Shown here: positions 1-64,000 of the stretch, piece by piece
How positions within the stretch are numbered: the stretch's first letter is position 1
Layout of the letters: each line of letters begins with the position of its first letter
Assembly (NCBI GenBank): GCA_045563015.1
Contig: JBJKUQ010000014.1
Span: 11,433-75,432, forward strand
Reading direction: 5' to 3'
Length of the DNA: 64,000 bases
From: Alphaproteobacteria bacterium
Lineage (GTDB): Bacteria; Pseudomonadota; Alphaproteobacteria; Methylaequorales; Methylaequoraceae
Position numbers and translations under genes: made by a program
The notes under the pieces: generated by a model
What the model was told of the DNA's origin: nothing
What the model saw: the letters and a program-made list of their open reading frames with translations, nothing else
Databases searched by the model: none

Positions 1-956
1 TTTAAAGCATTATTTATACTCTCATTAGCTTTATTTAATTTTTGTTCTTTAATCTGCTTTGAGAGAATGGGTAACAAAGCTGTACCTATGGCAATGCCAA
101 GAACACCCAGAGGCAGTTGATTAATTCTGTCTGCAAAATATAAATAAGAAATTGAGCCATCTGGTAAAGTTGATGCCAATATCATATCGATTAATAAATT
201 AATTTGATATGCACCGTTTCCAAGAATAGCTGGAAGTAATAATTTTAAAAACTTTTGTATAAATGGTTTGTTTTTAGGTGATTTAAAAGTCTTAAATGAT
301 TTGTACTTTAGATCAACACCATTTTTCTTTACATTAAAAATTATCCAAAGTAACTGAATTGAACCTGCTAATGATATTGATGCGCTTAGATAATTAGAAA
401 TTATAATTTTGTCATTGTCATAAAAAAAAATAATTAAGCAAGAAATCAATATTAGATTCAAGATAATTGGTGTTAGTGCCATTGCAGCAAATTTGCCCAG
501 AGTATTCAGGTAGCTTCCTGCTAAAGAGGTTAAGCAAATAAAAAAAACGAAAGGAAAAGCTAATCTTGACAAATCAACGGTTAGCAAAAATTTTTCTGGA
601 TTATCATTAAAACCTGGCGCAATTAATTTAATAATAAGAGGCATAAAAGTTTCAAAAAGTATTAAAACAATAAAAAGGAAAATAAGTAAAAAGGAAAATA
701 TTGTTGAAAAAAACTCATCAGATCTTATTCTACCAAATCTTTTTGAAACACCTGAAACAACAGGTATAAAAGCTGAATTCATTGAGCCTTCAGCTAATAA
801 TCTTCTAAAAAGATTAGGTAATTTAAATGATATAAAAAAGGCATCTGAAACTAAGCCTGCTCCTAATATTTTTGCAATTAAAAGGTCTCTGATGTAACCA
901 AGAATTCTACTAATAAAAGTTAACGAACTAAGGATTGAAATAACTCTAAGAAACAT
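1..956 (-). CDS. murJ: Lipid II flippase MurJ/MviN, N-terminal ~318 codons (3' end runs off the window)
   Basis: Not in the ORF track because it is open at the window edge. Manual minus-strand translation from the ATG at 956-954 gives MFLRVISILSSLTFISRILGYIRDLLIAKILGAGLVSDAFFISFKLPNLFRRLLAEGSMNSAFIPV..., the conserved MurJ N-terminus. Overlaps the glnD stop by 11 nt. Confidence 0.85.
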   Translation of the reverse strand, partial: MFLRVISILSSLTFISRILGYIRDLLIAKILGAGLVSDAFFISFKLPNLFRRLLAEGSMNSAFIPVVSGVSKRFGRIRSDEFFSTIFSFLLIFLFIVLILFETFMPLIIKLIAPGFNDNPEKFLLTVDLSRLAFPFVFFICLTSLAGSYLNTLGKFAAMALTPIILNLILISCLIIFFYDNDKIIISNYLSASISLAGSIQLLWIIFNVKKNGVDLKYKSFKTFKSPKNKPFIQKFLKLLLPAILGNGAYQINLLIDMILASTLPDGSISYLYFADRINQLPLGVLGIAIGTALLPILSKQIKEQKLNKANESINNAL

Positions 957-3495
957 TGTTTTGAACTTCTTCCAATGAATTACAAATTTCTTTTTCCAAT
1001 TTTTCAATTAAACTCTGGCTATCAATTTTTAATCCAAACTTATTTCTCAAGTGAAAACTATCCTCTACAAAATCACCATTTGTAGAAATCTTAGCCATTG
1101 AGATAATAATATTATTTTGGATCAATACTTTAGAAATATCAAATAATAAGCCTGGCCTATCATTGCTAATCACTTCAAGAACTGTATAAGTTGACGAAGA
1201 TTTGTTGTCAAAATTTATATTCGTTTTTGAGTGAAGGATTCTTTTTCTTTTTAAATTTTTTTTAAAACCAATCTCTTTGTTATTTTCAAAATTATTAAAC
1301 CTTTTAATTAAATTATTTATTTTAAGCTCCTTCTCATTATTTGAAATAAAAGATTTATTTTGGTAAGAAATTTTAAAGGTATCAATAACCGTACCGTCAT
1401 CTAAAGTAAAAACTCTTGCCTCTAGTATTGAGAAATTCTCAGAAAAAAAAATTGAGATTATATTAAGAAATAATAAAGGCTTATCAATGGCAACAATCGT
1501 AACATCAAGAAAAGTATTAATTGATGTTTTTTTTATAGAACAATTTATATTTTCTTTTTTTTTCTTTAAGAGAAAATTTTCTATTTGGTATAAAATATCT
1601 GAGCTACTTTGTAAAAGCCAGTAATTTGGATAAGTAATTTTTGAAATCCTCTTCAAATCATCTTTTGTTAATATATTTGATTTTTCTAATACTTTTTCTT
1701 TTATTAGATCTATTTTTTCATTTAGACTTTTTTGTTTGATAGGTTCATTAATCTCATGTCTTATTTTGGTGAATAATGTCTCGAGTAAAGAAGCTTTCCA
1801 TTCGTTCCATATTCCATGATCAACAGCAGAGATATCAGCAACAGTTAATAAATATAAAGAATATAATCTCTCAGAATTTTTAATTTTTAGGGATATCTTT
1901 TTTATGACTGAATAATCTTCTAAATCTTTTTTAAAAGCAAACTCACTCATTAATAAATGATTTTCAATTAACCAAGATGTTTCTTGTGCAACATAATTAG
2001 ATTCCTTTAAGTCTAATACAATCTTTTCTGCTAATAACGCTCCTTTTTTTTGATGTTCACCTCCCATACCTTTACCAATATCATGTAATAATATTGCATA
2101 GTAGAGTGGATTTTTATTAAATTTTTTTTCTAATATTTTTGATGCAAATTTATAATTATCATTTCTTTTTTTATATATTAATTTCAATGTACTTAGTGCT
2201 TTTAGTGTGTGCTGTCCAACTGTTAATGAATGAAACCTGTCAAATTGAGGCAACGAATCAATTTTTGAAAACTCTGGAATAATTTTACCTAGTAATCCCA
2301 CATCATTAAAAAGAAGAATCTTCTCAATTGATTCTGAAAATAATATTTTCTTGAAATATTTAAGATTGTTTTTTGAAAGCAAATCACTTCTTTTTATTTT
2401 TTTTAAATTATTAATTACAAATCTCTGATCATCGAAGTCAAAGTCTGATTTATATATTTTCTTTGTTAAGTTATTTATTATTTTCTCTTTACTTAAAATT
2501 ATTTCTGACTGTATTGTTTTTTTTTTTATATTCTTGTTTATAACTCCTATAATAATTTGCGTAAAAATTCTTACATTTTTTATTTGTTGGAAATACTCCT
2601 GCATCATCAATTCAACAAGATTTTTTGAACCAGCATTTTTAAATTTAAATGAAAGTTTTTCAGAAAGTATTTTTTGTAATTCAAATGAGAGTTTCTCATT
2701 TGATCTTTTACTAGCATAATGAATGTGGCATCTAAGATACATTAAAAATTCTAAAGCTTTTTTAACTTTATTCTTCTCAAGATTTGTTAAAAAACTTTCA
2801 GAATTTTTTGCATTTTTTTTTTTATAAATAGAATATATTTTTAAAGACCAGTAAATTAAATTTATATCCCTTAATGAACCTTCACTTTCTTTTATATTTG
2901 GCTCATTTCTAAAATAATCAAACCCTATTTTAATAATATTTTCTTTTCTTTCATCTATCTTTTGCTTAATAAAGGAATCCGTTTTTTTTGAAATTTCTTT
3001 AAAAACACTATTCATTATTTGTGAAAAAAAAGCTGATGGACCACAGATTAATCTAGCGTCTAATAAACTTGTTTTAATTACATGGTCCTTTTTTGAAAAA
3101 TAAACTATTTCTTCAAAGTTTCTAACGGCATAACCTACTTTTAAGCCCATATCCCACATTGGATATAAAAAAAATTGAACAATTTTTTCTATTTTTTTAG
3201 TATTTATTTTTTTATTATATCCGAAAAGTAGATCTACATCAGAGAAGGGTGATAATTGCCTTCTTCCATACCCACCAACTGCACAAATAAAAATCTCCTT
3301 CTCAAAATCCTCTTTTTTTTTAAGTATAAAAAAAACCTTTCTTATTACTTTATCTATTAAATCAGAGTTTTCGTTACTATTTTTAATTCCATTATTATTC
3401 TTAAAGAAGTTCTCTCTTATTTTTTTTTTTTCTCTGTAAAATTCCTTTTTAATACTTTCAATTTGTCCTTGAGTTTTTTTGGTAGAATTTATCAT
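946..3495 (-). CDS. glnD: [Protein-PII] uridylyltransferase/uridylyl-removing enzyme
   Basis: 849 aa. Nucleotidyltransferase motif GGYGRRQLSPFSDVDLL, HD domain (HDIGKG), two C-terminal ACT-like repeats. Confidence 0.9.
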   Translation of the reverse strand: MINSTKKTQGQIESIKKEFYREKKKIRENFFKNNNGIKNSNENSDLIDKVIRKVFFILKKKEDFEKEIFICAVGGYGRRQLSPFSDVDLLFGYNKKINTKKIEKIVQFFLYPMWDMGLKVGYAVRNFEEIVYFSKKDHVIKTSLLDARLICGPSAFFSQIMNSVFKEISKKTDSFIKQKIDERKENIIKIGFDYFRNEPNIKESEGSLRDINLIYWSLKIYSIYKKKNAKNSESFLTNLEKNKVKKALEFLMYLRCHIHYASKRSNEKLSFELQKILSEKLSFKFKNAGSKNLVELMMQEYFQQIKNVRIFTQIIIGVINKNIKKKTIQSEIILSKEKIINNLTKKIYKSDFDFDDQRFVINNLKKIKRSDLLSKNNLKYFKKILFSESIEKILLFNDVGLLGKIIPEFSKIDSLPQFDRFHSLTVGQHTLKALSTLKLIYKKRNDNYKFASKILEKKFNKNPLYYAILLHDIGKGMGGEHQKKGALLAEKIVLDLKESNYVAQETSWLIENHLLMSEFAFKKDLEDYSVIKKISLKIKNSERLYSLYLLTVADISAVDHGIWNEWKASLLETLFTKIRHEINEPIKQKSLNEKIDLIKEKVLEKSNILTKDDLKRISKITYPNYWLLQSSSDILYQIENFLLKKKKENINCSIKKTSINTFLDVTIVAIDKPLLFLNIISIFFSENFSILEARVFTLDDGTVIDTFKISYQNKSFISNNEKELKINNLIKRFNNFENNKEIGFKKNLKRKRILHSKTNINFDNKSSSTYTVLEVISNDRPGLLFDISKVLIQNNIIISMAKISTNGDFVEDSFHLRNKFGLKIDSQSLIEKLEKEICNSLEEVQNNVS

Positions 3496-6161
3496 TATTC
3501 AAAAAAATAATTTTTTTTGAGTGTATATAATATATCAAGTGATTCTTTAGGAGATAAGTTATCCAAATCTAATTTTTTTACAAAGTTTACAATCTCATTT
3601 TGATTTTTTTCATCAGTGCCTTTAAACTCAAAATTATCTATATTTATGTCTTCTATCTCATCTTTATTAATTCTTTGTAATACTTGTTTTGCTCTTGACA
3701 CAATAGATTTATTAATACCTGCTAAATTTGCTACATGAATCCCAAAAGATCCTTCAGAAATTCCATCAATTACTTTGTAATGAAAAATAATCTCGTCCTC
3801 CCATTTTCTAATTTCAAGAGTTTTATTTGCTATCTGATCATGTTTTTTACTCATTTGACATAAATCTTTGTAATGCGTAGCAAATAAAGTCACACAATTT
3901 ATCTTAAGAGCTATGAACTCCAGTACTGAGTAAGCAATTGCTAGTCCGTCTTCAGAGGATGTACCTCTACCCAATTCATCAAGAATTACTAGAGAAGATT
4001 CTGTTGCTTCATCTACAATTCTAGAGGTTTCAATCATTTCCATCATAAAAGTTGACATTCCCTCAGAAAGATTATCTGAAGCTCCAATGCGAGTAAATAT
4101 TTTGTCAAATATTCCAACCTGCAGAGAATCAGCTGGAACATATGATCCAACTTGATTCAATAAAATAATTATTGCTATTTGTCTTAAAAATGTGCTCTTT
4201 CCTGCCATATTTGGTCCTGTCATTAACCAAATATTAGTTTTTTTATTCATTAGGCAATTATTGGGAGTAAATTTTTCTCCGTGTTTTTTCATTACTTCCT
4301 CTACAACAGGATGTCTTCCATTTATTAAATTTATAGACACTTCATCAACTATATTAGGCTTAGTGTATTTTCTTTGTTCGGCAATTTTTGAGAAATTTGT
4401 TATAACATCAACAAAAGATACTTTTTTTGATAAAATTGTAAGTTTATCTGTTATTCCTAAAATATCATTGCATATATCATTATATATCTCTTGTTCTAGT
4501 TCAATTGATTCAGATTCTGAGCTTTCTATTTCTGAAGATATCTTCCTTAATTCGTTAGTTTGATATCTCGAAGAATTCAAAGTGTTTTGTATTAACATAA
4601 ACTCTGATCCTTGGTGTTTTTCAATTTGAGAAGTGTTTTTTTTGGTCACCTCAATAAAATACCCATGAAAGTTATTAAATTTTATTTTTAAATTATTAAT
4701 ATTTGTGTTGAGAACGTATTTTTCTTGTAATTTTAAAACCTCATCTTTTTTTATTTTTTTTATATTTCTTAATTCATCTAATCTCTTGCTAATGAACTGT
4801 TTAATCACTCCCCCTTCACTGATATTTATTGGAGGGGTAGTAATAATCTTATCATTTATTATTTTTTTAATTTCAACAATCTTTTTTATTGTAGGTTTAT
4901 CTATAATTAATTCTTTAAGATTTTTTTGTTTTACTTTATTAAGTTGCTCAAAAATTTTTTGGGCAAAACTGATGAATTGAGCTATGAGTATAAGGTCTCT
5001 TGGGTTATTTGTTTTTGCGCTAATTCTTGTTACAGCTCTTTCTAAATCAGGAATATTTTCTAAAAGTTTTATAATTTCCCCTAAAACCTCATCATTATAG
5101 TGAAATGACTCTATGAGATTATGTCTATGTTCTATTTCTTTTTTTTTTATTAATGGAGCCTTTAGAAGATCTCTCAACATTCTTGCGCCACTTGCAGTTT
5201 TTGTTTCATCTATTGTATCAATTAAACTTCCTTTTTTTGTACCATCGTAACTTTCAAATATTTCTAAACTCTTTGCAGTAAACATATCTACTTGCATAAA
5301 ACTTTTTCTAGAAATAATTTCTATATTTCTAATCTTAGGTAAATTGTTTTTCTGTGTTAATTTTAAATAATTTATAAGGGCCCCAACGGCTGAAATATCA
5401 TTTTCTGTGAAGTTACCTAGTGATTGAATCTTTTTTTTTTCAAAAAAAACACTTATTTCATTTTTATTGTTCTTGTTGTCATAAAATGAATTTGGAATTA
5501 TTGATATTTTTCTCTCAAATAAATTTATGCATTCTTTAAGTATATTAGAATTTTTAATTTCCTCAGAGATTATTATTTCATTAGGCTCAATTTTGTGAAT
5601 GGATTCCTTTAGATCCTGTAAAAAATTTCGTCCCTCAATTTTTTCAAGTTTTATTGAACCTGTTGTCATATCAACCCATGATATTGAAATACTTCCCTTT
5701 GATGAAAAAACACTTAATAAATTGTTATTATTTTTTGAATCAAGTAATGAATCCTCAATTATTGTTCCAGGTGTGATAATTCTTACTACATCTCTTTTAA
5801 AAATTTTAGGCTTATCTTTTAAGCTATCGTCTTTTTGGTCAAGTTGTTCGGCTACGGCAACCTTAAATCCAAATTTAATCAATCTTGATAAATATGTTTG
5901 TGATGAGTGAACAGGAACGCCGCACATAGGTATTTCCTTGTTATTTAACATCCCTCTTTTTGTTAACGCAATACCTAACTTTGACGCAGCAATTTTAGCA
6001 TCATCAAAGAATAATTCATAAAAATCTCCCATTCTATAAAACAATAAATACTCTTTATGTCTTTCTTTTACCTCAAGATATTGAGCTATCATGGGTGTGG
6101 GTTTTGATTTCTTCTTATTAAGTTTCAACAAACCGTTTATATCAGGTTGTTTTAATTTCAT
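3495..6161 (-). CDS. mutS: DNA mismatch repair protein MutS
   Basis: 888 aa. N-terminal TPMIAQYLEVK...GDFYELFFDDA, Walker A GPNMAGKST, LDELGRGTS. Confidence 0.95.
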   Translation of the reverse strand: MKLKQPDINGLLKLNKKKSKPTPMIAQYLEVKERHKEYLLFYRMGDFYELFFDDAKIAASKLGIALTKRGMLNNKEIPMCGVPVHSSQTYLSRLIKFGFKVAVAEQLDQKDDSLKDKPKIFKRDVVRIITPGTIIEDSLLDSKNNNNLLSVFSSKGSISISWVDMTTGSIKLEKIEGRNFLQDLKESIHKIEPNEIIISEEIKNSNILKECINLFERKISIIPNSFYDNKNNKNEISVFFEKKKIQSLGNFTENDISAVGALINYLKLTQKNNLPKIRNIEIISRKSFMQVDMFTAKSLEIFESYDGTKKGSLIDTIDETKTASGARMLRDLLKAPLIKKKEIEHRHNLIESFHYNDEVLGEIIKLLENIPDLERAVTRISAKTNNPRDLILIAQFISFAQKIFEQLNKVKQKNLKELIIDKPTIKKIVEIKKIINDKIITTPPINISEGGVIKQFISKRLDELRNIKKIKKDEVLKLQEKYVLNTNINNLKIKFNNFHGYFIEVTKKNTSQIEKHQGSEFMLIQNTLNSSRYQTNELRKISSEIESSESESIELEQEIYNDICNDILGITDKLTILSKKVSFVDVITNFSKIAEQRKYTKPNIVDEVSINLINGRHPVVEEVMKKHGEKFTPNNCLMNKKTNIWLMTGPNMAGKSTFLRQIAIIILLNQVGSYVPADSLQVGIFDKIFTRIGASDNLSEGMSTFMMEMIETSRIVDEATESSLVILDELGRGTSSEDGLAIAYSVLEFIALKINCVTLFATHYKDLCQMSKKHDQIANKTLEIRKWEDEIIFHYKVIDGISEGSFGIHVANLAGINKSIVSRAKQVLQRINKDEIEDINIDNFEFKGTDEKNQNEIVNFVKKLDLDNLSPKESLDILYTLKKNYFFE

Positions 6162-6200
6162 TTTTCTTTAACATAAACATTCTATCATATAACCATTTCT

Positions 6201-7469
6201 ATGTTTGTTCATAAAGACATAATTATCGTATTCATATTTATAATATTAGTATGCCTAATTTTTATCTTTCTTTTCTTAAAAGATCTTAGAAGTGTAATTA
6301 AAAATTTACAGAATTTTTCCGGTAAACCAATTAAAAGCTCTCGATTGTTTTTTTTTAAATTATACGAGCCCATAATTTTTAACTTAAATAGTATTTTAAA
6401 AAAATATCAGGACAACTATAGGATCGAACAATTAAGGGTTTTTTTCTTTAATTATTTTTTTCAAAATTTTCCCGATCCACTCTTAATTATAGATCAGCGT
6501 CTTTATGTTATAGAGTTTAATTCAGCAAGTGGACAACTTCTTGGAGAAAATATTAAAAACAAAAATATTTTTTCTGTTCTCAGAATACCTGAACTTAGTG
6601 ATCTTATTGATGAATCACAAAAAAAGAAAAAACCAATTGAAAAAGAAGTAGACTTGATTTATCCATCCGAAAGAATTTATAAAATTTGGATTTCTGGGAG
6701 CAGAGATGTTGGTAAAAATAAATTAAGTTTTATTAGACTCTTTGATACAACTGCAGAACATAATTTACAAAACTTGCAAAAAGATTTTATAGCTAACGCC
6801 AGTCATGAACTTAAAACTCCTATTTCAGTAATAATTGGTTATTGTGAAACACTTCTTAAAGAAAAAGATACTAAAAAAGATATAAAAGAAAGTTTTTTAA
6901 AAACCATGAGCAGCGAAGCTGAACGAATGTCAAAACTTGTGAGTGAATTACTATCTTTGTCGCGAATCGAGAGGACTGAATTTAGTCCTCCAGAAGAAAA
7001 AGTAAGCTTAAATAAAATAATAAATGGTGTAAAAACGATCTGTTTAGAAAGAAAATTATTTAAACGAATTGATTGTAAGTTTTTAATTCCAAAAAAAGAA
7101 ATTTTTATTACCGGCGATGAATCAGAGCTTAGTCAGGTTTTTTTTAATATTATTGAAAACGCCATTACACATAGTCAATCAAAGAAACCGATACAGGTAA
7201 GTATCAAGATTATTAAAGATGTTGTAAATCTAACCGTTGAGGACTTTGGCATTGGTGTTGCAACTCAAAATATTCCTCTTTTAACAAAAAGATTTTTTAG
7301 AGTCGATCCCTCTCGTTCAAGGAAATTAGGTAATACAGGTCTTGGATTATCAATAGTTAAGCATATTTTAAATCGTCATAATGCTAATTTTCACATTGAA
7401 TCAGAAATTGGAAAAGGAACTAAATTTTTAGTTACATTTAAAACTAATAACCCTAACTTGTTGCAATAA
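6201..7469 (+). CDS. phoR: Phosphate regulon sensor histidine kinase
   Basis: 422 aa. N-terminal TM segment, H-box FIANASHELKTPI, N/G boxes (NAITHS, GLGLSIVKH). Lies in the Pho island. Confidence 0.85.
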   Translation: MFVHKDIIIVFIFIILVCLIFIFLFLKDLRSVIKNLQNFSGKPIKSSRLFFFKLYEPIIFNLNSILKKYQDNYRIEQLRVFFFNYFFQNFPDPLLIIDQRLYVIEFNSASGQLLGENIKNKNIFSVLRIPELSDLIDESQKKKKPIEKEVDLIYPSERIYKIWISGSRDVGKNKLSFIRLFDTTAEHNLQNLQKDFIANASHELKTPISVIIGYCETLLKEKDTKKDIKESFLKTMSSEAERMSKLVSELLSLSRIERTEFSPPEEKVSLNKIINGVKTICLERKLFKRIDCKFLIPKKEIFITGDESELSQVFFNIIENAITHSQSKKPIQVSIKIIKDVVNLTVEDFGIGVATQNIPLLTKRFFRVDPSRSRKLGNTGLGLSIVKHILNRHNANFHIESEIGKGTKFLVTFKTNNPNLLQ

Positions 7470-7507
7470 TACAACACAAATCGTTTAATTTTTTTTCAAA
7501 TATAATT

Positions 7508-7524
7508 TGTCATAAAATTGTTAC
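7508..7524 (+). promoter_or_regulatory. Pho-box-like direct repeat upstream of the porin gene
   Basis: TGTCATaaaatTGTTAC: two hexamers with 11-bp phasing, about 60 bp upstream of the porin start. Resembles the sites at 13570 and 19413. Confidence 0.6.
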
Positions 7525-7580
7525 ATAAAGATTTTATGTTTCTTACTTAATATTATTAATCTTATTAAATGAGGAAAGAA

Positions 7581-9038
7581 ATGAATAAATATTATGCTGG
7601 ATTAGCCGTAATGGCTACGGGAGCTTTCATTGGTACAGCAAGTGCTCAAGACTACGGTGCACAGATCGATGCTTTGCAAAATGAAGTTCTTAAAATGAAA
7701 CAAAAAATGTCTAAAGGTGATGGTAAGGGCAAAGCCTACTTTGAAAAAGGTAAGGGTTTGCGTGTCAAAAGTATCGACGGAAAATATAAGTTTCAAATAA
7801 AAGGCAGAATTATGTATGATGTTGGTGGTATTCTTGACTATGATGGAACTCTCGCTGATGGATCAACCGGAACAATTACTGAAGCTGGTCTAGGTTCAGA
7901 ATTTAGAAGACTTAGATTCACATTAAAAGGTGATATTGGAAATGGATGGGGTTTTGCTTTCCAACCTGATTTTGCAGATGGAGGTGATGACTCCGCAGAT
8001 AGAACTGTTATATTCAAAGATGCTCTTATCTACAAAGGCATTAAAGGATTTGGTAAGCTTACATTTGGTAACCAAAAAGCAGCAGCAGGATTGTATGAAA
8101 ATACAAGTTCTAACAATTTGATATTCATGGAAAGACCAATGCATAATGAAACTATGAATTTTGGTCACAGAGCTGGTATTGGTTACGATACATCTGGAGC
8201 ATTTGGTAAAAGGTTTCACTTAAAGGCGACTCTTTTCCACGGTATGGAAAGCGCTATAGAGCAAAATATATCCGATGGTAGCGGGGGTCCAACAAATACT
8301 GAAAGGAACAACGAATCTTTTGGAGGTAGTGTTGCAACACAATATCAACTATTAAAAAGTAAAAATGAACATATATTTGGTAAAGGAACATCTCTTCTTA
8401 TAGGTGCTCATTTTGGTGCATTAGACCTTAGTAATACAGATACTGATACGGCTGGTGATCGTAATGGCTTTGGTCGTTATGACACAAATAGTGCTAGAGC
8501 AAACGGACTGCATACTTTAGTTGACAAACCAATAGATTTAGGTGATGAACTCAATCTTAAATATCATCACTTCTTTGGTCCACAATATAGTCTGATTATG
8601 GGACAACTATTTTCTCAGGCTGAATACCAAGTTGGTAAATATGAATATTCAGCACCAAATACAGTGAATGCTGTAGCTGAAGAAGATTTTGATTTTCATG
8701 GAGGTTCTATAAGTATAGCATATGCTTTCTCTGGAAATTTCAAGCACAGTGGTAAAAAAGGAGCACTGGGTGGGTTAAAATGCAAAAGACATTGCTTTAT
8801 GCCGAAATATCAATACGAATGGGTAGATCAAACAGATCATGACGGCAATGCAGCCGGAACTGGAGATAGAAACGGTGGTTCAGGTGAAGCTCATACATTC
8901 GGTTTCAATCACTATTTCAACTCTAATGTAAGATTAATGATGGAATATACCTATGGTGATTATGGTTCAGATAATTCAAATGGTATGAGATCATCTGAGA
9001 TGTCATCAATTCAAACTAGATTACATCTTAAATACTAG
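7581..9038 (+). CDS. Outer-membrane porin, phosphate-selective OprO/OprP-like family
   Basis: Signal peptide MNKYYAGLAVMATGAFIGTASA|QD, then an N-terminal coiled segment (QIDALQNEVLKMKQKM). Gly/aromatic-rich alternating beta-strand pattern with a C-terminal ...RLHLKY. Start moved to the ATG at 7581, which follows a GAGGAAAG SD (the track ORF starts at 7569). Confidence 0.7.
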   Translation: MNKYYAGLAVMATGAFIGTASAQDYGAQIDALQNEVLKMKQKMSKGDGKGKAYFEKGKGLRVKSIDGKYKFQIKGRIMYDVGGILDYDGTLADGSTGTITEAGLGSEFRRLRFTLKGDIGNGWGFAFQPDFADGGDDSADRTVIFKDALIYKGIKGFGKLTFGNQKAAAGLYENTSSNNLIFMERPMHNETMNFGHRAGIGYDTSGAFGKRFHLKATLFHGMESAIEQNISDGSGGPTNTERNNESFGGSVATQYQLLKSKNEHIFGKGTSLLIGAHFGALDLSNTDTDTAGDRNGFGRYDTNSARANGLHTLVDKPIDLGDELNLKYHHFFGPQYSLIMGQLFSQAEYQVGKYEYSAPNTVNAVAEEDFDFHGGSISIAYAFSGNFKHSGKKGALGGLKCKRHCFMPKYQYEWVDQTDHDGNAAGTGDRNGGSGEAHTFGFNHYFNSNVRLMMEYTYGDYGSDNSNGMRSSEMSSIQTRLHLKY

Positions 9039-9060
9039 TCAATACTTCCTTACCCCAATT

Positions 9061-9087
9061 AAAAGGCCCTTCGGGGCCTTTTTTTTT
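9061..9087 (+). terminator. Rho-independent terminator after the porin gene
   Basis: aaaaGGCCCttcgGGGCC followed by a T9 run. It is the clearest GC hairpin plus U-tract I found in the window. Confidence 0.85.
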
Positions 9088-9090
9088 ATA

Positions 9091-9127
9091 TGTAATAGTT
9101 TGTAATAATTTTGACACAAAATGTTGT
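9091..9127 (+). promoter_or_regulatory. Pho-box-like repeat cluster upstream of plcP
   Basis: TGTAATagttTGTAATaatttTGACACaaaaTGTTGT: four TGTnAn-type hexamers at 10-11 bp phasing, ending 13 bp before the plcP ATG. Confidence 0.5.
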
Positions 9128-9139
9128 TATTTTTAAAAT

Positions 9140-9943
9140 ATGGATGGGCAATCCTACAAAAGATTAAAAGGATACCGGACTGTTTGGATTTCCGACCTTC
9201 ACCTTGGAACTTCTGGTTGCAAAGCAGAGCTGTTATTAGAATTTCTTAAACAAGTTAAAACTGACACCATCTATTTGGTCGGTGACATCGTTGATGGTTG
9301 GAGATTAAAAAAAAAATGGTATTGGCCACAATCACACAACGACGTTGTTCAAAAACTTCTTAGAAAAGCTAGAAAAGGTGTCAAAGTTATTTTTATACCT
9401 GGAAATCATGATGAGGCTGCCCGCAAATATATTGGTGTAAACTTTGGTGACATAAAAATCATGAAATACGCTATTCATAAAACAATTAAAGGAAAAAATC
9501 TTTGGATTATTCATGGTGATCAATTTGATGGCATAATAAAGCATGCCAAATGGCTTGCTTATTTAGGTGATAAGGGTTATGTAACCTTAATAAAAATTAA
9601 TACACTATTTAACAAGTTCAGAAGATTCTTTAATTTACCCTATTGGTCCCTATCCCAATTTTTAAAACATAAAGTAAAAAAAGCTGTATCATTTGTTACA
9701 GCTTACGAGCATATTATGGCTAAAGAGGCAAAAAGAAGAGGCTTTGATGGGGTTGTATGTGGTCATATACACAAAGCAGAGTTAAAAATAATTGATGGTA
9801 TAATCTATGCTAATGATGGTGATTGGGTTGAATCCCTTACTGCTTTGGTTGAGAATTATGATGGAACACTCGAGATAATTGATTGGTCTGAGAAAGTTAA
9901 GCAACAACACAATAAATTAATTTTAACACACTCGAAAATTTAA
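9140..9943 (+). CDS. plcP: Metallophosphoesterase of the LpxH-like/PlcP type (phospholipase C used in P-sparing lipid remodelling)
   Basis: 267 aa. Calcineurin-like motifs DLHLG, GDIVDGW, GNHDE, HGDQFD, GHIHK. Immediately followed by a glycolipid glycosyltransferase and preceded by Pho boxes. Confidence 0.8.
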   Translation: MDGQSYKRLKGYRTVWISDLHLGTSGCKAELLLEFLKQVKTDTIYLVGDIVDGWRLKKKWYWPQSHNDVVQKLLRKARKGVKVIFIPGNHDEAARKYIGVNFGDIKIMKYAIHKTIKGKNLWIIHGDQFDGIIKHAKWLAYLGDKGYVTLIKINTLFNKFRRFFNLPYWSLSQFLKHKVKKAVSFVTAYEHIMAKEAKRRGFDGVVCGHIHKAELKIIDGIIYANDGDWVESLTALVENYDGTLEIIDWSEKVKQQHNKLILTHSKI

Positions 9944-9950
9944 AAGATCA

Positions 9951-11348
9951 ATGAAAATATCCATAATTTCAGATGCCTGGATGCCCCAAGTCAACGGCGT
10001 TGTTCACACCTTAAGTCATACTAAAAGAATACTAGAAAAAAGAGGTCATCATGTTCAAATGATTACTCCAAACGTTTTCAATACTTTTCCCTGTCCTACT
10101 TATCCGGAGATTCGTCTTGCTTTATTTCCATACAATAAAGTAAAAAAAATGATCAATGACTTTTTACCGGATGCTATTCATATTGTAACTGAGGGTCCCC
10201 TTGGCCTTGCTGCTAGGAATTTTGTTGTAAAAAATGGTTTTACTTATACGACATCTTTTCATACACGATTTGCTGAATATATTTATGAAAGATCAAGGTT
10301 ACCACTTTCTTTGAGTTACAGCTACTTGAGATGGTTTCACAATAAAGCTTACAAAATCTTAACACCAACTAAATCTATTATGGAAGAATTAAGTTATTGG
10401 GGTATTAAAAACACAACTGAATGGCCTCGAGGAGTTGATACAAGTTTGTTTAAACCACCAAAAAAAAAAATTAAAAATCCCAAGCCTGTTTTAATAAATG
10501 TTGGACGCATTGCTGTTGAAAAAAATCTTGAAGAATTTCTTAGTCTCAATATCAATTGTGACAAATGGGTTGTTGGTGATGGTCCGGATAAACGCAAATT
10601 GGAAAAAAAATACCCTAATGTTAAGTTTTTTGGACATAAGTCGCCCAAAGAACTTCCTAATCTTTATGGAAAAGCCGACCTTTTTGTTTTTCCAAGTAAA
10701 ACTGACACCTTTGGCCTTGTTATTCTTGAAGCTATGGCATGTGGGCTTCCTGTAGCAGCCTTTCCCGTTTCAGGTCCTCTAAATGTAATTGGTAATAGTG
10801 GTGCTGGAGTTTTAGATAAAAATTTACAATACGCTTGCGAGAAGGCAATGCAAATTAAACCCTCCGTACCAATTAACCATGCAAAGAAATTTAAGTGGGA
10901 ACGAGTGGCTAGTATATTTGAATCAAATTTACAAATCGCAGCTAAAAGAAATCCGAAAACTTATATTTTAAATGATAACCCTCACAAAAAGAATACTGGA
11001 CTTAAAAGACTTTTTTTTGCATTAATAAATAGTCTTTCTGGTTTTAATTTTGCTTTTAAAGAGGAAAGTGCTTTCAGGCAAGAGCTCTTATTAAGTGTAC
11101 TTCTTTTTCCCTCCATTTTTTTTTTCCCTACATCTCCAGTTGAAAAAATATTAATGATTGGTAGCTTGTTAATTTTATTAATAGTTGAACTTCTTAACTC
11201 TAGTGTTGAAGCAGCTATTGACAGAATCTCTTTTTCTCAACATGATTTATCTAAGCGTGCCAAGGATCTTGGAAGTGCTGCGGTTTTTCTTTCTTTACTA
11301 TTGGTTTTAATAACCTTCACAGTCATAATCACAAAGCATATAATCTAA
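9951..11348 (+). CDS. GT4-type diacylglycerol glycosyltransferase (Agt-like) fused to a complete C-terminal diacylglycerol kinase (DgkA) domain
   Basis: 465 aa single ORF. The N-terminal ~340 aa has MKISIISDAWMPQVNGVVHT and a ...FPS..DTFGLVILEAMACGLPV GT-B signature. The C-terminal ~120 aa (nt ~10992-11348) matches E. coli DgkA motif for motif: ESAFRQE, IVELLNSSVEAAIDRIS, LSKRAKDLGSAAV. Confidence 0.8.
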   Translation: MKISIISDAWMPQVNGVVHTLSHTKRILEKRGHHVQMITPNVFNTFPCPTYPEIRLALFPYNKVKKMINDFLPDAIHIVTEGPLGLAARNFVVKNGFTYTTSFHTRFAEYIYERSRLPLSLSYSYLRWFHNKAYKILTPTKSIMEELSYWGIKNTTEWPRGVDTSLFKPPKKKIKNPKPVLINVGRIAVEKNLEEFLSLNINCDKWVVGDGPDKRKLEKKYPNVKFFGHKSPKELPNLYGKADLFVFPSKTDTFGLVILEAMACGLPVAAFPVSGPLNVIGNSGAGVLDKNLQYACEKAMQIKPSVPINHAKKFKWERVASIFESNLQIAAKRNPKTYILNDNPHKKNTGLKRLFFALINSLSGFNFAFKEESAFRQELLLSVLLFPSIFFFPTSPVEKILMIGSLLILLIVELLNSSVEAAIDRISFSQHDLSKRAKDLGSAAVFLSLLLVLITFTVIITKHII

Positions 11349-11463
11349 GTAAGTGCTTATACACTTATTTAAATCGCTACTAGTTATTATATAAAAAGAG
11401 AAAAATGTGCACATGCACTTAAATAATAATTTTTGTTTGCATATTATAAGTGCGTATACACTA

Positions 11464-12006
11464 TTATTTATCTAATTCTTTTTGATAGTATTTATGAATA
11501 ATCGAGTCCTGGTTTTCTAACAACCAATCTATAGAAGGTTCATTGGCCATAGCTTTTTTAATAGCATTAGTTGTTGCCTTCCTATGAATATCAAAAAGTA
11601 TTTTATGATCTAGACTCTCATCCTTAGCTACTAAAGGGTTTAACCAGACAGAAACTATTATTCCCAAATCATTTGCCCTATCTTTGGGTATATATCCTTC
11701 TTTAACTGAATCTAAAACACCATTAGCAATCGCGCCCTGTACTGTTCCCATTAAAATATTGGTGTATTTATCATCCTTAACTGTAACTTTACTAACCATA
11801 AGGGTTGCTGGCTTTACCATAACATCAGTATTCATTATTGCCAGGACCTTAGTATGGCCTTTGATCTGGTTTCCAATAAGAGTAGCAAAAGCAGTCCCAA
11901 AGGGACCATCTAATTCTCCAATAACTACTTCTGGCTCAGCTGCTGTTCCTGGAGGCCCTCCTGCAACTAAAGACTCCCCAATTTTCATTACAAAACTCTT
12001 ACTCAT
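11464..12006 (-). CDS. Formaldehyde-activating enzyme (Fae) family protein
   Basis: 180 aa. Alignable by eye along its full length to methylotroph Fae: KIGESLVAGG.., VVIG...GP..TAF, KPATLMVSKVTV, GYIPKD.ANDL.IIVSVW. Strong SD (AAAGGAG) 7 nt upstream. Sits 18 nt downstream of the XRE gene. Confidence 0.65.
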   Translation of the reverse strand: MSKSFVMKIGESLVAGGPPGTAAEPEVVIGELDGPFGTAFATLIGNQIKGHTKVLAIMNTDVMVKPATLMVSKVTVKDDKYTNILMGTVQGAIANGVLDSVKEGYIPKDRANDLGIIVSVWLNPLVAKDESLDHKILFDIHRKATTNAIKKAMANEPSIDWLLENQDSIIHKYYQKELDK

Positions 12007-12024
12007 TTATTTTACTCCTTTTTA

Positions 12025-12228
12025 CTAAATCATTTTTTTTAATTTTTTCTTAAGATCTATGGCTTCACAAGCTAATTTGATATATTTTGGAATTTTCACA
12101 TCTTTTTCTCCCTTTTTTCCTTTTTCATAATACTGAATCATCCTTCTTTTTAAACCAAGGGTAATAGCAGCCTCTGATTGAGACAAATTGTGCTTTTTTC
12201 TCCATTTTTTGAATTGCTCTTTATTCAT
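12025..12228 (-). CDS. Small XRE/Cro-type helix-turn-helix regulator
   Basis: 67 aa. WRKKHNLSQSEAAITLGLKRRMIQYYEKG...IPKYIKLACEAI, a typical HTH_3 pattern. Probably co-transcribed with the Fae-like gene. Confidence 0.7.
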   Translation of the reverse strand: MNKEQFKKWRKKHNLSQSEAAITLGLKRRMIQYYEKGKKGEKDVKIPKYIKLACEAIDLKKKLKKMI

Positions 12229-12289
12229 GAATTCGACCAGTTTTTAAGTATAGATAAATAATAAAAACAAACAAATATTAAAAAAAATA

Positions 12290-12318
12290 TTGACAAATAC
12301 GCAATTGGTGCATATTTT
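12290..12318 (+). promoter_or_regulatory. Candidate sigma70-type promoter for the 12371/12445 ORFs
   Basis: TTGACA (12290-12295), N17, TATTTT (12313-12318). Bracketed by the 8-bp perfect inverted repeat ACGCAATT (12299-12306) / AATTGCGT (12337-12344). Confidence 0.4.
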
Positions 12319-12444
12319 ATAATTATAGTGCGCAAAAATTGCGTGTGGATAAAACTTTGAAAGGATTTATATGCTTGGACATTTAGTATATTGGCAATTT
12401 GTTTTAAACAAAACCAAAACTCAGGGCCAAAAAAAAGTTAATAA

Positions 12445-12744
12445 ATGAATTGGGTGTTAGTTTTCATAACCTTTATTGGACCACTCTATGACTCTGAGGG
12501 TTTTATTAAAGATATTGAAGCAGATATTTCTCTTATACACAATTCGGAAATAGTCTGTACGTACACTTCGACAATTATTAATGGAAAGTTAAAAGCTTCC
12601 CGTAATTTTGAAAATAGTGGAGTAACTCTAGAAAAAGAGATTACCATTTGCTTAACTGATAGTCAGCTTGATTACTTCAAGAAAACATCCAATGATAAGT
12701 TATCTAGTCAAATTGAAATTAATAATATAATCAAGAATTTCTAG
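12445..12744 (+). CDS. Hypothetical 99-aa protein with a hydrophobic N-terminus
   Basis: ORF only, no family recognised. Its start overlaps the stop of a 25-codon upstream ORF (12371-12448) in an ATGA arrangement. Confidence 0.4.
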   Translation: MNWVLVFITFIGPLYDSEGFIKDIEADISLIHNSEIVCTYTSTIINGKLKASRNFENSGVTLEKEITICLTDSQLDYFKKTSNDKLSSQIEINNIIKNF

Positions 12745-12755
12745 GTAACAATAAA

Positions 12756-12783
12756 TTGACATAATGCAATAAGTGCGTATAAT
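12756..12783 (+). promoter_or_regulatory. Near-consensus sigma70 promoter for the Lys-rich HTH gene
   Basis: TTGACA (12756-12761), N16, TATAAT (12778-12783), 38 bp before the ATG at 12822. The spacer contains the recurring AAGTGCGTATA motif. Confidence 0.6.
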
Positions 12784-12821
12784 AATTATTAATAATTTAA
12801 CTATTAAAAGAGAGGAAATTA

Positions 12822-13478
12822 ATGAAATTATTAACAAAACCAAAACAGCTTCAACGCTGGGAAAAAAAAAATAAAATATCAAATAAAAAATTTGCTAGAT
12901 TAACTGGTCTGGATCCAAAAAAGTTAAGAAGATCCAAGAAATTGCCTAAATTTGTGGGTCTAAGTTGCTTAGCAATTGAAAGCGCCAAAAAGAAATCAGA
13001 TGCAAAAAAAGCCATTAAAGGTTTAAAAAAAAAGAATGCAAACTTAAAAGCTAAAGTTATAAAGTTAAACAAACCTCTAAAAAAACTTGATATATTAAAA
13101 AAGTCAAAAAAAAAATTAGAGAGTAAACTAAAAAAACCAAAAAAAACAATTAGTAAGCTCAAAAATACAAATAAAAAATTAGCGAGCAAACTAAAAAAAC
13201 CAAAAAAAACAATTAGTAAGCTCAAGAACATAAATAAAAAATTAGTGAGCAAACTAAAAAAACCAAAAAAGACGATAAACAAACTAAAAAATAACAATAA
13301 AAAGTTGAATAAAAAAATCAGTTTGATGAAACCCAAGAAACCATCGAAATCGAATAAATTAAAAGCGACAAAGCCAAATGGGTCTCTTGATAAAGTTTCT
13401 GCACAAAATATAAATATAAAAACTGATATCACATCTCCTACTAGTGCAACTAAAAAAGAGGTACCTAGTCAACAATAG
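12822..13478 (+). CDS. HTH protein (paralog of the 12025-12228 regulator) with a long lysine-rich, histone-H1-like tandem-repeat tail
   Basis: 218 aa. The N-terminus (KQLQRWEKKNKISNKKFARLTGLD...LPKFVGLSCLAIESAKKK) aligns with the XRE protein (EQFKKWRKKHNLSQSEAAITLGLK...IPKYIKLACEAIDLKKK). The rest is K-rich, with three 21-aa repeats SKLKKPKKTISKLKNxNKKLx. Strong SD AGAGAGGAAA. Confidence 0.6.
   Translation: MKLLTKPKQLQRWEKKNKISNKKFARLTGLDPKKLRRSKKLPKFVGLSCLAIESAKKKSDAKKAIKGLKKKNANLKAKVIKLNKPLKKLDILKKSKKKLESKLKKPKKTISKLKNTNKKLASKLKKPKKTISKLKNINKKLVSKLKKPKKTINKLKNNNKKLNKKISLMKPKKPSKSNKLKATKPNGSLDKVSAQNINIKTDITSPTSATKKEVPSQQ
13122..13310 (+). repeat. 63-bp x 3 in-frame tandem repeat inside the Lys-rich gene
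   Basis: Units at 13122-13184, 13185-13247 and 13248-13310. Units 1 and 2 differ at only a few positions; unit 3 is more diverged. Confidence 0.9.
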
Positions 13479-13487
13479 TGTTTAAAT

Positions 13488-13523
13488 CCGTTATGTCCTT
13501 AAAGTATAATTAGGGCATAATGG
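13488..13523 (+). terminator. Stem-loop after the Lys-rich gene (possible terminator, no U-tract)
   Basis: CCGTTATGTCC, 14-nt loop, GGGCATAATGG. An 11-bp stem if two G-U pairs are allowed. No T-run follows. Confidence 0.3.
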
Positions 13524-13550
13524 ACTTAACTATTAATTCGATAGGAAGTT

Positions 13551-13600
13551 TGTAAAACACTGTCAAAACAGTCATAAAACTGTAACAATCGTAAAGTAAC
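13551..13600 (+). promoter_or_regulatory. Pho-box cluster upstream of gap-arsJ-ppk-ppx
   Basis: TGTAAAacacTGTCAAaacaGTCATaaaacTGTAACaatcGTAAAG. The 19-mer GTCATAAAACTGTAACAAT (13571-13589) is identical to the pstS upstream site (19414-19432). Confidence 0.65.
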
Positions 13601-13608
13601 GATATCAA

Positions 13609-14607
13609 ATGGTTACATACGGAATCAACGGAATTGGAAGGATTGGAAAGTTTGCACTTAAAGCACTTATTAAGAGAGAGGCTAAAGTTTCCTGGATAAA
13701 TGATTCTTCGGGAACTGTTGATTTACATCGTCATCTTCTTGAATATGACTCAGTTCATGGAAAATGGGATGCTGATTTTAGTAATGATGAAAAATCTATC
13801 ACTATAAATGATAAAAAAATAATCTTTCAAACAAACTCTACTATTGAAAATATTGAGTTGGGAGATGTTGATATTGTTATTGATTGTACTGGTTATTATA
13901 AATCAAGATCTAAACTTTTGAATTACTTTAACAAGGGAGTTAAAAAAGTTGTCGTATCTGCTCCCATTGAAGATGAAAATATAGTTAATATTGTCTACGG
14001 GGTTAATCAAGATATCTACGATTCCAAAAAATACGATATAGTTACTGCTGCAAGCTGTACTACTAACTGTCTTGCACCGATTGTTAAAGTGATTCATGAA
14101 AATATAGGCATAAAACACGGGTCAATTACAACAATTCACAACCCAACAAATACCCAAACAATAGTTGATAAGGCCAATAAAGAATTTCGAAGAGCAAGAT
14201 CTGCACTCAATTCTCTAATTCCAACAACCACAGGAAGCGCTAAAGCAATTACTCTAATTTATCCTGAATTACTAGGAAAATTAAATGGTCAAGCCGTACG
14301 AGTGCCTCTTTTAAATTCATCCTTGACTGATTGTGTATTTGAAGTTTCTCGGAAAACAAACAAGAAAGAAATAAATAATCTTCTTAAAAAAGCTTCTGAA
14401 CAAGAACTTAGAGGAATATTAGGTTATGAGGAAAAGCCACTCGTTTCTACTGATTACCTGAGTGATAAAAGGTCAGCAATAATTGATGCTGATTGTACAA
14501 TGGTTATTAACGAAACACAGGTAAAAATTTATGCGTGGTATGATAATGAAATTGGTTATGCTGAGCGACTAATAGATGTATCCCAGATGGTAGGGTCATT
14601 GTTGTGA
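13609..14607 (+). CDS. gap: Glyceraldehyde-3-phosphate dehydrogenase (ArsJ-partnered type)
   Basis: 332 aa. GINGIGRIG NAD-binding motif, catalytic SCTTNCLAP, WYDNE near the C-terminus. Its stop overlaps the arsJ start (GTGA at 14604-14607). Confidence 0.9.
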   Translation: MVTYGINGIGRIGKFALKALIKREAKVSWINDSSGTVDLHRHLLEYDSVHGKWDADFSNDEKSITINDKKIIFQTNSTIENIELGDVDIVIDCTGYYKSRSKLLNYFNKGVKKVVVSAPIEDENIVNIVYGVNQDIYDSKKYDIVTAASCTTNCLAPIVKVIHENIGIKHGSITTIHNPTNTQTIVDKANKEFRRARSALNSLIPTTTGSAKAITLIYPELLGKLNGQAVRVPLLNSSLTDCVFEVSRKTNKKEINNLLKKASEQELRGILGYEEKPLVSTDYLSDKRSAIIDADCTMVINETQVKIYAWYDNEIGYAERLIDVSQMVGSLL

Positions 14608-15863
14608 AAAATATTTATCAAAAACAGAAAACTTTCATTTTAATAACGCTTTCATATTGGTCTTTCATGCTCACCGATGGTGCTCTGAGAATGATAGTTT
14701 TATTACATTTTCACTCTATGGGGTTTACACCTATTGAACTAGCTTACCTATTTCTTGTTTATGAGTTAGCAGGAATTATTACGAATTACTTCGGAGGTTG
14801 GTTAGCTTCACGATTTGGTCTAAAGAGTACGTTGTTTTCCGGTTTGTCAATTCAAATAGTCTCTTTAACGCTACTTTTAATGCTTGATAAAAGTTGGGCT
14901 TTAGAGCTATCAATTATTTATGTTATGATCGTTCAGGGCTTTAGTGGAATTGCAAAAGATCTCACGAAAATGTCGTCAAAATCAGTTGTAAAGTTTATTG
15001 CATCAAATAAAAAGGGAAACTTATTTAAATTAGTTTCATTTCTTACTGGCTCAAAGAATGCCTTAAAGGGGTTAGGTTTTCTTGTTGGAGGCTTATTACT
15101 TTCAACTTTTGGTTTTGAATCTTCTTTAACTCTGATGATTCTTTTATTAGTTGGAATATTAATAATAGTTATGATTTCTATCTCCTCCGAACTACCATGC
15201 GGTAACAAAAAGGTAAGGCTTTCTGATATTAGATCAAAATCAAGAAATATAAATTATTTATCTTTGGCAAGAGTTTTCCTTTTTGGCTCTAGGGATGTTT
15301 GGTTTGTAGTTGGTGTTCCTGTTTATTTTTATAGTTTTTTTTCAGTTACTGAACAACAAACTAATTCAACACCATTTTTTATAGTTGGTGGCCTAATGGC
15401 TATTTGGGTTATCTTCTACGGTATTGTTCAAGCTATGGGACCATCAATAATAAATTTAAAAACAAAATCTGAACAATCATTAGTAAATGAATCAAAAAAA
15501 TGGTGTAAATTTTTATTTATAACATTGTTAATATTCACTTTTTTAATTTACTTAGTCAGCAAGTCTGAACAAATACAATTAATAATTACTATTATTCTAT
15601 TGATTACTTTTGGATTTATCTTTGCCGTAAATTCGTCTTTACATTCATATTTAATTTTAAAATTTACGAAAAAAGAAAGGGTTGCCCTAGATGTAGGTTT
15701 TTATTATATGGCAAACGCATTTGGAAGATTCTTTGGAACTCTATTTTCTGGAATTTCATATCAATTTGGAGGCATAATTTTTTGCTTAGCAACTTCGACA
15801 ATGATGATAATGATAAATGTCTTTTTTACAAATAAATTGAGTATTAACAAAGAGGCTTTTTAA
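14604..15863 (+). CDS. arsJ: MFS permease of the ArsJ family (1-arseno-3-phosphoglycerate efflux)
   Basis: 419 aa, about 12 TM segments. The N-terminus YWSFMLTDGALRMIVLLHFHSMGFTPIELAYLFLVYELAGIITN and ...QGFSGIAKDLTKMSSKS match the ArsJ signature as I recall it. Obligate gap-arsJ gene pairing. Confidence 0.75.
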   Translation: MKNIYQKQKTFILITLSYWSFMLTDGALRMIVLLHFHSMGFTPIELAYLFLVYELAGIITNYFGGWLASRFGLKSTLFSGLSIQIVSLTLLLMLDKSWALELSIIYVMIVQGFSGIAKDLTKMSSKSVVKFIASNKKGNLFKLVSFLTGSKNALKGLGFLVGGLLLSTFGFESSLTLMILLLVGILIIVMISISSELPCGNKKVRLSDIRSKSRNINYLSLARVFLFGSRDVWFVVGVPVYFYSFFSVTEQQTNSTPFFIVGGLMAIWVIFYGIVQAMGPSIINLKTKSEQSLVNESKKWCKFLFITLLIFTFLIYLVSKSEQIQLIITIILLITFGFIFAVNSSLHSYLILKFTKKERVALDVGFYYMANAFGRFFGTLFSGISYQFGGIIFCLATSTMMIMINVFFTNKLSINKEAF

Positions 15864-15866
15864 AGA

Positions 15867-17969
15867 ATGGTAAGAAAAAATAAAAATAATATTAAAAAAA
15901 GTCCCCAAAGATTTATTAACAGAGAATTATCCTGGTTGAGTTTTAATGAAAGAGTTCTACAAGAAGCCCAAAATAACAACAACCCTATTCTTGAGAGATT
16001 AAGATTTTTGTCCATTTCGGGAAATAATTTAGATGAGTTTCACATGGTAAGAGTTGCCGGTTTATTTAGGCAACTCAAAAAAAAAATTTTTATCCGAACC
16101 TCAGATGGACGGACTACTAGACAGCAATACCAAGATGTTGCTAAATCTATGAAAGTAATTCTAAAAAAACAACAATTAGTCTTATCTGATTTGAGGAAGA
16201 AGTTAGAGAAAGAAAAAATAAGAATCATTGATTCCCCAAAAAATATAAAAAAAAAACGTGATATAGTTAATAAAATCTTTGAGAAAAAAATCTTTTCAAC
16301 ACTAACACCTTTAGCAATTGATCCTGCACATCCTTTTCCGTTCTTACCAAATCTGAGTTTGAGTTTAGTTTGCTCATTAAAAAATAAAGCTGGGAAAACT
16401 ACTTATTCTTTGGTTATTTTACCTCCCAAGTTAAAAAGATTTTTTAAAATAAGTAAAAAAGAAGATAGTTTCGTAAGCTCTGAAAATATAATCAAACAAA
16501 ATTTAGAATCTATTTTTCCTGATTATGAACTAGCTCAATATACTTTTATCAGAATAATCAGAGATAGTGATATAGAATTCGAAGAGGAGGCTGAGGATCT
16601 TCTTCTATCATTCGAAACAGCATTAAAAAAAAGACGTCGTGGTGAGGTTGTTGGTTTATACGTTCAAGGAAGAGTAGAGAAGAAATTACTAAACTTTCTA
16701 AGAAAATCTTTAAAAGTTAAAGATGAAAGTATTTTTCGCTTAAAATCAATTTTAGATGTTAGTTCTCTTAATGAACTTATTGATGAAAAAAAATTATCCC
16801 TTTGCTTCAAACCTTTTAAATCAAGATACCCACAAAGAATATTAGATTTTAATGGAAAATGTTTTTCTGCCATTAAAAAAAAGGATATACTTATACATCA
16901 TCCATTTGAAAGTTTTGATGTTGTAGTAGACTTTTTACAACAGGCATCAAAAGATCCTAAGGTTATTTCAATAAAACAAACTCTTTACAGAACTAGTTCT
17001 GAATCACCAATTATCGAGGCATTAAAGACAGCATCAAATAATGGGAAGTCTGTAACAGCAGTAGTTGAATTAAAAGCAAGGTTTGATGAAGAAAAAAATC
17101 TAAAATGGGCGAAGGATCTTGAAAGATCAGGGGTAAGCATTGTTTATGGTTTTCTCAAATGGAAAACACATGCAAAAATTTCTTTGATTTCAAGACAAGA
17201 AGGTGATGATATAACCTCTTATGTTCATTTTGGAACTGGAAATTATCATCCGATTACAGCTAAAATTTATACAGACCTATCGTATTTTTCTTGTAACGAA
17301 GAGTTGGTGAATGATGCCTTAAAAATTTTTAATTTTATTACAGGTTATACAAAACCTCAAAAAATGCAGTTAATTTCATATTCGCCAACTTTACTTAGAA
17401 ACTTTATGATAGAGCTCATTGATAACGAAATAATTAACTCAAGGAAAAAATTGCCAGCAGAAATTTGGATTAAAGTTAATTCATTAATTGATGATGAAAT
17501 GATCGATAAACTTTATGAAGCCTCTCAAGCAGGAGTAAAAATTTTTCTTATAGTTAGAGGAATATGTGGTTTACGTCCTGGTGTTAAAAATTTATCTGAA
17601 AATATTTTTGTTAAAAGTTTGATAGGTAGATTTTTAGAACACAGTCGAATATATTGCTTTGCAAATGGGAAAAAAATGCCTGATAAACAAAATAAAATTT
17701 TCATCTCATCTGCTGATATGATGACAAGAAATCTCGATAGGCGAGTCGAAACCTTTATTCCAATTATCAATAATACTGTTCATAAGCAAGTTTTAGAGCA
17801 GATAATGACCAATTATTTAAAAGATAATGCAAACAGTTGGATTTTAGATCATAATGGAGTATATAAAAAAATAAAAAAAGGTAGTGTTTTTTCTACATAT
17901 AATTTTTTTATAAATAACCCGTCATTATCTGGTAGAGGTTCACACTTACAAACAAATGAAAAAAAATAA
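15867..17969 (+). CDS. ppk: Polyphosphate kinase 1
   Basis: 700 aa. FINRELSWLSFNERVLQEA N-terminus, two PLD-like HxK regions (..KTHAKISLI..). Confidence 0.95.
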   Translation: MVRKNKNNIKKSPQRFINRELSWLSFNERVLQEAQNNNNPILERLRFLSISGNNLDEFHMVRVAGLFRQLKKKIFIRTSDGRTTRQQYQDVAKSMKVILKKQQLVLSDLRKKLEKEKIRIIDSPKNIKKKRDIVNKIFEKKIFSTLTPLAIDPAHPFPFLPNLSLSLVCSLKNKAGKTTYSLVILPPKLKRFFKISKKEDSFVSSENIIKQNLESIFPDYELAQYTFIRIIRDSDIEFEEEAEDLLLSFETALKKRRRGEVVGLYVQGRVEKKLLNFLRKSLKVKDESIFRLKSILDVSSLNELIDEKKLSLCFKPFKSRYPQRILDFNGKCFSAIKKKDILIHHPFESFDVVVDFLQQASKDPKVISIKQTLYRTSSESPIIEALKTASNNGKSVTAVVELKARFDEEKNLKWAKDLERSGVSIVYGFLKWKTHAKISLISRQEGDDITSYVHFGTGNYHPITAKIYTDLSYFSCNEELVNDALKIFNFITGYTKPQKMQLISYSPTLLRNFMIELIDNEIINSRKKLPAEIWIKVNSLIDDEMIDKLYEASQAGVKIFLIVRGICGLRPGVKNLSENIFVKSLIGRFLEHSRIYCFANGKKMPDKQNKIFISSADMMTRNLDRRVETFIPIINNTVHKQVLEQIMTNYLKDNANSWILDHNGVYKKIKKGSVFSTYNFFINNPSLSGRGSHLQTNEKK

Positions 17970-19401
17970 ATCTCCTTTTGCTGTTATAGACATTGGCTCA
18001 TCTTCAGTTAGATTAGTTATCTTTGACTCAGTTAGTTATTCAGCAAATACAGTTTTCAACGAAAAGGTAATTATGAATTTAGGAAAAATTATATGTTCTA
18101 ATCGATCTTTTTCAAAAAAAATGATTGAGGAGTTAATTATTGTTTTAAAAAGATTTTTTGAGATTTCAAAAAACATAAAGAAAAAAAATATCATTGTTTT
18201 TGGATCTGCAGCTGTAAGAATAGCAAAAAATAAGCAAATATTGGTAAACTTAATTTTAAAAAAATTTGGAATTCGATTAAAAGTTTTAAGTGAAAAGGAA
18301 GAAGGCCTTCTCGCTGCAAAAGGATTATTTTTTTCAAGAAATATAGTTAATGGATTAGTTGGAGACTTTGGTGGAGGAAGCCTAGAATTAGTTAAAGTAA
18401 AAAAAAGAGACCAATCAGAATTTCTTGGGTCATCAAATTTAGGTCATGTAGTACTTCAAGGTTTAGGTCAGCCAGATGGAGTCGTTATTTCAAATTTTAT
18501 AGATAGAAATTTAAAAAAAATTGAATCTAAAAACTTTGAGAATTTCTATGCAATAGGTGGGTCCTTTAGGGCATTAGCAAAAATTCACATGCATATCGAA
18601 AATGATGATATTAAAATAATTCAAGACTACTCCGCTAATGCTGAAAATTTTATTCATTCAATCAGAAAAGTAATGTTCAAAGGGGGTACAATTAACGAAA
18701 ATTTCCTAAAAAAAATTTCCAAGTCTAGGTGTCAGATAATTCCTTACAGCTTTGTTATTTTAGAAAAAATTGTAAAAAAATTTAAAATTAAAAATATCTA
18801 TTTTACAAATACAGGAATAAGAGAAGGAATACTTTACGAAAACATAAGTGAAAAGGAAAGTGATCCCTTTTTTTTACAGGTTAAGAAAATTTCAAATTCA
18901 GCTAAGACTAAGAATGTAAAAAAAATTTTCGACTGGGTAAAATCATTTGATGGTAACATAAAATTATGCGACAGAATTGTCAAAGCAGCTTGTTGGTTGA
19001 TGAATATAGGATCCAACATTCATCCAGAGCATAGACGTGTTTTTGCATTAGAAGAGATTCTATATTATCCATTCAATCATTTAGAAAGAAAAGATAGGTA
19101 TCTTTTATCTTTAATTCTTTATTTCAGATATTCAAACTCTATTAAAGATAAATTTGTAACAACTTACACAAGCAAAGTTTCACCTCGTGAATTGGAAAGT
19201 TGTAAAGTTCTTGGGCAGTTGCTTAGAATAGTCCATCATTTGACTGGAAGACTAAACTACAAAGTTCTTAAGCTTTGTAAAATTAGTATGACAAAAAAAA
19301 ATAAAGTATCCTTGAAAATTAACAAAGATCCGCATTTAGTTTTCAGTCAATCTCTCAATAGGGGAATTGAAAATATATCTAATATATACAAAAATAATTA
19401 A
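17956..19401 (+). CDS. ppx: Exopolyphosphatase (Ppx/GppA family)
   Basis: 481 aa. ASKHA N-terminus AVIDIGSSSVRLVIF, GDFGGGSLEL, C-terminal HD-like region. Overlaps ppk by 14 nt. Confidence 0.85.
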   Translation: MKKNKSPFAVIDIGSSSVRLVIFDSVSYSANTVFNEKVIMNLGKIICSNRSFSKKMIEELIIVLKRFFEISKNIKKKNIIVFGSAAVRIAKNKQILVNLILKKFGIRLKVLSEKEEGLLAAKGLFFSRNIVNGLVGDFGGGSLELVKVKKRDQSEFLGSSNLGHVVLQGLGQPDGVVISNFIDRNLKKIESKNFENFYAIGGSFRALAKIHMHIENDDIKIIQDYSANAENFIHSIRKVMFKGGTINENFLKKISKSRCQIIPYSFVILEKIVKKFKIKNIYFTNTGIREGILYENISEKESDPFFLQVKKISNSAKTKNVKKIFDWVKSFDGNIKLCDRIVKAACWLMNIGSNIHPEHRRVFALEEILYYPFNHLERKDRYLLSLILYFRYSNSIKDKFVTTYTSKVSPRELESCKVLGQLLRIVHHLTGRLNYKVLKLCKISMTKKNKVSLKINKDPHLVFSQSLNRGIENISNIYKNN

Positions 19402-19412
19402 AAATAAAATTA

Positions 19413-19440
19413 TGTCATAAAACTGTAACAATTCTGTAAT
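19413..19440 (+). promoter_or_regulatory. Pho box (three phased direct repeats) upstream of pstS
   Basis: TGTCATaaaacTGTAACaattcTGTAAT: hexamer starts at 19413, 19424 and 19435, exactly 11 bp apart, about 60 bp upstream of pstS. Confidence 0.75.
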
Positions 19441-19501
19441 ATTTATTTCCTTATTATCTCTTATCTTTATATCTTAACTTTTCAACAAAGAGAGGAAAAT
19501 A

Positions 19502-20554
19502 ATGAAAAAAACTATGTTAGTCGCAGCTGCTCTGACTATTGGTTTATCTAGCCAGGTCAGTTCACGTGATCAAATTAAAATCGTTGGGTCTTCAACGGTA
19601 TATCCTTTTGCAACAGTTGTTGCTGAAAGATTTGGAAAAACAAGTGGTTTTAAAACGCCAGTAATTGAGTCAACTGGCTCAGGGGGCGGATTAAAGCTTT
19701 TTTGTGCTGGATTAGGTACTGAACATCCAGATATAACTAATGCTTCTAGAAGAATAAAAATGAAAGAAGTAAAGAAATGTACTGAAAATGGTGTTACCGA
19801 CATTACTGAAATTAAAGTTGGTTTTGATGGTATTGCAATGGCAAATGCCAAATCTGCACCAATGTTAGAGCTAACTTTAAAAGATGTTTACTTAGCTTTA
19901 GCAAAGGATGTTCCAGCTGACCCTGAAGGAAACACAGTTAAACCTAACCCATACAAAATGTGGAATGAAGTTAACCCAGCTCTTCCTGCCAAGCCTATTG
20001 TAGTTATTGGACCGCCTCCAACTTCTGGAACGCGAGATGCTTTTAACGAGCTTGCTATCGAAAGAGGCTGTAAAAAGTTTCCTGGAAGAAAAGCTTTAAA
20101 AAAAACTAACAAAAAACTTTATAAACAGCAGTGTAGAAGCGTTAGGGAAGATGGTCCATTCGTTGAGGCTGGTGAAAATGATAATTTAATCATTGAAAAA
20201 TTAGTTGCTGACCCAAACGCATTAGGAGTTTTTGGTTATTCTTTTTTAGATCAAAATAGAGATAAAGTGAAAGCCGCCAAGGTTGATGGCGTTTTTCCTG
20301 AATTTGAAGCAATCTCCTCTGGAAAGTATCCTGTTTCGAGATCTTTATTCTTTTATGTAAAAAATGCTCATGCATCTGTTATTCCAGGTGTTAAAGAATA
20401 TGTAAGAGAATTTACTGCAAGCAAGACAATAGGAAACGACGGTTATTTAGTCCCCAAAGGTCTAATACCACTCCCAGAAGGTGAAAGAGCAAAATTTGAA
20501 CAAGATGGTAAATCTTTGGCAAAATTTGACGCTAAAGCTCTTCAGAAGAAGTAA
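19502..20554 (+). CDS. pstS: Phosphate ABC transporter substrate-binding protein
   Basis: 350 aa. Signal peptide, IKIVGSSTVYPF, ESTGSGGG, TSGTRD motifs. Strong SD AGAGAGGAAA. Confidence 0.9.
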   Translation: MKKTMLVAAALTIGLSSQVSSRDQIKIVGSSTVYPFATVVAERFGKTSGFKTPVIESTGSGGGLKLFCAGLGTEHPDITNASRRIKMKEVKKCTENGVTDITEIKVGFDGIAMANAKSAPMLELTLKDVYLALAKDVPADPEGNTVKPNPYKMWNEVNPALPAKPIVVIGPPPTSGTRDAFNELAIERGCKKFPGRKALKKTNKKLYKQQCRSVREDGPFVEAGENDNLIIEKLVADPNALGVFGYSFLDQNRDKVKAAKVDGVFPEFEAISSGKYPVSRSLFFYVKNAHASVIPGVKEYVREFTASKTIGNDGYLVPKGLIPLPEGERAKFEQDGKSLAKFDAKALQKK

Positions 20555-20563
20555 GCTTTAAAT

Positions 20564-21949
20564 ATGGGGTTTTGGTCCTTTTTAATCATCTTTTGTTTTC
20601 TTAGCTTTTACATCCATTGGTATGGAACTACAAAAGCTCTTAAAATTAACGAAGAGATTACAAAAGGATCAAAACTACCTTCCCTCCCTTCTTATTATGG
20701 AACATATTCATTTTTGTGGTTGTTGTTACCCAGTTTAATAATACTTATTTGTTGGTTTTTTTTTAAACCTTACATAATTGACATCTTCCTTAAAGAATTT
20801 ATTCCACTAAGCCTTGTTGATAACTTCCAAGGCAACCCATCGATGCTTATCGATACAATCAAAGCTACAAACCCAGAAAAAGTTTTTCCAGGAACTAACC
20901 CTTTAATTATTGATTCCGCAGTTTATTATCAGACATTAAAAACTAGTTCTGATTCATATGTTTTTCTTTTAGTACTCGTTATAGGTTTAATTTCAAGTTT
21001 GGTTTCACTAAGAAAAGTCTCTACTTTTTTCAGGGCACGTCAAGCAGTTGAAAAAACAAATATAAACCTTTTAATTTTTTGTTCAGTAATTGCAATTATT
21101 ACAACTGTAGGAATTATTTTTTCATTAATTTTTGAGGCCATTAGATTTTTTGAAAGAGTCCCTTTTTTTGATTTTTTATTTGGTTTAAGCTGGAGCCCTC
21201 AAACTGCTATTAGAGAAGATCAGATAGCAAGCCAGGGTTCATTCGGAGCTGTACCAATTTTCACAGGAACACTTTTAATTACCTTAGTTGCAATGGCTGT
21301 TGCTATCCCTGTTGGTCTTCTATCAGCAATTTATCTGGCAGAATACGCCAGACCAACTGTAAGAAAAACCTTCAAGCCAATTCTTGAAATATTAGCTGGA
21401 GTTCCAACAGTCGTTTACGGTTTTTTTGCTGCAATAACGGTTGGTCCATTTTTGAAGGATTTTGTTTCATCTTTAGGGTTATCGATGGCTTCAGAAAGTG
21501 CATTGGCAGCAGGAGGAGTTATGGGAATAATGATTATCCCGTTTATTTCTTCATTATCAGACGATGTAATAACATCTGTTCCGATGTCACTTAGAGACGG
21601 GTCATATGCTATGGGTGCTACTAAATCAGAAACTATTAAAAAAGTTATTTTACCTGCTGCACTCCCAGGAATAGTAGGAGCAATTTTATTAGCAATTTCA
21701 CGTGCAATTGGCGAAACAATGATTGTTGTTATGGCTGCAGGAATTGCAGCAAATCTTACTGCAAACCCTTTAGAGGCAGTAACCACTGTAACTGTACAAA
21801 TTGTAACGCTATTAGTAGGCGACCAAGAATTTGATAGTGCAAAAACCCTCGCTGCATTTGCTCTCGGAATAACTTTATTTTTTGTAACTCTGTTATTGAA
21901 TTTATATGCACTAAAAATTGTCCAGAAATACAGAGAAAGATATGAGTAA
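20564..21949 (+). CDS. pstC: Phosphate ABC transporter permease PstC (long form)
   Basis: 461 aa, polytopic. ABC permease loop ..SRAIGETMIV... Confidence 0.9.
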   Translation: MGFWSFLIIFCFLSFYIHWYGTTKALKINEEITKGSKLPSLPSYYGTYSFLWLLLPSLIILICWFFFKPYIIDIFLKEFIPLSLVDNFQGNPSMLIDTIKATNPEKVFPGTNPLIIDSAVYYQTLKTSSDSYVFLLVLVIGLISSLVSLRKVSTFFRARQAVEKTNINLLIFCSVIAIITTVGIIFSLIFEAIRFFERVPFFDFLFGLSWSPQTAIREDQIASQGSFGAVPIFTGTLLITLVAMAVAIPVGLLSAIYLAEYARPTVRKTFKPILEILAGVPTVVYGFFAAITVGPFLKDFVSSLGLSMASESALAAGGVMGIMIIPFISSLSDDVITSVPMSLRDGSYAMGATKSETIKKVILPAALPGIVGAILLAISRAIGETMIVVMAAGIAANLTANPLEAVTTVTVQIVTLLVGDQEFDSAKTLAAFALGITLFFVTLLLNLYALKIVQKYRERYE

Positions 21950-23219
21950 AAACACTGAATTAATAAGTAAATCGCTTGAAAAAAGGCATAGAAAAGAAAA
22001 AAGATTTAGATTTTTTGGAATTCTAGGAATTGGTACTGCTGTTATATTTTTAGTAACGATTCTGTCTTCAATTTTCATAGAAGGAAAAAGTGCATTCAAA
22101 AGTACTTTTATACAATTAGAGATTAATTTTGACCAAGAAATCATTGATCCCAACAAAACCAATAACCCCGAAGAATTTAAGTTTGCGAATTATAAATTAT
22201 TAATAAATGATGGTTTAAAAAACTATTTTCCCGAAGTAAAAGATAGAAAAACTTTCAGGGATCTTTCTGTTTTTATTTCATCAGCAGCAGAGCAAAATCT
22301 TATGAAGCTTGCTATGGAAAATATTGAAATTATTGGAGAATCAAAAAAAATTTGGTTATTAGCATCATCTACAATTGATGTTATCCATAAAAACCCTCAG
22401 ATGGAAAATTTTTTAGAAGAAGATAGATTGATAAATAACATTCAAATGAGCTGGTTTAATGCCTTGAAGAAAAATGGAGATATAAAATTTGGGTTAAATA
22501 CGAATTTCTTGTCAAATGCAGACTCAACAGAACCTGAGCAAGCAGGTATTCTAGGGTCAATGTTAGGTTCTTTTTTTACATTACTTGTTACATTATTATT
22601 ATGTTTTCCTGTTGCTGTCGCCTCGGGTGTGTTCTTAGAAGAACTAGCTCCCAAAAATAAATTTACAGACTTTATTGAAATTAATATCAATAATCTTGCG
22701 GCAGTTCCTTCAATAATTTTTGGGCTTTTGGGCTTAGCTATTTTTTTAAACGTAATGCATTTACCAAGATCAGCTCCAATTGTAGGAGGGATGGTTCTGG
22801 CTCTCATGACCTTACCAACAATTATTATTTCTACAAGAGCATCACTAAAAGCTGTTCCCCCTTCAATCAGAGAAGCGGCTATTGGACTAGGTGCAACAAA
22901 ATTCCAAGCAGTAATTCATCACGTTTTACCACAATCTATGCCTGGAATACTTACAGGAACCATTATTGGTATGTCACAAGCCTTAGGGGAGTCAGCTCCT
23001 CTTTTAATGATAGGTATGGTTGCCTTTATTGTAGATATTCCAGGATCTTTTACTGATTCAGCTACAGTTCTACCAGTTCAAATTTACTTATGGAAAAGTA
23101 CTGCAGCTAGAGGTTTTGTGGAACTAACAGCAGCTGGAATAATGGTTCTTTTGACATTTTTAATAATTATGAATAGTGTAGCAGTTTTTGTTAGACAAAA
23201 GTTTGAAAAGAAATGGTAG
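21942..23219 (+). CDS. pstA: Phosphate ABC transporter permease PstA (long form)
   Basis: Track ORF starts at a TTG at 21918. The ATG at 21942 (MSKNTELI...), overlapping pstC by 8 nt, is more likely. Permease loop ..[14 protein letters not shown]... Confidence 0.9.
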
Positions 23220-23991
23220 TAACATCGTGAAAGAAACTGTCAAAATTAAGAGCAAAAAACTTAATGTTTTTTATGGAGAAAATAAAGCTCTTTCTAACAT
23301 AAACTTGGAAATTCCTGAAAGAAAAGTAACATCTCTTATCGGTCCTAGTGGATGCGGTAAGTCCACTTTTCTTCGTTGTCTTAATAGAATGAATGATAGC
23401 ATTGAAATATGTAAGATAGAGGGTCAAATCTTTGTAGACGAACAAAATATATATGAAAAAAACCTTGATCCAGTTTTACTGAGAGCAAGAATTGGTATGG
23501 TTTTTCAGAAACCCAACCCTTTCCCGAAATCAATTTTTGAAAATGTAGCCTACGGGCCAAAAATACATGGGTTAACAAACAGTGGGGATGAACTTAGTAA
23601 ATTAGTCGAAGTAAGCTTAAAGAAAGCAGGTCTTTATGATGAGGTAAAAGATAGAATAGATGAACCTGGAACATCTTTGTCCGGTGGACAACAGCAACGA
23701 TTATGCATTGCAAGAGCTATTGCTGTTAGCCCTGAGGTAATCCTCATGGATGAACCTTGCTCTGCTCTTGATCCGATAGCAACAGCTAAAATCGAAGAGC
23801 TAATTGACGAATTATCAAAAAATTATACAATTGTAATAGTGACTCACTCAATGCAACAAGCAGCAAGAGTGTCCAACCAAACTGCTTTTTTTCACATGGG
23901 TAGTCTTATAGAAGTTGGAAAAACCGATGAGGTTTTCTCAATGCCTAAGGAAAAAAAGACCCAGGACTACATAACAGGAAAGATAGGTTAA
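23188..23991 (+). CDS. pstB: Phosphate ABC transporter ATP-binding protein
   Basis: Walker [10 protein letters not shown], signature LSGGQQQRL, Walker B ILMDEP. The track start is a TTG at 23188. The GTG at 23227, 8 nt after the pstA stop, is an equally plausible start. Confidence 0.95.
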
Positions 23992-23992
23992 A

Positions 23993-24652
23993 ATGAAAGA
24001 ACACATTGTTTCAACTTATGACGAAGATCTAAGTTTACTCAAATCAAACTTGATTGAAATGGGTTTGAATTGTGAAAAACAGTTATTCAATGCAATAAAT
24101 ATCACTAGAATAATTAGTATAGAAAAAGCCAATGAAATCATTAAGAATGATCATGAGATTGATATTCAAGAAAGAAAAATAAGAGAGCTTGCAACAACAA
24201 CCCTTAGTAAAAGGCAGCCTCTTGCAGACGATCTTAGAAGAATAATAATTGCACTTAAAATCTCTAGTATTTTAGAAAGAATAGGAGATCATGCCTCAAA
24301 TATTGCAGGTAGGATTCTTCATGTAAAAAAAGCTCCTGAAAGCTATTTAACAGATTCAATATTTCAATTGGGTAAATTGGTTATAAAAAATTTTTCAAAC
24401 GCCTTAAGTTCATACGATCAAGAGTCACAAAAAATTGCTCAGATTGTCCCCACAGAAGATATTACAATTAATTCTGTCTATGAAACTTGTTTTAGAGAAC
24501 ATTTGCACTTAATGATGGAAGAGCCAAAGATTATAGGTTTTTGTACCCAAATGTTATTTATTGCCAAAGAGCTAGAGAGAATTGGAGACTTATCAAAAGT
24601 TATTTCGAAAGAAGTAATTTACAACTTAAAGGGTAAGTTAGTAAAAAGATGA
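23993..24652 (+). CDS. phoU: Phosphate signalling accessory protein PhoU
   Basis: 219 aa. Two PhoU repeats (..ERIGDHASNIA.., ..ERIGDLSKVI..). Confidence 0.9.
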   Translation: MKEHIVSTYDEDLSLLKSNLIEMGLNCEKQLFNAINITRIISIEKANEIIKNDHEIDIQERKIRELATTTLSKRQPLADDLRRIIIALKISSILERIGDHASNIAGRILHVKKAPESYLTDSIFQLGKLVIKNFSNALSSYDQESQKIAQIVPTEDITINSVYETCFREHLHLMMEEPKIIGFCTQMLFIAKELERIGDLSKVISKEVIYNLKGKLVKR

Positions 24653-25338
24653 GTGAGAAAAAAAGAATTTTAGTAGTTGAAGATGACACAGCTTTACTTC
24701 CTATGATTTCTTATAATCTTCAAAAAAACGGGTTTTCAGTTAAAGAAGCAACTAATGGCGAAGAAGCCTTGTTACTTGTAAAAGAAGAAATACCATCATT
24801 AGCTATAATTGATTGGATGATTCCTGCTCCTTCAGGGTTAGAAGTTTGCAGAATATTGAGAAGAAAAAAAGAAACTTCATCTATTCCAATTATTATTCTT
24901 TCGGCAAAAGGTGAAGAAGAAGATAAGATACGTGGCCTGGATACGGGAGCTGACGATTACATAACAAAGCCATTTAGCCCAGCTGAATTAGTTGCAAGAA
25001 TTAACTCTCTATTAAGAAGATCATCTTCCAATTCAACTGAAATAATTGAGTTTCAAGACATATCAATAAATCTTAACGAACATAAAGTTTACAGAGGTGA
25101 AAAAAAGATTCACCTAGGCCCAACAGAATATAAACTTTTAAAACATTTAATGGAAAATCCAGGAAGAGTATATTCACGAGAACAACTTTTGGATTCTGTC
25201 TGGGGTCATGGTATTTATGTTGAATCGAGAACAGTTGATACTCACATAAGACGACTTAGAAAAGCCATTAATACAAAAGGTACAAAAAACTTTATACGTA
25301 CAGTTCGCGCAGCAGGATACTCCATAGACTACGAATAA
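24649..25338 (+). CDS. phoB: Phosphate regulon response regulator PhoB (OmpR family)
   Basis: 229 aa. Receiver ILVVEDD...IIDWMIP...LSAKG...KPF, winged helix ..RTVDTHIRRLRKAI.. ATGA overlap with phoU. Confidence 0.9.
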   Translation: MSEKKRILVVEDDTALLPMISYNLQKNGFSVKEATNGEEALLLVKEEIPSLAIIDWMIPAPSGLEVCRILRRKKETSSIPIIILSAKGEEEDKIRGLDTGADDYITKPFSPAELVARINSLLRRSSSNSTEIIEFQDISINLNEHKVYRGEKKIHLGPTEYKLLKHLMENPGRVYSREQLLDSVWGHGIYVESRTVDTHIRRLRKAINTKGTKNFIRTVRAAGYSIDYE

Positions 25339-25388
25339 AATCTTTGTTCTAATCTTGTTAAAAAAACATTGTAACTTATTATGAGAAA

Positions 25389-27257
25389 ATGAAATTTAGA
25401 GATGGCATCTCAATCATTGTTACTGTCTATAATAAAGAACAGTTTATTTCTAAAACCTTAGAGGCAATAACCCAACAAATGGAAAAAAACTCTCAACTTA
25501 TTGTTATCAATGATGGGTCAACAGATAAGTCAGAATTAGCAATTAAGGAATTTATTAGATCGCAAATTAAAGACATTAAATATGTAAAACAAAAAAATAC
25601 TGGTCCGAGCAAAGCAGTAAACTCTGCCTTTAAATTTGTAAAATATTCCTTTATAAAATTTGTTGATGGTGATGACATAATAAGACCTGACGCGTTAAGT
25701 TACATGAAATCGGAAATGGAAAGGCTAGATTTAGACTTATTATACGGCCACTGGGATTGGAAAAAAAATATTAACAAATTCAAATTTAAAGCCGATAAAC
25801 GTCAGGCTTACATACTAGATAATGCTTTTAAAAAATTCTTGCTAGGAGGCTGGGGTGGCTCCAGTAATATGATGATAAAAACATCCTCCTTTAAAACTGT
25901 TGGATGTTGTGACGAGAATGTTTTTGTTCAGGATTTTTCAATTCCTATAAGAATAGCTGGTTTTCATACTAAAAATGAAAAAAACAAAGCATTTAAAGTT
26001 GGACAAACAAAAAAGTTGATCTGTGTAGGCCCTTCATTTATTGAAAATCGTATAATAAGTAATGATGCCCAACTTCTTTATGATTTATCCCTAGCTACAA
26101 TTAATTTTTTAGAGGAACATCCTCTAATAAATGAAAAGCTTGTAGAGAAATGTAAAAATAAAATTCTATCTAGATGCTGGTCATGGGAAAGGAAAAATAA
26201 GAAAACTTCCATTATTAGTAAATCTTTTCTCAGATATATTTTAAACAAAGTGTTCTGTTATATCTCTTTAGATGTTTTAAGACTAATAGTTCTGAATACC
26301 TGGAAGAACGATGAGAACATAAAAAAAATTTCAAATAATAAAGATGATAAAAAAATATTAGTATATGTTGGTCTAGATCTTCTTGGAGACGGACTATTAA
26401 AACTCCCTTTCTTAAAACATTTAAAAAAGATTTTCCCACAATCCAGAATTACATGGTTTGCAGGTAAAGGAGAATCAACTTTTAATAAACAGTTAAAACC
26501 TTTGGCCAAAGACTTGATATTTAAAGTCAAAGATAACCAAAATTTTGGATCAAGTCTAAAAGATATATTTGTAAATAAGGACTTTGGGGAATATGATATT
26601 ATAATCGACACCCAAAAGAGACTTATAACTACACTTGCTCTTAAAAGAATAAAAACAAAAGTCTTTATTTCCTCATCCTGTAAGTATTTATTTTCTGATA
26701 TTACTCCTGAGGAAAAATCAGAGATTAACTTGAGCAAACAACTTTTATCTTTAGCGAATATATTTTCTAATTCAAAATATGAAATGACAAATGATTTAAA
26801 AAAAAATAAATCAAAAAAAGTTGTTATTTGCCCTGGGGCTTCAGTAGACTGGAAGAGATGGGATATAAAAAATTACATAATTATTGGTAATTACTTATTA
26901 GAAAAAGGCTTTCAGCCAATTTTTATTTTAGGTCCAAATGAAGTAAAATTATCTAAAACTTTGAAAATTTATAATAAATTAAAGATAAAGTCTCACAAAA
27001 TTACAGACCCCATGGAGACAATTAGAATTTCTAAAACTTGCAAATTTGGAATCTCAAATGATACAGGTGGTGGACACCTTATTGCTACATCTGGTATTCC
27101 ATTAATAAGTTTATTTGGCCCAACTAACTATAAAAAATTTGCACCAATTGGAAACCCAAAAAACATTGTTCTTTCATCACAAGAATTATATAACAGTGAT
27201 AGTATTAATAAAATAAACACAAGTGATATAATTTCTGCTATAGAAAGATTTAGCTAG
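25389..27257 (+). CDS. Bifunctional glycosyltransferase: N-terminal GT2 domain fused to a C-terminal GT9 (heptosyltransferase-like) domain
   Basis: 622 aa. GT2: ISIIVTVYNKEQFISKTLEAITQQ..INDGSTDKS..DGDD. GT9-like: ..KILVYVGLDLLGDGLLKLPFL.., ..VICPGASVDWKRW.., ..ISNDTGGGHLIATSGIPLISLFGPTN. Confidence 0.7.
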   Translation: MKFRDGISIIVTVYNKEQFISKTLEAITQQMEKNSQLIVINDGSTDKSELAIKEFIRSQIKDIKYVKQKNTGPSKAVNSAFKFVKYSFIKFVDGDDIIRPDALSYMKSEMERLDLDLLYGHWDWKKNINKFKFKADKRQAYILDNAFKKFLLGGWGGSSNMMIKTSSFKTVGCCDENVFVQDFSIPIRIAGFHTKNEKNKAFKVGQTKKLICVGPSFIENRIISNDAQLLYDLSLATINFLEEHPLINEKLVEKCKNKILSRCWSWERKNKKTSIISKSFLRYILNKVFCYISLDVLRLIVLNTWKNDENIKKISNNKDDKKILVYVGLDLLGDGLLKLPFLKHLKKIFPQSRITWFAGKGESTFNKQLKPLAKDLIFKVKDNQNFGSSLKDIFVNKDFGEYDIIIDTQKRLITTLALKRIKTKVFISSSCKYLFSDITPEEKSEINLSKQLLSLANIFSNSKYEMTNDLKKNKSKKVVICPGASVDWKRWDIKNYIIIGNYLLEKGFQPIFILGPNEVKLSKTLKIYNKLKIKSHKITDPMETIRISKTCKFGISNDTGGGHLIATSGIPLISLFGPTNYKKFAPIGNPKNIVLSSQELYNSDSINKINTSDIISAIERFS

Positions 27258-27308
27258 ACACCTTAAATTTAAAGGCCAGAAATTATTCCTAACTTACAGG
27301 AGATTTAA

Positions 27309-27521
27309 TTGAACATTATAAAATGGATCGGAACTATTTTCGTTCTTATTGGTATTCTTTTGACAAATTTAAACACCTTTCCAATAAATATCTTTTTTCA
27401 TGGATTTGGTGTGATTTTATGGACCACATATGGTTTTTTTCTAAAAGACAAAGCTATAATAACTAACTTTGGTTTTCAAATACCAATCTTCGCCTTCGGA
27501 ATAGTAAACTATTTTACTTAA
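27309..27521 (+). CDS. Small (70 aa) three-TM membrane protein, family not recognised
   Basis: TTG start preceded by AGGAG (27298-27302) at a 6-nt spacing. Three hydrophobic helices. Confidence 0.45.
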   Translation: MNIIKWIGTIFVLIGILLTNLNTFPINIFFHGFGVILWTTYGFFLKDKAIITNFGFQIPIFAFGIVNYFT

Positions 27522-28486
27522 ATTAGACTCTTAAATTGATTAGTTGGCCTTGCACCAAACTGAGTAATAATTTTTGCTGCCGTCTTACATCCAAATTCCG
27601 CTGATTTTTCGAAAGACTCATTTCTTTGTAATTTAAATAAGAGCCCTGCAGCAAACATATCACCCGCTCCAGTAGTATCTATAACATTATTAATTTTCGG
27701 TGCACCAATATTCATAATTTCTTCATTTTTGAATAGCATTACACCCTTGTCACCTTGAGTCATTAAGCCAACATCCACTAAGTTTAAGACATCCTTTAAA
27801 AGTATGTTATGTTTTTCATTTTGAAAAACTTCATAATATTCTTTTTCATTTCCAATCAGAACATCAACCGAATTATCTATGAATTTTAAAAAATCATTTC
27901 TATACATTTTTGCTAAACCCGGATCTGATAATGAAAAAAAAATCTTAATGTCCTTTTTCTTTGAAATTTCAATGGCTTTTTGGATTGCATTTCTTGCACT
28001 AACAGAACTCCAAAGATAACCCTCTATTAAAAGAAAATTTACATCTTGAAAAAATTCTTCCTTAATATCATTTTCCTCAAGAGTTGTACTAGCCCCTAAA
28101 AATGTTTGCATTGTCCTTTCCCCGTCTGGTGTTACTAAAACAAGACATCTTGCTGTCGGTAATCCATTCTCAGATTTTTGACAAAGAAATCTAGTACCTG
28201 CGTTTTGCATGTTTTTTTCAAAGTCAATACCAAGCTCATCATTTTTGACTTTGCCACAAAAGAGTGAGTCTCCTCCTAATATGGAAATACCAACTGTTGT
28301 GTTTGCTACAGATCCACCTGAGTCCTTTTTTTTTGGTATAATATCTGAAATAATTTTATCTGATTCTTCTTGTTCCACTAAAACCATTGACCCCTTATCA
28401 AGCTTATTATTTTTAAGATACTCTTCTGTAGTTTCTGTTAAAATATCGAGAACAGCATTTCCCATACCCAAGATTTTGTTATTCAT
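27518..28486 (-). CDS. PfkB-family carbohydrate/nucleoside kinase (adenosine kinase-like)
   Basis: 322 aa. GNAVLD N-terminus, GGSVANT, C-terminal DTTGAGDMFAAG. Confidence 0.75.
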   Translation of the reverse strand: MNNKILGMGNAVLDILTETTEEYLKNNKLDKGSMVLVEQEESDKIISDIIPKKKDSGGSVANTTVGISILGGDSLFCGKVKNDELGIDFEKNMQNAGTRFLCQKSENGLPTARCLVLVTPDGERTMQTFLGASTTLEENDIKEEFFQDVNFLLIEGYLWSSVSARNAIQKAIEISKKKDIKIFFSLSDPGLAKMYRNDFLKFIDNSVDVLIGNEKEYYEVFQNEKHNILLKDVLNLVDVGLMTQGDKGVMLFKNEEIMNIGAPKINNVIDTTGAGDMFAAGLLFKLQRNESFEKSAEFGCKTAAKIITQFGARPTNQFKSLI

Positions 28487-28584
28487 AAATTTTTTCCTTT
28501 TTTAAAAATTTCTTTTATACTTTAATTTTTATCCATTTTGAAATTATAACTTTAAAATAAAAAAAAAAAATTTTATATAATATT

Positions 28585-29058
28585 ATGGCTAATATATTTT
28601 TAGATCTAACTATCCTTCCCTATAGGAGCCTTTCAAAAAAAGGGTTCAGAAATCTAATGATAGTTGTTTGTACAATTTTCTTTTCCATTGGAGTTTTTTT
28701 TTGGGCTATAGGAGCATGGCCTGTGTTTGGCTTCCTGGGTTTAGATGTTTTGTTATTATATTATGCTTTTAAAATAAATTATAAAAATGGTGAAATATTT
28801 GAAAACCTCAAGATTCTTAATTCAAAGTTAATTGTTACGAGATTCTTTCCATCTGGTAAATCCCAAACATGGAATCTTGAGCCTTATTGGACAAAAGTAG
28901 AGATCTTAAACAAGTCTCCTAATGAGCAAAAGTTAGTTTTAGTATCTAAAGAAAAAGTTGTTTTGTTGGGTTCATTTTTAAATCTTAGTGATAAAAAAAA
29001 AATTAAAGAAAAAATAAATAGAGCCTTAGGTAACCTAAAAAACAATAAGGAAAACTAG
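28585..29058 (+). CDS. DUF2244-type integral membrane protein
   Basis: 157 aa. RSLSKKGFRNLM..., two TM helices, ..GAWPVFGFLGLDVLLLYYAFKINY.., a pattern typical of this alphaproteobacterial family as I recall it. Confidence 0.55.
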   Translation: MANIFLDLTILPYRSLSKKGFRNLMIVVCTIFFSIGVFFWAIGAWPVFGFLGLDVLLLYYAFKINYKNGEIFENLKILNSKLIVTRFFPSGKSQTWNLEPYWTKVEILNKSPNEQKLVLVSKEKVVLLGSFLNLSDKKKIKEKINRALGNLKNNKEN

Positions 29059-29066
29059 TCCTGAAT

Positions 29067-29954
29067 ATTAAAAAGTCAGACTCTTATTTTAGTTACCTTG
29101 CTCTTTTATTTTTATCAGCTGTCTGGGGGAGCTCTTTTATTTTTATTAAATTAAGTGTTGAAACTATTCCACCAACTTTACTCACTAGTTATAGGTTAAT
29201 AATAGCATCTATTTTTTTATTATTTTTTTGTAACCTTAAAAAAATCAAAAAACTTTTTGTTGAGAATAAAACAGACCTTTTCATTATTGGTGTTTTTGGA
29301 AATGTGATACCATTTAATCTAATTAGTTGGAGTGAAATATATATTGATAGCATCATTGCATCAACACTTATTGGTACAATGCCATTATTTACGTTTATAA
29401 TTTCTCTAGCATTATTTAAAAAAAAATTTCAAACTCAAACAATTCTAGGTTTAATGATAGGGTTTGTAGGATTGCTAATATTTTTAAATCCTAAAACTGG
29501 AAGTTACAATAACTTTTTTTACTCATTTGTAATAATAATTGCTTCTATCATGTATGCATTTTCTGCTAATTGGGTCAAAATTTTAAAGAATAAATCCTCG
29601 TTTGAGTTAGCTTGCTGTTCAATCTCTGTAGCTGCATTATTATCACTTCCAACAACATTAATTATATTATATTTTACTGAGTTTAATTTTAATTTATTTA
29701 TTTTGACTTTGAGTAAAAGTAGTTTCGTATCTGCTACAATTCTGGGTGTATTATGCACAGGACTTGCTATTACTACGTTTTTTTACCTGATTAAATTAAA
29801 ATCACCAGTTTTTGCAAGTCAAAGCAATTATCTTATTCCATGTTTTGGCTTTGTTTGGTCCTATATGTTTTTAGGGGAATCTCTATCATTAAATCTATTC
29901 GTCGGTTTAATTTTAATTGTTTCGGGTGGTTATTTTGTTAACAGACAAATTTAG
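29067..29954 (+). CDS. EamA/DMT-family transporter (start codon uncertain)
   Basis: Track ORF begins at a GTG at 29304. The same frame is open from 29049 and encodes canonical EamA N-terminal helices (YLALLFLSAVWGSSFIFIKLSVETIPPTLLTSYRLIIASIF). There is no ATG/GTG/TTG upstream; ATT at 29067 or CTG at 29061 are the only candidates. Confidence 0.6.
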   Translation: MKKSDSYFSYLALLFLSAVWGSSFIFIKLSVETIPPTLLTSYRLIIASIFLLFFCNLKKIKKLFVENKTDLFIIGVFGNVIPFNLISWSEIYIDSIIASTLIGTMPLFTFIISLALFKKKFQTQTILGLMIGFVGLLIFLNPKTGSYNNFFYSFVIIIASIMYAFSANWVKILKNKSSFELACCSISVAALLSLPTTLIILYFTEFNFNLFILTLSKSSFVSATILGVLCTGLAITTFFYLIKLKSPVFASQSNYLIPCFGFVWSYMFLGESLSLNLFVGLILIVSGGYFVNRQI

Positions 29955-30500
29955 CTATTTTTCAAAAGACTTTACTGGTTTTTCACCTACCTCATATTCT
30001 GGATGTTCCATTTCAGGTCTAATTTCTCTGTCATCTGAAACATCATATATAACCTTTATGGCTTTTTGAAACCTTAATCTAGCAGAATCAACGTTTTTTT
30101 CAGCATAACTAACCGATCCACCTAACCATGCATTATCCTCTAACATATTTCCAGCTTGAATTAATAACTCTGATGCTTCAATAAGTGAGTTATGAACTTT
30201 TCTTAGTTTAGTCGAATTAGGAATTTTTAGTTGTCTTAATTCATCAGGCATGCCAAAAGATCTCAAATTACCTTTAACGAGCTCCTCTGCTTCTTTAAAA
30301 TGATCTTCATCAGCTCTGTCATTTCTTAGGTTAAAAGCATCCAAGAGCCTGCCTTGAATTATAATTGCATTTCCTAAATGACCTAATCTTACATCCATTA
30401 TTTTTTTATAATCAATCAAGTCATTTCTTGAAATTTTTTCTTCACAAGAAAAAAGAAATATTCCTAAGAAAATAGTTAAAAAATATTTTAAATTAATCAT
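29955..30500 (-). CDS. Hypothetical lipoprotein
   Basis: 181 aa. Signal peptide plus lipobox (LFLFS|C). No family recognised. Confidence 0.5.
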   Translation of the reverse strand: MINLKYFLTIFLGIFLFSCEEKISRNDLIDYKKIMDVRLGHLGNAIIIQGRLLDAFNLRNDRADEDHFKEAEELVKGNLRSFGMPDELRQLKIPNSTKLRKVHNSLIEASELLIQAGNMLEDNAWLGGSVSYAEKNVDSARLRFQKAIKVIYDVSDDREIRPEMEHPEYEVGEKPVKSFEK

Positions 30501-30504
30501 TATT

Positions 30505-31281
30505 TTATTTTACCATATCCAATATTGAGTATAAACCAGGTTTTTTTCCATACAACCATTTAGCAGCCTTTAATGCGCCATTTGAGAAAATTTTTCTATC
30601 ATTAGCTTTATGCGTTAATTCAATTCTTTCTCCATCCATAAAAAAATAAACTGTATGCTCTCCAATTACATCACCTCCTCTTATTGAGGTAAATGCAATT
30701 TTATGTTTTTTTCTAATTTCGTTTTTTGATTCTTTTCTATAATAATATCCTTTTGAAATTTTTGATCCATCCTTAACTGATTCTGCCAAAGAAATTGCTG
30801 TACCTGAAGGTGTGTCTCTTTTTAATCTATGATGTATCTCTGAAATTTCAATATCTGCTATGCTTGATAAATTTTCTGAAGCAAACTTAACAAGTCTTTT
30901 CAAAATATTAACACCAAAACTCATATTAAAAGACCTAAGAACAACTAAATCTCCAGAGAGTTGTATAAACTTTTTTTCTTGAATTTTTGAAAAACCAGTT
31001 GTTCCAGTAACTAATGCAGTTTTTTTTGTTCTTTTGATCACCTTCAAAAGCTCAATGGTAGCTAATGGCGTTGTAAAGTCAATAATGATATCAGAGTCTT
31101 CTATTAAATTATTAAGATTTGTGTGAACAACTAGATTATTTATTTTTTTCCCAATCATTTGATGTCCTTTCTTTTCGAAAAGACTTGAAATTTTCAAGTT
31201 TTTAAAATTTGAAGACTGTTTTATTACACTTTGCCCCATTCTTCCAGTAGGCCCATAAACTCCTATTCTAACGTCATTCAT
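30505..31281 (-). CDS. dapB: 4-hydroxy-tetrahydrodipicolinate reductase
   Basis: 258 aa. GxxGRMG N-terminus, EIHHRLKRDTPSGTA signature. Confidence 0.85.
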   Translation of the reverse strand: MNDVRIGVYGPTGRMGQSVIKQSSNFKNLKISSLFEKKGHQMIGKKINNLVVHTNLNNLIEDSDIIIDFTTPLATIELLKVIKRTKKTALVTGTTGFSKIQEKKFIQLSGDLVVLRSFNMSFGVNILKRLVKFASENLSSIADIEISEIHHRLKRDTPSGTAISLAESVKDGSKISKGYYYRKESKNEIRKKHKIAFTSIRGGDVIGEHTVYFFMDGERIELTHKANDRKIFSNGALKAAKWLYGKKPGLYSILDMVK

Positions 31282-31290
31282 TTGGCAATA

Positions 31291-32418
31291 TTATGTCAAA
31301 CCATCCCAAAAGTCTTTAACTTTTGAAAAGAAACCAGTGCTCTCCGGACTGTTTTTTTGAGAAAGCTCTTGATTAAACTCTTTGAGAAGTTTCTTTTGAT
31401 TTTCAGATAAATTTTTTGGAATTTCTATACTTAAGGAAATAATCATATCCCCAAAATGTGATGCTCTTATTGTAGGCATCCCTTTACCATTTAGTCTAAA
31501 TTGATCACCATTTTGAGAACCAGCAGGTATTTTAACTTTTACTTTTCCTCCAGATACTGTGGGTACGTCAACTTCGCCTCCAAGTGATGCATCAACTATT
31601 GTAATTGGAACATTACAAAAAATTTCCTCGCCTTCTCTATCAAAAATTGGATGATCGACCATATTTATGAAAAGATATAAATCACCAGGTGTTGATCCAT
31701 TAGGACCAACTGCACCTTCTCCTGAAAGCCTAATTCTACTGCCCTCCTCCACGCCTGCTGGAATTTTGACTTCTAATTTTCTATTTTTCCTTCTTCTGCC
31801 TTCTCCATTACATGATCCACATGGATCTGTAATAACTTGTCCAGCCCCACCGCACGCAGAGCATGTTCTCTCAACTGTAAAAAAACCTTGTGAGGCTCTA
31901 GTTCTTCCTGACCCTCCACAAGCACCACAATTTTTTAATCCACTTCCTTTTTCAGAGCCTGAACCTTTACATGAATCACACCTAATTAATGTATCAAAAG
32001 AAATCTCTTTTCTTATCCCTGTATAAGCTTCCCTTAAATCAACATCAATTTCATATTTCAGATCCTGACCTCTTTGGGGTTGTCTCCTTGAACTTTTTCC
32101 TCCTCCCATGTCTCCAAAAAAATCCTCAAAAATATCAGAAAAACTTCCAAAACCACTAAAACCATCAGAAAACCCTCCACCTGCTCCACCTTGACTAAAA
32201 GCATCATGTCCGTAAGCGTCATAAGCTTGTCTCTTTTCGGAATTAGAAAGCACTTCATATGCTTCCGATACTTCTTTAAATCTTTTTTCAGCGTCACTAT
32301 TACCTGGATTTTTATCAGGATGATATTGCATTGCTAGTTTTCTGTATGCAGATTTTAAAGAACCAGAGTCCGCACCTCGATCTACGCCTAAAACATCGTA
32401 ATAATCTTTTTTAGACAT
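31291..32418 (-). CDS. dnaJ: Molecular chaperone DnaJ
   Basis: 375 aa. J-domain YHPDKNPG, G/F region, four CxxCxGxG zinc motifs. Confidence 0.95.
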   Translation of the reverse strand: MSKKDYYDVLGVDRGADSGSLKSAYRKLAMQYHPDKNPGNSDAEKRFKEVSEAYEVLSNSEKRQAYDAYGHDAFSQGGAGGGFSDGFSGFGSFSDIFEDFFGDMGGGKSSRRQPQRGQDLKYEIDVDLREAYTGIRKEISFDTLIRCDSCKGSGSEKGSGLKNCGACGGSGRTRASQGFFTVERTCSACGGAGQVITDPCGSCNGEGRRRKNRKLEVKIPAGVEEGSRIRLSGEGAVGPNGSTPGDLYLFINMVDHPIFDREGEEIFCNVPITIVDASLGGEVDVPTVSGGKVKVKIPAGSQNGDQFRLNGKGMPTIRASHFGDMIISLSIEIPKNLSENQKKLLKEFNQELSQKNSPESTGFFSKVKDFWDGLT

Positions 32419-32442
32419 TTTTATTATTTTTATGTCGACTCA

Positions 32443-34416
32443 TTAAGCAGACTTTTCTTTATTATCATCATCAGAATCTTTTTTATCTGTGACATCTTCA
32501 AAATCTGCATCAACAACTTTTTCTTCTTTTTTTGTCTTTTTACCTTTATCTTGCTTTGCAGACTTATTAGTTTTAGAACCGTCTTTTTTTTCTTTTTCTG
32601 CTTTCTCCTGAGCTTCTTTGTACATTATTTCACCAAGCTTCATTGAATTTTGAACTAAAGAATCTGTCTTCTCTTTTACTGCAGCAAGGTCTGCCTTTTC
32701 ATCTTTAACTAAAGACTTTAATTCTTCAAGAGATTTTTCTATCTTTTCTTTATCTTCTTTTGGAATCTTTGAGCCATGTTCTTTTAAACTTTTTTCTGTA
32801 CTAGTAATTATAGAATCAGCATTATTTCTTGCCTCAATTTCTTCAATTTTCTTTTTGTCAGACTCTGCATTAGCTTCTGCATCTTTTACCATCTTTTCTA
32901 TTTCGTCATCAGACAATCCACCGGATGCCTTAATTTGAATTTGATGCTCTTTTCCTGTAGCCTTATCCTTAGCTGATACTTTGACTATACCATTGGCGTC
33001 AATATCAAAAGTAACTTCAATTTGAGGCGTGCCTTTAGGGGAAGGAGGAATTCCAACCAAGTCAAACTGTCCTAATAACTTATTGTCGTTAGCTATTTGT
33101 CTCTCTCCTTGAAAAACTCTAATAGTGACAGCAGACTGATTATCGTCTGCAGTTGAGAAAACCTGACTTTTATTTGTTGGGATTGTCGTATTTTTATCAA
33201 TAAGCTTCGTGAAAACACCACCCAAAGTTTCTATACCTAAAGAAAGTGGAGTTACATCCAAAAGAAGAACATCTTTTACATCACCTGACAAAACGCCTCC
33301 TTGAACGGCTGCACCTAAGGCTACAACCTCATCCGGGTTCACGCTTCTATTTGGTTCTTTACCAAAAAATGTTTTTACTGCTTCTATTACTTTAGGAATT
33401 CTAGTCATCCCTCCAACTAAAATTACGTCATTGATCTCACCTGCACTGAGCCCTGCATCTTTCAATGCTTGTTTACATGGTTCAATTGACCTATCAATTA
33501 AATCAGAGACAAGAGATTCAAATTTGGACCTAGTCAATTTAATATTTAGGTGTTTAGGACCAGATGAATCAGCTGTAATAAAAGGAAGATTAACTTCCGT
33601 CTGAGGAGCAGTGGATAATTCAATTTTTGCTTTTTCAGCTGCTTCCTTTAATCTTTGAAGTGCTAACTTATCTTCCTTGAGATCAATTGATTGTTCCTTT
33701 TTAAACTCAGAAGCAAAATAATCTATTAAAACGTTATCAAAATCCTCTCCACCTAATTTTGTATCGCCATTAGTTGCTTTAACCTCAAATACTCCATCAC
33801 CTATTTCAAGAATAGATATATCAAAAGTCCCGCCACCCAAGTCATAAACAGCGACAGTTCCTGCTTTCTTTTTGTCTAATCCATATGCCAAAGCTGCTGC
33901 AGTTGGTTCATTGATGATTCTTTTAACATCCATACCTGCTATTTTTCCAGCGTCTTTTGTGGCTTGTCGTTGTGCATCATTAAAATAAGCAGGGACTGTT
34001 ATTACTGCTTCTTTAACTGGTTTACCAAGAAACTTTTCTGCTGTTTCTTTCATCTTTTGAAGAATCATCGCGCTAATTTCACTTGGAGAATGTTTTTTCC
34101 CAGCAACATCAACCCAAGCATCTTGATTGTCACCTGCTACAATTTTGTATGGCAACACGCTTAAATCCTTTTTTACGGCCGGGTCATCCATTCTTCGGCC
34201 AATTAATCTTTTAATCGCAAAGAGTGTCTTTTCAGGGTTTGTTACAGCTTGGCGTTTAGCAGACTGACCTACTAATGTTTCCTTGTTCTCTGTAAAAGCT
34301 ACCATAGAAGGCGTTGTGCGAGAACCTTCAACATTTTCTATTACTTTTGGGGACTTACCATCCATAATTGCAACACAAGAATTTGTGGTGCCTAAATCTA
34401 TACCAATAATTGACAT
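32443..34416 (-). CDS. dnaK: Molecular chaperone DnaK (Hsp70)
   Basis: 657 aa. [43 protein letters not shown] upstream. Confidence 0.97.
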
Positions 34417-34651
34417 TATATGCTCCTTTTCTTCCTTTAAAAATTGTTGGACAGAATTTTTTAATAGCCCTTAAAGGCACTATTAAAAAACTGTTATTAA
34501 GCTACTAATTTATATTATAAAATAATTAAGTAGATCAAGAAAAAAATGAAAATTTTTATAAAAACATTGGGCAAAACTAAGAAAATATCTTTAAGACAAA
34601 ATATATTCCTGGCATCCCAGATAACTCAAAGATTTATGTCCTTGAGAAGAT

Positions 34652-35263
34652 TTACCCAACCTTTCCTTCCTTTTTTGGCCCCATTGAAACGACTACCATT
34701 GCCGGTCTAAGTAATCTTTGGTCTATTTTGAATCCTTTTTGCATTTCTTCAACAATTATTCCCTCTTCTTTCTCACTATTCACTTTTGAAACTGCTTGAT
34801 GAAGCTCTGGATCAAACTTTTGATTCAAGGACTCAAAAATTGTAACTCCATTTTTTTCAAGAGCGTCCAAAAGTTCTTTTTCTATTGCCTTGATACCAAT
34901 CACTAAATTTTTAACAACAGAGTCGTCTTTTTTTTCATTTCCAGGAATTGAATTTAAAGCCCTCTGAAAATTATCAACAGCAGGTAAGAGTGAATAAGAG
35001 AGATTTTTTATAGCATATTTTGAACTATCCTCAATTTCTTTTTCATGCCTCTTCCTGAGATTATCGTTTTCTGCTAACGATCGCAAAAGCTTATCTTCAA
35101 TATCTTTAAGTTTAGTTTTAAGTTCGAAAATAAGGCTTTCCGATTCATTCTTACCTTTTTTTGATGAACCTTTATGGTTATCTAAATTTGATTTTCCCTT
35201 TATGTTATTTTTTATTTCTTTGTTTTCTTCTTTATTTTTAACTGATCTATTGTCTTTTTCCAA
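34652..35263 (-). CDS. grpE: Nucleotide exchange factor GrpE
   Basis: 203 aa. Coiled N-terminus, ..DPELHQAVS.., ..GFKIDQRLLRPAMVVV. Confidence 0.9.
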   Translation of the reverse strand: MEKDNRSVKNKEENKEIKNNIKGKSNLDNHKGSSKKGKNESESLIFELKTKLKDIEDKLLRSLAENDNLRKRHEKEIEDSSKYAIKNLSYSLLPAVDNFQRALNSIPGNEKKDDSVVKNLVIGIKAIEKELLDALEKNGVTIFESLNQKFDPELHQAVSKVNSEKEEGIIVEEMQKGFKIDQRLLRPAMVVVSMGPKKEGKVG

Positions 35264-35273
35264 TTAAAACTCC

Positions 35274-36374
35274 TTATGTTATTTGAAATTTTTTTCCAAT
35301 CAAATTGGCTGTATAATCCACAACTGGGATAATTTTGGCATAATTTAAACGCATTGGGCCAATAACACCAATAGCACCTATAATTTCTTTTTCTTTATTT
35401 CTAAATGGACTAATTATTGTTGTACAATCCGTTAATCCAAATAAATTATTCTCAGAACCAATAAATATCTGTAATCCTTCGGCTTGCTGTGTTTCATCAA
35501 TAATACCCATTAAATTTTTCTTATCTTCTAATTTTTCTATTAAAATTCTTGTATCCTCAAGTTGTTCAATTGCACTTACATCGTCAAATAATTTTGCAGT
35601 ACCCGTAACAATTAATTTATTTTTTTTACTGACATCATCCCAACAAGCAATACCATCATCTATTAATTTTTGCGCAAGCTTATCTATTCGTATTTTATCA
35701 TCTCTTATTTCCTGATTAATTATTTTTTTACTTTCCAGTAAAGTTCTTCCTTTAATAATAGAATTTAAATAATTAGTTGTCTCAGTTAAAATCGAAATCG
35801 GCAAACCTATGGGGAGAGATATTATCCTATTTTCAATAATGCCATCATCAGTGATCAAAATTACTAAGGCCTTATCTCTACTTACAGGAACAAATTCAAT
35901 ATGTTTTAATTGGCCATTTAATTTTGGAGCAAGGACAATCCCCGCACAGTCAAGAAGTCCTGATAAAAGAGAACCAGCATCATTACAAATTTGTTCAACG
36001 TTTGCCGAACTGTGATCGATTGCTCTTTTTATCTCTTTACTTTGGATATTTGAAATTTTTTTTACTTGAAGTAAACCATCAACAAAAAATCTCAACCCCA
36101 AATCGGTTGGTATTCTTCCAGCTGAGGAATGGTTAGATTTCAATAGGCCCGCATCTTGAAGATCAGACATAACATTTCGGACAGATGCTGGTGACAATTT
36201 CTCACCCATTTTTATTGATAACCTTCTTGATCCAACAGGAAGACCATCTTTTAAAAAATCATCAACAATTAACTTGAAAATCTCTCTGGATCTTTGATCT
36301 AATTCTAATATCTTTGAAGAAGTTCTTCTTTGCAAAACCACATTAGAGAAATTTAGATTGTTTTTTACATTCAT
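35274..36374 (-). CDS. hrcA: Heat-inducible transcription repressor HrcA
   Basis: 366 aa. N-terminal winged helix (LDQRSREIFKLIVDDFLKDGLPVGSRRLS) and hrcA-grpE order. Confidence 0.9.
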   Translation of the reverse strand: MNVKNNLNFSNVVLQRRTSSKILELDQRSREIFKLIVDDFLKDGLPVGSRRLSIKMGEKLSPASVRNVMSDLQDAGLLKSNHSSAGRIPTDLGLRFFVDGLLQVKKISNIQSKEIKRAIDHSSANVEQICNDAGSLLSGLLDCAGIVLAPKLNGQLKHIEFVPVSRDKALVILITDDGIIENRIISLPIGLPISILTETTNYLNSIIKGRTLLESKKIINQEIRDDKIRIDKLAQKLIDDGIACWDDVSKKNKLIVTGTAKLFDDVSAIEQLEDTRILIEKLEDKKNLMGIIDETQQAEGLQIFIGSENNLFGLTDCTTIISPFRNKEKEIIGAIGVIGPMRLNYAKIIPVVDYTANLIGKKFQIT

Positions 36375-36419
36375 AATGTTTAATAATTTACTTAAGCTTG
36401 TCTGAAAGTATATTTAAGA

Positions 36420-37142
36420 ATGAGAAAATTCAACAGAAAAAATCATGAAATTAGAGAAATCTCAATTAATAAAGATATTAGTACAAATGCTGATGGTTCA
36501 TGTGAGATATGTTTTGGTTCAACCAAGGTGCTTTGCACAGCATCATTTGAAAAAGATATTCCGCATTGGCTAAAGAACCAAGGTAAAGGATGGGTTACTG
36601 CTGAATATGGAATGCTACCTGGATCAACTTCTTCAAGAAATAAGAGAGAATCAAGAGTTGGGAAACAATCTGGTAGAACAGTCGAGATTCAAAGACTTAT
36701 TGGAAGATCTCTTAGAAATGTAATAGATCTAAAAAAACTTGACGGTTACCAATTTATTATTGATTGTGATGTTATTCAAGCTGATGGAGGAACAAGAACT
36801 GCAAGTATATCTGGTGCTTATGTTGCCTTATCATTGGCAATTGAAAAATTAATTAATAAAGGTGAGTTGAAAGAAAACCCTATAATTGATGGTTTATCTG
36901 CTATCTCATGTGGAATTGTTGATGGAAACATATTGGTTGATTTAGATTATGATGAAGATTCAAGGGCGGAGGTTGATGCTAATTTCGTGTTTTCAAGAAA
37001 TCTGGGAATTTGTGAAGTTCAAGTTTCAGGTGAAAGAGGTCCTTTTCAGTTACACTTTGTCAATGAAATGATAAATCTAGGTTTAAATGAGGCAGAAAAA
37101 ATCTTCAAAATTCAAGAAGAAGTGATTAGTAGCCTTGACTAA
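36420..37142 (+). CDS. rph: Ribonuclease PH
   Basis: 240 aa. ..GSCEICFGSTKVLCTAS.., ..GWVTAEYGMLPGST.., ..DCDVIQADGGTRTASI... Confidence 0.95.
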   Translation: MRKFNRKNHEIREISINKDISTNADGSCEICFGSTKVLCTASFEKDIPHWLKNQGKGWVTAEYGMLPGSTSSRNKRESRVGKQSGRTVEIQRLIGRSLRNVIDLKKLDGYQFIIDCDVIQADGGTRTASISGAYVALSLAIEKLINKGELKENPIIDGLSAISCGIVDGNILVDLDYDEDSRAEVDANFVFSRNLGICEVQVSGERGPFQLHFVNEMINLGLNEAEKIFKIQEEVISSLD

Positions 37143-37737
37143 AACTGTTAACAATAAATTAATAGTTTTAGCATCTCACAACAAAGGTAAGATAAAAGAA
37201 TTCAAAAGCTTATTCTCCAATTACAATGTAAAAATCATCACGTCCTCAGAATTAGGTATAACTGAAGTTGAAGAAACAGGAAATACTTTTGAAGAAAATG
37301 CTATTATAAAAGCTAGAAGTATTCCTGAAGGAAGGCTCAGTATATCAGACGACTCTGGTTTATGTATCGAAGGTTTAGAAAACTACCCTGGAATCTTTTC
37401 ATCCAGATATGCTGACAAATGTGGTGGGTGGTATCAAGCAATGGAGAAGTTATATAAAGATTTAATAAAAGTCTCTATCAATAACTTCAAAGCATACTTC
37501 CACTCTGTCATTGCTATTAGATGGGAAAACAACGAAATATCAACATTTGCAGGTACTATTAAAGGAAAAATATCCTGGCCACCAAAAGGTGATAATGGTT
37601 TTGGCTATGACCCCTTCTTCATTCCTGATGGACAATGCAAAACCTTTGGTGAAATAAAGCACGAAGAAAAAATTAGAATTGATCATAGATTTAAAGCTTT
37701 TGAAAAGCTGGCTAAATTGCATTTAATTGGCAACTAA
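37135..37737 (+). CDS. rdgB: Non-canonical purine NTP pyrophosphatase (RdgB/HAM1)
   Basis: 200 aa, TTG start. ..ASHNKGKIKEF.., ..ETGNTFEENA.., ..DDSGLCIEGL.., ..FGYDPFF.., ..HR..AF. Confidence 0.9.
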   Translation: MTKTVNNKLIVLASHNKGKIKEFKSLFSNYNVKIITSSELGITEVEETGNTFEENAIIKARSIPEGRLSISDDSGLCIEGLENYPGIFSSRYADKCGGWYQAMEKLYKDLIKVSINNFKAYFHSVIAIRWENNEISTFAGTIKGKISWPPKGDNGFGYDPFFIPDGQCKTFGEIKHEEKIRIDHRFKAFEKLAKLHLIGN

Positions 37738-39739
37738 AAACATTTTCAATCCTACCATTTGCCTTATACTTTTTTATGAATGTTTCTCTTTTGAGTGACC
37801 CTGATTTAACAAGGCTATTGGTAAACTCACCTATATGAATTTTGTTATCAGGATAAATTTCATAAAGTTTAAAATCATCAACCAAATCAATCAAATCAAA
37901 TAAATGAAAGTTTACTGACGTCGGATCCTTGGAAAAAACATCTTTATAATTTTTAATAAAAGTCGATCCTTTGTTTTTTAAATTTGTCACAAAAAAAGTA
38001 TTGGCAAAAAGTTTGTCTTTTTTGTCCGTATCTTCCCACAAACTTGTTCCATAAATAAATGTATTGTTGGCATTAATATCATAGAAGGCAAGATGGGATA
38101 AGATTTCTAAAAGTTTATTCCCTTGAGATGCTATTATAATTGAATCAAAGGGGACCCCAAAAGTAAGTTGACGTTCCAATTTTTTTAACTCAGCCTTTTT
38201 CTCTCCAGCAAGTAAAGTTTTATCTTCTGAAATTACTTTTCTCTGTTCTTTAAGTTGTAATTTTCTTTTTTCAAAATCACTAATCAATTTTATATCTTTG
38301 TTTAAATCCTGTTGTGAATGAACAGTCAAAAAATCTAACTCAAACTTTTCGTAAGGACCAAAATTCTCTAAATTTTCCTCGAGTATATTTTTTACAATTT
38401 CCCCATATTTATCATCATGTTTAATTAAAAGTAGTTTCTTTATACTTTTATTTTTTAGATCATCCAAAATACATGAAATCTGATCTTCTGTATTTTGACC
38501 GGAAACAACAATATTTGATGATAAATTATTCAGATCGGGTGACAAACTGAAAAAAGTAATGTCTTTTTTATTACCAAAGTTTTTTTTCAATTCTGCTGTT
38601 TCATATGAAAAAATTGGGCCTATAAAAATATCTACACCATCGTTAATTCCTTTTTGGGCAGCATTGATAACTCCACTCTTTGTACCTTTTGTATCGTAAA
38701 TTTTGAATACAATATCTTTAGGATCAATAGCTAAAGTATACCGGAAAGTATTAAGGACAAGGTTACCTGCCGATCTTTTTTCTCCTGTCAAAGGTAATAA
38801 AAGGCCAATTAAGTTATTAACTTTTTTTTTCAGATTCCTTTTCTCAGTTTGTTTTTTTATATCAAAATAAGCAACATCATCCAAATCTTCATTCTCTTCC
38901 GTAAAGTTCTCATTCTTTTTCGTAACATCTTCATCCTCAACCGTAACATCTTTATCTTTTACTTCCTCATAAAAATCATCTTCATCCTCATAGAAATCAT
39001 CTTCATAGGTCTCTTGCATAACAGTTCCGCTCATTGTATCCATTTCATCCGAGGTTGATTTTTCTGCTCTATAATCCTCAGACTTTGGTAAAGGCTCTTT
39101 CAATATAATTTTTTTCTCAACATCAACCTTAGAAATATTTTCTAACCCTTCATCTAAAACTTTTTCATCACTTAAATCATTTTCGTTTTCTTTTGCCTTA
39201 AACATTTTGGTAAAAAAATCCAGAATACGTTTTTCATCTTTTGGTTTTTCAGGAGCGTAAAATTCATTTAATTCTGCTTTATTAGCTTTTTCATCTTTTT
39301 TTGCAAATTGCTCATCTTTTTTCTCATCTAAAATTAATTCTCTCTCATTGTTTAAATCATTTTTTTCTACATTTGGTTTTGTAATAAGATTTTTCTCTAT
39401 CTTAGATTTTTCATTTTTCTCATCAAGTTTATCTTTCTCTTCGTCTGACCCGAAAAAATCACTAAAAAAATCTAAAATTCTTTTCTCGTCTTTTGGTTCT
39501 TTTGACTCGAAAAATCCTTCCGATTTCACAGGTTTTTCTTGTTTTTCTTGTTTTTCTTGTGTTTTAGGTTTATTTATTTTGCTAACCTTAGCCTCGACTT
39601 GAGGAATATTTTCTTCAACACTTATACTTTTATCCTTTATCTTCCCTTTTATTTCATCTGTTGATTGTGTTAGTTGGCAACCATAGACAAGTAATGTAGA
39701 TGTAACAAATAATATTATTCTGTATCTTAAAAGTTTCAT
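37712..39739 (-). CDS. Lipoprotein with a C-terminal LpoA/LppC-like (type-1 periplasmic-binding fold) domain and a ~300-aa low-complexity N-terminal region
   Basis: 675 aa. Lipobox LLVYG|C. The C-terminal part has LIGLLLPLTGEKRSAGNLV...KIYDTKGT...GVDIFIGPIF, typical of penicillin-binding-protein activators. The N-terminal part is K/E/D-rich with an internal repeat P(K)DEKRILDFF x2. Confidence 0.6.
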   Translation of the reverse strand: MKLLRYRIILFVTSTLLVYGCQLTQSTDEIKGKIKDKSISVEENIPQVEAKVSKINKPKTQEKQEKQEKPVKSEGFFESKEPKDEKRILDFFSDFFGSDEEKDKLDEKNEKSKIEKNLITKPNVEKNDLNNERELILDEKKDEQFAKKDEKANKAELNEFYAPEKPKDEKRILDFFTKMFKAKENENDLSDEKVLDEGLENISKVDVEKKIILKEPLPKSEDYRAEKSTSDEMDTMSGTVMQETYEDDFYEDEDDFYEEVKDKDVTVEDEDVTKKNENFTEENEDLDDVAYFDIKKQTEKRNLKKKVNNLIGLLLPLTGEKRSAGNLVLNTFRYTLAIDPKDIVFKIYDTKGTKSGVINAAQKGINDGVDIFIGPIFSYETAELKKNFGNKKDITFFSLSPDLNNLSSNIVVSGQNTEDQISCILDDLKNKSIKKLLLIKHDDKYGEIVKNILEENLENFGPYEKFELDFLTVHSQQDLNKDIKLISDFEKRKLQLKEQRKVISEDKTLLAGEKKAELKKLERQLTFGVPFDSIIIASQGNKLLEILSHLAFYDINANNTFIYGTSLWEDTDKKDKLFANTFFVTNLKNKGSTFIKNYKDVFSKDPTSVNFHLFDLIDLVDDFKLYEIYPDNKIHIGEFTNSLVKSGSLKRETFIKKYKANGRIENVFSCQLNAI

Positions 39740-39761
39740 TGGCTTGGTGTATACTTAATAA

Positions 39762-40355
39762 ATGTCAAAGTTTATCATTATTGCCAGTATATGTTTATTA
39801 TTTATATATAAAAATGCTTTTAGCAATCTAAATCAACACAGAATTTTAAAATATCTTGAAAGTTTTATTTCACTCAAATCAGAATTCATACAAATCAATA
39901 ATAATGGTGACGTACTCTCCGGAAGTATTATCATATTAAGACCTGGAAAAATCAGGGTTGAATACAATGAAATACCTCTTCTATTAATTTCTGATGGAAA
40001 GAAAATAGCAACTATAAACAAAGAGATCAGATCAATTTCATATTTTAATCTCGAAGACCTTCCAATAAATCTATTATTATTTGATAATTTATCCGAAAAA
40101 GTTAAGTTTTCTAAAATTAAGGAATTAGATAATCAAATTAGGGTTCAATTAAACAAAAAGGATAACGATTCTCAAGGTTTTGTAGAAATAATTTTTGAAA
40201 GCAACCCATTTCTTATGAAAAAATGGACCATATACAATAACCAACAAAAAACAGAAGTACTTCTGAATAATTTACAACTTAATACTTCGTATGATTCTAA
40301 ATTATTTGATATTGAAAAAGAAGACCCTAAAAGAAAGTTCTTTGGTGACAATTAA
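39762..40355 (+). CDS. LolA-like outer-membrane lipoprotein carrier family protein
   Basis: 197 aa. Signal peptide, ..FIQINNNGDVLSGSIIILRPGKIRVEY.. pattern. Confidence 0.5.
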   Translation: MSKFIIIASICLLFIYKNAFSNLNQHRILKYLESFISLKSEFIQINNNGDVLSGSIIILRPGKIRVEYNEIPLLLISDGKKIATINKEIRSISYFNLEDLPINLLLFDNLSEKVKFSKIKELDNQIRVQLNKKDNDSQGFVEIIFESNPFLMKKWTIYNNQQKTEVLLNNLQLNTSYDSKLFDIEKEDPKRKFFGDN

Positions 40356-41011
40356 TTTAAATTTAAAAAATATTTTTTATTTATTAAAGTTATAATTTCA
40401 GGTTCATTAGGGTTCTTTTCTATTTTTTTTCGTAATCTATAAACAAGAGATTCTAAAGTATGCGTCTCAAGAATTCTATTATGACCCCAAACCTCTTTTA
40501 AAATTTCTGCTTTACTATGACCAGATCTACTTCTTGTTAGAAATTTTAAAAAGTTATTTTCAAGTTCTGTTAATTGTATTGATTTTTTATTTTTATTGTC
40601 AAAAAGTTGAGACTTCTCAAAGTCGTAGAAAAAATTACCTATCTTAATATAACTTTCTTTTTCTTTATCTATTATTGAAATCTGGCTTAACTTTTTTTTA
40701 AAGTCCTTAAAATTCATTGGTTGAGATAGAATATCAAAACCATCTAAATCAAAATTATCTAAAATTTTCTTTGGTGCTGTAACAAATATTTTACAATTTA
40801 TTAATTTAACATTCATTAGCTTAGATAAATCATTAAAAAATGATTTTGAGTTTATGTTTATTAAAATTATTTCATCACTTATGGGTAATTTAATGTCGCA
40901 CAAACCCTTTAATTTCGTTAATGAGAAACCTTCATCTATTAGTAATTCAGAAATTTCTTCAAGAAAAAAATTTCCTTCACATATAGCTATAACATTTTTT
41001 TTGATTAACAT
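40352..41011 (-). CDS. OmpR-type winged-helix regulator with a degenerate (pseudo-)receiver domain
   Basis: 219 aa. The C-terminus LTELENNFLKFL...EILKEVWG...THTLESLVYRLRKKI is a Trans_reg_C fold. The N-terminal receiver-like fold lacks the acidic pocket (ICEGN instead of DD) and has N at the phospho-acceptor position (IILININ). Confidence 0.65.
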   Translation of the reverse strand: MLIKKNVIAICEGNFFLEEISELLIDEGFSLTKLKGLCDIKLPISDEIILININSKSFFNDLSKLMNVKLINCKIFVTAPKKILDNFDLDGFDILSQPMNFKDFKKKLSQISIIDKEKESYIKIGNFFYDFEKSQLFDNKNKKSIQLTELENNFLKFLTRSRSGHSKAEILKEVWGHNRILETHTLESLVYRLRKKIEKNPNEPEIITLINKKYFLNLN

Positions 41012-41528
41012 GTTTTTAATGAATGTTTTTGTTCATAGATCAAACAATAAAAATATAGCATATCTTTATTATAATAAAAAAAAAATAATGTGCTTTGTTG
41101 GAAAAAATGGAATTGGAAAAAAGTGTCGTGAAGGAGACTTTATAACGCCCAAAGGTATTTTTAAAATGAATATGGTTTTTTTTCGTGGAGATAAAATTAA
41201 GAAAATTAAGTCTCGTATTCCACTTATAAGGATTAAAAGAAACTTCACTTGGTGTGTAGACTCAAGAAACATAAAATATAATTCTTTTTTTCAAAGAACA
41301 ATTAAATGCAAACATGAAGACCTTCACAGACTTGATGATCTTTATGATATAATTATTGTTATTAATTATAACTTTAATCCAACTATCAAGTACAAGGGTA
41401 GTGCTATTTTTATACACTGCTCTGATAAAAAAACTAAATATACTGAAGGATGTTTAGCAATAAAGAAAGAAGATTTGCTTAATTTGATCCAAAGCTTGTC
41501 ACCAGGCTCTCAGTTAATTATAAATTAA
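41010..41528 (+). CDS. Small L,D-transpeptidase-fold (YkuD-like) protein
   Basis: Catalytic-type motif GSAIFIHC...TEGCLAI, plus REGDFITPKGIF. The track ORF (from 40854) runs antisense through the regulator gene. The likely start is the ATG at 41010 or 41019. Confidence 0.6.
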   Translation: MFLMNVFVHRSNNKNIAYLYYNKKKIMCFVGKNGIGKKCREGDFITPKGIFKMNMVFFRGDKIKKIKSRIPLIRIKRNFTWCVDSRNIKYNSFFQRTIKCKHEDLHRLDDLYDIIIVINYNFNPTIKYKGSAIFIHCSDKKTKYTEGCLAIKKEDLLNLIQSLSPGSQLIIN

Positions 41529-42193
41529 TCACGTTGACCAAATATAGCAGAACCAATCCTCAAATATGTAGCTCCAAATTGGATTGCTTTTGGAAAATCG
41601 TTTGACATACCCATACTAGCCTCTTTTAAATTATATTTTTTGCACAAGTTTTTTAGAACATTAAAGAAATACGACGGTTCCTCATTTAATGGTGGAATGC
41701 ACATTAATCCATTAATCGGAAAATTCATATCTTTATTACACCAATCAAGAAAATCTGATAATTCAGAAATTTTTAATCCATTTTTTTGTGGCTCGCCACC
41801 AACATTTACTTGAACGAAAAATTGTAATTGTTTTTTTTTTTCTAATTCGAGATGTTGTTTAATCTTCTTAACAATTTTTTCGCGATCAATTGTTTGTATA
41901 ACATCAAAGACTTCAAGAGCATCTTTAACTTTATTGGATTGAAGTGGTCCGACAAGATGAAGCTCAATTTCTTTATTTGCTTTTTTCAAATCTATCCATT
42001 TCAAAAGCGCTTCTTGAACTTTATTTTCTCCAAATATTCTTTGTCCTTCATCGATGATCAATTGAATTTTCTCTTTTTGAAACGTTTTTGAAACAGCAAT
42101 CAGCTTAGGAAAACATGTGCTTTCAGAAAATTCAATATTATATCTTTCAATATATTTTAAAATTCTTTTATAATTTTCAACAATGGTAACCAT
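41525..42193 (-). CDS. yggS: YggS-family pyridoxal-phosphate homeostasis protein
   Basis: 222 aa. ..LIAVSKTF.. (PLP lysine), ..HLVGPLQSNK.., ..SMGMSNDF..AI..G.T.LRIGSAIFG. Confidence 0.85.
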   Translation of the reverse strand: MVTIVENYKRILKYIERYNIEFSESTCFPKLIAVSKTFQKEKIQLIIDEGQRIFGENKVQEALLKWIDLKKANKEIELHLVGPLQSNKVKDALEVFDVIQTIDREKIVKKIKQHLELEKKKQLQFFVQVNVGGEPQKNGLKISELSDFLDWCNKDMNFPINGLMCIPPLNEEPSYFFNVLKNLCKKYNLKEASMGMSNDFPKAIQFGATYLRIGSAIFGQRD

Positions 42194-42773
42194 GATAAAC
42201 TCATTTAAAAAAATTAATATTCCAGATCAATGGTTCTTTTGCAATCCCCTTGAGACAGAAAACTATAAAATAGTAAAAAAACTTAACAAAAAAACTGGAA
42301 TTGTTTTTTTTAACAATAATCTGAAAAAAAATGGGGACTTTATAAAAAACATAAAACCTTTTATTCACTTATGTCAAAAAAATCGTATTATGTTTTTAAT
42401 ACAAAGCTCACTTTATTGGGCAAATAAATTTAAGGCACTAGGTATATTAATTGATCTAAATAATAATCCAAAGATAAATATGTTAAATTTAAGAACAATA
42501 AAAAAAAAATTTTTACTTGCAACAAAAATTCACAATCACTTAGAAGCATTAAATTGTAGAGATTGGATTAATATTTCTTTCATATCAAATATCTATAATA
42601 CATCCAGTCATCCCGAAAGAAGAAGTTTAAATATTTATGAAGTTCTAATGTTGTCAAAAATTCTCAAAAGCAGAATAAATTTTGGTTTAGGTGGACTTAC
42701 AAAGAAAAAATTCCATAGGGTAAAAAATAAATGGCTTTATGGTTTCGGTGCAATTAGTTACTTTAAGAAATAA
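42183..42773 (+). CDS. Thiamine-phosphate-synthase-like (ThiE/TenI fold) protein, divergent
   Basis: 196 aa. Weak pattern only (..ALGILID.., ..GLGGLT.., ..GFGAISYF). An alternative start is the ATG at 42192. Confidence 0.4.
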
Positions 42774-42774
42774 T

Positions 42775-45303
42775 ATGGACTATTCTAAACCTTTTGAAAT
42801 CGAAAAAAAATGGCAAGAACATTGGTTATCTGAAAGAACATATAGTTCAAAACCAAATAAAAAGAATAAAGTTTATATATTAGAAATGTTTCCCTACCCA
42901 TCTGGTAAGATACATATGGGACATTTAAGAAATTACACAATTGGAGATGTCATTGCGCGCTTCTATAAGAATAAAAATTTTAATGTTTTACATCCAATGG
43001 GCTGGGATAGTTTTGGTATGCCCGCTGAAAATGCAGCCATTGAGAATAACCTCAATCCAAAATCATGGACTGAAAAAAATATTCAAAATATGAAAAAACA
43101 ACTCCAATCAATAGGATTAGCTATTGATTGGGAAAGAGAAATTTCGACTAGTAGCCAAGATTACTACAAACATCAACAAAAACTATTTATTGATTTGTTT
43201 AACTCTGGCTTAATCTATAAAAAAGATAGTTATGTAAACTGGGACCCTGTCGATAGGACCGTATTAGCAAATGAACAGGTAATTGACGGTAAGGGTTGGA
43301 GATCTGGAGCTGATATAGAAAAGAAAAAACTTTCTCAGTGGTTTCTTAAAATTTCTGATTTCTCAAAAGAATTATTACATGACCTTAAAAATCTCACAGA
43401 TTGGCCAGAAAAAGTTAAAACAATGCAAAAAAACTGGATTGGTATGTCAAATGGGGTTGAGATTTCTTTCAATCTATATGAACTAAATAAATCAATAAAT
43501 GTTTTTACTACTAGACCTGAAACTATATTTGGAGCTACTTTTATTGCCCTATCAGTAGATCATGAAATCAATAATTTATTCAAGGAACATCAAGGGTTTA
43601 AAAAATTTAAAGATAAATGTTTGTCTTCAAACCAAAAACATAATGAAGAAGAAAAGCATGCATTTTTTACAGAATTATATGCAATACATCCTTTTACTAA
43701 AAAAAAACTTCCAATCTATTTTACAAACTATGTGCTAATAGATTATGGGTTAGGTGCAATTTTTGGATGCCCTGCTCATGATCAAAGAGACTTTGATTTT
43801 GCTAAAGAAAATCAAATCAATATTATAAAAGTAATTGAACCCCCAAGAAAAGATGCACCCTTGCCCTACTTAGAAATAAATGAAGATTCAACTATGGTAA
43901 ATTCTTCTTTTCTTAATGATATGCAATTAAAAAAAGCCAAAGAACTTACCCTCCAAAAGTTAGAAGAAAGAAAAATCGGCAAGAAAAAGACTGATTTTAG
44001 ACTAAGAGATTGGGGTATATCAAGACAAAGATATTGGGGCTGTCCTATACCTATTATATACAGAGAAGACGGTAAAGTTTTACCTGTAGATGAGAGCGAA
44101 TTACCCATCTTGCTTCCTAATGATATTAATATAAACAAATCTGGCAACCCACTAGAAAGTCACCCCAATTGGAAGAAAACAAAATGTAAAAAAACAGGTA
44201 AAAATGCAATAAGAGAAACTGATACACTAGACACTTTCTTTGATTCATCATGGTATTATCTAAGATTCTGCTCTCCTCAAACTAAAGATAAACCTTTTGT
44301 TGAAAAAGATATAGATTATTGGATGCCAGTGGATCATTACATTGGAGGAATAGAACATGCTATTCTTCATCTCCTATACTCAAGGTTTTTTTCAAGAGCG
44401 CTCATAAAATCTAATTATAAAGTCCCGGTTGAACCCTTTAAAAAACTAATAACACAAGGAATGGTTTGTCATGAAACATATAGAGATTCAAAAAATAATT
44501 GGATTGAACCTCAAAAAGTAATTTTTGAAAAAGGAGAGTATTGTCATAGAGTAAATGGGCAGCTAGAAAGATTAATAAAAGGTCGATCGGAAAAAATGAG
44601 TAAATCAAAAAAAAATGTAGTTGATCCCAGTGGTATAATATCAAAATATGGTGCTGACACTGCGAGACTTTTTATGATTTCTGATTCCCCTCCTGAAAGA
44701 GATCTTGAGTGGTCAATTGATGGTATAAAAGCAACTTATAAATTTCTAAAAAAAACATTTGATTACCTTTCAGAGGACTTTTCATTTATTCTGAATTTAG
44801 AAAAAAAAGTTATAGATAGTTTCAATGATAATGAAAAGGAAATATATAACTTTGTAGGTAAAATAATTATTAATTTTTCAAAGGACATTGAATACTATCG
44901 TTTGAACAAGGCTGTTGCAAAATTAAGAGAGCTATCGAATAAAATCATGAATTCAAATATAAATATTCATTTGCATAATTACAGTTGGTCGATTTTTCTG
45001 AGACTAATCTCTATAATTACTCCACATTTTTCTCAAGAGTTAGCTTCAAATTCTGGTTTTAAGAATTTACTTTCAAATATTGAGTGGCCTAATTTCAAAT
45101 TAGAAGCCTTGAGTTCAGAAAAAGTAAATATTGTTGTTCAACTAAATGGAAAGAAGAAAACAATATTAAATGTTTCTCAAAATACAGAGAAGGCGAAACT
45201 TCTAGAAATTATAAAAAAAGATTCAAAAAACAACTTTGTAGATGACTCTTCTATAAAGAAAATTATTTTTATTAAGAATAAAATTATAAACTTTGTAAAA
45301 TGA
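42775..45303 (+). CDS. leuS: Leucine--tRNA ligase
   Basis: HIGH-type motif ([10 protein letters not shown]), [14 protein letters not shown]-terminus. Start placed at the ATG at 42775, just after the upstream stop (the track ORF starts at 42739). Confidence 0.95.
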
Positions 45304-45794
45304 AAAAAATTTTTCTAATACTACCATATATTCTTTTTTTCATCCACAGTTGTAGTTATAAACCAATTTATCAGAAAAACCCTTTACTGAGCCATAAAAT
45401 TTTTATCGTTGTAAAATCAAAAGACAGACATGAAAATAATTTGAATCTTGTTAAACTCAACGTATCTGAACAAATAAATGTTAAAAACTCTAAACCTTCT
45501 AATCTTAAACTAGTCATTGCTTTAAAAAGAAATATCTCTGGATTGGGAGTTAATAAGGATATTTATTCCTTTGGAAGAATGCTATCATACAATTTAAATT
45601 ATTCACTTTATGATAAGAAAGGCCTTTTAACATCAGGAAAATTGGAGGGAAAAAGCTCGTATAATGTTAGTGGAAATCCTTATGGAAATGTTGTCTCAGT
45701 TGAAGACACTTCAAAGAAAATACTTAAATCTTTGTCAAGCAGTCTTGGTAAAATTATACTATCCTCTAGTTTCAAAAGACAAGTAATTCCATGA
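45300..45794 (+). CDS. lptE: LPS-assembly lipoprotein LptE (RlpB)-like
   Basis: 164 aa. Lipobox FIHS|C. Conserved leuS-lptE-holA gene order. Confidence 0.65.
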
Positions 45795-46795
45795 TTAAAA
45801 AATATGACATTTTTTTACAAGAAAAAATTTCTCACAACAATATTTTTCTTTTTTATGGTGTAAATCAAGGAAGAATTGACGAATGTGTAAATTATGTAAA
45901 AAAAGATATTAAAGAAAAAGATCCTAATACATATTTTATTTATATCTATTCTGATGATTTAAAAATTAAGAATTTTAAGCAAATCCTAAGTGAAACTAGT
46001 CAAGATGATATTTTTGGAAAAAAATGTTGTATAATTTTTTTACTAACTGAAATCAAACAATTAAATGAAATACAAAAAGCACTTCAAGAAGAAAGTCTAA
46101 AGTTTAATTCTCTAATATTTAAAACTTCTCAATTACCTAAAAAAAATTTATTTAGAACTCTTTTTGAAAAATCGCAGGATAAAATTTGTGTGCCCTGTTA
46201 TGAGGAAACTTTAATGGAAAAAAAAACATTAATCAGAAATTACCTTTTAGACGAACAAATTAAGATTAGTGAGAATCAAATTGAATATTTTTCATCGAAT
46301 TTTTCTAATGATAGGTTAGAAATTATCAATGAATTAAAAAAATTAGTTATATTTTTTAAAGAAAATAGTGACCCAAATCTTGATTCATTAAATGTAATAT
46401 CAGATTCATTTGATAGTGATATGAATAAGTTGACATTTGGCTTAGCTTCCAGAAATTTTGAATCTTTTTGGTCGGAATATTCCAAATTAGTTGGATCGGA
46501 AATTAACGAGATCCGTCTAACAACCTTTTTTTTACAACACTTTGAAAAATTACTAAATGTTCATAATAAAATTTCAGAGGGTTTTTCAACTTTTAATGCA
46601 TTGAAATCTCTGAACCCACCAATCTTTTTTAAACACGAAAAAGAATTCCTTTATCAAATAAATTTATGGAGTAAAAATCAAGTTCTAAGAGTAATTAAAA
46701 ATCTCCACGCTTGCCAAGTCTCTATTCTTAAAGGTAATAATTCATCTAAATCTTTTTTTTTATATCAAATCACAAAGATATTCAATTTTTCTTGA
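45791..46795 (+). CDS. holA: DNA polymerase III delta subunit
   Basis: 334 aa. Size, position after leuS-lptE, and a weak HolA pattern (..IFLFYG..). Confidence 0.7.
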   Translation: MIKKYDIFLQEKISHNNIFLFYGVNQGRIDECVNYVKKDIKEKDPNTYFIYIYSDDLKIKNFKQILSETSQDDIFGKKCCIIFLLTEIKQLNEIQKALQEESLKFNSLIFKTSQLPKKNLFRTLFEKSQDKICVPCYEETLMEKKTLIRNYLLDEQIKISENQIEYFSSNFSNDRLEIINELKKLVIFFKENSDPNLDSLNVISDSFDSDMNKLTFGLASRNFESFWSEYSKLVGSEINEIRLTTFFLQHFEKLLNVHNKISEGFSTFNALKSLNPPIFFKHEKEFLYQINLWSKNQVLRVIKNLHACQVSILKGNNSSKSFFLYQITKIFNFS

Positions 46796-47390
46796 TAATC
46801 TTATTTAAAAAAAACTTGATCCTTTTTTTTATTACGTGCAACTTTTGATTCGTATCAATTTTAATTGATATATATTTTTTAAATAAAGTTACTTGGTGGT
46901 TTTGTGTCATTAATATTTTGAAAAACTTATCCAAAGTCATTCCTTTTCTATTTAAAGCCCTTTTTTTTTGAATTATATCATTAACATGTAAATAGATAAT
47001 ATAATCAAAGTCTTGGTGTAATTTTTTTTCAAACAATAACGGTATATCAAAAAAAATGATCTTTTTTTTTTCATTTGATTCAATAAAATTATTCTTTAAT
47101 TTATTTAAAAAAGGATAAATTAAATTTTCAAGTTTTAGAAGGTCTAAGTTATTTGAAAAGACATAATTGCCTAAATTATTTTTGTTAATTTTAGCTCCAT
47201 CAAGTAAGTTTGGAATTTTTTTTGAAAATAAATCTAATATTTTATTTTTTACAATTTCTTTTTCAAAAAGTTTTGAGACTTCTTTATCAGACTCAAATAC
47301 TTCATATCCCAAATCTTTTAAAATATTTGAGATTGTTGTTTTCCCAGTCGCAATCTTTCCAGTGATTGCAATTTTAATAGTTTTGTTCAC
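46782..47390 (-). CDS. coaE: Dephospho-CoA kinase
   Basis: P-loop IAITGKIATGKTT. The ORF is open to 47438, but that would overlap aroE by 65 nt. The GTG at 47390 gives the usual short N-terminus (MNKTIKIAITG). Confidence 0.85.
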   Translation of the reverse strand: MNKTIKIAITGKIATGKTTISNILKDLGYEVFESDKEVSKLFEKEIVKNKILDLFSKKIPNLLDGAKINKNNLGNYVFSNNLDLLKLENLIYPFLNKLKNNFIESNEKKKIIFFDIPLLFEKKLHQDFDYIIYLHVNDIIQKKRALNRKGMTLDKFFKILMTQNHQVTLFKKYISIKIDTNQKLHVIKKRIKFFLNKIIKKN

Positions 47391-48201
47391 AAATTTCTTT
47401 TGCCTTATTGATATCTGATTTTGAGAGTAAAACATCAAACCACAAGTTGAAAGCGATTGCTGCTTGATTTACAAGCATCCCTAGACCATTTGTGGTCCTG
47501 TATCCTCTGCTTCTAAATTCTTTTAGTAGATTCGTTTCTTTCGGATTATAAATTATGTCACTAAACAAGACATTTTTATTTAAATTTTCAAAATCAAAAT
47601 TAAATTTATCTTCTTTTTTCATTCCTAAAGAACTTGTATTAATTATCAAGTCGATATCATTCTGTGGTGCCATCTTTTCCCATTTTGTGAAAAAGATCTT
47701 AGAGTGCCTCTGTTTAAATTTTTTAATTACATTGATTGCTTTTTCTGAGGTTCTATTTGTTATATGAATATTATTAACCTTGTGATTAATTAGCTCAGAA
47801 ATAATACCAAGACTAGCACCACCAGATCCAATTAAAAAAATATTTTTTTTTTTTAAAGAAAATCCTAAATCTAATTTTATTGCTCTAACAAAACCTTTGC
47901 CATCTGTATTTTCTCCATAAACTTTTCCATTTCTTAAAAACACTGTATTAATAGCGCCACTTTCTAATGCATTTTTCGATACTTCATCAATAAAATGAAA
48001 TATTTTTTTTTTGTAAGGTAGTGTAATATTAATACCTAAAATTTCTTCAGTTTTGATTTTTTCAATAACGTTGTATAATTGGTTCTCTTCAATTTCTTTT
48101 TTGTTATAAACAGCATTTATTTTATATTTTTTTATCCAAAAATTATGAATTATTGGGGATAATGAATGCTTAATTGGTTTGCCTATTACAAATAACTTCA
48201 T
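47374..48201 (-). CDS. aroE: Shikimate dehydrogenase
   Basis: 275 aa. ..GKPIKHSLSP.IHN.., ..NITLPYK.., ..GSGGAS.. NADP motif. Confidence 0.9.
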   Translation of the reverse strand: MKLFVIGKPIKHSLSPIIHNFWIKKYKINAVYNKKEIEENQLYNVIEKIKTEEILGINITLPYKKKIFHFIDEVSKNALESGAINTVFLRNGKVYGENTDGKGFVRAIKLDLGFSLKKKNIFLIGSGGASLGIISELINHKVNNIHITNRTSEKAINVIKKFKQRHSKIFFTKWEKMAPQNDIDLIINTSSLGMKKEDKFNFDFENLNKNVLFSDIIYNPKETNLLKEFRSRGYRTTNGLGMLVNQAAIAFNLWFDVLLSKSDINKAKEICEQNY

Positions 48202-48800
48202 ATAACTTCACTTTTAAATTTTTTCAAAAAACCTTTAAGCGGAAAACCTAATATTGTTTCTAAATCGCCTTCCTTTATATCAATAAAATTATGTCTTTTA
48301 TTTTCTTCAATCTTATAGGATCCAACAGAATTTAAGGCAGTACTTTTGTTTTGATTTAAATAATTTTTTAAAATTTCTTTTTTTTTTTTTTTAAAGAAAA
48401 GTTTAGCGTATTTTAGTTCTTCATAAAAAAAAATATTTTTATTTATTACATGTATTGCGCTATATAAGAAGTGATCTTTTCCTACAAGAAATTTAAGGTT
48501 TTGAAGCGCTTCGTCTAAATTATTCGGTTTACTTAAAATTTTATTTTCACATACAAGAATTTGATCTCCACTAATAATGAGCTTGTTTGTATATTGTGAT
48601 AAAATAGATTCCGCCTTTAACTTTGCTAATTTTTTTACCAATGATATTGGGTCTAAGTTTTTGAATTTCTTTTTTGTTCTTTCTTCATCTACATTATGTT
48701 TTTCAATAATAATATTTTTAAAATATTTACTTAGCATTTTTATTCTAGTTTCACTGGATGAAGCAAGGATAATTTGTGGACTTTTTTCTAAATTTGTCAT
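48198..48800 (-). CDS. maf: Maf-family nucleotide pyrophosphatase
   Basis: 200 aa. ..IILASSSETR.., ..ISGDQIL.., ..GSYKIE... Contains a 15-nt homopolymer (KKKKK). Confidence 0.85.
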   Translation of the reverse strand: MTNLEKSPQIILASSSETRIKMLSKYFKNIIIEKHNVDEERTKKKFKNLDPISLVKKLAKLKAESILSQYTNKLIISGDQILVCENKILSKPNNLDEALQNLKFLVGKDHFLYSAIHVINKNIFFYEELKYAKLFFKKKKKEILKNYLNQNKSTALNSVGSYKIEENKRHNFIDIKEGDLETILGFPLKGFLKKFKSEVI

Positions 48801-49076
48801 ATTTGATAATTCTATTAACTCTTTTCACTTTTTTCTAACAAATAAGTAACAGTCTAATTATGTTGATAAGTAATTAGTAATATTAATCGTTCTTTTTAAC
48901 ATTTTCTTTATAAACAATTTTTTACTAATAAAATCTCTCTTTTTTTGTTTTTATAACATTTTATCAACAGAGTTTTACAATAATTAACTGTTAATATAAT
49001 GTTAAAATTAAATTATTAACTTTCTTAAGCGTACAACAACAACAACAACCTTATATATATATGTTATAGATGTATT
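48801..49076. other. Candidate chromosomal replication origin (oriC) in the maf|hemE divergent spacer
   Basis: Longest spacer in the window (276 bp). The flanks coaE-aroE-maf / hemE-hemH..rho match the conserved alphaproteobacterial origin neighbourhood. Two TTATCAACA 9-mers (1 mismatch to TTATCCACA) sit in inverted orientation at 48861-48869 (-) and 48961-48969 (+). There are also very AT-rich blocks, (CAA)5 at 49034-49048 and a (TA)n run at 49052-49062. Confidence 0.5.
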
Positions 49077-50081
49077 ATGGAAAACTTTATAACAAAGAAA
49101 AAAACACCTATCTGGTTTATGAGACAAGCTGGTCGTTATCTTCCAGAATATAGAAAATTACGAGCTAAAGAGGCCTCTTTCTTAGATATGTGCTTTAATA
49201 GTAAGTTAGCTGCTGAAATTTCTTTACAACCAATACGAAGATTTAATTTAGATTTTGTTATACTTTTTTCTGATATTCTTGTAATCCCACATGCTTTAAA
49301 TCAAAAAGTTGATTTTAAGGAAGGAATAGGACCTGTTTTAGATCCAATAACTTCTATAAAAGAATTAAATTTTAAAAATTTTAATCGTTGTTTAGAAAAA
49401 CTGAGTTCTGTTTTCGAAACAATTCAATTACTAAAAGAAAAAAAAAAGGAAAAAAAACTAATTGGATTTTGTGGAGGTCCTTTTACAGTTTTAACTTATA
49501 TGATTCAAGGTAGAACATCTAAAACGCATTTAAAAATTAAGAGTGATATAAAATCGTCTAGAAAAAAGTTATTAGAAATTTTAGAGGTTTTAATTGAACT
49601 TTCTGTACATTATTTGAATCGTCAAATTAAAGAAGGAGCTGATTTGGTAATGGTTTTTGATTCTTGGGCAGGAATTTTAGATAATGAAGATTATGAAGAT
49701 TTTGTTATCAAACCAAATAAAAAAATTCAAGAATTAGTAAAAAGAGAAAATCCAAAAATACCTATGATTTTCTTTCCAAGAAATTCTGGAGAAAAAATAT
49801 TTGAATTTTTAAAAAATGTCAAATGTGACATATTGTCTATTAGTCAAAATTATCCTTTAAAATTATTAGAATTAGCCAAAAAAAAAAATATAATTTTACA
49901 AGGTAACCTTAATCCAGTTTCTTTATTAAATGGTGGAAAAAATCTAGATAAAGAAATAAAAAAAATAATGGAAGATTTTAAAAATAATAAACATATATTT
50001 AATTTGTCACATGGGGTTTTACCACAAACTCCAATTGAAAATGTTGAAAGAACAATTAAACAAGTAAGAGAGTTCAAATGA
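49077..50081 (+). CDS. hemE: Uroporphyrinogen decarboxylase
   Basis: 334 aa. PIWFMRQAGRYLPEYR signature. Confidence 0.95.
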   Translation: MENFITKKKTPIWFMRQAGRYLPEYRKLRAKEASFLDMCFNSKLAAEISLQPIRRFNLDFVILFSDILVIPHALNQKVDFKEGIGPVLDPITSIKELNFKNFNRCLEKLSSVFETIQLLKEKKKEKKLIGFCGGPFTVLTYMIQGRTSKTHLKIKSDIKSSRKKLLEILEVLIELSVHYLNRQIKEGADLVMVFDSWAGILDNEDYEDFVIKPNKKIQELVKRENPKIPMIFFPRNSGEKIFEFLKNVKCDILSISQNYPLKLLELAKKKNIILQGNLNPVSLLNGGKNLDKEIKKIMEDFKNNKHIFNLSHGVLPQTPIENVERTIKQVREFK

Positions 50082-51088
50082 AACCCAGTGGACATGTATT
50101 TATCCCAAAATCTAAACTAGGGGTTTTAATGATAAATCTTGGAACTCCAGAAAATACAAATTATTTTTCAATGTGGATTTATTTAAGGGAATTTTTAAGT
50201 GATAAAAGAATAATTGAAGTAAGTAGACTCATTTGGTACCCGATTTTGTATTTAATAATATTAGTTTTTAGACCGAAAAAGTCAGGAAAACTCTACGAGA
50301 AAATTTGGGATAAAAAAAAAAAACAATCTCCACTTAAAGTTCATACAGAAAATATTGCAAAGAAGTTAAGCAAAATATTTAAAAACAAAAATACTATAGT
50401 AACTTTTGCAATGAATTATGGTTATCCAAAAATAAAAACAGAGATGGCAAAATTAAAAGCTAAAGGTTGTGAAAAAATATTGATTTTTCCAATGTATCCT
50501 CAATACTCAGCGACAACAGTAGCTTCAGTTACTGACAGAGTTTTTGAGTATTTGAAAATAACAAGATGGCAACCGACAATAAGAATAGTTCCTCCATACT
50601 ATGATGATGAAAATTATATTTTAGCTTTAACGGAAAGTATAAATAAAAAAATAAAAGAAAAAACAGCTATTACTATATTATGTTCTTTTCATGGAATACC
50701 AAAAAAATATTTTTTTAAAGGAGACCCCTATCATTGTCATTGTGCAAAAACAGTAAGACTTTTAAATGAAAAATTTAAAAAAACAAAAATTAATTTTGAC
50801 ATATCTTTTCAATCACGATTTGGACCACAAGAATGGTTAAAACCATATATGAATGAAAAAATGGACGAAATTTTATCCAAAGGCAAAAAAAAGTTAACTA
50901 TAATTGCCCCCGGTTTTTCTGTTGATTGTTTAGAGACCTTAGAAGAAATTAAAATACAAGGTGATGAAGATTTTATTGAAAAAGGCGGGGAAGACTTTAA
51001 TTACATAGAATGTTTAAACGATTCTAAACCGGCAATAAAAATGTATAAAAATATAATTAATAGAGAATTAAAAGGATGGTTAAATTGA
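50078..51088 (+). CDS. hemH: Ferrochelatase
   Basis: 336 aa. ..GVLMINLGTP.., ..FPMYPQYSATT.., ..SFHGIP... Confidence 0.95.
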   Translation: MKPSGHVFIPKSKLGVLMINLGTPENTNYFSMWIYLREFLSDKRIIEVSRLIWYPILYLIILVFRPKKSGKLYEKIWDKKKKQSPLKVHTENIAKKLSKIFKNKNTIVTFAMNYGYPKIKTEMAKLKAKGCEKILIFPMYPQYSATTVASVTDRVFEYLKITRWQPTIRIVPPYYDDENYILALTESINKKIKEKTAITILCSFHGIPKKYFFKGDPYHCHCAKTVRLLNEKFKKTKINFDISFQSRFGPQEWLKPYMNEKMDEILSKGKKKLTIIAPGFSVDCLETLEEIKIQGDEDFIEKGGEDFNYIECLNDSKPAIKMYKNIINRELKGWLN

Positions 51089-51091
51089 GCG

Positions 51092-51520
51092 ATGGATTAT
51101 AATTTTATTAAAGCCTTTCATATAATTTTTTTTACAACCTGGATGGCAGGTCTATTTTATTTACCACGAATTTTTGTTTATCATTCTAATGCTAAAAAGA
51201 ACTCTTCTGAATACAAGGTATTTGTAATAATGGAAAGAAAGCTTTTACTTTATATAATGAATCCTTCAATGATATTGACCTGGATATTAGGACTTTTACT
51301 TATTTTAAATATTCAAGAATACAAAACAAACTGGTTTACTATCAAAGTTCTTTTGGTGTTTTTAATGTCTGTTTTTCACATATATTGTGCCAAAGTAAGA
51401 AAGGATTTTGAAAAAAATAAAAATAAAAAAAGCCATAAATTTTACAGGCTCATAAACGAGATTCCAACAGTGCTATTTTTTCTAATTGTTTTGACAGTAG
51501 TTTTTAAACCATTTAATTGA
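51092..51520 (+). CDS. hemJ: Protoporphyrinogen IX oxidase HemJ
   Basis: 142 aa, 4 TM. KAFHIIFFTTWMAGLFYLPRIFVYH signature. Confidence 0.85.
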   Translation: MDYNFIKAFHIIFFTTWMAGLFYLPRIFVYHSNAKKNSSEYKVFVIMERKLLLYIMNPSMILTWILGLLLILNIQEYKTNWFTIKVLLVFLMSVFHIYCAKVRKDFEKNKNKKSHKFYRLINEIPTVLFFLIVLTVVFKPFN

Positions 51521-51575
51521 CAAATAACACAAGATAACATATAAAAATTATTCAACTTACCCCCCCCAAAAAGTC

Positions 51576-52832
51576 ATGCATTTAAAAGATCTTAAATCAA
51601 AAAACCCCTCAGAACTCTTAAAAATTGCGGAAGAGTTAAAAATTGAGAATGCAGGTACTCTAAGAAAACAGGATATGATTTTTTCTATACTGAAGCAAAT
51701 GGCGTTAAATAACGATGCAATTTTTGGTGAAGGTGTTTTAGAAATATTACAAGATGGTTTTGGTTTTCTTCGTTCTCCAGACGCTAATTATCTACCTGGA
51801 CCTGACGATATTTATGTTTCTCCATCGCAAATTAAACAAAATAGTCTTCGTACAGGGGATACAGTTGAAGGTGAAATGAGGTCTCCAAGAGAATCAGAGA
51901 GATATTTTGCTATTACAAAAATTGAAAAAATTAATTTTGAATCTGTTGAAAAAACAAAGCAAAGAATCAATTTTGATAACTTAACACCTTTATATCCTGA
52001 CGAAAAATTAAAAATGGAAATTGAAAACCCTATGGAAAAGGATATCACCCATAGAGTTATGGACTTAATCGCCCCTTTAGGTAAAGGCCAAAGGGCATTA
52101 ATTGTAGCTCCCCCAAGAACAGGAAAAACAGTCATGCTACAAAATATTGCTCATTCAATTACTTCCAATCACCCTGAAGTTTATTTGATAGTTTTATTGA
52201 TAGATGAAAGGCCAGAGGAAGTGACAGATATGATTCGATCTGTTAAAGGAGAAGTTGTATCATCAACTTTTGATGAGCCTGCTAGTAGACACGTAGCAGT
52301 TTCAGAAATGGTTATTTCAAAAGCAAAGAGACTTGTTGAACACAAAAGAGATGTAGTAATCTTGTTGGACTCTATAACCAGATTAGCTAGAGCATATAAT
52401 ACTCAAATTCCCAGTTCTGGAAAAGTTTTAACTGGTGGGGTTGATGCGAACGCTTTGCAAAGACCAAAAAGATTTTTTGGAGCTGCAAGGAATATTGAAG
52501 AAGGTGGCTCTTTGACAATAATTGGGACAGCATTGGTAGATACAGGTTCAAGAATGGATGAAGTTATATTTGAAGAATTTAAGGGGACAGGTAATTCAGA
52601 AATAATTCTTGATAGAAAGCTATCAGATAAAAGAGTATTTCCATCAATTGATGTTACTAAATCAGGAACCAGAAAAGAAGAATTACTCGTAGCCAAAGAT
52701 GATTTATCAAAAATGTGGATTTTAAGGAAAATACTTATGCCAATGGGAGTAAATGATTCCATGGAATTTCTAATCGAAAAAATTAAACATTCTAAGAATA
52801 ATGGTGATTTTTTTGAATCAATGAAATCTTAA
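51576..52832 (+). CDS. rho: Transcription termination factor Rho
   Basis: 418 aa. GFGFLR RNA-binding motif, Walker A PPRTGKT, ..[10 protein letters not shown]... Confidence 0.97.
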
Positions 52833-53614
52833 TGAAAATAATAAGTTGGAATGTTAATTCCATAAGAGCTAGAAAAGAACATTTAGTTAAACTTTTAAAG
52901 GACGAAAAACCGGATTTTGTTTGTCTTCAGGAAACAAAGATCTTAAATGAAACTTTTCCAATAGATGAGATTAAAAAGTTAGGCTATCTCTCTTATGTTA
53001 ATGGAATACCTGCTTATAATGGTGTAGCAATTCTCTCTAAATATGAAGCAGAAGAAGTTAATACTCATGATTTTTGTAAAAAAAAAGATTCACGACATAT
53101 AAATATAAAATTTAAAAATTTAAATATTCATTCAATTTATGTTCCTGCAGGAGGGGATACCGCTGATATTTGTTTAAATGAAAAGTTTAAACACAAATTA
53201 GAGTTCTTAAGAGAAATGAGAAGTTATTTTAAGTTTGACAAAAGTGAACTTAATATTTTATGCGGAGATTTAAATGTGGCTCCATATGAGGATGATGTTT
53301 GGTCACACGCACAATTAAAAAATGTAGTTAGTCATACTCAAGAGGAAAGAAAAAGTCTTATTAATATTTTCGAGGCAGGAAATTTTATAGACGGAATCAG
53401 AAAGTTTATTTCCCCACCAAAAAATATTTTTACTTGGTGGAGTTATAGATCAAAGGATTTTAGAGTTAATAATAGGGGAAGAAGGTTAGATCATATATGG
53501 GTTACAGATTCTGAAAAAATTAATTTAAAAGATGCACAAATTTTTGATAACAAAAGAGAACTTAATAAACCATCGGACCATGTTCCAATTAGTCTAGAAT
53601 TTGATTACAGTTAA
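52832..53614 (+). CDS. xthA: Exodeoxyribonuclease III
   Basis: 260 aa. [14 protein letters not shown], ..CLQETK.., ..DLNVAP.., ..SDHVPI... Confidence 0.9.
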   Translation: MKIISWNVNSIRARKEHLVKLLKDEKPDFVCLQETKILNETFPIDEIKKLGYLSYVNGIPAYNGVAILSKYEAEEVNTHDFCKKKDSRHINIKFKNLNIHSIYVPAGGDTADICLNEKFKHKLEFLREMRSYFKFDKSELNILCGDLNVAPYEDDVWSHAQLKNVVSHTQEERKSLINIFEAGNFIDGIRKFISPPKNIFTWWSYRSKDFRVNNRGRRLDHIWVTDSEKINLKDAQIFDNKRELNKPSDHVPISLEFDYS

Positions 53615-53979
53615 GTTACAACTAATCTTCCAATTTGTTTTCCAGATAGCAAGTGAAAATGTAAATGCGGTACTTCCTGACAACCGTTAGTTCCAACATT
53701 TGTAATAATTCTATAACCATTTTCAAGTTTAAGTAGTTTTACGATTTTGTTAATTGACCTTATGACATCTCCTATGGAATTATTTTCAGCATTTTCTGAA
53801 AAATCGTTAAAACTACAATATTTAGACTTAGGAATTATTAAAATGTGAATTGGAGCCTGGGGGTTTATATCTTCAAAAGCATATACAAAATCATTTTCAA
53901 AAACTTTTTTTGATGGAATTTCGTTTCTTAAAATTTTTGCAAAGACATTATTTTCATCATATTTTGTAATATCAATCAT
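53611..53979 (-). CDS. HIT-family nucleotide hydrolase (HinT-like)
   Basis: 122 aa. Histidine triad HLHFHLL. Confidence 0.85.
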   Translation of the reverse strand: MIDITKYDENNVFAKILRNEIPSKKVFENDFVYAFEDINPQAPIHILIIPKSKYCSFNDFSENAENNSIGDVIRSINKIVKLLKLENGYRIITNVGTNGCQEVPHLHFHLLSGKQIGRLVVT

Positions 53980-54275
53980 TTTTTCATACGCTTTTTTAGA
54001 GTTTTTAAAACATCTTCAATATTTAGGTTTGAGTATTCTAGCAGGATTAATAAATGGAAAATTAAGTCTGCTGATTCTTCTAATAATTCTTCTTTTCCCT
54101 CAGAAAGAAAAGCAGAGACAGTTTCAAAAGCTTCTTCTCCGAGTTTATTTGCAATTTTAACTTTCCCCTTTTTTAAAAGACGTGCAACATAAGAATCGTC
54201 TGGAAGGTCTTGACTTCTTTGTTTTATAATCTTAGTTAATTTAAAAAGTATTTCGTCATTCATAGAAAACTTCAT
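53976..54275 (-). CDS. hisE: Phosphoribosyl-ATP pyrophosphatase
   Basis: 99 aa. ..SYVARLL..G...I..K.GEEA.E.., ..[14 protein letters not shown]... Confidence 0.85.
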
Positions 54276-55036
54276 TTATAATCCATTCTTACATCAATAT
54301 TATTTGAAATTAAATGTTTTTTTACTTCTGTTATAGAAAATTTACCAAAATGAAAAACTGATGCAGCCAATAAAGCAGATGCCTTTCCTTTTTTAACCCC
54401 ATCTACAAAATGACTCAAACTACCTACCCCACCAGAAGCAATAACAGGAATATTCAATGATTCAGATATTTTTTTGGTTAGCTCTAAGTCAAAGCCAGAG
54501 TTAGTTCCGTCTTTGTCCATTGATGTTAATAAAATTTCTCCAGCTCCAAGAGATTCAGCCTTAATTGCCCAATCGATTGCATTCATCTTTGTATCTATTC
54601 TTCCTCCATTAATAAAAACGTTCCATTGACTACCAACTTTTTTTGCATCAATAGCAACAACTATACACTGGTTACCAAACTTACGTGCACCATCTTTTAT
54701 TAATTCTGGATTTCTTATTGCGGAACTATTAATTGATATTTTATCAGCACCAACTGATAAAAACTTTAACATGTCTGATGGATTTTTAATTCCGCCACCA
54801 ACTGTTAGAGGAACAAAACATTGATTTGCAGTTTTTTTTATAATTTCAATCATTGGATTTCTCTTTTCATTGGTAGCTGTTATGTCAAGAAAAGTTATTT
54901 CGTCTGCACCACTTTGACTATATATTTTTGCCTGTTCAACGGGGTCACCAGCATCTTTCAATCCTATAAAATTAACACCTTTAACAACTCGACCTTTATC
55001 AACATCAAGACAAGGAATAATTCTAACTTTTAACAT
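54272..55036 (-). CDS. hisF: Imidazole glycerol phosphate synthase cyclase subunit
   Basis: 254 aa. [14 protein letters not shown], ..ADE..FLDI.., ..GGGI... Confidence 0.95.
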
Positions 55037-55766
55037 TTTCCTCTAATGTTTTTAAAGCATCGCTAACTGTAAATATTTTTTCATAAATTGCTCTGCCAAC
55101 TATAACTCCATCTAAATTTCTATAGTTTTCACCAGTTTTTTTAAGGTTCTTCAAGTCAGATAAACTTGATACTCCTCCAGAGGCAATTATTTTTAAAGAT
55201 GTAGATTGTAATAATTCTTCAAGTTGATTGTAACTTACACCCTCAAGCATTCCATCTTTATCAATGTCTGTAAATATGATTCTTGAAACCCCATAATCCT
55301 CAAACTTTTTTACAGCTTCAATGACTCCAAGTTTACTAGTTTTGGACCATCCATTTGTAGCAATTAATCCTTTTTTAGAGTCAAGTCCAATAGCAATTTT
55401 ATTTGGAAATTTTTTACATAATTTTTTTATCAACTGAGGGTTTGTTACAGCAATGGTTCCTAGAACAACTCTATCAATCATGTTTTCCAACAGATAATCA
55501 ACGGTTTTTATGTTTCTGATACCTCCTCCAACTTGAATTTTACAAGACGTATTTTCCTTAACTTTTATGAAAGATCTATGGTTTAGGTTTTTTCCTTGAA
55601 AAGCACCATCTATATCAACCATGTGAATCCATTTTGATCCAAAGTTTGCAAATTCTATGGCTTGTTTTATGGGGTCAGGATTATAGAAAGTAATTTTATC
55701 TAACTCACCTTTTGTCAATCTTACACATTTTCCTTCTTTAAGATCAATAGCAGGGTAAAGATCCAT
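55023..55766 (-). CDS. hisA: ProFAR isomerase
   Basis: 247 aa. [15 protein letters not shown], ..VGGGIR.., ..DIDKDGM..G... Confidence 0.95.
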
Positions 55767-56419
55767 TAGAATTCCTCGGATTGAATAAATGTTTCTAAAA
55801 ACTTTAAACCAAAGTTATGACTTTTTTCGGGATGAAATTGTGTACCAATTATATTGCCTTTAGCAATCATTGCTGTAATTTCTTGGCCGTAGTGAGTTGT
55901 CATGATCTTATTTTTATTTTCATCAGTTATAAAATTATAACTATGAACAAAATAAGCACTAACATCAGATAACTGAGTTTTTAAGTTTAATTTCTTCAAA
56001 AAAGTTGAATCTTTTTCAATTTTAAGGTTATTCCATCCCATGTGAGGGATTTTAATTATTTGTTTTGTTTTCTTTAATTTTTTTACTTTTCCTGGTATCC
56101 ACCCAAGGCCTTCTAAAACCCCATTTTCATATCCCTTAGAAGCTAGCATTTGCATTCCAACACAGATTCCTAGAAAAGGAACTCCTTCTAATAAAACTCT
56201 ATTTGTGATTGTTTCAAGTAATCTTGAATTAATAAGACCATCTACACAAGATTTGAAGGAACCTACTCCAGGTAAAACTATATGACTAGAATTAATAATT
56301 TCAGTTTTCTTGGAGGTAATAATTACTCGAGATTTTTTTTTTTCAATCACAGAATCGAATGCGTTATAAACAGATCGGATATTACCGCAACCATAATCAA
56401 TAATTGAAATTTGTTTCAT
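55766..56419 (-). CDS. hisH: Imidazole glycerol phosphate synthase glutaminase subunit
   Basis: 217 aa. IIDYGCGNIRS, ..LGICVGMQ.., ..FHPEKS... Confidence 0.95.
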   Translation of the reverse strand: MKQISIIDYGCGNIRSVYNAFDSVIEKKKSRVIITSKKTEIINSSHIVLPGVGSFKSCVDGLINSRLLETITNRVLLEGVPFLGICVGMQMLASKGYENGVLEGLGWIPGKVKKLKKTKQIIKIPHMGWNNLKIEKDSTFLKKLNLKTQLSDVSAYFVHSYNFITDENKNKIMTTHYGQEITAMIAKGNIIGTQFHPEKSHNFGLKFLETFIQSEEF

Positions 56420-56420
56420 A

Positions 56421-56762
56421 TTATTTTTGTTGTTCTGAAAGATAAATAACTAATGCTTTCTTTTTAGAGGGGGCGTTAATAATTTTTTGTGGAAAAAATT
56501 TTTTTTTAATGAGTAATTGAATTAATAAATCTTTTCCAAAGAACCCCCAAAAAACATTGGATAGAGTAATTACTAAGATACCAAGGCTTTGGTTAATATA
56601 AATTAACTGAGCCAAAATAAGGATATTAAGAGTTGACAAAAACCATATCTGATTTAGATATCCCCAGATTGGTCCAAGAAAAAGAGCTAACATGTTAAAT
56701 CCATAATCTGAAGCCACTGGTTTTTTATTATCTTTATTTTGAAAAATATAAAATGTTTCCAT
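56421..56762 (-). CDS. DUF2628-type small membrane protein (commonly between hisB and hisH in alphaproteobacteria)
   Basis: 113 aa, 2-3 TM. ..FNMLALFLGPIWGYLNQIW... Position inside the his operon. Confidence 0.55.
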   Translation of the reverse strand: METFYIFQNKDNKKPVASDYGFNMLALFLGPIWGYLNQIWFLSTLNILILAQLIYINQSLGILVITLSNVFWGFFGKDLLIQLLIKKKFFPQKIINAPSKKKALVIYLSEQQK

Positions 56763-56770
56763 AATTTAGT

Positions 56771-57358
56771 TTAGAGGCTTCCTTTTGTTGAAGGAACTTC
56801 GCCTTTTCTTTCTGGATCAAGAGATACCGACTCCCTTAGCGCTCTAGCTAACCCTTTGAAACATGATTCAATGATATGATGGTTATTTTCCCCATAAAGA
56901 TTTTCAACATGAAGAGTTATTCCTGCCGTTTGAGAAAAAGCTTGAAACCATTCTTTAAATAATTCTGTATCCATTTCGCCAAGCTTTGGTTTTGAAAGAT
57001 TTACCTTCCAAACTAGGTAGGGTCTGTTTGAGCAATCAACAACAACTCGTGATAGAGTTTCATCCATTGCAGATAAGGCCTGTCCAAACCTTTTAATTCC
57101 GGTTCTATCACCTAAAGATTTTGAAAAGGCTTCCCCAAGAGCCAAAGCACTATCCTCTGTTGTGTGGTGATAATCAATGTGTAGATCACCATCTGCGTTA
57201 AGATTTATGTCAAACATACTGTGTTTAGAAAGTTGTTCCAACATATGATCAAGAAAGCCAATACCCGTGTGAATTTTATTTCTTCCTTTACCGTCTAAAT
57301 ATATTTCAGCAAAAATCTCTGTTTCTTTTGTTTTTCTTTTTGTGGAACTTTTTCTCAT
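56771..57358 (-). CDS. hisB: Imidazoleglycerol-phosphate dehydratase
   Basis: 195 aa. ..TKETEI.., ..GIGFLDHML.., ..[12 protein letters not shown].., ..G.N.HH..E... Confidence 0.95.
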
Positions 57359-57431
57359 ATATAAATTTTATTGGATATTAAATTTAAAATATATAGATTA
57401 ATATTAAATTATCAATTCGAGGAAAAAATTA

Positions 57432-57980
57432 ATGGTAGATAATAATCAAAATTTTCAGTTACACGGAACGACAATTGTGTCAGTCAGAAAAAAAAACAAT
57501 GTTGTTGTGGCAGGTGATGGGCAGGTAACACTTGGTGACACTGTTATGAAAGCAAATGCAAGAAAAGTAAGAGTATTAGCAGATGGTAATGTTATTACGG
57601 GTTTCGCCGGGGCGACAGCAGATGCCTTCACTCTATTTGAGCGTCTTGAGTCTAAGTTAGAGAAATTTTCTAATAAATTGATGAGAGCTTGTGTTGAAAT
57701 GGCAAAAGATTGGAGAACCGATAGATATTTGAGAAGATTAGAAGCGATGATGATAGTTGCTGATAAAGAGACCAGTTTAATTTTAAGTGGAAACGGCGAT
57801 GTTTTGGAACCCAAGGATGGAATTATGGCAATAGGTTCTGGAGGGAATTATGCACTTGCAGCGGCAAGGGCTTTATATGATTCTAAATTGTCAGCAGAAG
57901 ATATTGCAAAAAAAAGTCTTGAGATTGCTTCTGATTTATGTATTTACACAAATAATAATATTACTATTGAAAAAATATGA
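57432..57980 (+). CDS. hslV: ATP-dependent protease subunit HslV
   Basis: 182 aa. HGTTIVSVR (N-terminal Thr nucleophile), [14 protein letters not shown]. Confidence 0.95.
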
Positions 57981-59290
57981 TGACTGCATTTACACCAAGA
58001 GAAATTGTTTCTGAATTAGACAGATTTATTGTTGGTCAAAATACTGCTAAAAGAGCTGTTGCCATTGCACTCAGGAATCGTTGGAGAAGACAACAAATAA
58101 AGGGTTCTTTAAAGGATGAAGTTCTCCCCAAAAATATCCTTATGATTGGTCCTACTGGAGTTGGAAAAACAGAAATAGCTAGACGTCTTGCAAAATTGGC
58201 TCAAGCTCCTTTTATTAAAGTTGAAGCAACAAAATTTACAGAAGTTGGTTATGTTGGAAGAGATGTTGAGCAGATTATAAGAGATTTATTAGAAATATCT
58301 ATTTCCAATAATAAGGATAATCTAAAAAAAGAGATTAAGGCAAAAGCGGAACTTAATGCAGAGAAAAGAGTTATTGATGCTTTAGTTGGTTCCTCTGCAA
58401 CAAACCAAACACGCGAAAAGTTTAAAAAGATGTTAAGAAATGGAGACCTTGATAATCAGGAGATTGAGATTGAACTTTTTTCAAGTTCATCTTCGCCACT
58501 GAAATCAATGGAAATTCCAGGAATGCCTGGAGGGATGATGGGTATGATCAATCTTGGAGAAATATTTGGGAAAGGGTTTGGGCAAAAAAAAGAAAAAAGG
58601 AAATTGTCAGTCAAGGAATCTTATGAACATTTATTGAATGAAGAATCAGAAAAACTTATTGATAATGATAATTTGTTGAAGAGGGCCATATCAAATGTTG
58701 AGGAGGATGGCATTGTTTTTATTGATGAGATAGATAAAATTTGCGGTAAAAATGACAGAGGTACTGCAGAAGTAAGTAGAGAAGGTGTTCAAAGAGACTT
58801 GCTACCATTAATTGAAGGATCAACTGTAAGTACAAAATATGGATCTGTTAAAACAGATCATATTCTTTTTATAGCTTCAGGGGCTTTTCATGTTTCAAAG
58901 CCATCTGATTTACTTCCAGAACTTCAGGGAAGACTTCCTAATAGAGTAGAACTATCAGCACTAAATCAGGAAGATTTCATAAGAATTTTGAAAGAACCAG
59001 AAAATAACCTTATTAAACAGTATGAAGAACTTATTGCAACTGAAGGAGTAAAATTGAAAATCTCAGAATCTGCTATCTCTGAGATTGCTCATATTGCGAC
59101 AAAAGTTAATGATGAGGTTGAAAATATTGGCGCCAGAAGACTCCATACGATATTAGAGAAAGTTTTAGATGACATAAGCTTTTCAGCATCTGATAAGAAA
59201 GTTGGTGAACTAAAGGTTGATGAAGGATATGTAAAAAAACAAATTGGTGATGTTTACAAAGATACTGATTTATCAAAGTTTATTCTCTAA
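57977..59290 (+). CDS. hslU: ATP-dependent protease ATPase subunit HslU
   Basis: 437 aa. [16 protein letters not shown], Walker [16 protein letters not shown], ..[10 protein letters not shown]... Confidence 0.97.
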
Positions 59291-59789
59291 TTTTTCTTAA
59301 GAATACAAATAACGCTCCTTCTCCACCTTTATTTTGAGGTGCATTATCATACCATAAAACATACTTTGATAAATAATTAGAATTAAGCCATTTTGGAACA
59401 CTATTCTTAAGTTTCCCAGTATTCTCCCAACCGTGATCTGATAAAACTCTTTCACCTTTGCCAGTTATAATTAACAATAGCCTTTTTTGTAAAGAGAAGT
59501 TTTTTTCAATAAATTCAACAATTAAATGTCTAGATTCACTTGCTGAGTAACCATGTAAGTCAAGTTTTCCATCAATTTTTATTTTTCCATTTTTAATTTT
59601 TTTTATTAGATTCTTATCAAGATAATTTGGTTTATTTTTAGCTTCATTTAATAGATCGTGCTCACTAATTCTATCTTTATTTGAAGTGTTTTTTTTGTTA
59701 AAGATTGTTTTTTTTTTTATTTTTCCAAGAATTTTTTTTTTAATTATTGGAGTTACGTTTTTTTTAAAATTTTCCCAATCTTCATTCAT
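59280..59789 (-). CDS. Smr-domain protein
   Basis: 169 aa. ..[19 protein letters not shown].., ..LLIITGKG... Overlaps the hslU 3' end by 11 nt (convergent). Confidence 0.8.
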
Positions 59790-59794
59790 TTTTT

Positions 59795-60808
59795 TTATTT
59801 TGAAGGAACTAGAGTATATAACAAAACTTTTTCTTTTAAAGTGCCAGCAATATTTTCTGCTTTCTTTCCACTTCCAGTAAAAAGATCAGCCCTATTTACG
59901 CCCTTTATTGCAGAGCCAGTGTCTAATGCAAGCGCAGGTATTGATAGATTTCTGTCTATAAGTTTTATTAGCATTGGAATACCTAAAGGGTAATAGATTT
60001 TATCAATTGCCATACTAATATTTTCAACTAAATTAACTCCATAAGAACCAACTGGACCTTTTTTCTTAGGGCCCTTATTTTTAATCTGAAAGAAAATATA
60101 TCTCTTATTTGTATTAAGAATTTTCTCAACTTTTATTGGGTTTTCATATAGAAATTTTTTTATTGTAAATAAATTTATTTCTTTTCCTGACAACTCACTT
60201 TCTTTTAACAATTTTCCGATTGAGCTATACTTTTCATTATTATTGCCACCATAAGTTATTTTTATTTTTTTTTTGTTTGGAAGAATTCCTATTCCAGAAC
60301 CTTGGATTTGTAGAAAGAATAACTCTATTTTATTGTCGGTCCAAAGCAAAACATCTTCGTTATGGAAAGAATTTTCAATTTTATTTCTTGGAATATTTTT
60401 ATATTTTTCATTATATTTAAGAATTGGAAACTTAAAAAATTTATCTCTTTTAAAAGATACTTTGATTTCTGGCTCATAATATCCAGTAAGCAAGCCAATT
60501 GAGTCTGATAGTTTTTTTATTTTGAAATTTTCTAAAATAAAATTTTTTTCGGATTTGTTTGAATCTTTTATCTCTTTGCAAATATTTTTCCAGCTTTTCT
60601 CTGTTCCAAAATCTGGGTAACTTGCGTGTGATTTTAGATTTATAATAAGCCGTTCACTACAGTTACTTTTTAATAAATTATAGAATTTTTTGATATCATA
60701 ATTAATGAAATTATTATTTTTAAGTTCATCAACTAACTTGGAGATTGTATTTGAAAAAGAATTATTAAAAAAAAGAATGCAAAAAATAAAAAGTAATTTT
60801 TTTTTCAA
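59795..60808 (-). CDS. mltA: Membrane-bound lytic murein transglycosylase A
   Basis: 337 aa. Signal peptide, ..TGYYEPE.., ..LQIQGSG.., 3D-domain ..ALDTGSAIKG..RADLFTGSG. Confidence 0.85.
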   Translation of the reverse strand: MKKKLLFIFCILFFNNSFSNTISKLVDELKNNNFINYDIKKFYNLLKSNCSERLIINLKSHASYPDFGTEKSWKNICKEIKDSNKSEKNFILENFKIKKLSDSIGLLTGYYEPEIKVSFKRDKFFKFPILKYNEKYKNIPRNKIENSFHNEDVLLWTDNKIELFFLQIQGSGIGILPNKKKIKITYGGNNNEKYSSIGKLLKESELSGKEINLFTIKKFLYENPIKVEKILNTNKRYIFFQIKNKGPKKKGPVGSYGVNLVENISMAIDKIYYPLGIPMLIKLIDRNLSIPALALDTGSAIKGVNRADLFTGSGKKAENIAGTLKEKVLLYTLVPSK

Positions 60809-61491
60809 TTACATTCTTCGATTTTATCAAGTATCCAATTTGGATCTTTGGAATTTAAAGTTTTATAAAACAACCAATTTTCAGTTATTGATAGTATTTG
60901 ATTATTGTCACCTTCTACAATCTTACCGCTTGAATTTTTTACAATTTGAACTTGTTCAGACATGAATTTTACCTTAATTTCAGCCATTTTGTTATTTTTA
61001 ATGTCTGCAGAGACGATTTCTGGGTCTTTAACACCAATGATATTAATGTCTAGATTTTGCCCCTTCTTAGATCTCTTGCTTATTTGATTGTCAAACATAC
61101 TATACATTTTTGATGATAATAGTTTTTTTAATGGTTTAATGTTTTCTTCAGAATAGTTTTTAATAATATATTCAAATGCTTTTTTTGAGCCATCAAGAAA
61201 ACTATCCAAGAGGAAGTTTTTGTCGACGGACTTTATTTTTCTTAATACTTTATTTGTGCTTGGGTCATCATGTAGGATTTCTCTAGAGACTTCAATATCT
61301 TTTGGGACAAAACTTTTTTCAACAACCTTATCTGGATTTGATTCTTTGTATCTTGATCTACCTTGCGAATACTTATCTGCAAGGTCATTTTCGTTACCTG
61401 TTTTTTTTCCTAGAGTATTTTTGAGTCTATTAATAATGAAAATAGCAACCATTGCTAGGATTAAGATGTCTATGTATGGAAAATTGTTCAT
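60805..61491 (-). CDS. Tim44-like domain membrane protein
   Basis: 228 aa. N-terminal TM segment, C-terminal Tim44-like region (..ENWLFYK......WIL..I). Conserved mltA-tim44-secB neighbourhood. Confidence 0.7.
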   Translation of the reverse strand: MNNFPYIDILILAMVAIFIINRLKNTLGKKTGNENDLADKYSQGRSRYKESNPDKVVEKSFVPKDIEVSREILHDDPSTNKVLRKIKSVDKNFLLDSFLDGSKKAFEYIIKNYSEENIKPLKKLLSSKMYSMFDNQISKRSKKGQNLDINIIGVKDPEIVSADIKNNKMAEIKVKFMSEQVQIVKNSSGKIVEGDNNQILSITENWLFYKTLNSKDPNWILDKIEECN

Positions 61492-61574
61492 TTAAATAAT
61501 AAATATATATGTATAGAAGCTTTTTATCTTTTTTATGTATTATATTCACTTCATAGTTATAATGATACATATAT

Positions 61575-62030
61575 ATGGCAAATAAAAAAAAAAATTCAAA
61601 CACAAATAACTTGAAGTTCATTATTAATGCTCAATATCTTAAGGATTTATCTTTCGAAAACCCTAGAGCACCTGAATCTTTGAGAAATTTTTCATCTAAC
61701 CCAACTTTTAAAATTGATATTGACGTTAAAACAAAATTGCTGAAAGATCATGGCGAGAATATTTATGAAGTTGAACTCATTGTCAAAGGTCAAACAAATG
61801 CTGATGATAAAGCTTTATTTTTGGTTGAAGGTTCATATTGTGGTATTTTTACGATTGAAAACGCTGAAGCCGAGGTATTAGAGAAAATTCTGCTAATAGA
61901 ATGCCCAAAATTTTTGTTTCCTTTTTTGAGGTCAGTTGTAGCAAATGCGACAAGAGAGGGAGGATTTCCCCCATTAATGCTAAACCCTGTAGATTTTGTA
62001 GGGATGTATGAAAAGAAAAAATCAAATTAA
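61575..62030 (+). CDS. secB: Protein-export chaperone SecB
   Basis: 151 aa. ..IINAQYLKDLSFENP.., ..ECPKFLFPFLRSVVANATREGGFPPLMLNPVDF. Confidence 0.95.
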   Translation: MANKKKNSNTNNLKFIINAQYLKDLSFENPRAPESLRNFSSNPTFKIDIDVKTKLLKDHGENIYEVELIVKGQTNADDKALFLVEGSYCGIFTIENAEAEVLEKILLIECPKFLFPFLRSVVANATREGGFPPLMLNPVDFVGMYEKKKSN

Positions 62031-62039
62031 AGTTTAGCT

Positions 62040-62681
62040 TTATAATTTGTATTTTTTCCTTACTTCCTTTTTCAGTATTAAATTTTCACTGTCAATCTGG
62101 TCGTTAATTTCTAGAGATGTTAATCCCTTCTCCCATTTTTCAATAAATTTTTTTAGGTTATTTTTCTCAATTTTATTTATCTTATTACTTATTGTTACAT
62201 TATTTTTCTTAGGCTTATCCTTAAGAATATCTTGTATTTCATTGATATCATTAAGCTTTTTTTCAGCAATATAGCTTTCAATTACAAAATTTAGCCTTTT
62301 ATTTTCATTTGTAAGCCGAAGATTCTCGTCTCTCAGTTTGTCAAAATGTTCCTGGATTTTTGTTATATTCTCATGTTTATAAAAATTTAATTTTTTATCA
62401 AATTTTTGAAAACATCTTTCCATATTATCTAATAGTAGTTCTTTGATATGGTGAATGTCAGCTTGATTGTACTTATAATGACTTTTGTCGCTTAATTTTG
62501 AGAAACTGTCCAAAGATGAAAAAACTTTATTAATTCTTTTTTTTGATAAAACAATGAAATTACAAATTCTAAATAAAGATTTTTGTTCTTTCGACCAACT
62601 TTGTCTTGATTGATACCTAAATTTTTTTAAGTATTCAAATGCCTCACCAAAAGAAACATATTTCTTTTTAATTCTCTCCAT
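62040..62681 (-). CDS. Hypothetical coiled-coil protein
   Basis: 213 aa. K/E/N-rich with heptad-like stretches (DKLRDENLRLTNENKRLNFVIESY). No family recognised. Confidence 0.45.
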   Translation of the reverse strand: MERIKKKYVSFGEAFEYLKKFRYQSRQSWSKEQKSLFRICNFIVLSKKRINKVFSSLDSFSKLSDKSHYKYNQADIHHIKELLLDNMERCFQKFDKKLNFYKHENITKIQEHFDKLRDENLRLTNENKRLNFVIESYIAEKKLNDINEIQDILKDKPKKNNVTISNKINKIEKNNLKKFIEKWEKGLTSLEINDQIDSENLILKKEVRKKYKL

Positions 62682-62827
62682 ACGATAAATACGATAAAAT
62701 TAATTTCCTTAAATAGAATTATATCTAGCATAATTAGAAATACTACTAAAATTTCTTTAAATAAATCTAATTAAAGATTAACCCTCATTAGAAATGTTAA
62801 ATTCAGTAATTGATGTGTTTTAATAAC

Positions 62828-62902
62828 TGGAGCGGGAAACGAGATTCGAACTCGCGACCCTCACGTTGGCAACGTGATGCTCTACCACTGAGCTATTCCC
62901 GC
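62828..62902 (-). tRNA. tRNA-Gly (anticodon GCC), CCA encoded
   Basis: The minus-strand sequence GCGGGAATAGCTCAGTGGTAGAGCATCACGTTGCCAACGTGAGGGTCGCGAGTTCGAATCTCGTTTCCCGCTCCA folds as a cloverleaf. It has a 7-bp acceptor stem, anticodon stem TCACG/CGTGA with loop TTGCCAA, and a T-arm GCGAG-TTCGAAT-CTCGT. Confidence 0.95.
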
Positions 62903-63016
62903 ATTTTAGGCAGTTTAAATATACTTAAATAAAAATTAATTACAATAATATAACTTAAGAATAATTTTTCTAAATAAACAATTTAAATTTACTAAATTAA
63001 TATCATATAATAAATT

Positions 63017-63691
63017 ATGCCATATAGCTTTGAAAGTACATTTACTGATCTACCAGAAGTTTTACCTTTGTTTCCCTTAGGAAGAGTGCTTTTATTACCA
63101 AGAGCAAGATTACCACTAAATTTATTTGAGAATCGTTATCTACATATGTTAGATTATGCCCTTTGCCATGGAAGATCTATTGGAATTATTCAACCTTCAG
63201 TAAAATTAAAAAAAAATTCTGACTCTAAAAATCCGAATCTTTATGAGATTGGGTGTGCAGGCTATATTACAGCCTTTTCTCAGACAAATGATAATAGATA
63301 CGAAATAATTTTAAAGGGTCTTTGCAGATTTAAAGTAATTTCAGAGCTAGAATTAAAAAATGGTTTCAGGAGAGCCAATGTTTGTTGGAATTCTTATGAG
63401 AACGATTTTAAAATATTGGGGCTTAAAGACAAAAAAATGAGGATTAATTTTGTCACCATTTTGAAAAAATACTTAAAAAAAGTATCTATAAATGCAGATT
63501 GGGAAGCAATTGAAATGTCAACAGATGAGGATTTAATAAACTCGATATCAATGGGATGCCCATTCGATCAAAACGAGAAACAAGCTCTGCTTGAAGCAAA
63601 GTGCTTGGATGAAAGAGCTGAGATATTAATATCTTTGATGAAAATGTCACTTGTAGAAAATTTAGTTGCAGGCTCTTCATTATCATCCTAA
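63017..63691 (+). CDS. LON N-terminal (substrate-binding) domain protein
   Basis: 224 aa. LPLFPLGRVLLLPRARLPLNLFENRYLHM, typical of the stand-alone Lon N-domain family. Confidence 0.8.
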   Translation: MPYSFESTFTDLPEVLPLFPLGRVLLLPRARLPLNLFENRYLHMLDYALCHGRSIGIIQPSVKLKKNSDSKNPNLYEIGCAGYITAFSQTNDNRYEIILKGLCRFKVISELELKNGFRRANVCWNSYENDFKILGLKDKKMRINFVTILKKYLKKVSINADWEAIEMSTDEDLINSISMGCPFDQNEKQALLEAKCLDERAEILISLMKMSLVENLVAGSSLSS

Positions 63692-63692
63692 A

Positions 63693-63848
63693 ATGACAAG
63701 ATTCAATGAAAGATTATTAGAATTTTTAATTTGTCCAAAGTCAGGTAAAAAGTTAATATATGACAAAAAAAAAAATATTCTCTGCACAAAAGACAAAAAA
63801 CATATATATGAAATTAAAGATGGCATCCCTCTTCTCATTATTAAGTAA
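63693..63848 (+). CDS. Trm112-family (UPF0434) small zinc-ribbon-like protein
   Basis: LLEFLICPKSGKKLIYD....L......IYEIKDGIPLLI. The ATG at 63693 directly follows the upstream stop (the track ORF starts at 63666). Confidence 0.8.
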   Translation: MTRFNERLLEFLICPKSGKKLIYDKKKNILCTKDKKHIYEIKDGIPLLIIK

Positions 63849-63854
63849 TTAATA

Positions 63855-64000
63855 AATGATTCCAGATTCTGTTAAAATTTCTAAAGAAAAAAAGTCACTA
63901 CAATTTACTTATGAAAATTCAACATATTTGATACTTTCTGCTAAAGTATTACGAGCTAACTCTCCATCTGCGGAGAATAAAAAGAATTTAGAAAAGCCTG
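63855..64000 (+). CDS. DUF971-like protein, N-terminal fragment (runs off the window)
   Basis: Manual translation gives MIPDSVKISKEKKSLQFTYENSTYLILSAKVLRANSPSAE.... The pattern resembles the DUF971 / gamma-butyrobetaine-hydroxylase-N family. Not in the ORF track because it is open-ended. Confidence 0.45.

Follow-up and report, generated by a model that had tools for sequence, protein, structure and literature searches.

A predicted lipid glycosyltransferase fused in frame to a DgkA-type kinase beside plcP in an alphaproteobacterial phosphate island

The analysed DNA, a stretch of 64,000 nucleotides from a Methylaequoraceae contig (JBJKUQ010000014.1; hereafter the window), contains plcP and, directly downstream after a gap of 7 nt, a glycosyltransferase gene whose reading frame continues into a DgkA-type kinase. 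The two genes lie inside a phosphate island that extends from phoR to phoB (Table 1). Their products are present in NCBI as MFL2679378.1 (PlcP) and, as the exact 465-aa protein, MFL2679379.1.

Table 1 Features of the plcP–fusion locus and its surroundings, in window positions
Feature	Positions	Strand	Basis
PhoR-like histidine kinase	6201-7469	+	island context
Pho box before the porin gene	7508-7524		pattern search
Phosphate-selective porin O/P	7569-9038	+	island context
Intrinsic-terminator-like hairpin and T run after the porin gene	9061-9082	+	9-bp stem, 5 GC pairs, T9 tail
Pho-box-like direct repeats, TGTAAT-N4-TGTAAT-N5-TGACAC-N4-TGTTGT	9091-9127	+	pattern search
Sigma-70-like promoter match, TTGACA-17-TAAAAT, 11/12, overlapping the repeats	9111-9139	+	consensus match only
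plcP, 267 aa, LpxH-like metallophosphoesterase (PlcP type)	9140-9943	+	Pfam Metallophos
agt-dgkA fusion ORF, 465 aa	9951-11348	+	ORF and Pfam
GT4 (GT-B fold) glycosyltransferase half, residues 1-330, Agt/GTcp type	9951-10940	+	Pfam, AF2, Foldseek
A11 homopolymer within the glycosyltransferase half, encoding PPKKKIK	10460-10470	+	sequence
Junction, residues 331-350: glycosyltransferase C-terminal tail and native DgkA-subfamily N-terminal tail	10941-11000	+	AF2, motif
DgkA half, residues 351-465, and stop codon	11001-11348	+	Pfam DAGK_prokar, PDB phmmer, AF2
Remainder of the phosphate island: GAPDH, MFS, ppk, ppx, pstS, pstC, pstA, pstB, phoU, phoB	13609-25338	+	

The product of the first gene matches Pfam Metallophos over residues 13-212 (E 8e-15), and its translation displays the metal-binding motifs D-x-H, GD-x-x-D, GNH(D/E), H and GH-x-H. 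Two LpxH equivalog models score far under their cut-offs (41 against 134 bits and 34 against 190 bits), indicating that the protein is distinct from true LpxH. The Metallophos match and the low LpxH scores uphold the original prediction of a PlcP-type metallophosphoesterase. Automated pipelines label the protein UDP-2,3-diacylglucosamine diphosphatase. It is 60-66% identical to the PlcP of Burkholderia, Cupriavidus and SAR116 loci in which plcP lies immediately 5' of agt, with 61-62% identity to that of the B. latens, B. dolosa and Burkholderia sp. loci. According to the figures of a preprint, the plcP of those Burkholderia loci shares >84% identity with the B. cenocepacia PlcP that has been studied (bioRxiv 10.1101/2023.05.30.542800). 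We regard the window protein as a predicted intracellular phospholipase C, whose product would be diacylglycerol (DAG).

The second reading frame begins with a glycosyltransferase, in which Pfam Glyco_transf_4 covers residues 14-165 and Glycos_transf_1 covers residues 169-288. The AF2 model of this half (residues 1-330) has pLDDT values mostly >85. The best Foldseek matches of the fusion model are MshA, PimA and BshA (E 1e-15 to 1e-17); with the whole model as query, GT4 enzymes only were returned and no DgkA was matched. In an alignment of 21 sequences, the counterparts of GTcp residues G16, L56, G82, G85, H104, R163, R190 and K195 are invariant, as are those of D256, T257, F258, G259, E264 and W320. 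All activity-essential residues of HTCC7211 GTcp that could be mapped are invariant, and in window numbering the invariant residues include G16, G82, G85, H104, R186, K191, D252, T253, F254, G255, E260 and W316. Particularly, the His104-Asp256 dyad of GTcp is kept in the window protein and is invariant in the alignment, and so are the UDP-sugar motifs GRxAxEKN (GRVAxEKN) and FPSxTDTFG in the 21 sequences. The counterpart of GTcp T162 is uncertain, the mapping having been made without the GTcp sequence, and the neighbouring R163 corresponds to the invariant window R160. Enzymes of the Agt/GTcp group transfer Glc, GlcA or Gal from a UDP-sugar to DAG; the NCBIfam equivalogs for lipid glycosyltransferases all score far under their cut-offs on this half and assign no sugar specificity. 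A dN/dS of 0.09 against a 97%-identical relative from BATS indicates purifying selection. The half looks catalytically competent, and its Pfam domains and invariant GTcp residues place it, in line with the original prediction of a glycosyltransferase, among the GT4 enzymes of the Agt/GTcp group, as a predicted UDP-sugar:DAG glycosyltransferase.

The remainder of the frame had been read as a full DgkA, and the domain searches agree. Pfam DAGK_prokar (PF01219) scores 97.8 bits on residues 360-459 (cut-off 22.3; E 3.8e-28) in an alignment that spans positions 2-101 of the 102-position profile, and the three DgkA motifs quoted at the outset are located at residues 372-378, 411-427 and 433-445. BLASTP aligns E. 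coli DgkA at 37% identity over 115 residues without gaps (E 3e-26), and phmmer against the PDB matched E. coli DgkA entries only (3ZE3 and others, E 4e-22). The NCBIfam library, which lacks a DgkA model, returned only a noise match for this half and so does not tell DAG kinases from undecaprenol kinase subtypes. In the AF2 model, a surface helix (residues 351-371) is followed by transmembrane helices at 375-391, 396-425 and 432-464; hydropathy segments are found at 379-397, 394-424 and 437-465.

The catalytic residues of the DgkA half were compared with the mutation-sensitive set established for E. coli DgkA (Li et al. 2015, PMC4703834), an enzyme whose active site lies at the membrane/cytosol interface (PMC4703834). 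Substitution of these residues had been considered as a sign of an inactive domain; instead, 16 of 18 catalysis-relevant positions are identical to E. coli and invariant in 20 fused homologs, namely R9, S17, G20, E28, A30, E34, E69, N72, S73, E76, D80, S90, K94, D95, G97 and A100 in E. coli numbering. The set includes the catalytic base E69, the metal ligands E28 and E76, N72, the D80-K94 pair and D95. As for the two other positions, T8 is variable and G83 is replaced by Ser, which is the majority state in the DgkA family (93 of 149 representatives). The dN/dS of this half is 0.135 against the same 97%-identical BATS relative, again a sign of purifying selection, and the kinase half looks catalytically intact.

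The junction between the halves bears the motif Y-x4-NP(H/Y)K-x-N-x-G, and NP(H/Y)K also starts the free-standing DgkAs of three related loci (L013, L014 and L081). AF2 gives pLDDT <50 at residues 333-349, which form a linker, and a pTM of 0.67. The structure prediction proposed for the fusion succeeded in part: helices and domains are modelled, whereas the AF2 monomer yields no confident or usable orientation of one half relative to the other, leaving substrate sharing structurally unsupported.

The continuity of the fusion was examined with regard to a sequencing or assembly frameshift that could have merged two separate genes. The region is AT-rich and contains the homopolymers A10 (9307-9316, in plcP), A11 and T10 (11116-11125, in the DgkA half). 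Moreover, in the window's closest unfused relative, L081, the agt and dgkA genes overlap, and one A in an A8 run separates two genes from a fusion. The A11 run, to which the original prediction had drawn attention, is indeed present in the glycosyltransferase part, and both frame and homology run on through it. A slip there cannot have made the fusion, because a change of +1 or -1 leads to a stop at residue 175-181 and truncates the protein. At the junction itself, homopolymers of at least 9 bases are absent. In addition, the protein recurs unchanged on many independent contigs: the 90% cluster of the fusion has 93 members, with the full length on dozens of contigs from five sources (NCBI, JGI, Logan, ENA and Tara), which provides the independent confirmation that had been sought. 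Among the best 120 clusters at 90% identity, 119 are fused, with 54-97% identity, lengths of 461-484 aa and both domain sets. Given the many contigs, the fused clusters and the lack of a junction homopolymer, the artefact was rejected, and we see practically no chance of it. The fusion is genuine and frequent among marine Alphaproteobacteria.

plcP abuts the fusion in the window, in loci L001-L003, in isolate LSUCC0684 (L082), in L083/L084 and in the BATS contig L085, which traces the fusion beside plcP as had been suggested. The fused lineages include Pelagibacter-like, SAR116 and LSUCC0684-like bacteria. On L085 the plcP and porin genes appear split; a plcP pseudogene was rejected as explanation, as the break is a run of N, that is, a scaffold gap. 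Among 80 related genome loci, 65 contain plcP, usually <150 nt upstream of the glycosyltransferase gene. In an exhaustive search of representatives with the kinase half, the fused family amounts to about one 50% cluster (P0005), which shows the fusion to be narrow in sequence space as measured by this cluster, not by a count of lineages. In the phage collection, none of 80 relatives of the glycosyltransferase is fused and none of the 80 has a DgkA.

In 17 loci, all but one of them from named Betaproteobacteria or Burkholderiales-type genera (16 loci), agt is followed by a separate dgkA gene from the subfamily of the fused DgkA. These DgkAs are 49-60% identical to the kinase half of the window and share its signature NP(H/Y)K...EESAFRQE. 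Full-length tblastn matches in Betaproteobacteria were rejected as fusions, since ORF and frame analysis resolved them into separate genes. The adjacency to plcP, together with the separate dgkA after agt, suggests that the linkage of glycosyltransferase and DgkA is functional and not accidental. In 60 of the best 80 loci of the plcP-agt type no dgkA adjoins agt, and GTcp of HTCC7211 is active as a soluble protein of 334 aa; remodelling in itself can therefore do without the kinase.

Upstream of plcP, the hairpin marks the probable boundary of the plcP unit, and an equivalent hairpin lies 5' of plcP in the related locus L001. The repeat element TTGTAATAATTTTGACAC is also kept upstream of plcP in L001. 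The strict pattern TGTxAy-N4-5-TGTxAy occurs at only 7 sites across the whole window on both strands, and four of these are located upstream of the porin gene, plcP and pstS (two at pstS). The repeats before plcP are spaced by 10 instead of the canonical 11, and clearer Pho boxes are found ahead of the genes for the porin, PstS and GAPDH; as a putative Pho box the plcP repeats are suggestive only. The promoter match ends at the annotated ATG, which casts doubt on the exact start site or start codon. From the motifs and the island context we infer that the plcP-fusion unit is probably under Pho control in this organism.

The closest known system is the plcP-agt-dagK operon of B. cenocepacia K56-2 (BCAL2364-2366), all three proteins of which rise under Pi depletion, and in that preprint the role of dagK was not addressed (bioRxiv 10.1101/2023.05.30.542800). 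The three functions stand in identical order in the window, and the PlcPs are ~61% identical. The gene that follows agt in loci of Burkholderia, Paraburkholderia and Cupriavidus encodes a PF01219-type DgkA that is 54-60% identical to the window half and shares its N-terminal NP(H/Y)K motif. These are separate genes in different frames, sometimes with a long spacer or an N-terminal DgkA extension, whereas the window encodes one polypeptide. The window is consequently not the first case in which a DAG kinase accompanies PlcP and Agt; it presents the fused form of a reported three-gene operon. Records in JGI and NCBI already annotate the fusion with both domains. The Pseudomonas 'DagK' (Lidbury 2016) was set aside as a precedent, as KEGG separates the soluble dagK (K07029) from the membrane dgkA (K00901).

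The PlcP-GTcp (Agt) pair of 'Candidatus Pelagibacter sp.' HTCC7211 (Carini 2015; Sebastian 2016, PMC4796936; Wei 2021, PMC8231724) resembles the window in its marine phosphorus-stress setting, in the order of plcP and a GT4 gene, and in the mappable GTcp residues for catalysis, UDP-sugar binding and DAG contact, which are conserved. It differs in that GTcp is a 334-aa soluble dimer without a kinase domain. E. coli DgkA (3ZE3, 3ZE4, 4UXX) shares with the DgkA half the surface helix, the three transmembrane helices and the 16 of 18 identical residues. It is a free-standing housekeeping enzyme of 121 residues that recycles DAG from envelope biosynthesis, whereas the window DgkA carries a 38-kDa N-terminal glycosyltransferase, lies in a Pho island and does not conserve T8 and K12. 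At the Gram-positive DAG node, the glycolipid synthase UgtP/YpfP also draws on DAG. A report on the Gram-positive lipoteichoic-acid cycle describes DAG recycling by a kinase as essential and the kinase, DgkB, as recruited to the membrane by GdpS, a recruitment that matters there (PMC11962490). The likeness is functional, in that DAG from a headgroup-removing enzyme is split between a kinase that forms phosphatidic acid (PA) and a glycolipid synthase; the differences are an unrelated soluble DgkB, another envelope, non-covalent recruitment and no link to phosphate starvation.

We propose that the fusion is a two-headed enzyme of the membrane that consumes DAG, and that it represents the fused version of a Pho-regulated module for lipid renovation, plcP-agt-dgkA, in which the kinase takes care of overflow; we rate this role as somewhat better than an even prospect. 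Its basis in the sequence consists of the domain identities, the intact catalytic residues and their conservation, together with the order of the genes and their place in the island; Pi induction of the three-gene version and the chemistry of GTcp and DgkA come from the literature. Under phosphate stress, PlcP would act on the cytoplasmic face of the inner membrane, cleaving phospholipids and releasing DAG. The DgkA half, with its three transmembrane helices, would anchor the 465-aa protein, presumably as a trimer with shared active sites like that of E. coli DgkA. Such a trimer might conflict with dimerisation of the glycosyltransferase half, in which the counterpart of GTcp L56 is invariant. 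Since DgkA has its N-terminus on the cytoplasmic side, the GT4 half would reside in the cytoplasm, on a flexible tether of ~17 residues, where it would convert DAG and UDP-sugar into a phosphorus-free glycolipid. The kinase half would phosphorylate the DAG that is not taken by the glycosyltransferase half, for example when UDP-sugar is limiting, and yield PA. Free DAG, which is non-bilayer-forming, would thereby be kept low and its acyl chains salvaged. In addition, the fusion would set a 1:1 ratio of the two activities and hold an otherwise soluble glycosyltransferase where DAG arises. The kinase half would probably serve both overflow and tethering.

One point against the overflow role is that turning DAG into a phospholipid precursor during phosphorus stress costs ATP and CTP and temporarily re-sequesters phosphate. 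Further points against it are the loci that lack an adjacent dgkA, the missing geometry between the halves in the AF2 model and the spacing of 10 in the repeats before plcP. The original prediction had called the fusion paradoxical, with a kinase that spends ATP and phosphorus. The expense of energy stands, whereas phosphorus would not be lost, because the gamma-phosphate passes into PA and should stay recoverable there; the paradox would thus be one of energy and not of phosphorus. Among the three explanations offered at the outset, a branch-point or overflow role is favoured.

A related branch point, in which the two heads compete for DAG and the split between glycolipid and PA tracks ATP and UDP-sugar, is a tentative possibility. 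In such a case the fusion could, equally tentatively, be a built-in governor of phosphorus status beyond a safety valve. The fixed 1:1 stoichiometry, the intact state of both sites and their common position at the cytoplasmic leaflet agree with ATP gating. However, the same sequence evidence fits the overflow role equally, and the versions encoded by separate genes work without fixed stoichiometry.

The DgkA half might instead be a mere trimeric transmembrane anchor for the glycosyltransferase, without physiological kinase function. The soluble GTcp of HTCC7211 must reach a membrane-embedded substrate, and the fusion places the glycosyltransferase at the cytoplasmic face. Yet the 16 catalysis residues stay invariant though the proteins are just 54-71% identical overall, the half is under the purifying selection noted above (dN/dS 0.135), and members of the same subfamily stand free after agt in Betaproteobacteria and L081, where covalent anchoring is impossible. 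Anchoring, one of the explanations first offered, is thereby disfavoured as the sole role and in our view improbable.

We also judge it quite improbable that the kinase acts on another lipid alcohol, as the third of the explanations first offered has it, such as undecaprenol, monoacylglycerol or ceramide, and not on PlcP-derived DAG. Gram-positive proteins of the DgkA family are undecaprenol kinases, and E. coli DgkA takes several lipid alcohols. Such a breadth, and the loss of E. coli K12 and W112 (F356 and F456 in the window), would be in keeping with another substrate. On the other side, S17, E69, N72 and S98, which bind the headgroup of the lipid in the ternary complex of E. coli DgkA, are invariant, and the sole solved relatives are E. 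coli DgkA. Moreover, in all lineages examined the gene is joined to that of a DAG consumer and lies immediately downstream of the gene for a DAG producer.

Finally, the kinase could run in reverse, at or near equilibrium, forming DAG and ATP from PA and ADP under the pull of the fused glycosyltransferase, with the PA phosphate kept as ATP. This would dissolve the apparent paradox and explain selection for physical coupling, and it is compatible with everything in the sequence. If true, the DAG would pass straight to the fused glycosyltransferase, and membrane growth during phosphate starvation would turn de novo PA into glycolipid while its phosphate is regained in ATP, a phosphorus-sparing bypass of phospholipid synthesis and PlcP. 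However, the reaction is uphill by ~17-22 kJ/mol, as estimated from standard phosphoester and ATP hydrolysis energies, and would need an extremely low local DAG concentration; the AF2 model shows no channel, and the free-standing betaproteobacterial versions have no covalent coupling. We hold reverse operation to be very unlikely.

The names under which the fusion is filed differ: NCBI has just 'diacylglycerol kinase', and JGI has a 'cell wall' glycosyltransferase/kinase. The HIMB59 island paper lists the glycosyltransferase, DGK and LpxH as unrelated to phosphorus. Because of the current annotations, surveys of lipid remodelling that rely on names or on an Agt of ~335 aa may miss or mislabel the fusion.

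Replacement of phospholipids by glycolipids is a major route by which ocean bacteria lower their phosphorus demand, and the accepted scheme of this remodelling has two enzymes, PlcP and Agt. The fusion acts as a 'Rosetta stone', placing a DAG kinase physically in the remodelling machinery of several abundant marine alphaproteobacterial lineages; in Burkholderia and relatives, a DAG kinase is linked to the same machinery at the level of the operon. This makes a question directly testable: how DAG is divided between commitment to phosphorus-free lipids and return to the phospholipid pool.

The AT-rich window (G+C ~23-35%) carries plcP and, 7 nt downstream in the same orientation, a gene encoding a GT4 glycosyltransferase joined to DgkA (the fusion); both ORFs have exactly the coordinates given in the original prediction. 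In the fusion, Glyco_transf_4 (residues 14-165) and Glycos_transf_1 (169-288) are followed by DAGK_prokar, which is present over its full length (360-459, E 3.8e-28). An ungapped alignment shows the kinase part to be 37% identical to E. coli DgkA, and its solved-structure relatives are E. coli DgkA entries only. Together with the Pfam matches, these results support the identification of a PlcP-type enzyme next to a glycosyltransferase carrying a complete DgkA in frame, and all DgkA motifs quoted in that prediction are found in the translation. The public annotation of both genes is misleading: the plcP product lies far below the LpxH cut-offs, yet is named 'UDP-2,3-diacylglucosamine diphosphatase', and the NCBI label of the fusion is 'diacylglycerol kinase' only.

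Coordinates of plcP, the fusion gene and other features of the window
Feature	Position	Strand	Description
plcP	9140-9943	+	ORF, 267 aa; calcineurin-like metallophosphoesterase (Pfam)
GT4-DgkA fusion gene	9951-11348	+	ORF, 465 aa; Glyco_transf_4 + Glycos_transf_1 + DAGK_prokar (Pfam)
Repeated motif	11349-11463		Between fusion gene and fae; three copies, GTGC-(N)-TATACACT / GTGCACATGCACT-like
fae and small HTH regulator gene	11464-12228	-	Formaldehyde-activating enzyme (E 7e-60) and regulator
Lysine-rich ORF	12822-13478		218 aa; tandem repeats (KLKKPKKTISKLKN, three copies); no Pfam match
GAPDH gene overlapping MFS transporter gene	13609-15863		Behind Pho-box-like repeat
GT2-GT9 gene	25389-27257		622 aa; GT2 domain fused to GT9 (heptosyltransferase-like) domain
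tRNA gene	62831-62902	-	Only Rfam match across the 64-kb window

Five grounds establish that the fusion is real. The exact protein is deposited as MFL2679379.1 ('MAG: diacylglycerol kinase [Alphaproteobacteria bacterium]'), and its 90%-identity cluster holds 93 full-length members on dozens of independent contigs from five sources (NCBI, JGI, Logan, ENA, Tara), so that continuity holds in independent assemblies. Among the 120 best 90%-identity clusters, 119 are 461-484 aa long and contain both GT4 and DAGK_prokar (54-97% identical). No long homopolymer was found at the junction of the two halves. A BATS metagenome copy, 97% identical, has the same synteny as the window, and compared with this copy the GT half has a dN/dS of 0.09 and the DgkA half one of 0.135. 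The predicted A11 run is present at 10460-10470; a frameshift there as the origin of the fusion is ruled out, since a +/-1 slip truncates the protein at residue 175-181 and fuses nothing.

Both halves retain their catalytic residues. A mutational study of the HTCC7211 glycosyltransferase GTcp (PMC8231724) addresses the His104-Asp256 dyad, the GRVAxEKN and FPSxTDTFG motifs, and G16, G82, G85, R163, R190, K195, T257, F258, G259, E264 and W320; for each of these, the counterpart is invariant when 20 fused proteins are aligned with one unfused relative. GTcp itself is an unfused protein of 334 aa, whereas the window protein combines GT and DgkA. In the predicted structure of the fusion monomer (AF2), the GT half adopts a confident GT-B fold, with MshA, PimA and BshA as the nearest folds. 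Of the 18 DgkA residues affecting catalysis (Li et al. 2015, PMC4703834), 16 are identical and invariant across all 20 fused proteins, contrary to the substitution that had been considered; T8 is variable family-wide, and Ser takes the place of G83, as it does in the majority of 149 DgkA representatives. The active site of DgkA is located at the membrane/cytosol interface (PMC4703834). The AF2 model and hydropathy profile display a surface helix and three transmembrane helices, as expected of DgkA. The N-terminus of DgkA is cytoplasmic, which places the GT half in the cytoplasm, on a ~17-residue tether (333-349; model confidence low). The AF2 model gave no relative geometry of the two halves.

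Frame and ORF analysis covered the best 80 species-representative genome loci of at least 595 GT relatives. A true fusion occurs in three of them, from two SAR116 single-cell genomes and an uncultured marine alphaproteobacterium. In another 17, dgkA is a gene of its own that follows the glycosyltransferase gene (agt) immediately in a different frame (Cupriavidus, Burkholderia, Paraburkholderia, Pandoraea, Trinickia, Dechloromonas, Alcaligenaceae and similar, and one unclassified proteobacterium), and in the other 60 no dgkA comes after agt. plcP occurs in 65 of the 80, mostly ahead of the GT gene by <150 nt, and a survey of its association with the fusion found it adjoining in every fused lineage examined, including the cultured isolate LSUCC0684. 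In Paraburkholderia (L044 6014-6352; also L059, L069, L076, L017), DgkA homology begins 375-477 nt past the agt end, and the open frame ahead of it codes for a repeat rich in His and Glu (EHVAEHVAEHV). This stretch is either a low-complexity extension at the DgkA N-terminus or an untranslated spacer. The 80 best viral-collection GT relatives (IMG/VR contigs L086-L165, some of 480-500 kb) include 72 with plcP, directly upstream in 52, and none with DgkA; these may be genuine auxiliary genes of phages or host sequence within prophage-like contigs.

Where DgkA is free-standing and operon-linked, it is 49-60% identical to the kinase half of the fusion (E. coli DgkA, 37%) and begins with NP(H/Y)K-x-N-x-G, the motif that also makes up the fusion's 'linker'; the junction is therefore simply the native termini of the two proteins joined. 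In a GT-domain NJ tree (without bootstrap), the fused proteins all group in a single clade inside the betaproteobacterial group in which dgkA is often adjacent. Nested within this clade is P0104, the closest GT-only cluster (237 members, 71% identical to the window protein). On its contig (L081 1672-1705), the dgkA ATG lies right after an A8 run, overlapping the agt end by 26 nt, and removal of one A restores the in-frame fusion; transcriptional slippage could thus yield some fused protein in this lineage. Fused and split states can, by these sequences, interconvert easily. The simplest history would start from agt and dgkA as an ancestral pair that fused once; the fusion would then have spread in marine Alphaproteobacteria and split again at least once.

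plcP and the fusion gene belong to a ~19-kb phosphate island, ordered as PhoR-like kinase, phosphate porin, plcP, fusion, two minus-strand genes (fae and the small HTH gene), lysine-rich ORF, GAPDH, MFS gene, ppk, ppx, pstSCAB, phoU and phoB. Repeats of the classical Pho-box form (TGTCAT-N5-TGTAAC) stand ahead of the porin gene, pstS and the GAPDH gene. The stretch from a terminator (9061-9082) to plcP contains a variant repeat (TGTAAT-N4-TGTAAT-N5-TGACAC), which overlaps a near-consensus promoter match and is kept in part in the 75%-identical locus L001. These repeats and the partial conservation of the variant make Pho control of the plcP-fusion unit likely. Elsewhere in the island, the fae/HTH insertion and the 218-aa lysine-rich gene recur in the BATS relative (L085), and the motif beside fae may be an operator for the neighboring HTH protein. 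The GAPDH-MFS pair, which in LSUCC0684 (L082 3753-5989) lies divergently beside plcP and the fusion gene, resembles the GAPDH-ArsJ arsenate-detoxification pair; such a role would fit if arsenate enters via Pst during P stress. At the island edge, directly after phoB, the GT2-GT9 protein is another two-domain glycosyltransferase.

We favor a reading in which the fusion, downstream of PlcP, would act as a membrane-embedded, two-headed consumer of diacylglycerol (DAG). The GT head would convert DAG to P-free glycolipid in the committed step, and the intact kinase head, fixed at 1:1, would turn the DAG left over into phosphatidic acid, preventing build-up of this non-bilayer-forming lipid; the kinase half would also tether a glycosyltransferase that other lineages have as a soluble protein. 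Counting against this reading, most plcP-agt pairs lack dgkA, and no geometry between the halves emerges from the model. Phosphorylation of another lipid by the kinase half is possible and finds no support. The suggestion that the DgkA half is merely a membrane anchor is disfavored, as the catalytic residues are invariant and DgkAs of the same subfamily also exist as free-standing proteins encoded after agt. That the kinase half runs in reverse and so saves phosphate as ATP is conceivable but improbable, and thermodynamically unfavorable. The two-headed arrangement resembles the Gram-positive lipoteichoic-acid cycle, where the glycolipid synthase draws on the same DAG pool as the kinase. According to one study (PMC11962490), DAG recycling is essential in that cycle and membrane recruitment of the kinase matters. 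The combination was originally called paradoxical; we infer that the paradox is softer than stated, the kinase losing no phosphorus for the cell but costing energy and, for a time, locking phosphate in a lipid to which PlcP has access again.

The plcP/agt/DAG-kinase association itself has been reported before, and each of the two domains is a textbook enzyme. In B. cenocepacia, plcP (BCAL2364), agt and dagK (BCAL2366) form an operon, kept across pathogenic Burkholderia, whose three proteins all rise upon Pi depletion; the authors do not discuss what dagK does (bioRxiv 10.1101/2023.05.30.542800). In the window, by contrast, agt and dgkA form one polypeptide. A HIMB59 study (PMC10734472) reported a glycosyltransferase, DGK and LpxH in phosphate islands and took them as not directly P-related, a treatment that we ascribe to the misleading public names. 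JGI and NCBI annotation already displays both domains of the fusion, and our full-text literature search found no paper describing an in-frame agt-dgkA fusion. The feature is thus a fused variant of a known, functionally unexplained three-gene module (plcP-agt-dgkA), widespread in abundant marine Alphaproteobacteria. The fusion is a robust observation that helps annotation and opens the DAG branch point to testing.

Follow-up and report, generated by a model that had tools for sequence, protein, structure and literature searches.

[quoted passage not shown] The coordinates of these genes and of the sequence elements and open reading frames around them are given in Table 1. A G+C-rich intrinsic terminator was sought in the 3' spacer behind the Fae-like gene (11349 to 11463), and none was seen.

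Table 1. Genes and sequence elements at the Fae-like locus (positions are those of the window)
Feature	Position	Strand	Basis or remark
3' spacer after the Fae-like gene	11349..11463		AT-rich; imperfect palindromes GTGCACATGCACTTA / TAAGTGCGTATACAC
Fae-like paralog gene, 180 aa, "E-P-E" clade	11464..12006	-	PF08714, TIGR03126, fold match, tree
Spacer between the XRE and Fae-like genes	12007..12024		18 nt; coding strand reads TAAAAAGGAGTAAAATAA
Shine-Dalgarno AAAGGAG	12015..12021	-	8 nt before the ATG of the Fae-like gene; read from the sequence
XRE-family HTH gene, 67 aa	12025..12228	-	HTH_3, E 1.8e-6, 28.3 bits, cut-off 23
Inverted repeat ACGCAATT...AATTGCGT in the divergent control region, candidate XRE operator	12299..12344	.	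Inverted-repeat pair I8
Promoter-like TCCACA-16-TATAAT upstream of the XRE gene	12322..12349	-	Consensus scan, 10/12 matches
99-aa orphan	12445..12744		Ortholog of AG-892-F10.CDS.256
Lysine-rich HTH protein	12822..13478		Ortholog of AG-892-F10.CDS.257

A Pfam profile search placed the 180-aa product in the Fae family (PF08714), with an E value of 6.8e-60 and a score of 202 bits (cut-off, 27), and the match covers profile positions 1 to 158 of 159, which bears out the whole-length resemblance that the initial annotation had read by eye. The protein also exceeds the cut-off of the NCBIfam model TIGR03126 (135.4 bits; cut-off, 118.05), and its sequence aligns with that of the M. extorquens Fae in PDB entry 1Y5Y (E value of 1.5e-19). 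An AF2 model of moderate quality (pLDDT 67, pTM 0.70) has entries 1Y5Y and 1Y60 as its best and sole strong PDB matches (E value of 2.6e-12; TM scores of 0.73 to 0.81). The open reading frame is a genuine full-length Fae-family protein with the Fae alpha/beta fold.

The alignment also confirms an early observation that the histidine motif of Fae is replaced, with AEPEVVIG in the window protein corresponding to AHIDLIIG in Fae. Acharya et al. (2005, J Biol Chem) are said to have proposed His22 as the acid catalyst of Fae, and in the same work the side chain of Gln88 reportedly responds to pterin binding. The column His22-Ile-Asp24 reads H-I-D in 41 of 41 canonical sequences, E-P-E in all 82 sequences of the clade to which the window protein belongs, and M-P-E in a sister clade; the window protein thus has Glu-Pro-Glu where canonical Fae has the proposed acid catalyst together with Asp24. 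The Gln88 column, in contrast, holds glutamine in every sequence of all three clades.

These clades were resolved in a maximum-likelihood tree of 63 nonredundant Fae-family sequences. Clade (i), with 100/100 support, is canonical and unites M. extorquens Fae with the other copy found in Methylaequoraceae and with the gammaproteobacterial copies located in gene clusters; clade (ii) comprises M. aquaticum "fae2," a copy from Azospirillum, and the third copy of one gammaproteobacterium; and clade (iii), which stands apart from canonical Fae and is sister to clade (ii) with 100/100 support, contains the window protein. The canonical copies of the family genomes have 72 to 77% identity to M. extorquens Fae, compared with 28 to 34% for the window type (~32% for the window protein). 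Within clade (iii), sequences from TMED127 and from many marine Gammaproteobacteria share 77 to 83% identity, and ~90 columns of a 25-sequence alignment are invariant across the two proteobacterial classes. A homolog search recovered thousands of proteins, the best 120 of which are 80 to 99% identical to the window protein, with ENA, JGI, Logan, and Tara assemblies as their main sources. Members of the E-P-E clade abound in ocean metagenomes, and the clade is under very strong purifying selection. In the tree, the gammaproteobacterial E-P-E sequences (L061 to L117) nest within the diversity of TMED127 (L038 to L060), with L102 and L113 nearest and with 77 to 83% amino acid identity across classes, which hints that the gene may have moved laterally among marine methylotroph lineages. 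One complete gammaproteobacterial chromosome (G042) carries members of all three clades, at C1:1750947, 2677533, and 213943, and its canonical copy adjoins mch.

The short distance between the XRE and Fae-like genes and the strong Shine-Dalgarno sequence in the spacer, both pointed out in the initial annotation, were confirmed, and an AAGGAG-like site precedes the Fae-like gene in all family loci inspected. The two genes are probably cotranscribed. The TTATCCACACGCAA block of the promoter-like site is kept across divergent loci, its assignment as a promoter being by consensus match, and an ACGCAA-N-TTGCG palindrome, conserved in related and divergent loci, overlaps the site and is a candidate operator for the XRE protein. 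With this arrangement, the pair may constitute an autoregulated operon. Among related loci covered in full, 15 have an intact XRE gene directly 5' of the Fae-like gene. An XRE gene also precedes it in L059, where it is cut short by the end of the contig, and C-terminal pseudogene remnants of XRE persist in three further TMED127 loci (L046:5892-5957, L047:662-751, and L048:4082-4114); together, the intact and remnant copies indicate that the pairing is ancestral, older than the genus of the window, and decaying in places. The pairing is specific to TMED127; no regulator or receptor gene adjoins the gammaproteobacterial copies.

The plcP/agt::dgkA and gap/arsJ genes on either side are not on the same strand as the gene pair, whose location between lipid-remodeling and arsenate genes is as first described; the accompanying view that it had been inserted into a Pho island does not survive comparison with other genomes. 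In all TMED127 genomes inspected, the Fae-like gene lies on the opposite strand between pstSCAB-phoU-phoB and porin-phoR, the minimal arrangement being <pstS >fae-like <porin <phoR, and it is the surrounding modules that vary, namely, plcP-agt::dgkA, gap-arsJ-ppk, and a trio of XRE, orf99, and lysine-rich HTH genes. This constant position amid variable modules identifies the gene as a fixed anchor of the region and not an insert. In genomes that lack the XRE gene, the intergenic region next to the Fae-like gene is also the one with the pstS Pho box. In Gammaproteobacteria the E-P-E gene occurs by itself, in no fewer than three housekeeping settings that are unrelated to one another, and an attempt to derive its function from these neighbors (aroE/gamma-CA/ubiA, tadA/DASS/guaA, and cNMP-rhodanese/YajQ/ApbE) was abandoned, as they have no partner in common.

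The source lineage is TMED127 ("Methylaequorales"), a group of streamlined marine methylotrophs. Near-identical copies of the window gene are found in AG-892-K07, AG-899-D02, AG-892-F10, CM1_5m.P40, and MED657, which are SAGs and MAGs of a published study of this group (PMC12542740). According to that study, TMED127 have ~1.5-Mb genomes, are probably obligate marine methylotrophs, and carry a methylotrophy island of ~45 kb that was found in 44 of 64 genomes, the remainder, including members of the genus of the window, having truncated contigs (PMC12542740). HIMB59/AEGEAN-169 was also considered as the source lineage and rejected; papers on that group describe P islands of a similar kind but do not mention genes for methanol or H4MPT metabolism.

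A Fae homolog is present in 39 of 42 Methylaequoraceae species genomes, most of which have two copies. The two-copy genomes encode a canonical protein of 169 to 173 aa that scores ~240 bits and a protein of the window type of 180 to 195 aa that scores ~200 bits; the latter gene lies outside the H4MPT cluster, ~185 kb away on the contigs of relatives that carry both. Mch was detected in 30 of 41 relatives, with 3 of the 4 congeners among them; beta-RFAP synthase exceeded its cut-off in 28 genomes. In one congener (G008), the canonical fae belongs to an H4MPT cluster with Mch (401 bits), FhcD (404 bits), FhcB- and FhcC-like proteins, an MptN-like ligase, a dihydropteroate-synthase-like protein, and DUF447, among others, and in G015 a PQQ alcohol dehydrogenase and pqqBCE precede this cluster. 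The pattern extends to the Gammaproteobacteria, where each of the five genomes tested, of which three are complete chromosomes, has a canonical fae beside Mch and the E-P-E copy elsewhere. Mch is also encoded by 47 of 50 further E-P-E carriers, the three exceptions being small assemblies of 0.8 to 1.1 Mb; this brings the total to 52 of 55 and shows that the E-P-E paralog travels with the H4MPT pathway.

The source assembly itself (1.1 Mb in 24 contigs, 75.9% complete, 29% G+C) contains a single Fae-family gene. Profile searches for Mch, FTR, the MtdB-type N-domain, Mpt_N, and beta-RFAP synthase gave no match in the window or anywhere in this 75.9%-complete assembly, in agreement with the initial annotation that the window holds no H4MPT gene. 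Once the check is widened to the genus, the outcome is divided: the pathway is missing from the assembly and present, as judged by canonical Fae together with Mch, in three of four congeners. Comparison with G015 locates the discrepancy at contig ends. Positions 216.0 to 240.6 kb of G015 are collinear with contig C18 of the source assembly down to the first bases of C18. At its start, C18 crosses a tRNA gene and extends 34 codons into the first gene of the G015 segment from 240.8 to 283.5 kb, and G015 from 283.5 kb onward is collinear with source contig C15, which begins inside an epimerase gene that abuts the methylotrophy island in both G008 and G015. The ~43 kb of G015 between the equivalents of C18 and C15 is the methylotrophy island, with XoxF, PQQ, H4MPT, and lanthanide uptake genes. 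An island that falls between two contig ends breaking inside collinear genes points to an assembly gap, since a deletion would have joined the flanks, and the congeners and contig breaks together suggest that the source cell carries a canonical fae and the H4MPT genes. Three other assemblies (G017, G018, and G041) were examined as potential natural orphans and discarded: G017 also lacks the flanking ispH, and the contigs of G041 and G018 stop right after ispH and 3 kb beyond it, respectively, indicating assembly gaps.

Two premises of the initial annotation are thus not supported. The gene was called an orphan, whereas the family genomes carry a canonical Fae and an H4MPT island at whose borders the source contigs break, and it was assigned to a "SAR11-type" cell with folate-linked C1 oxidation, whereas the lineage is TMED127, with a full H4MPT/XoxF/PQQ island (PMC12542740). 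The locus most likely does not represent a cofactor-less Fae in a SAR11-like cell; it belongs to a known methanol oxidizer whose island was probably missed by a draft assembly. Nor is the gene an ordinary Fae, which the initial annotation had named as the alternative in case a full pathway exists elsewhere in the genome: ordinary Fae is encoded by another gene, and the window gene falls in a distinct paralog clade. Automatic annotation names both copies "formaldehyde-activating enzyme," which is an overcall for the second copy.

To place the gene in an expression context, we used published data in which 35 Sargasso Sea surface metatranscriptomes were mapped onto the SAG AG-892-F10 (PMC12542740, Table S5). 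The ortholog of the window gene in this SAG, AG-892-F10.CDS.254, is 83% identical and has the same neighbors (XRE, the orf99 homolog, the lysine-rich protein, and agt::dgk). Its mean expression was 209 TPM, ~23-fold below that of canonical fae (4751 TPM), compared with 351 TPM for XRE, 2159 TPM for the porin, 158 TPM for plcP, and 18,147 and 12,096 TPM for two divergently transcribed neighbors. Across the 35 samples, the Fae-like transcript correlated with that of XRE (Spearman rho of 0.43, p = 0.01) and hardly with those of the porin (0.11), plcP (0.04), or canonical fae (0.15), while porin and plcP correlated with each other at 0.85. The Fae-like transcript is therefore low, tracks XRE, and does not follow the surrounding Pho genes. 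The orthologs of the 99-aa orphan and of the lysine-rich HTH protein (CDS.256 and CDS.257), with means of 18,147 and 12,096 TPM, are among the five most transcribed nondiel TMED127 genes in the Sargasso Sea and are restricted to TMED127 (PMC12542740); their transcripts covary (rho of 0.85), and that of the lysine-rich gene correlates with gap at 0.73.

Set against the Fae of M. extorquens AM1 (1Y5Y/1Y60; EC 4.2.1.147), the window protein is alike in its full-length family match, its fold, and Gln88, but it is only ~32% identical, belongs to a separate clade, and has Glu-Pro-Glu for His22-Ile-Asp24; furthermore, canonical Fae is encoded in the H4MPT cluster, whereas the window gene lies outside it and has a far less expressed ortholog. 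A noncanonical Fae paralog group, the methylotrophic lineage, and an ortholog listed as "fae" (PMC12542740) are already known. In that study, CDS.254 appears as "fae, formaldehyde activating enzyme," with MexAM1_META1p3356 as its AM1 homolog, in the supplementary Table S5 only and is neither discussed nor told apart from canonical fae (PMC12542740). The nearest parallels are Fae2 and Fae3 ("groups 2-4") of Methyloversatilis universalis FAM5, Methylotuvimicrobium alcaliphilum 20Z, and Methylobacterium aquaticum 22A, which are likewise noncanonical and occur beside a canonical Fae (PMC5023235, PMC11748545, PMC3728764); M. aquaticum fae2 belongs to the sister clade of the window type and not to the same clade. 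Knockouts of Fae2 and Fae3 had no growth defect, and M. alcaliphilum fae3 failed to complement an AM1 fae mutant (PMC5023235, PMC11748545), which together argue against simple redundancy with Fae. Methyloversatilis Fae3 was induced ~12-fold on methylamine, sensing or regulatory roles have been proposed for Fae homologs (PMC3728764), and a tetrahydrofolate-linked role has been modeled for a Fae homolog in M. alcaliphilum (PMC11748545). An equation of the E-P-E clade with Fae3 or with MexAM1_META1p3356 was considered and dropped; a literature search turned up no text that names the tag.

We consider it likely that the window gene encodes a second, divergent Fae-family member of a TMED127 methylotroph that also has a canonical Fae and the H4MPT pathway; its role may be an accessory one linked to H4MPT. 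In such a cell, methanol would be oxidized by XoxF and formaldehyde would pass through the H4MPT pathway, and the Fae-like protein, in which the Fae fold and the pterin-contacting Gln88 are retained, may bind the same pterin and act, alongside the main Fae and at low flux, on formaldehyde or on a C1 adduct related to it. Glutamate may act as the acid/base in place of His22. In the genus of the window, a promoter with a conserved palindrome would drive the gene together with that of a small XRE repressor, and the place of the Fae-like gene inside the phosphate island would reflect inherited synteny and not Pho control. As to the more specific proposal within this identification, that of an accessory protein that binds H4MPT and uses glutamate as acid/base, our preference is tentative and follows from the conserved fold, Gln88, the co-occurrence with the pathway, and the strong purifying selection. 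It is also possible, although we place limited confidence in it, that the proteins of the E-P-E clade are a distinct type, linked to H4MPT but unlike Fae in chemistry or role, which might handle another aldehyde or C1 adduct, shuttle C1 between folate and methanopterin, or sense formaldehyde.

The main rival to an H4MPT-binding accessory is a noncatalytic protein, a sensor of formaldehyde or pterin or a regulatory partner that works with the XRE repressor. His22 is lost in both noncanonical clades (to Glu or Met), the sister-clade gene of Azospirillum oryzae follows directly on a chemotaxis receptor gene, Fae homologs have been suggested to sense or regulate before (PMC3728764), and the tight XRE linkage and low expression in TMED127 would suit such a function; yet glutamate can act as an acid/base, the invariant pterin-contact glutamine and ~90 further invariant residues over two classes fit a precise active site, the gammaproteobacterial copies lack any regulator or receptor neighbor, and no protein-protein or DNA-binding feature is visible, and we judge this explanation unlikely. 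Loss of the methylotrophy island from this strain, leaving a true orphan that uses tetrahydrofolate or a thiol as acceptor, would account for the missing Mch, FTR, MtdB-type, and RFAP synthase matches in the 1.1-Mb assembly and could draw on the tetrahydrofolate-linked homolog modeled in M. alcaliphilum (PMC11748545). It is nevertheless very improbable given that the contigs on both sides of the island break off within collinear genes and are not joined, that three of four congeners have the island and 52 of 55 clade carriers have Mch, and that truncated island contigs are reported in the same genus (PMC12542740). We give hardly any credence to membership in the Pho regulon, by which phosphate starvation would induce the gene to remove formaldehyde released by P scavenging or lipid head-group breakdown: although all TMED127 genomes inspected have the gene between pstS and porin-phoR and, where XRE is absent, it shares an intergenic region with the pstS Pho box, its ortholog does not follow the porin or plcP over the 35 metatranscriptomes in which these two follow each other, it is on the opposite strand, and its gammaproteobacterial counterparts sit in unrelated housekeeping contexts.

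Being abundant, associated with the pathway, and expressed in situ, the marine E-P-E clade offers a clean test case for the role of noncanonical Fae paralogs. If the protein does have a distinct role, it would be one shared at ~80% identity by the main methylotrophs of the oligotrophic ocean, TMED127 along with several lineages of Gammaproteobacteria, and in TMED127 it would be tied to an XRE repressor.

Relatives of the gene occur on plasmids as well. Plasmid pLVM1 of Methylobacterium sp. strain DM1 (L125, 508-9041) carries a 67%-identical E-P-E gene after gmaS and the N-methylglutamate synthase genes mgsABC and before a globin gene, and this proximity to gmaS recalls the methylamine-induced Fae3. 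GmaS did not exceed its cut-off in any of 42 TMED127 genomes, the source genome included, and a methylamine/NMG link was rejected as a general account. Upstream in the pLVM1 locus are genes for an oxidoreductase and a hypothetical protein, which may resemble a heme-dependent N-demethylase. On a plasmid of Azospirillum oryzae (L129, 3236-5522), the M-P-E Fae-like gene begins 38 nt after the gene for the methyl-accepting chemotaxis protein, and genes for a glycine-betaine binding protein and a Rieske oxygenase are nearby.

What the first reader, a model, noticed from the sequence alone, without database searches (positions are those of the whole stretch)
13551..19401. gap-arsJ-ppk-ppx appears to be one Pho-box-driven operon: arsenate detoxification wired to P starvation and polyphosphate turnover
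Seen in sequence: the gap stop overlaps the arsJ start (GTGA at 14604-14607), the arsJ-ppk gap is 3 nt, and ppk and ppx overlap by 14 nt. The only promoter-like spacer is 13479-13608, which carries the Pho-box cluster. No arsR, arsC or arsB is in the window. Established knowledge: GAPDH plus ArsJ confers arsenate resistance by forming and exporting 1-arseno-3-phosphoglycerate (Chen, Yoshinaga, Garbinski and Rosen 2016). Arsenate also enters cells through phosphate uptake systems. Inference: this organism induces arsenate export through PhoB rather than an arsenic sensor, at the moment high-affinity Pst uptake is induced. It co-expresses that export with polyP synthesis and degradation. PhoB control and ppk/ppx linkage are not part of the ArsR-controlled ars operons I know of.
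Basis: partly seen in the sequence, partly recalled or inferred. Interest (0 to 1): 0.65.

Follow-up and report, generated by a model that had tools for sequence, protein, structure and literature searches.

The report
Phosphate-starvation-controlled arsenate export operon
In an uncultured marine alphaproteobacterium, the two-gene arsenate-export system (GAPDH plus ArsJ) has no arsenic sensor nearby and sits with polyphosphate genes behind a phosphate-starvation (PhoB) promoter inside a 20-kb phosphate island; the wiring looks real and recurs in other low-GC marine bacteria, but similar links were already seen in cyanobacteria.

Summary
The only spacer (13479-13608) holds a terminator-like hairpin and one strong Pho box (13569-13586, 16/18 to the E. 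coli consensus). Its 19-nt core recurs upstream of pstS. Similar boxes precede a phosphate porin and a PlcP-like lipid-remodelling gene. No other ars gene was found in the window. The box and its 22-nt distance to the ATG are kept in a relative with 64% GAPDH identity. Pho boxes are enriched upstream of gap-arsJ operons (15/62 vs 6/273 control promoters). Thirteen of 21 low-GC ArsJ loci are linked to pst/pho genes in several architectures, against 2 of 70 high-GC loci, which mostly carry arsR-arsC instead. Caveats: there is one solid box, not a cluster. The 3' end is open, so read-through into pstS is possible. The ppk-ppx linkage is confined to one lineage and is probably a juxtaposition of two Pho modules. 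There are no expression data. Novelty is overstated: P-limitation induction of gap/arsJ was measured in Nodularia, and ppk is a standard Pho-regulon member. Verdict: a new variant of a known kind, of moderate interest.

The parts
6201..7469 (+). Histidine kinase, PhoR candidate; left edge of the phosphate island (next to mutS)
   Evidence: Pfam HisKA + HATPase_c. Homologues at 36-37% identity sit next to pstS in L063 and L070. Not tested against a PhoR-specific model.
7507..7524 (+). Pho box upstream of the phosphate-selective porin gene (7569-9038)
   Evidence: TTGTCATAAAATTGTTAC, 3 mismatches to the E. coli consensus. The porin is Pfam Porin_O_P, 103 bits. A TATGTT hexamer lies 10 bp downstream of the box.
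9100..9117 (+). Weaker Pho-box-like site upstream of the PlcP-like metallophosphoesterase (9140-9943) and the GT4-diacylglycerol-kinase fusion (9951-11348)
   Evidence: TTGTAATAATTTTGACAC, 13/18. It lies 22 nt from box end to ATG, the same as gap. TATTTT sits 10 bp after the box. It is preceded by an intrinsic terminator at 9064-9089.
13482..13529 (+). Hairpin after the upstream ORF (12822-13478); likely terminator or insulator that sets the 5' boundary of the operon
   Evidence: -23.1 kcal/mol, z = -4.2. Equivalent hairpins with different sequences occur in L001, L034 and L022 (-24 to -28 kcal/mol, z -4.4 to -7.3).
13550..13567 (+).
   Evidence: Spacing is 9-10 bp rather than 11. The core is mutated in L001/L002, which are otherwise about 95% identical.
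13569..13586 (+). Pho box of the gap promoter (PhoB-binding site, inferred)
   Evidence: CAGTCATAAAACTGTAAC, 16/18 to the E. coli consensus. The 19-mer 13571-13589 is identical to 19414-19432 upstream of pstS. The box is conserved in L001/L002 and L034 (TTGTCATAAAACTGTAAT) at the same 22-nt distance from the ATG.
13597..13602 (+). Putative -10 hexamer (TAACGA), which would place the transcription start at or next to the gap ATG (leaderless or near-leaderless mRNA); inference only
   Evidence: The hexamer lies 10 bp after the box, as in E. coli Pho promoters (background knowledge). Equivalent hexamers are TACTGG (L034), TACTGC (L022) and TAATAC (L009), each 5-6 nt before the ATG. The alternative TAAAGT is CAAAGT in L001/L002. 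gap has no Shine-Dalgarno (-0.4 kcal/mol).
13609..14607 (+). gap: ArsJ-associated phosphorylating glyceraldehyde-3-phosphate dehydrogenase
   Evidence: NF033735 at 518.8 bits, above the 450 cut-off. Catalytic SCTTNC Cys, the active-site His, and the RRAR and VRVP arginines align to Geobacillus GAPDH 3dbv.
14604..15863 (+). arsJ: MFS exporter of 1-arseno-3-phosphoglycerate (function by homology)
   Evidence: NF033734 equivalog at 491.2 bits, above the 400 cut-off. It is 50-57% identical over full length to ArsJ proteins of arsR-arsC-gap-arsJ operons. The GTG start overlaps the gap stop.
15867..17969 (+). ppk1: polyphosphate kinase 1
   Evidence: TIGR03705 at 852.7 bits; all four PPK domains present. 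An AAGAGG Shine-Dalgarno lies inside the arsJ 3' end.
17956..19401 (+). ppx: Ppx/GppA-family phosphatase (exopolyphosphatase likely)
   Evidence: PF02541 + PF21697. TIGR03706 scores 201.8, below the 307 cut-off. It overlaps ppk by 14 nt.
19412..19440 (+). pstS Pho boxes: three TGTMA repeats at exact 11-bp spacing
   Evidence: ATGTCATAAAACTGTAACAATTCTGTAAT. The sequence is perfectly conserved in L007, whose flanking spacer and Pst proteins have diverged (PstC/A about 69%).
19502..25338 (+). pstS-pstC-pstA-pstB-phoU-phoB, directly downstream on the same strand; possibly also reached by read-through from the gap promoter
   Evidence: NCBIfam equivalogs. No hairpin in the ppx-pstS spacer (-5.8 kcal/mol, z = 0.6). 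The PhoB DNA-binding domain is closest to E. coli PhoB.

Best explanation
The four genes form the 5' part of a PhoB-activated transcription unit inside a roughly 20-kb phosphate-starvation island: phoR candidate, phosphate porin, PlcP-like lipid-remodelling genes, gap-arsJ-ppk-ppx, then pstSCAB-phoU-phoB. The proposed mechanism has six steps. (1) When phosphate is scarce, PhoR phosphorylates PhoB. (2) PhoB~P binds the single Pho box at 13569-13586, which takes the place of a -35 element. (3) RNA polymerase starts at or next to the gap ATG, about 22 nt downstream, giving a leaderless or near-leaderless polycistronic mRNA. (4) arsJ, ppk and ppx are translated from Shine-Dalgarno sites embedded in the preceding genes. 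Transcription may continue into pstS, which also has its own stronger Pho-box promoter. (5) GAPDH condenses arsenate, which enters through the induced high-affinity Pst system, with glyceraldehyde-3-phosphate into 1-arseno-3-phosphoglycerate. ArsJ exports it and it falls apart outside the cell. (6) No arsenic sensor, reductase or arsenite pump is involved locally, so phosphate starvation serves as the proxy signal for arsenate risk. PPK1 and PPX are ordinary Pho-regulon polyphosphate genes that became joined to gap-arsJ in this lineage. Their co-expression reflects shared regulation, not a mechanistic link to arsenate export. Shown here: gene identities, junctions, the motif and its statistics, conservation and synteny. 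Inferred: PhoB binding, activation rather than repression, the start site, co-transcription, and the arsenate function (by homology to the characterised Pseudomonas system).
For: Gene identities exceed curated cut-offs and the GAPDH active site is intact. Junctions of -4, +3 and -14 nt are confirmed. A Pho box with 2 mismatches to the independent E. coli consensus sits in the only spacer, and the window has 5 hits where 0.46 are expected, with 0/100 shuffles reaching 5. The same 19-mer occurs upstream of pstS. The pstS box is invariant in diverged L007. Boxes also precede a phosphate porin and a PlcP-like gene. The PhoB DNA-binding domain is closest to E. coli PhoB (2e-30 against 5e-18 for the next family), and the recognition helix is nearly identical. 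A structure-conserved, sequence-divergent hairpin isolates the operon from the upstream gene in four lineages, while the internal junctions and the ppx-pstS spacer are unstructured. L034 (GAPDH 64%, ArsJ 53%) keeps the gap-arsJ-ppk-ppx order, a 2-mismatch box and the same 22-nt box-to-ATG distance. L022 keeps the order and distance, and L009 has a distance of 21 nt. Pho boxes with <=4 mismatches lie upstream of 15/62 non-redundant gap-arsJ operons, against 0.9% of random windows (p = 1.6e-17) and 6/273 other promoter regions (Fisher p = 4.9e-8). In low-GC loci 13/21 are linked to pst/pho/ppk genes, with 1 ArsR and 0 ArsC nearby. In high-GC loci 2/70 are Pho-linked, with 40 ArsR and 39 ArsC nearby. 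Pho linkage takes at least five architectures in at least four ArsJ lineages, including pstS-gap-arsJ-pstCAB. Internal genes have good Shine-Dalgarno sites (-5.8 to -7.0 kcal/mol) and gap has none. In the literature, ArsJ-associated gap and arsJ were induced under P limitation in Nodularia (PMC9846622), and ppk is a common Pho-regulon member (PMC4415409).
Against: There are no transcript data. Internal promoters inside coding sequence cannot be excluded, because sigma-70-like matches are as common as in shuffled sequence in this AT-rich DNA (74 against 65.7). The inferred -10 (TAACGA) is weak, and about half of all genes here lack a Shine-Dalgarno, so the leaderless start is only suggestive. 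In L022 the box is degenerate (5 mismatches) and arsJ and ppk are separated by about 50-90 nt. An ArsR encoded outside the 64-kb window could still act on this promoter. The ArsJ route discards one phosphate (as 3-phosphoglycerate) for every arsenate exported, which is an odd cost for a phosphate-starved cell unless the phosphate is recaptured outside. The function of this ArsJ rests on about 46-57% identity to homologues, not on any assay. L007 and L008 show the module is dispensable: only a truncated arsJ remnant remains there.
Confidence: 0.6

Rival explanations
1. Mechanistic coupling. Arsenate export and polyphosphate turnover are wired together for a functional reason. For example, polyphosphate cycling could buffer the phosphate lost as 3-phosphoglycerate, or supply phosphate so that GAPDH and ATP synthesis discriminate against arsenate.
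For: The gap-arsJ-ppk-ppx order is kept across lineages with only 63-64% GAPDH and 53-54% ArsJ identity (L022, L034). The junctions are very tight in the window and in L034.
Against: The linkage is confined to one lineage that also shares flanking synteny (fae, the coiled-coil ORF). All other Pho-linked gap-arsJ loci lack ppk-ppx. ppk-ppx is an operon on its own in many bacteria and a standard Pho-regulon member (PMC4415409). HIMB59 phosphate islands carry ppk and ppx, and that paper mentions neither arsenic nor an island-encoded GAPDH or MFS transporter in HIMB59 (PMC10734472). In L022 there is a spacer between arsJ and ppk.
Confidence: 0.12
2. Dual or arsenic-dependent control. An ArsR encoded elsewhere in the genome also represses this promoter, so expression needs arsenic as well as, or instead of, phosphate starvation.
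For: In about 40 high-GC loci gap-arsJ follows arsR-arsC, with a conserved palindrome over the start codon. Several of these also carry Pho-box-like repeats (for example L003 GTGTCATGAAACTGTAAC), which shows that the two controls can coexist.
Against: No ArsR was found in the window in any frame. No conserved palindrome exists in the gap promoter: the ATCGT..ACGAT repeat is broken in L001/L002. Only 1 of 21 low-GC ArsJ loci has an ArsR nearby.
Confidence: 0.12
3. A different physiological role. In Pho islands the GAPDH and MFS pair serves phosphorus metabolism rather than detoxification. For example, the transporter could move a phosphorylated three-carbon compound, as organophosphate:phosphate MFS antiporters do.
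For: The pair is repeatedly embedded in phosphate-uptake operons, even between pstS and pstC (L070, L076). No other arsenic gene is nearby. The ArsJ route costs one phosphate per arsenate.
Against: Both proteins pass NCBI's curated cut-offs (the MFS_ArsJ equivalog model and the ArsJ-associated GAPDH model), which are built around the characterised system. They are full-length homologues (50-57%) of proteins in arsR-arsC operons. The arsenate function of the pair was shown experimentally in Pseudomonas aeruginosa DK2 (Chen et al. 2016, as summarised in PMC6205960). Arsenate entry through Pst gives a direct rationale.
Confidence: 0.08
4. The motif is not an activating PhoB site for gap. It could be a chance or relic copy, or a roadblock for a promoter further upstream (TTTAAA-18-TATAAT at 13481-13510), so that PhoB would repress or have no effect.
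For: A 10/12 sigma-70-like match lies upstream at 13481-13510. The box ends only 22 nt before the ATG and the inferred -10 is poor.
Against: The upstream match lies inside the hairpin, with TATAAT in its loop. The box orientation and the 10-bp box-to-hexamer geometry match E. coli Pho promoters. The PlcP-like gene has the same geometry. The box and its position are conserved in L034 while the rest of the spacer is not. The motif is enriched at gap-arsJ promoters in general.
Confidence: 0.05

Closest known systems
GAPDH-ArsJ arsenate resistance module of ars operons (Pseudomonas aeruginosa DK2; Chen, Yoshinaga, Garbinski and Rosen 2016)
   Same: It has the same two proteins in the same order (gap then arsJ), with translational coupling. 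Both pass NCBI's curated models for this system. The presumed chemistry is the same: formation and export of 1-arseno-3-phosphoglycerate.
   Different: There is no arsR, arsC, arsB/acr3 or arsH nearby. The promoter carries a Pho box rather than an ArsR operator. The module is fused upstream of ppk-ppx and pstSCAB-phoU-phoB.
Cyanobacterial P-stress-linked gap/arsJ clusters: Nodularia arsR-sphX-gap-arsJ, Anabaena sphX-gap3, Prochlorococcus P-island gap1-mfs
   Same: An ArsJ-type GAPDH and MFS pair lies next to a PstS-like gene and responds to phosphorus stress. In Nodularia, gap rose by log2FC 1.57-2.41 and arsJ by 1.20 (PMC9846622). A Pho box was predicted for sphX-gap3 (PMC1906773). gap1 and mfs sit in P-acquisition islands (PMC10504305).
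   Different: Those clusters keep arsR nearby and lack ppk-ppx. They use the cyanobacterial SphR-type box (CTTAAC-like), not the CTGTCAT type. The host here is a heterotrophic alphaproteobacterium. I did not verify that the Prochlorococcus mfs is an ArsJ.
Rhodobacteraceae-type arsR-arsC(fusion)-gap-arsJ operons (about 40 loci in the survey)
   Same: ArsJ and GAPDH are homologous (50-57% and 60-70%). Some carry a Pho box at the promoter (L003, L026, L059 and others).
   Different: They encode an ArsR HTH fused or adjacent to an LMWP arsenate reductase and have a conserved palindrome over the start codon. The window has neither.
Classical Pho-regulon promoters (E. coli pstS, phoA) and the ppk-ppx operon
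   Same: The box has two 11-bp direct repeats with a CTGTCAT core in place of the -35 element (PMC4415409). ppk-ppx are adjacent or overlapping and ppk is Pho-dependent.
   Different: The box sits unusually close to the start codon (22 nt), implying a leaderless or very short-leader mRNA. ppk-ppx lack their own spacer and are appended to gap-arsJ.
Flexible phosphate genomic islands of streamlined marine Alphaproteobacteria (HIMB59; PMC10734472)
   Same: The gene content overlaps: pstSCAB, phoU, phoB/phoR, ppk, ppx/GppA, a metallophosphoesterase ('LpxH'), a glycosyltransferase and a diacylglycerol kinase. The content varies between close relatives (L007 against the window).
   Different: The text of that paper mentions no arsenic gene and no GAPDH or MFS transporter in the HIMB59 islands. 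Here gap-arsJ heads the ppk-ppx block. The organism is not shown to be HIMB59.

Membership tests
GAPDH-ArsJ arsenate efflux system | MFS transporter of the ArsJ family | tested here: met
   NF033734 MFS_ArsJ equivalog at 491.2 bits against a 400 cut-off, covering residues 10-412 of 419. It is 50-57% identical to named ArsJ proteins.
GAPDH-ArsJ arsenate efflux system | Adjacent, co-oriented ArsJ-associated phosphorylating GAPDH with an intact active site | tested here: met
   NF033735 at 518.8 bits against a 450 cut-off. SCTTNC, the active-site His, and the phosphate-site arginines are conserved against 3dbv. The gap stop overlaps the arsJ start.
GAPDH-ArsJ arsenate efflux system | Confers arsenate resistance by exporting 1-arseno-3-phosphoglycerate | not testable with these tools
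   This needs heterologous expression or vesicle transport. The function is known only for the Pseudomonas system (summarised in PMC6205960).
ArsR-controlled ars operon | arsR repressor and an ArsR operator at the promoter, usually with arsC and an arsenite pump | tested here: not met
   No ArsR or LMWP ArsC in six frames. No ars family among the window ORFs of 100 aa or more. No conserved palindrome in the promoter. An arsR outside the window cannot be excluded.
Pho regulon (PhoB-dependent promoter) | Pho box: two 7-bp CTGTCAT-like direct repeats at 11-bp periodicity, oriented toward the gene, in the -35 region | tested here: met
   CAGTCATAAAACTGTAAC matches the E. coli consensus at 16/18. 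The window has 5 hits where 0.46 are expected. The core is identical to the pstS site and is conserved in L034 at the same position.
Pho regulon (PhoB-dependent promoter) | Cognate PhoB (and PhoR) encoded by the organism, with matching DNA-binding specificity | tested here: met
   TIGR02154 PhoB at 325.2 bits against a 296.2 cut-off. The DNA-binding domain is closest to E. coli PhoB and the recognition helix is nearly identical. A histidine kinase candidate lies at 6201-7469, but it was not tested against a PhoR-specific model.
Pho regulon (PhoB-dependent promoter) | Induction by phosphate limitation that depends on PhoB | not testable with these tools
   No expression data exist for this uncultured organism. 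Indirect support comes only from Nodularia RNA-seq on homologues.
Operon (single transcription unit gap-arsJ-ppk-ppx) | Same strand, no internal terminator, short or overlapping junctions, one upstream promoter region | tested here: met
   Junctions are -4, +3 and -14 nt. No structure at arsJ-ppk. A hairpin lies upstream of the box.
Operon (single transcription unit gap-arsJ-ppk-ppx) | Demonstrated co-transcription and a defined 3' end | not testable with these tools
   No RNA data are available. No terminator was found between ppx and pstS, so the unit may extend to phoB.
PPK1/PPX polyphosphate pair | PPK1 with its four domains; an exopolyphosphatase of the Ppx/GppA family | tested here: inconclusive
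   PPK1 is clearly met (TIGR03705 at 852.7 bits). The second protein has the Ppx-GppA and Ppx_C domains but scores below the exopolyphosphatase-specific cut-off (201.8 < 307), so PPX and GppA activity cannot be told apart.

The most novel reading that the evidence does not exclude
GAPDH-ArsJ is a widespread member of the Pho regulon in marine bacteria, and I found no paper in the searched library that says so. Under this reading, streamlined low-GC oligotrophs have discarded the arsenic sensor and reductase. They use phosphate starvation as the only cue for arsenate export, to the point of inserting gap-arsJ between pstS and pstC. Rhodobacteraceae-type genomes run the same module from composite PhoB-plus-ArsR promoters. 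This would make arsenate export as an arsenylated sugar acid, which costs one phosphate per arsenate, a main arsenate defence of heterotrophs in phosphate-poor oceans. The window's gap-arsJ-ppk-ppx-pst super-operon would be the most integrated form.
Probability: 0.45. Interest if true: 0.6.

Novelty: new variant of a known kind. Interest (0 to 1): 0.45.

Why it matters
In phosphate-poor surface oceans arsenate can rival phosphate in concentration and enters cells through the same high-affinity uptake system that starvation induces. If heterotrophic bacterioplankton switch on arsenate export through the phosphate-starvation regulator alone, arsenate detoxification becomes part of the phosphorus-stress response rather than a separate arsenic response. 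gap/arsJ transcripts would then be markers of P stress, as pstS is. It would also mean these cells return arsenate, not arsenite or methylated arsenic, to seawater, at a cost of one phosphate per arsenate. That bears on marine arsenic speciation and on phosphorus budgets. The survey also yields a testable prediction in culturable organisms: Sulfitobacter and Ruegeria arsR-arsC-gap-arsJ operons should respond to both phosphate limitation and arsenic.

Tried and rejected
(1) A position weight matrix trained on the window's own sites was discarded as circular and replaced by the independent E. coli consensus. The upstream half-sites have the wrong spacing and are mutated in near-identical relatives. 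(3) TAAAGT (13592-13597) as the -10 was rejected because it is CAAAGT in L001/L002. (4) The upstream sigma-70-like match at 13481-13510 lies inside the hairpin. (5) An ATCGT..ACGAT inverted repeat between the box and the ATG was considered as an operator and rejected as not conserved. (6) The first background for the enrichment test (random windows, mostly coding) was too lenient, so a control of 273 promoter-bearing upstream regions was added. The enrichment held. (7) The first operon-walk script stepped past gap into the upstream ORF in the window-clade loci, and this was corrected. (8) Low-GC loci L038 and L084 were checked as possible Prochlorococcus islands. They are heterotrophs with housekeeping neighbours. 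(9) The primary papers Chen et al. 2016 (PMC4992400) and Martiny et al. 2006 (PMC1567916) are not held. Statements about them rest on reviews, figure legends and background knowledge. (10) Taxonomy could not be resolved beyond 'uncultured marine alphaproteobacterium', and membership of HIMB59 was not established. (11) The truncated arsJ in L007 was suspected to be an assembly chimera because of N bases at the breakpoint. The same breakpoint in the independent MAG L008 argues that it is real. (12) The NJ tree of ArsJ is used only qualitatively, because low-GC amino-acid composition may drive the deep clustering. (13) Rfam found only a tRNA in the window and no riboswitch or leader. (14) Literature searches for arsJ with 'Pho box' returned nothing. 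Searches with 'phosphate starvation' or 1-arseno-3-phosphoglycerate with Pho terms returned nothing relevant.

Full report
**1. What is in the sequence**

The window is about 29% G+C. On the + strand it carries four tightly joined ORFs.
- 13609-14607: an ArsJ-associated phosphorylating GAPDH (NF033735, 518.8 bits, cut-off 450).
- 14604-15863: an ArsJ-family MFS transporter (NF033734 equivalog, 491.2 bits, cut-off 400).
- 15867-17969: polyphosphate kinase 1 (TIGR03705, 852.7 bits).
- 17956-19401: a Ppx/GppA-family phosphatase. It has the Pfam Ppx-GppA and Ppx_C domains but scores below the exopolyphosphatase-specific cut-off.

The GAPDH keeps the catalytic SCTTNC cysteine, the active-site histidine and the phosphate-site arginines.

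- GTGA at 14604-14607.
- A 3-nt arsJ-ppk gap, with an AAGAGG Shine-Dalgarno inside the end of arsJ.
- A 14-nt ppk/ppx overlap.

**2. The surroundings change the picture**

The four genes are the middle of a phosphate-starvation island of about 20 kb, between mutS and a pfkB-family kinase. Its parts are:
- a histidine kinase, the PhoR candidate (6201-7469);
- a phosphate-selective porin (7569-9038);
- a PlcP-like metallophosphoesterase (9140-9943);
- a GT4 glycosyltransferase fused to a diacylglycerol kinase (9951-11348);
- an oppositely oriented fae gene;
- two unknown ORFs;
- gap-arsJ-ppk-ppx;
- pstS-pstC-pstA-pstB-phoU-phoB (19502-25338), directly downstream.

The ORFs outside the island that could be annotated are housekeeping genes. 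None of the ORFs of 100 aa or more belongs to an ars family. Profiles built from 29 ArsR and 38 LMWP-ArsC sequences find nothing in any of the six frames.

**3. The Pho box**

The spacer 13479-13608 contains CAGTCATAAAACTGTAAC at 13569-13586. This matches the E. coli consensus CTGTCATAWAWCTGTCAY at 16 of 18 positions.

Scanning the whole window with that independent consensus at up to 3 mismatches gives 5 hits where 0.46 are expected. None of 100 shuffles reaches 5. The two best hits are the gap site and a site upstream of pstS. A third precedes the porin gene.

The gap and pstS sites share an identical 19-mer that occurs nowhere else in the window (0.09 expected). The pstS site has three TGTMA repeats at exact 11-bp spacing. 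It is invariant in L007, a relative whose PstC and PstA are only about 69% identical and whose flanking spacer has diverged.

The organism's PhoB passes the PhoB equivalog model. Its DNA-binding domain matches E. coli PhoB far better than any other solved OmpR-family domain. The recognition helix is nearly identical (VESRTVDTHIRRLRKAI against VEDRTVDVHIRRLRKAL). Using the E. coli motif is therefore justified.

The additional half-sites at 13550-13567 have 9-10 bp spacing. Their core is mutated in relatives that are otherwise about 95% identical. There is one solid box.

**4. Promoter geometry and operon boundaries**

Between the stop of the upstream ORF and the box lies a strong hairpin (13482-13529, -23 kcal/mol, z = -4.2). 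Equivalent hairpins with unrelated sequences occupy the same place in L001, L034 and L022 (-24 to -28 kcal/mol, z down to -7.3). This conserved structure with divergent sequence is best read as the terminator of the upstream gene. It gives the gap operon its own 5' boundary.

In contrast, the arsJ-ppk junction and the 100-nt ppx-pstS spacer are unstructured, and no terminator-like site is predicted there. The 3' end is therefore open, and transcription may run on into pstS, which also has its own box.

The gap box ends only 22 nt before the ATG. The same distance is found in L001, L034 and L022, and it is 21 nt in L009, although the intervening sequences differ. The window's PlcP-like gene has the same 22-nt geometry, with a good TATTTT hexamer 10 bp after its box.

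With E. coli-like spacing (a hexamer 10 bp after the box; background knowledge), transcription would start at or next to the ATG. That implies a leaderless or near-leaderless mRNA. gap and the PlcP-like gene lack a Shine-Dalgarno, whereas arsJ, ppk, ppx and pstS have good ones. Because about half of all genes here lack one, this point is only suggestive.

**5. Relatives**

The organism is an uncultured marine alphaproteobacterium. Its closest relatives are the single-cell genomes AG-892-K07 and AG-899-D02 and metagenome contigs with full synteny at 94-99% protein identity. MutS homologues are unnamed or come from MAGs labelled Alphaproteobacteria or Rickettsiales. The window encodes glnD, which SAR11 lacks (abstract of PMC3870248).

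Two more distant contigs are L022 and L034, with GAPDH 63-64%, ArsJ 53-54% and PstS 88% identity. They keep the order gap-arsJ-ppk-ppx, followed by pstSCAB-phoU-phoB in L022. L034 has a 2-mismatch Pho box at the same position.

A sister lineage, represented by two independently assembled MAGs (L007, L008), retains only the 3' 40% of arsJ directly upstream of the pstS Pho box. It lacks gap, ppk and ppx there. Both MAGs share the breakpoint. The module is therefore dispensable and the island is flexible.

**6. Survey of ArsJ loci**

I collected 91 loci encoding ArsJ relatives. I annotated them by tblastn with the window's proteins and with ArsR and ArsC references, and then with profile HMMs. 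Two contexts separate sharply.

| Loci | n | ArsR within 4 kb | LMWP ArsC within 4 kb | Linked to pst/pho genes |
|---|---|---|---|---|
| High-GC | 70 | 40 | 39 | 2 |
| Low-GC (<47%) | 21 | 1 | 0 | 13 |

In the high-GC loci the ArsR and ArsC are typically a fused ArsR-ArsC protein directly upstream of gap.

The Pho linkage takes several different forms.
- Upstream of ppk-ppx-pst: the window clade, L022 and L034.
- Between pstS and pstC: L070 and L076.
- pstS-gap-arsJ: L023.
- Divergent from phoR or pstS: L055, L063 and L009.
- Downstream of pstSCAB-phoU-phoB: L021.
- Followed by pstS: L057.

These loci fall in at least four ArsJ lineages on a rough distance tree. Repeated independent association is strong comparative evidence for a functional tie between gap-arsJ and the phosphate-starvation response.

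**7. Pho boxes at gap-arsJ promoters in general**

I took the 220 nt upstream of the first gene of each gap-arsJ operon. A site with 4 or fewer mismatches to the E. coli consensus is present in 15 of 62 non-redundant loci. The comparison values are 0.9% of random windows from the same loci (binomial p = 1.6e-17) and 6 of 273 upstream regions of other promoter-bearing genes (Fisher p = 4.9e-8). Several of those control hits themselves lie next to pst or arsJ genes.

The enrichment is seen in all three contexts: Pho-linked (5/10), ArsR-type (5/33) and isolated pairs (5/19).

In ArsR-type operons a conserved palindrome covers the start codon and is probably the ArsR operator. A direct repeat GTCAY-N5-NTTCAY, with 11-bp periodicity, lies 35-95 nt upstream in 13 of 35 operons. 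Fourteen of its 33 occurrences in 764 kb of high-GC sequence are at this promoter. Sulfitobacter (L003) has a canonical box, GTGTCATGAAACTGTAAC. A pstS promoter in a high-GC (57%) locus of the same arsR-arsC type (L021) has CTGTCACAAAACTGTAAC. Composite PhoB-plus-ArsR promoters are therefore plausible in that group.

**8. How it most likely works**

PhoR and PhoB sense phosphate scarcity. PhoB~P binds the box and activates a transcript that starts near the gap ATG. The four genes are translated from one mRNA, and pstSCAB-phoU-phoB is induced in parallel from its own box.

Induced Pst brings in arsenate. GAPDH converts it to 1-arseno-3-phosphoglycerate and ArsJ exports it. That chemistry is taken from the Pseudomonas aeruginosa system as summarised in PMC6205960. 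It is not tested here. PPK1 and PPX adjust polyphosphate.

I consider the ppk-ppx linkage a lineage-specific juxtaposition of two Pho-regulon modules, for three reasons.
- It is absent from every other Pho-linked gap-arsJ locus.
- ppk is a standard Pho-regulon member (PMC4415409).
- Related phosphate islands carry ppk and ppx, and the paper describing them mentions neither arsenic nor an island-encoded GAPDH or MFS transporter (PMC10734472).

One unresolved oddity remains. The ArsJ route throws away one phosphate, as 3-phosphoglycerate, with each arsenate.

**9. Comparison with what is known, and novelty**

The GAPDH-ArsJ module and its chemistry are known. Phosphate-arsenic co-regulation is also known:
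- Agrobacterium (cited in PMC4415409);
- Crocosphaera arsB induced by P limitation (PMC11665274).

For this very gene pair there is prior evidence in cyanobacteria:
- Nodularia, where the ArsJ-associated gap and arsJ rose significantly under P limitation, in an arsR-sphX-gap-arsJ cluster (PMC9846622);
- Anabaena, where a Pho box was predicted upstream of sphX-gap3 (PMC1906773);
- Prochlorococcus, whose P-acquisition islands contain gap1 and an mfs transporter next to arsR, phoA, phoBR and pstS (PMC10504305). From memory, Martiny et al. 2006 reported their induction, but that paper is not held.

I found no paper in the searched library that links arsJ to a Pho box, or 1-arseno-3-phosphoglycerate to the Pho regulon.

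Three things appear new here.
- The arrangement itself, gap-arsJ-ppk-ppx behind a single Pho box with no arsenic sensor, in a heterotrophic alphaproteobacterium.
- The general pattern: Pho-box enrichment and the split between low-GC/Pho and high-GC/ArsR contexts.
- The conserved short box-to-ATG geometry.

I rate the finding a new variant of a known kind, with moderate interest. A specialist in marine phosphorus stress would find it sensible rather than startling. The survey does, however, give concrete predictions that can be tested in culture.

**10. Limits**

- Nothing here measures RNA or binding.
- Internal promoters cannot be excluded in AT-rich coding sequence.
- An ArsR outside the window is possible.
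- The survey loci are not phylogenetically independent, and many contigs are short.
- The variant repeat in high-GC genomes is assigned to PhoB by analogy only.
- The ArsJ function is inferred from homology.

Noticed in passing
window 9100-11348: A PlcP-like metallophosphoesterase and a single ORF fusing a GT4 glycosyltransferase to a prokaryotic diacylglycerol kinase domain follow a Pho-box-like site. That site has the same 22-nt box-to-ATG geometry as gap, with a TATTTT hexamer. This looks like a phosphate-sparing lipid-remodelling operon, but the fusion of a DAG kinase, which makes a phospholipid precursor, to the glycolipid synthase is unexpected.
   Followed up: partly
window 7569-9038; L001 3002-4426; L012: The phosphate-selective porin is only 54-59% identical between the window and its closest relatives (L001, L002, L012). 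The neighbouring genes are 93-99% identical. In L012 the PhoR candidate is also only 61% identical. This suggests allelic replacement or diversifying selection on the outer-membrane porin.
   Followed up: no
L007 10001-10519; L008 7986-8063: Two independently assembled MAGs carry the same truncated arsJ (residues 249-419 only), directly upstream of the pstS Pho box, with no gap, ppk or ppx. The remnant is 94% identical to the window's ArsJ, while PstS is 84% and PstC/A about 69% identical. This points to recent recombination with a window-like island followed by deletion.
   Followed up: partly
L070 1249-6202; L076: gap-arsJ is inserted inside a pst operon: phoR, Pho box, pstS, hairpin, gap, arsJ, a second Pho box (TTGTCATAAATTTGTTAC), then pstC-pstA-pstB-phoU-phoB. 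The contigs are marine and 38-39% GC, from an unidentified taxon.
   Followed up: partly
L003 8068-8955 and about 35 other high-GC loci: ArsR (HTH) and an LMWP-type arsenate reductase are encoded as one fused protein upstream of gap-arsJ. The promoter has a conserved palindrome over the start codon (such as CCATATTTCATGAAATATGG). In many loci a Pho-box-like direct repeat lies 35-95 nt upstream, suggesting combined phosphate and arsenic control.
   Followed up: partly
window 11464-12006 (- strand): A formaldehyde-activating enzyme gene (fae) sits on the opposite strand in the middle of the phosphate island. It is 99% conserved in close relatives and 82% in L022, so it is a stable and unexplained passenger of the island.
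   Followed up: no
window 12445-12744 and 12822-13478: Two ORFs with no family assignment lie just upstream of the gap operon. One is a 218-aa coiled-coil-like protein with a low-complexity, Lys/Ser/Thr-rich C-terminus. Both are syntenic in L022 and L034 but poorly conserved (37-71%).
   Followed up: no
window 40352-41011 (- strand): A 219-aa protein shows only an OmpR-type winged-helix DNA-binding domain (Trans_reg_C). No recognisable receiver domain was found at the threshold used.
   Followed up: no
window 17956-19401: The Ppx/GppA-family protein scores well below the exopolyphosphatase-specific NCBIfam cut-off (201.8 against 307) and is only 48-49% identical in L022 and L034. It is the fastest-evolving gene of the block, and its substrate (polyphosphate or pppGpp) is not settled.
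   Followed up: no
window 9064-9089: A textbook intrinsic terminator (GGCCCTTCGGGGCC followed by T9) follows the porin gene. Such GC-rich terminators are rare in this 29%-GC window.
   Followed up: no

Follow-up and report, generated by a model that had tools for sequence, protein, structure and literature searches.

The maf/hemE spacer as a candidate chromosomal replication origin of a streamlined marine alphaproteobacterium, with a conserved (CAA)5-containing core

The 276-bp spacer between maf and hemE (positions 48801-49076; 18.5% GC) is, with a probability that we put at roughly 0.86, the chromosomal oriC of a streamlined marine alphaproteobacterium. The window referred to throughout is the 64,000-nucleotide stretch of DNA that was analysed, equivalent to contig C14:11433-75432 of a draft genome of 1.106 Mb in 24 contigs (~29% GC, 76% complete). 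An oriC between maf and hemE had been predicted from the window alone. That prediction is now supported by GC skew, by synteny, by DnaA boxes and, in relatives, by an unwinding module. The spacer shows an origin-type (V) switch in GC3 skew, ranks high among the intergenic regions of its own genome in DnaA boxes and has an architecture that is kept in relatives. The result assigns an origin in silico to an uncultured order; the origin is of a kind already known, with one further conserved core element. This order, probably TMED127/Methylaequorales, consists of abundant, transcriptionally active, uncultured ocean methylotrophs for which there are only fragmented assemblies (PMC12542740).

The spacer separates two divergent gene clusters. 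On the minus strand to its left are coaE (46782-47438; NCBIfam TIGR00152), aroE (47374-48201; TIGR00507) and maf (48198-48800; TIGR00172); on the plus strand to its right are hemE (49077-50081; TIGR01464), hemH (50078-51088; TIGR00109), hemJ (51092-51520; TIGR00701) and rho (51576-52832; TIGR00767), with xth next, also on the plus strand. Each gene from coaE to rho points away from the spacer. The predicted order, coaE-aroE-maf (-), 276 bp, hemE-hemH-hemJ-rho (+), is therefore backed by NCBIfam for the identity of its genes. The spacer had also been described as the longest non-coding stretch of the window, and this held after inspection of larger apparent gaps: since ORFs cover those at 121-945 and 40356-40853, and that at 62682-63016 holds a tRNA-Gly, the spacer is the longest gene-free stretch of the window. 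Searching the window with Rfam gave that tRNA-Gly as the sole match and no known RNA in the spacer. Across 52.3-74 kb of the contig, the only true non-coding gap is the maf/hemE spacer. The dnaA gene sits on a different contig of the draft, at C23:22808-24133, not near the spacer.

A GC-skew minimum located elsewhere had been named as the observation that would refute the prediction. We looked for it within the limits of the draft, and the minimum was found at the spacer's own position: raw cumulative GC skew along the 97-kb contig C14 is lowest at 60-61 kb, and the spacer corresponds to contig positions 60233-60508. Because divergent transcription can mimic a skew minimum, coding-strand bias was separated from replication bias using a strand-corrected skew based on G and C at third codon positions (GC3). 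To the left of the spacer, third-position G skew was +0.162 in minus-strand genes and -0.044 in plus-strand genes; to the right, it was +0.189 in plus-strand genes and -0.025 in minus-strand genes. The fitted replication skew changed from -0.110 left of the spacer to +0.112 right of it. C14 was the sole contig among the 24 with a strong origin-type switch (Z = 8.1), which was reached in 0 of 1000 gene-order permutations. Twenty-one contigs were monotonic, and weak switches were seen on C15 (Z = 4.0) and C19 (Z = 3.4). The GC-skew shift that characterizes hemE-linked oriC is thus present at the spacer.

The same polarity was found in relatives. Seven of seven genomes from 5 genera, six of them besides this one, showed origin polarity at their own spacer. 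When the genomes were split at the spacer, the Z values were 7.2, 4.1, 2.6, 2.9, 1.6, 4.1 and 5.8 (1.6-5.8 for the six further genomes), and in one genome (G036) the raw skew, followed over 260 kb, reaches its minimum at the spacer.

The skew resolves the position of the switch to about 2 kb or more. On C14 the change point fits best at 58.2 kb, ~2 kb to the left of the spacer, which falls just outside the 95% support interval of 57.2-59.6 kb (delta chi-square 4.6); the offset hinges on the short genes aroE and maf, which offer 56 and 32 informative sites. One could propose that the origin is near hemE but a few kb left of the spacer, or that it lies in the unassembled 24% of the genome and the switch on C14 reflects a rearrangement. 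The best change points left of the spacer by 2 kb (G000), 8 kb (G036) and 18 kb (G019), the weaker origin-type switches on C15 and C19 and the 76% completeness of the assembly are compatible with such a proposal. In G015 and G022, however, the best splits fall on the other side of the spacer, so that there is no consistent offset; the free change points of the relatives, in which skew is weak, are 2-18 kb from the spacer on either side. Moreover, neither a further non-coding gap nor a further conserved cluster of boxes falls within the support interval, and conserved boxes are confined to the spacer. An origin away from the spacer is therefore quite unlikely, and we retain the spacer itself as the proposed oriC.

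Two inverted copies of the DnaA box TTATCAACA (1 mismatch) had been reported in the spacer, and both are there, at 48861-48869 on the minus strand (the plus strand reads the reverse complement, TGTTGATAA) and at 48961-48969 on the plus strand, exactly 100 bp apart. In relatives, the first has its counterpart in the right arm of a convergent pair, TTWTNCACA-N8-TGTGNATAA; the position of the second is kept, and relatives have TTATTAACA, TTTTCCACA or TGATCCACA there. Two weak DnaA-box-like sites on the plus strand, TTTTTAACA at 48893-48901 (3 mismatches) and TTATAAACA at 48908-48916 (2 mismatches), fit TTWTNMACA and stand where relatives carry TTTTCCACA or TTATCAACA.

Closer to hemE, an 11-bp phased direct repeat, GTTAATATAATGTTAA (48990-49005), can be read either as two weak minus-strand DnaA boxes of the TGTTAATAA type or as one TTAA-N7-TTAA site of the CtrA type. 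The DnaA reading is favoured because the CtrA protein is absent from the family. Boxes matching this repeat in relatives are found at -33 and -45 from a CAA run. The next site on the plus strand, the box-like TTATTAACT at 49013-49021 (3 mismatches), starts exactly 21 bp before the CAA run. This -21 offset is fixed across lineages, with a box of ≤3 mismatches in 22 of 40 loci versus a background of 2.7%, and in one relative the site is a perfect TTATCCACA. Finally, a DnaA-box-like TATGGAAAA (TTTTCCATA on the minus strand, to which the site is assigned; 49076-49084, 2 mismatches) overlaps the ATG of hemE; congeners have TATGGATAA, with 1 mismatch, at this site. Several DnaA boxes are thus present in the intergenic region: two with one mismatch, four matches to TTWTNMACA and, in the window's spacer, zero perfect boxes.

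In the whole draft (1.106 Mb) there are 53 copies of TTATCAACA and 19 perfect boxes. About 0.013 copies of TTATCAACA would be expected in 276 bp, and two at a pre-specified site have a probability of roughly 1e-4. A pair of boxes is not enough to mark an origin, because the genome has 34 comparable clusters (two or more boxes with ≤1 mismatch inside 300 bp). A perfect inverted pair of boxes, situated 28 kb rightward on C14 in a 90-bp gap that follows dnaQ, looked stronger at first. The weight of the case rests on comparative data and not on the two boxes.

Ranking the 169 intergenic regions of this genome by DnaA boxes placed the maf/hemE spacer second, behind a region on contig C8, so another intergenic region does have a comparable number of sites. 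On C8, five tandem copies of TGTGGATAATA, two of them perfect boxes, recur every 11 bp exactly between genes for a CBS-domain protein and an outer-membrane beta-barrel protein. If this array were the true oriC, the hemE spacer would be only a DnaA-regulated divergent promoter. Apart from being the top box cluster, the C8 region has 15.8% GC and divergent flanking genes, and a CBS-domain gene also borders the predicted Wolbachia origin (PMC1914354). However, C8 shows no origin-type switch (V-statistic Z = -0.9; monotonic, +0.059), none of the four congeners has the array and the family essentially lacks it, and the CBS-pair protein encoded here is small, at 171 aa. On skew and conservation, the C8 array was rejected as the origin; that it serves as such is extremely unlikely.

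The maf/hemE spacer, by comparison, is retained throughout the relatives. The order comprises one family with 42 fragmented genomes, from which 29 maf/hemE loci were compared. All 29 loci, representing 14 genera, have maf (-) and hemE (+) on the two sides of a spacer of 193-297 bp, and hemE is just 52-61% identical among them. The 29 spacers contain 42 boxes with ≤1 mismatch versus 3.4 ± 1.9 in dinucleotide shuffles (12-fold), and 92 matches to TTWTNMACA versus 12.9 in shuffles. When the spacers were aligned, box positions proved to be conserved and to be followed by a strongly conserved core. The core begins with two minus-strand TGTTAATAA-type boxes 11 bp apart (-45 and -33), followed by a plus-strand TTATYMACN box at -21; after 12 bp it continues with A(CAA)5C, CCTTA, (TA)n and (TAG)2-3(AAG), and it ends with a T(A/G)TGGATAA-type box over the hemE start. 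With the block structure found in 14 genera and the core in at least four families, conservation is higher than expected. The conserved box architecture is limited to the maf/hemE spacer.

The AT-rich blocks pointed out in the original prediction are real but unremarkable. The spacer is above the average in AT, with 18.5% GC compared with ~29% for the genome and an intergenic mean of 24.3%; this discriminates weakly, because the spacer has only the 40th lowest GC content of the 169 intergenic regions. Its least stable 20-mer is the (TA)n run, which is (TA)5 in the window (49052-49061) and (TA)4-8 in relatives, and equal instability was found in nearby coding DNA. Plain AT-richness or duplex instability was thus uninformative as an origin discriminator in this genome. 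Because its duplex is the least stable in the spacer, (TA)5 is likely the first-melting DNA-unwinding element.

The hemE-proximal end of the spacer was compared with the basal unwinding system, which consists of a DnaA box with ≤2 mismatches, a spacer of 0-16 bp and at least three NAN trios (PMC8287927, PMC8235120). The trios lie on the 5' tail, in the arrangement 5'-(NAN)n-spacer-TGTGGATAA-3', and reversed polarity abolishes opening; the consensus trio is TAG (3'-GAT-5') (PMC8287927, PMC8235120). Alphaproteobacteria are not mentioned in the papers cited here for the unwinding system. Downstream of (CAA)n, the canonical box/trio pattern with the right polarity was found in 18 of the 29 relatives versus 2.4 ± 1.4 in shuffled sequences, and the opposite strand of the 29 spacers gave 0 such patterns. 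Most relatives have 5'-(TAG)2-3(AAG) - 2 to 8 bp - T(A/G)TGGATAA-3', overlapping the hemE start codon, and three congeners retain GTAGTAGTAG-ATA-TATGGATAA.

In the window, the box of this module is present (TATGGAAAA at 49076-49084, 2 mismatches to TGTGGATAA), and (TA)5 at 49052-49061 supplies the AT-rich tract on the far side of the trios. The canonical pattern fails in the window's own copy because its trio run has decayed: TGTTATAGATGTAT (49062-49075, plus strand), the decayed counterpart of the (TAG)2-3(AAG) DnaA-trio run of congeners, has no three consecutive trios within 0-16 bp of the box. We also compared the organism's own DnaA with that of B. subtilis (8btg). I190, K222 and E228 are identical, I193 is replaced with L and R202 with K, and the adenine-contacting N187 is replaced with Y. 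The residues of DnaA that contact single-stranded DNA are not universally conserved (PMC10721633).

The (CAA)5 and (TA)n sequences upstream of hemE had been taken for a microsatellite. We found them instead to belong to the conserved core; since A(CAA)5C (49033-49049, plus strand) is invariant and occurs once per genome, (CAA)5 is not a slippage-prone microsatellite. Runs of at least 4 CAA units on that strand are found only at the spacer in this genome. The 17-mer A(CAA)5C is single-copy in the 23 family genomes with an exact match and is always 30-60 bp before hemE. Its distribution extends over at least four deep marine alphaproteobacterial lineages, namely TMED127, two families with hemE only 38-40% identical (f187, ~40%; f153, 38-39%) and a group of 'Rhodospirillales'-labelled assemblies; f187, f153 and the 'Rhodospirillales'-labelled assemblies have the same block with maf opposite.

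(CAA)5 satisfies NAN and lies 27 bp from the hemE-proximal box in the window. Over the loci compared, this distance is 23-37 bp and the three registers are represented 10, 5 and 4 times, so the triplets of (CAA)5 do not keep a constant register relative to the hemE-proximal box. That (CAA)5 provides canonical trios for the nearest upstream plus box was ruled out by polarity and by the middle-base rule. The polarity-correct strand for that box reads (TTG)n, with T or G as the middle base; these are poor DnaA-trio bases, whereas A and C work, a primary amine being needed (PMC10721633). On the plus strand, the middle base of (CAA)n is A, A or C in the three registers. (CAA)5 could serve as a trio array that is distal or phase-independent; it could also belong to a second unwinding module, or to the leader or promoter of hemE. 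We suggest only tentatively, with the odds clearly against it, that A(CAA)5C may be a functional element of the origin, of a kind not recognised before, acting as a phase-independent single-strand DnaA-binding array. The unwinding core would then be two-sided: (CAA)5 would lie across the (TA)n melting site from the (TAG)n-plus-box module, and also at a fixed 12 bp from a second, oppositely oriented box.

In Caulobacter, hemE promoters are located within Cori. The block (CAA)5-CCTTA-(TA)n-(TAG)n may likewise be the promoter and 5' leader of hemE, merely inside or beside the origin. An example would be a TATA tract resembling a -10 element, with an unstructured CAA/UAG leader behind it that helps translation in the absence of a Shine-Dalgarno sequence. 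This reading disputes the role of the module and not the location of the origin, and it has a substantial chance, somewhat short of even, of being correct. It is in keeping with the position of the block, which is always directly 5' of a start codon, that of hemE in all TMED127-type, f187 and f153 loci. In one genome of family f26 (G066), (CAA)5, preceded by DnaA boxes, stands instead 44 bp upstream of asd. In a closed relative (G245), the asd locus has neither hemE nor a CAA run and is not at the best skew switch within the 240 kb examined, which is ~95 kb off.

Several observations argue against a leader or promoter. Because runs of (CAA)≥4 are found nowhere else on that strand and the 17-mer is single-copy wherever present, (CAA)5 is not a general expression signal. 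A scan with the sigma-70 consensus, uninformative in itself with 5 matches versus 3.6 ± 1.9 by chance, found no promoter in which the (CAA)n/(TA)n block takes part. The DnaA box keeps its 21-bp offset across lineages in which hemE is only 38-40% identical, and the (TAG)n-plus-box arrangement is strictly polar, matching what the unwinding module requires.

Based on the conserved motifs and the skew polarity, we infer the following course of initiation at the maf/hemE spacer. DnaA would bind an array of mostly weak, positionally conserved TTWTNMACA boxes across the spacer and oligomerise toward the hemE-proximal end, and the duplex would open at the (TA)n run. This run would be flanked on the hemE side by the canonical unwinding module (in most relatives) and on the other side by the invariant (CAA)5, 12 bp past a plus box. 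Replication would proceed bidirectionally, co-oriented with the divergent clusters coaE-aroE-maf and hemE-hemH-hemJ-rho. Since the family is without CtrA, control by this regulator in the manner of Caulobacter is unlikely.

Knowing the location of the origin is useful in several respects: it provides an anchor for the ordering of contigs, enables peak-to-trough growth rates to be estimated from metagenomes and helps to interpret strand bias. A hemE-linked origin appears to persist in a deep alphaproteobacterial branch that has no CtrA and in a genome in which DUF299 was not found, which suggests that the hemE linkage is older and more robust than the regulatory overlay of Caulobacter. The trio module at the hemE start, together with (CAA)5, offers a concrete and cheaply testable substrate for alphaproteobacterial DnaA origin opening.

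Caulobacter, Rickettsia, Wolbachia and relatives have origins next to hemE, whether established or predicted (PMC1914354). Of the neighbours by which these origins are recognised, hemE and/or COG1806, the spacer adjoins hemE and ends at its start codon. The original prediction compared the gene order on the other side with that of Caulobacter, in which maf-aroE-coaE lie just beyond the boundary gene of Cori. The gene that borders Cori opposite hemE is given as COG1806/DUF299 (PMC1914354, after Brassinga et al. 2002), so the hemE adjacency in that comparison stands but direct contact with maf is a difference. A search of the 76%-complete draft for DUF299 (PF03618) gave no match, and maf therefore abuts the proposed origin directly.

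Caulobacter Cori and the Rickettsia prowazekii origin (PMC1914354) resemble the spacer in being AT-rich and upstream of hemE, with mostly imperfect boxes, a GC-skew shift and diverging housekeeping genes. Several features set the spacer apart from Cori: no DUF299 was found in the draft, no CtrA in 42 genomes and no IHF site in the spacer, dnaA is distant, and the spacer is 276 bp versus >400 bp and contains the invariant (CAA)5, which is undescribed for Cori. In the search for CtrA, none of the 42 family genomes had a protein reaching the cut-off of the model, whereas the Caulobacter control did; a CtrA-gated origin was rejected on this ground. TTAA-N7-TTAA occurs once in the window's spacer (48991-49005) and 16 times in the 29 spacers versus 7.4 (z = 2.1), a marginal excess, so that neither clear CtrA sites nor the regulator accompany this origin. 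The IHF consensus WATCAANNNNTTR was found 0 times in the window's spacer and once in the 29 spacers, with 1.5 expected.

The predicted origins of Wolbachia, Ehrlichia and Anaplasma, themselves in-silico assignments, are alike in hemE adjacency, boxes, AT content, conservation and skew shift (PMC1914354). CtrA sites are few or absent in several of these lineages (PMC1914354). Their boundary is a CBS-domain gene of COG1253, whereas here it is maf; in addition, the boxes here run on, in most relatives, into a DnaA-trio-type module over the hemE start.

The basal unwinding system of B. subtilis, H. pylori and others provides the last comparison. As in that system, 18 of the 29 relatives show the (TAG)2-3(AAG)/box polarity beside an AT-rich tract, and the approximately five repeats of (CAA) correspond to the usual length of a trio array. 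Here, the box overlaps a start codon, and the window's copy has lost the trio run. (CAA)5, at 23-37 bp from the hemE-proximal box, is past the 16-bp rule.

Two further DnaA boxes, each with one mismatch, were located within the coding region of aroE (window 48132-48162; TTATCCAAA on the plus strand and TTATCCCCA on the minus strand). They are spaced 22 bp apart and lie 650 bp to the left of the hemE spacer (the 276-bp maf-hemE interval proposed as oriC). On the same contig (C14), 13 kb past the right end of the window, there is a pair of perfect DnaA boxes (TTATCCACA) in inverted orientation, 59 bp apart (C14:88545-88612; positions 10546-10613 of extracted locus L005). This pair fills the 90-bp gap between dnaQ and an ORF of 614 amino acids, for which no NCBIfam match was found. 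Because the draft genome contains only 19 perfect boxes, this pair is very unlikely to have arisen by chance; probably, it either titrates DnaA or acts as a promoter under DnaA control.

Outside the window, a tandem array of 5 DnaA boxes was found on contig C8 (32372-32424; L004 10373-10425), in a 215-bp spacer of 15.8% GC between the divergent genes for a CBS-pair protein and an outer-membrane beta-barrel protein. The array consists of one TGTTGATAA, two TGTGTATAA and two TGTGGATAA, each followed by TA, with a perfect period of 11 bp across all five boxes. The array does not coincide with a switch in strand-corrected GC3 skew, and congeners lack it. It may be a lineage-specific, datA-like site for titration of DnaA or a DnaA-controlled promoter.

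Using the same strand-corrected GC3 skew, we detected weak origin-type switches near the ends of two other contigs, C15 (~7.5-12.5 kb; Z = 4.0, permutation p = 0.04) and C19 (~6.7 kb; Z = 3.4, permutation p = 0.01). No DnaA-box cluster was found at either switch; these may represent small inversions, acquired DNA or noise.

In several relatives, a contig ends 0.1-2 kb from the hemE spacer (L014, G017:C12; L085, G358:C32; G013:C30; G021:C1). Assembly breaks may tend to fall near this repeat-bearing region.

A(CAA)5C, a core element of the hemE spacer, also occurs upstream of asd in f26, a separate alphaproteobacterial family of ~45% GC (L080, G066:C214:1271-1380). There, 4 bp separate the tandem boxes TAATCCACA-C-AATTCACA from A(CAA)5C, AT-rich DNA comes next, and the block of boxes and A(CAA)5C lies 44 bp upstream of asd. 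In G245, a closed relative of G066, hemE is absent from the entire genome; upstream of asd in G245 (L246, G245:C1:169926-170430) is a cluster of three DnaA boxes, one of them perfect, but across the 240 kb analysed the best skew switch lies ~95 kb from the asd locus.

DnaA of the source genome is encoded on contig C23 (22808-24133; L001 1501-2826). Compared to DnaA of B. subtilis, in which Asn187 hydrogen-bonds the central adenine of the DnaA-trio, it has Tyr at this position, with the remaining ssDNA-contact residues conserved or conservatively replaced.
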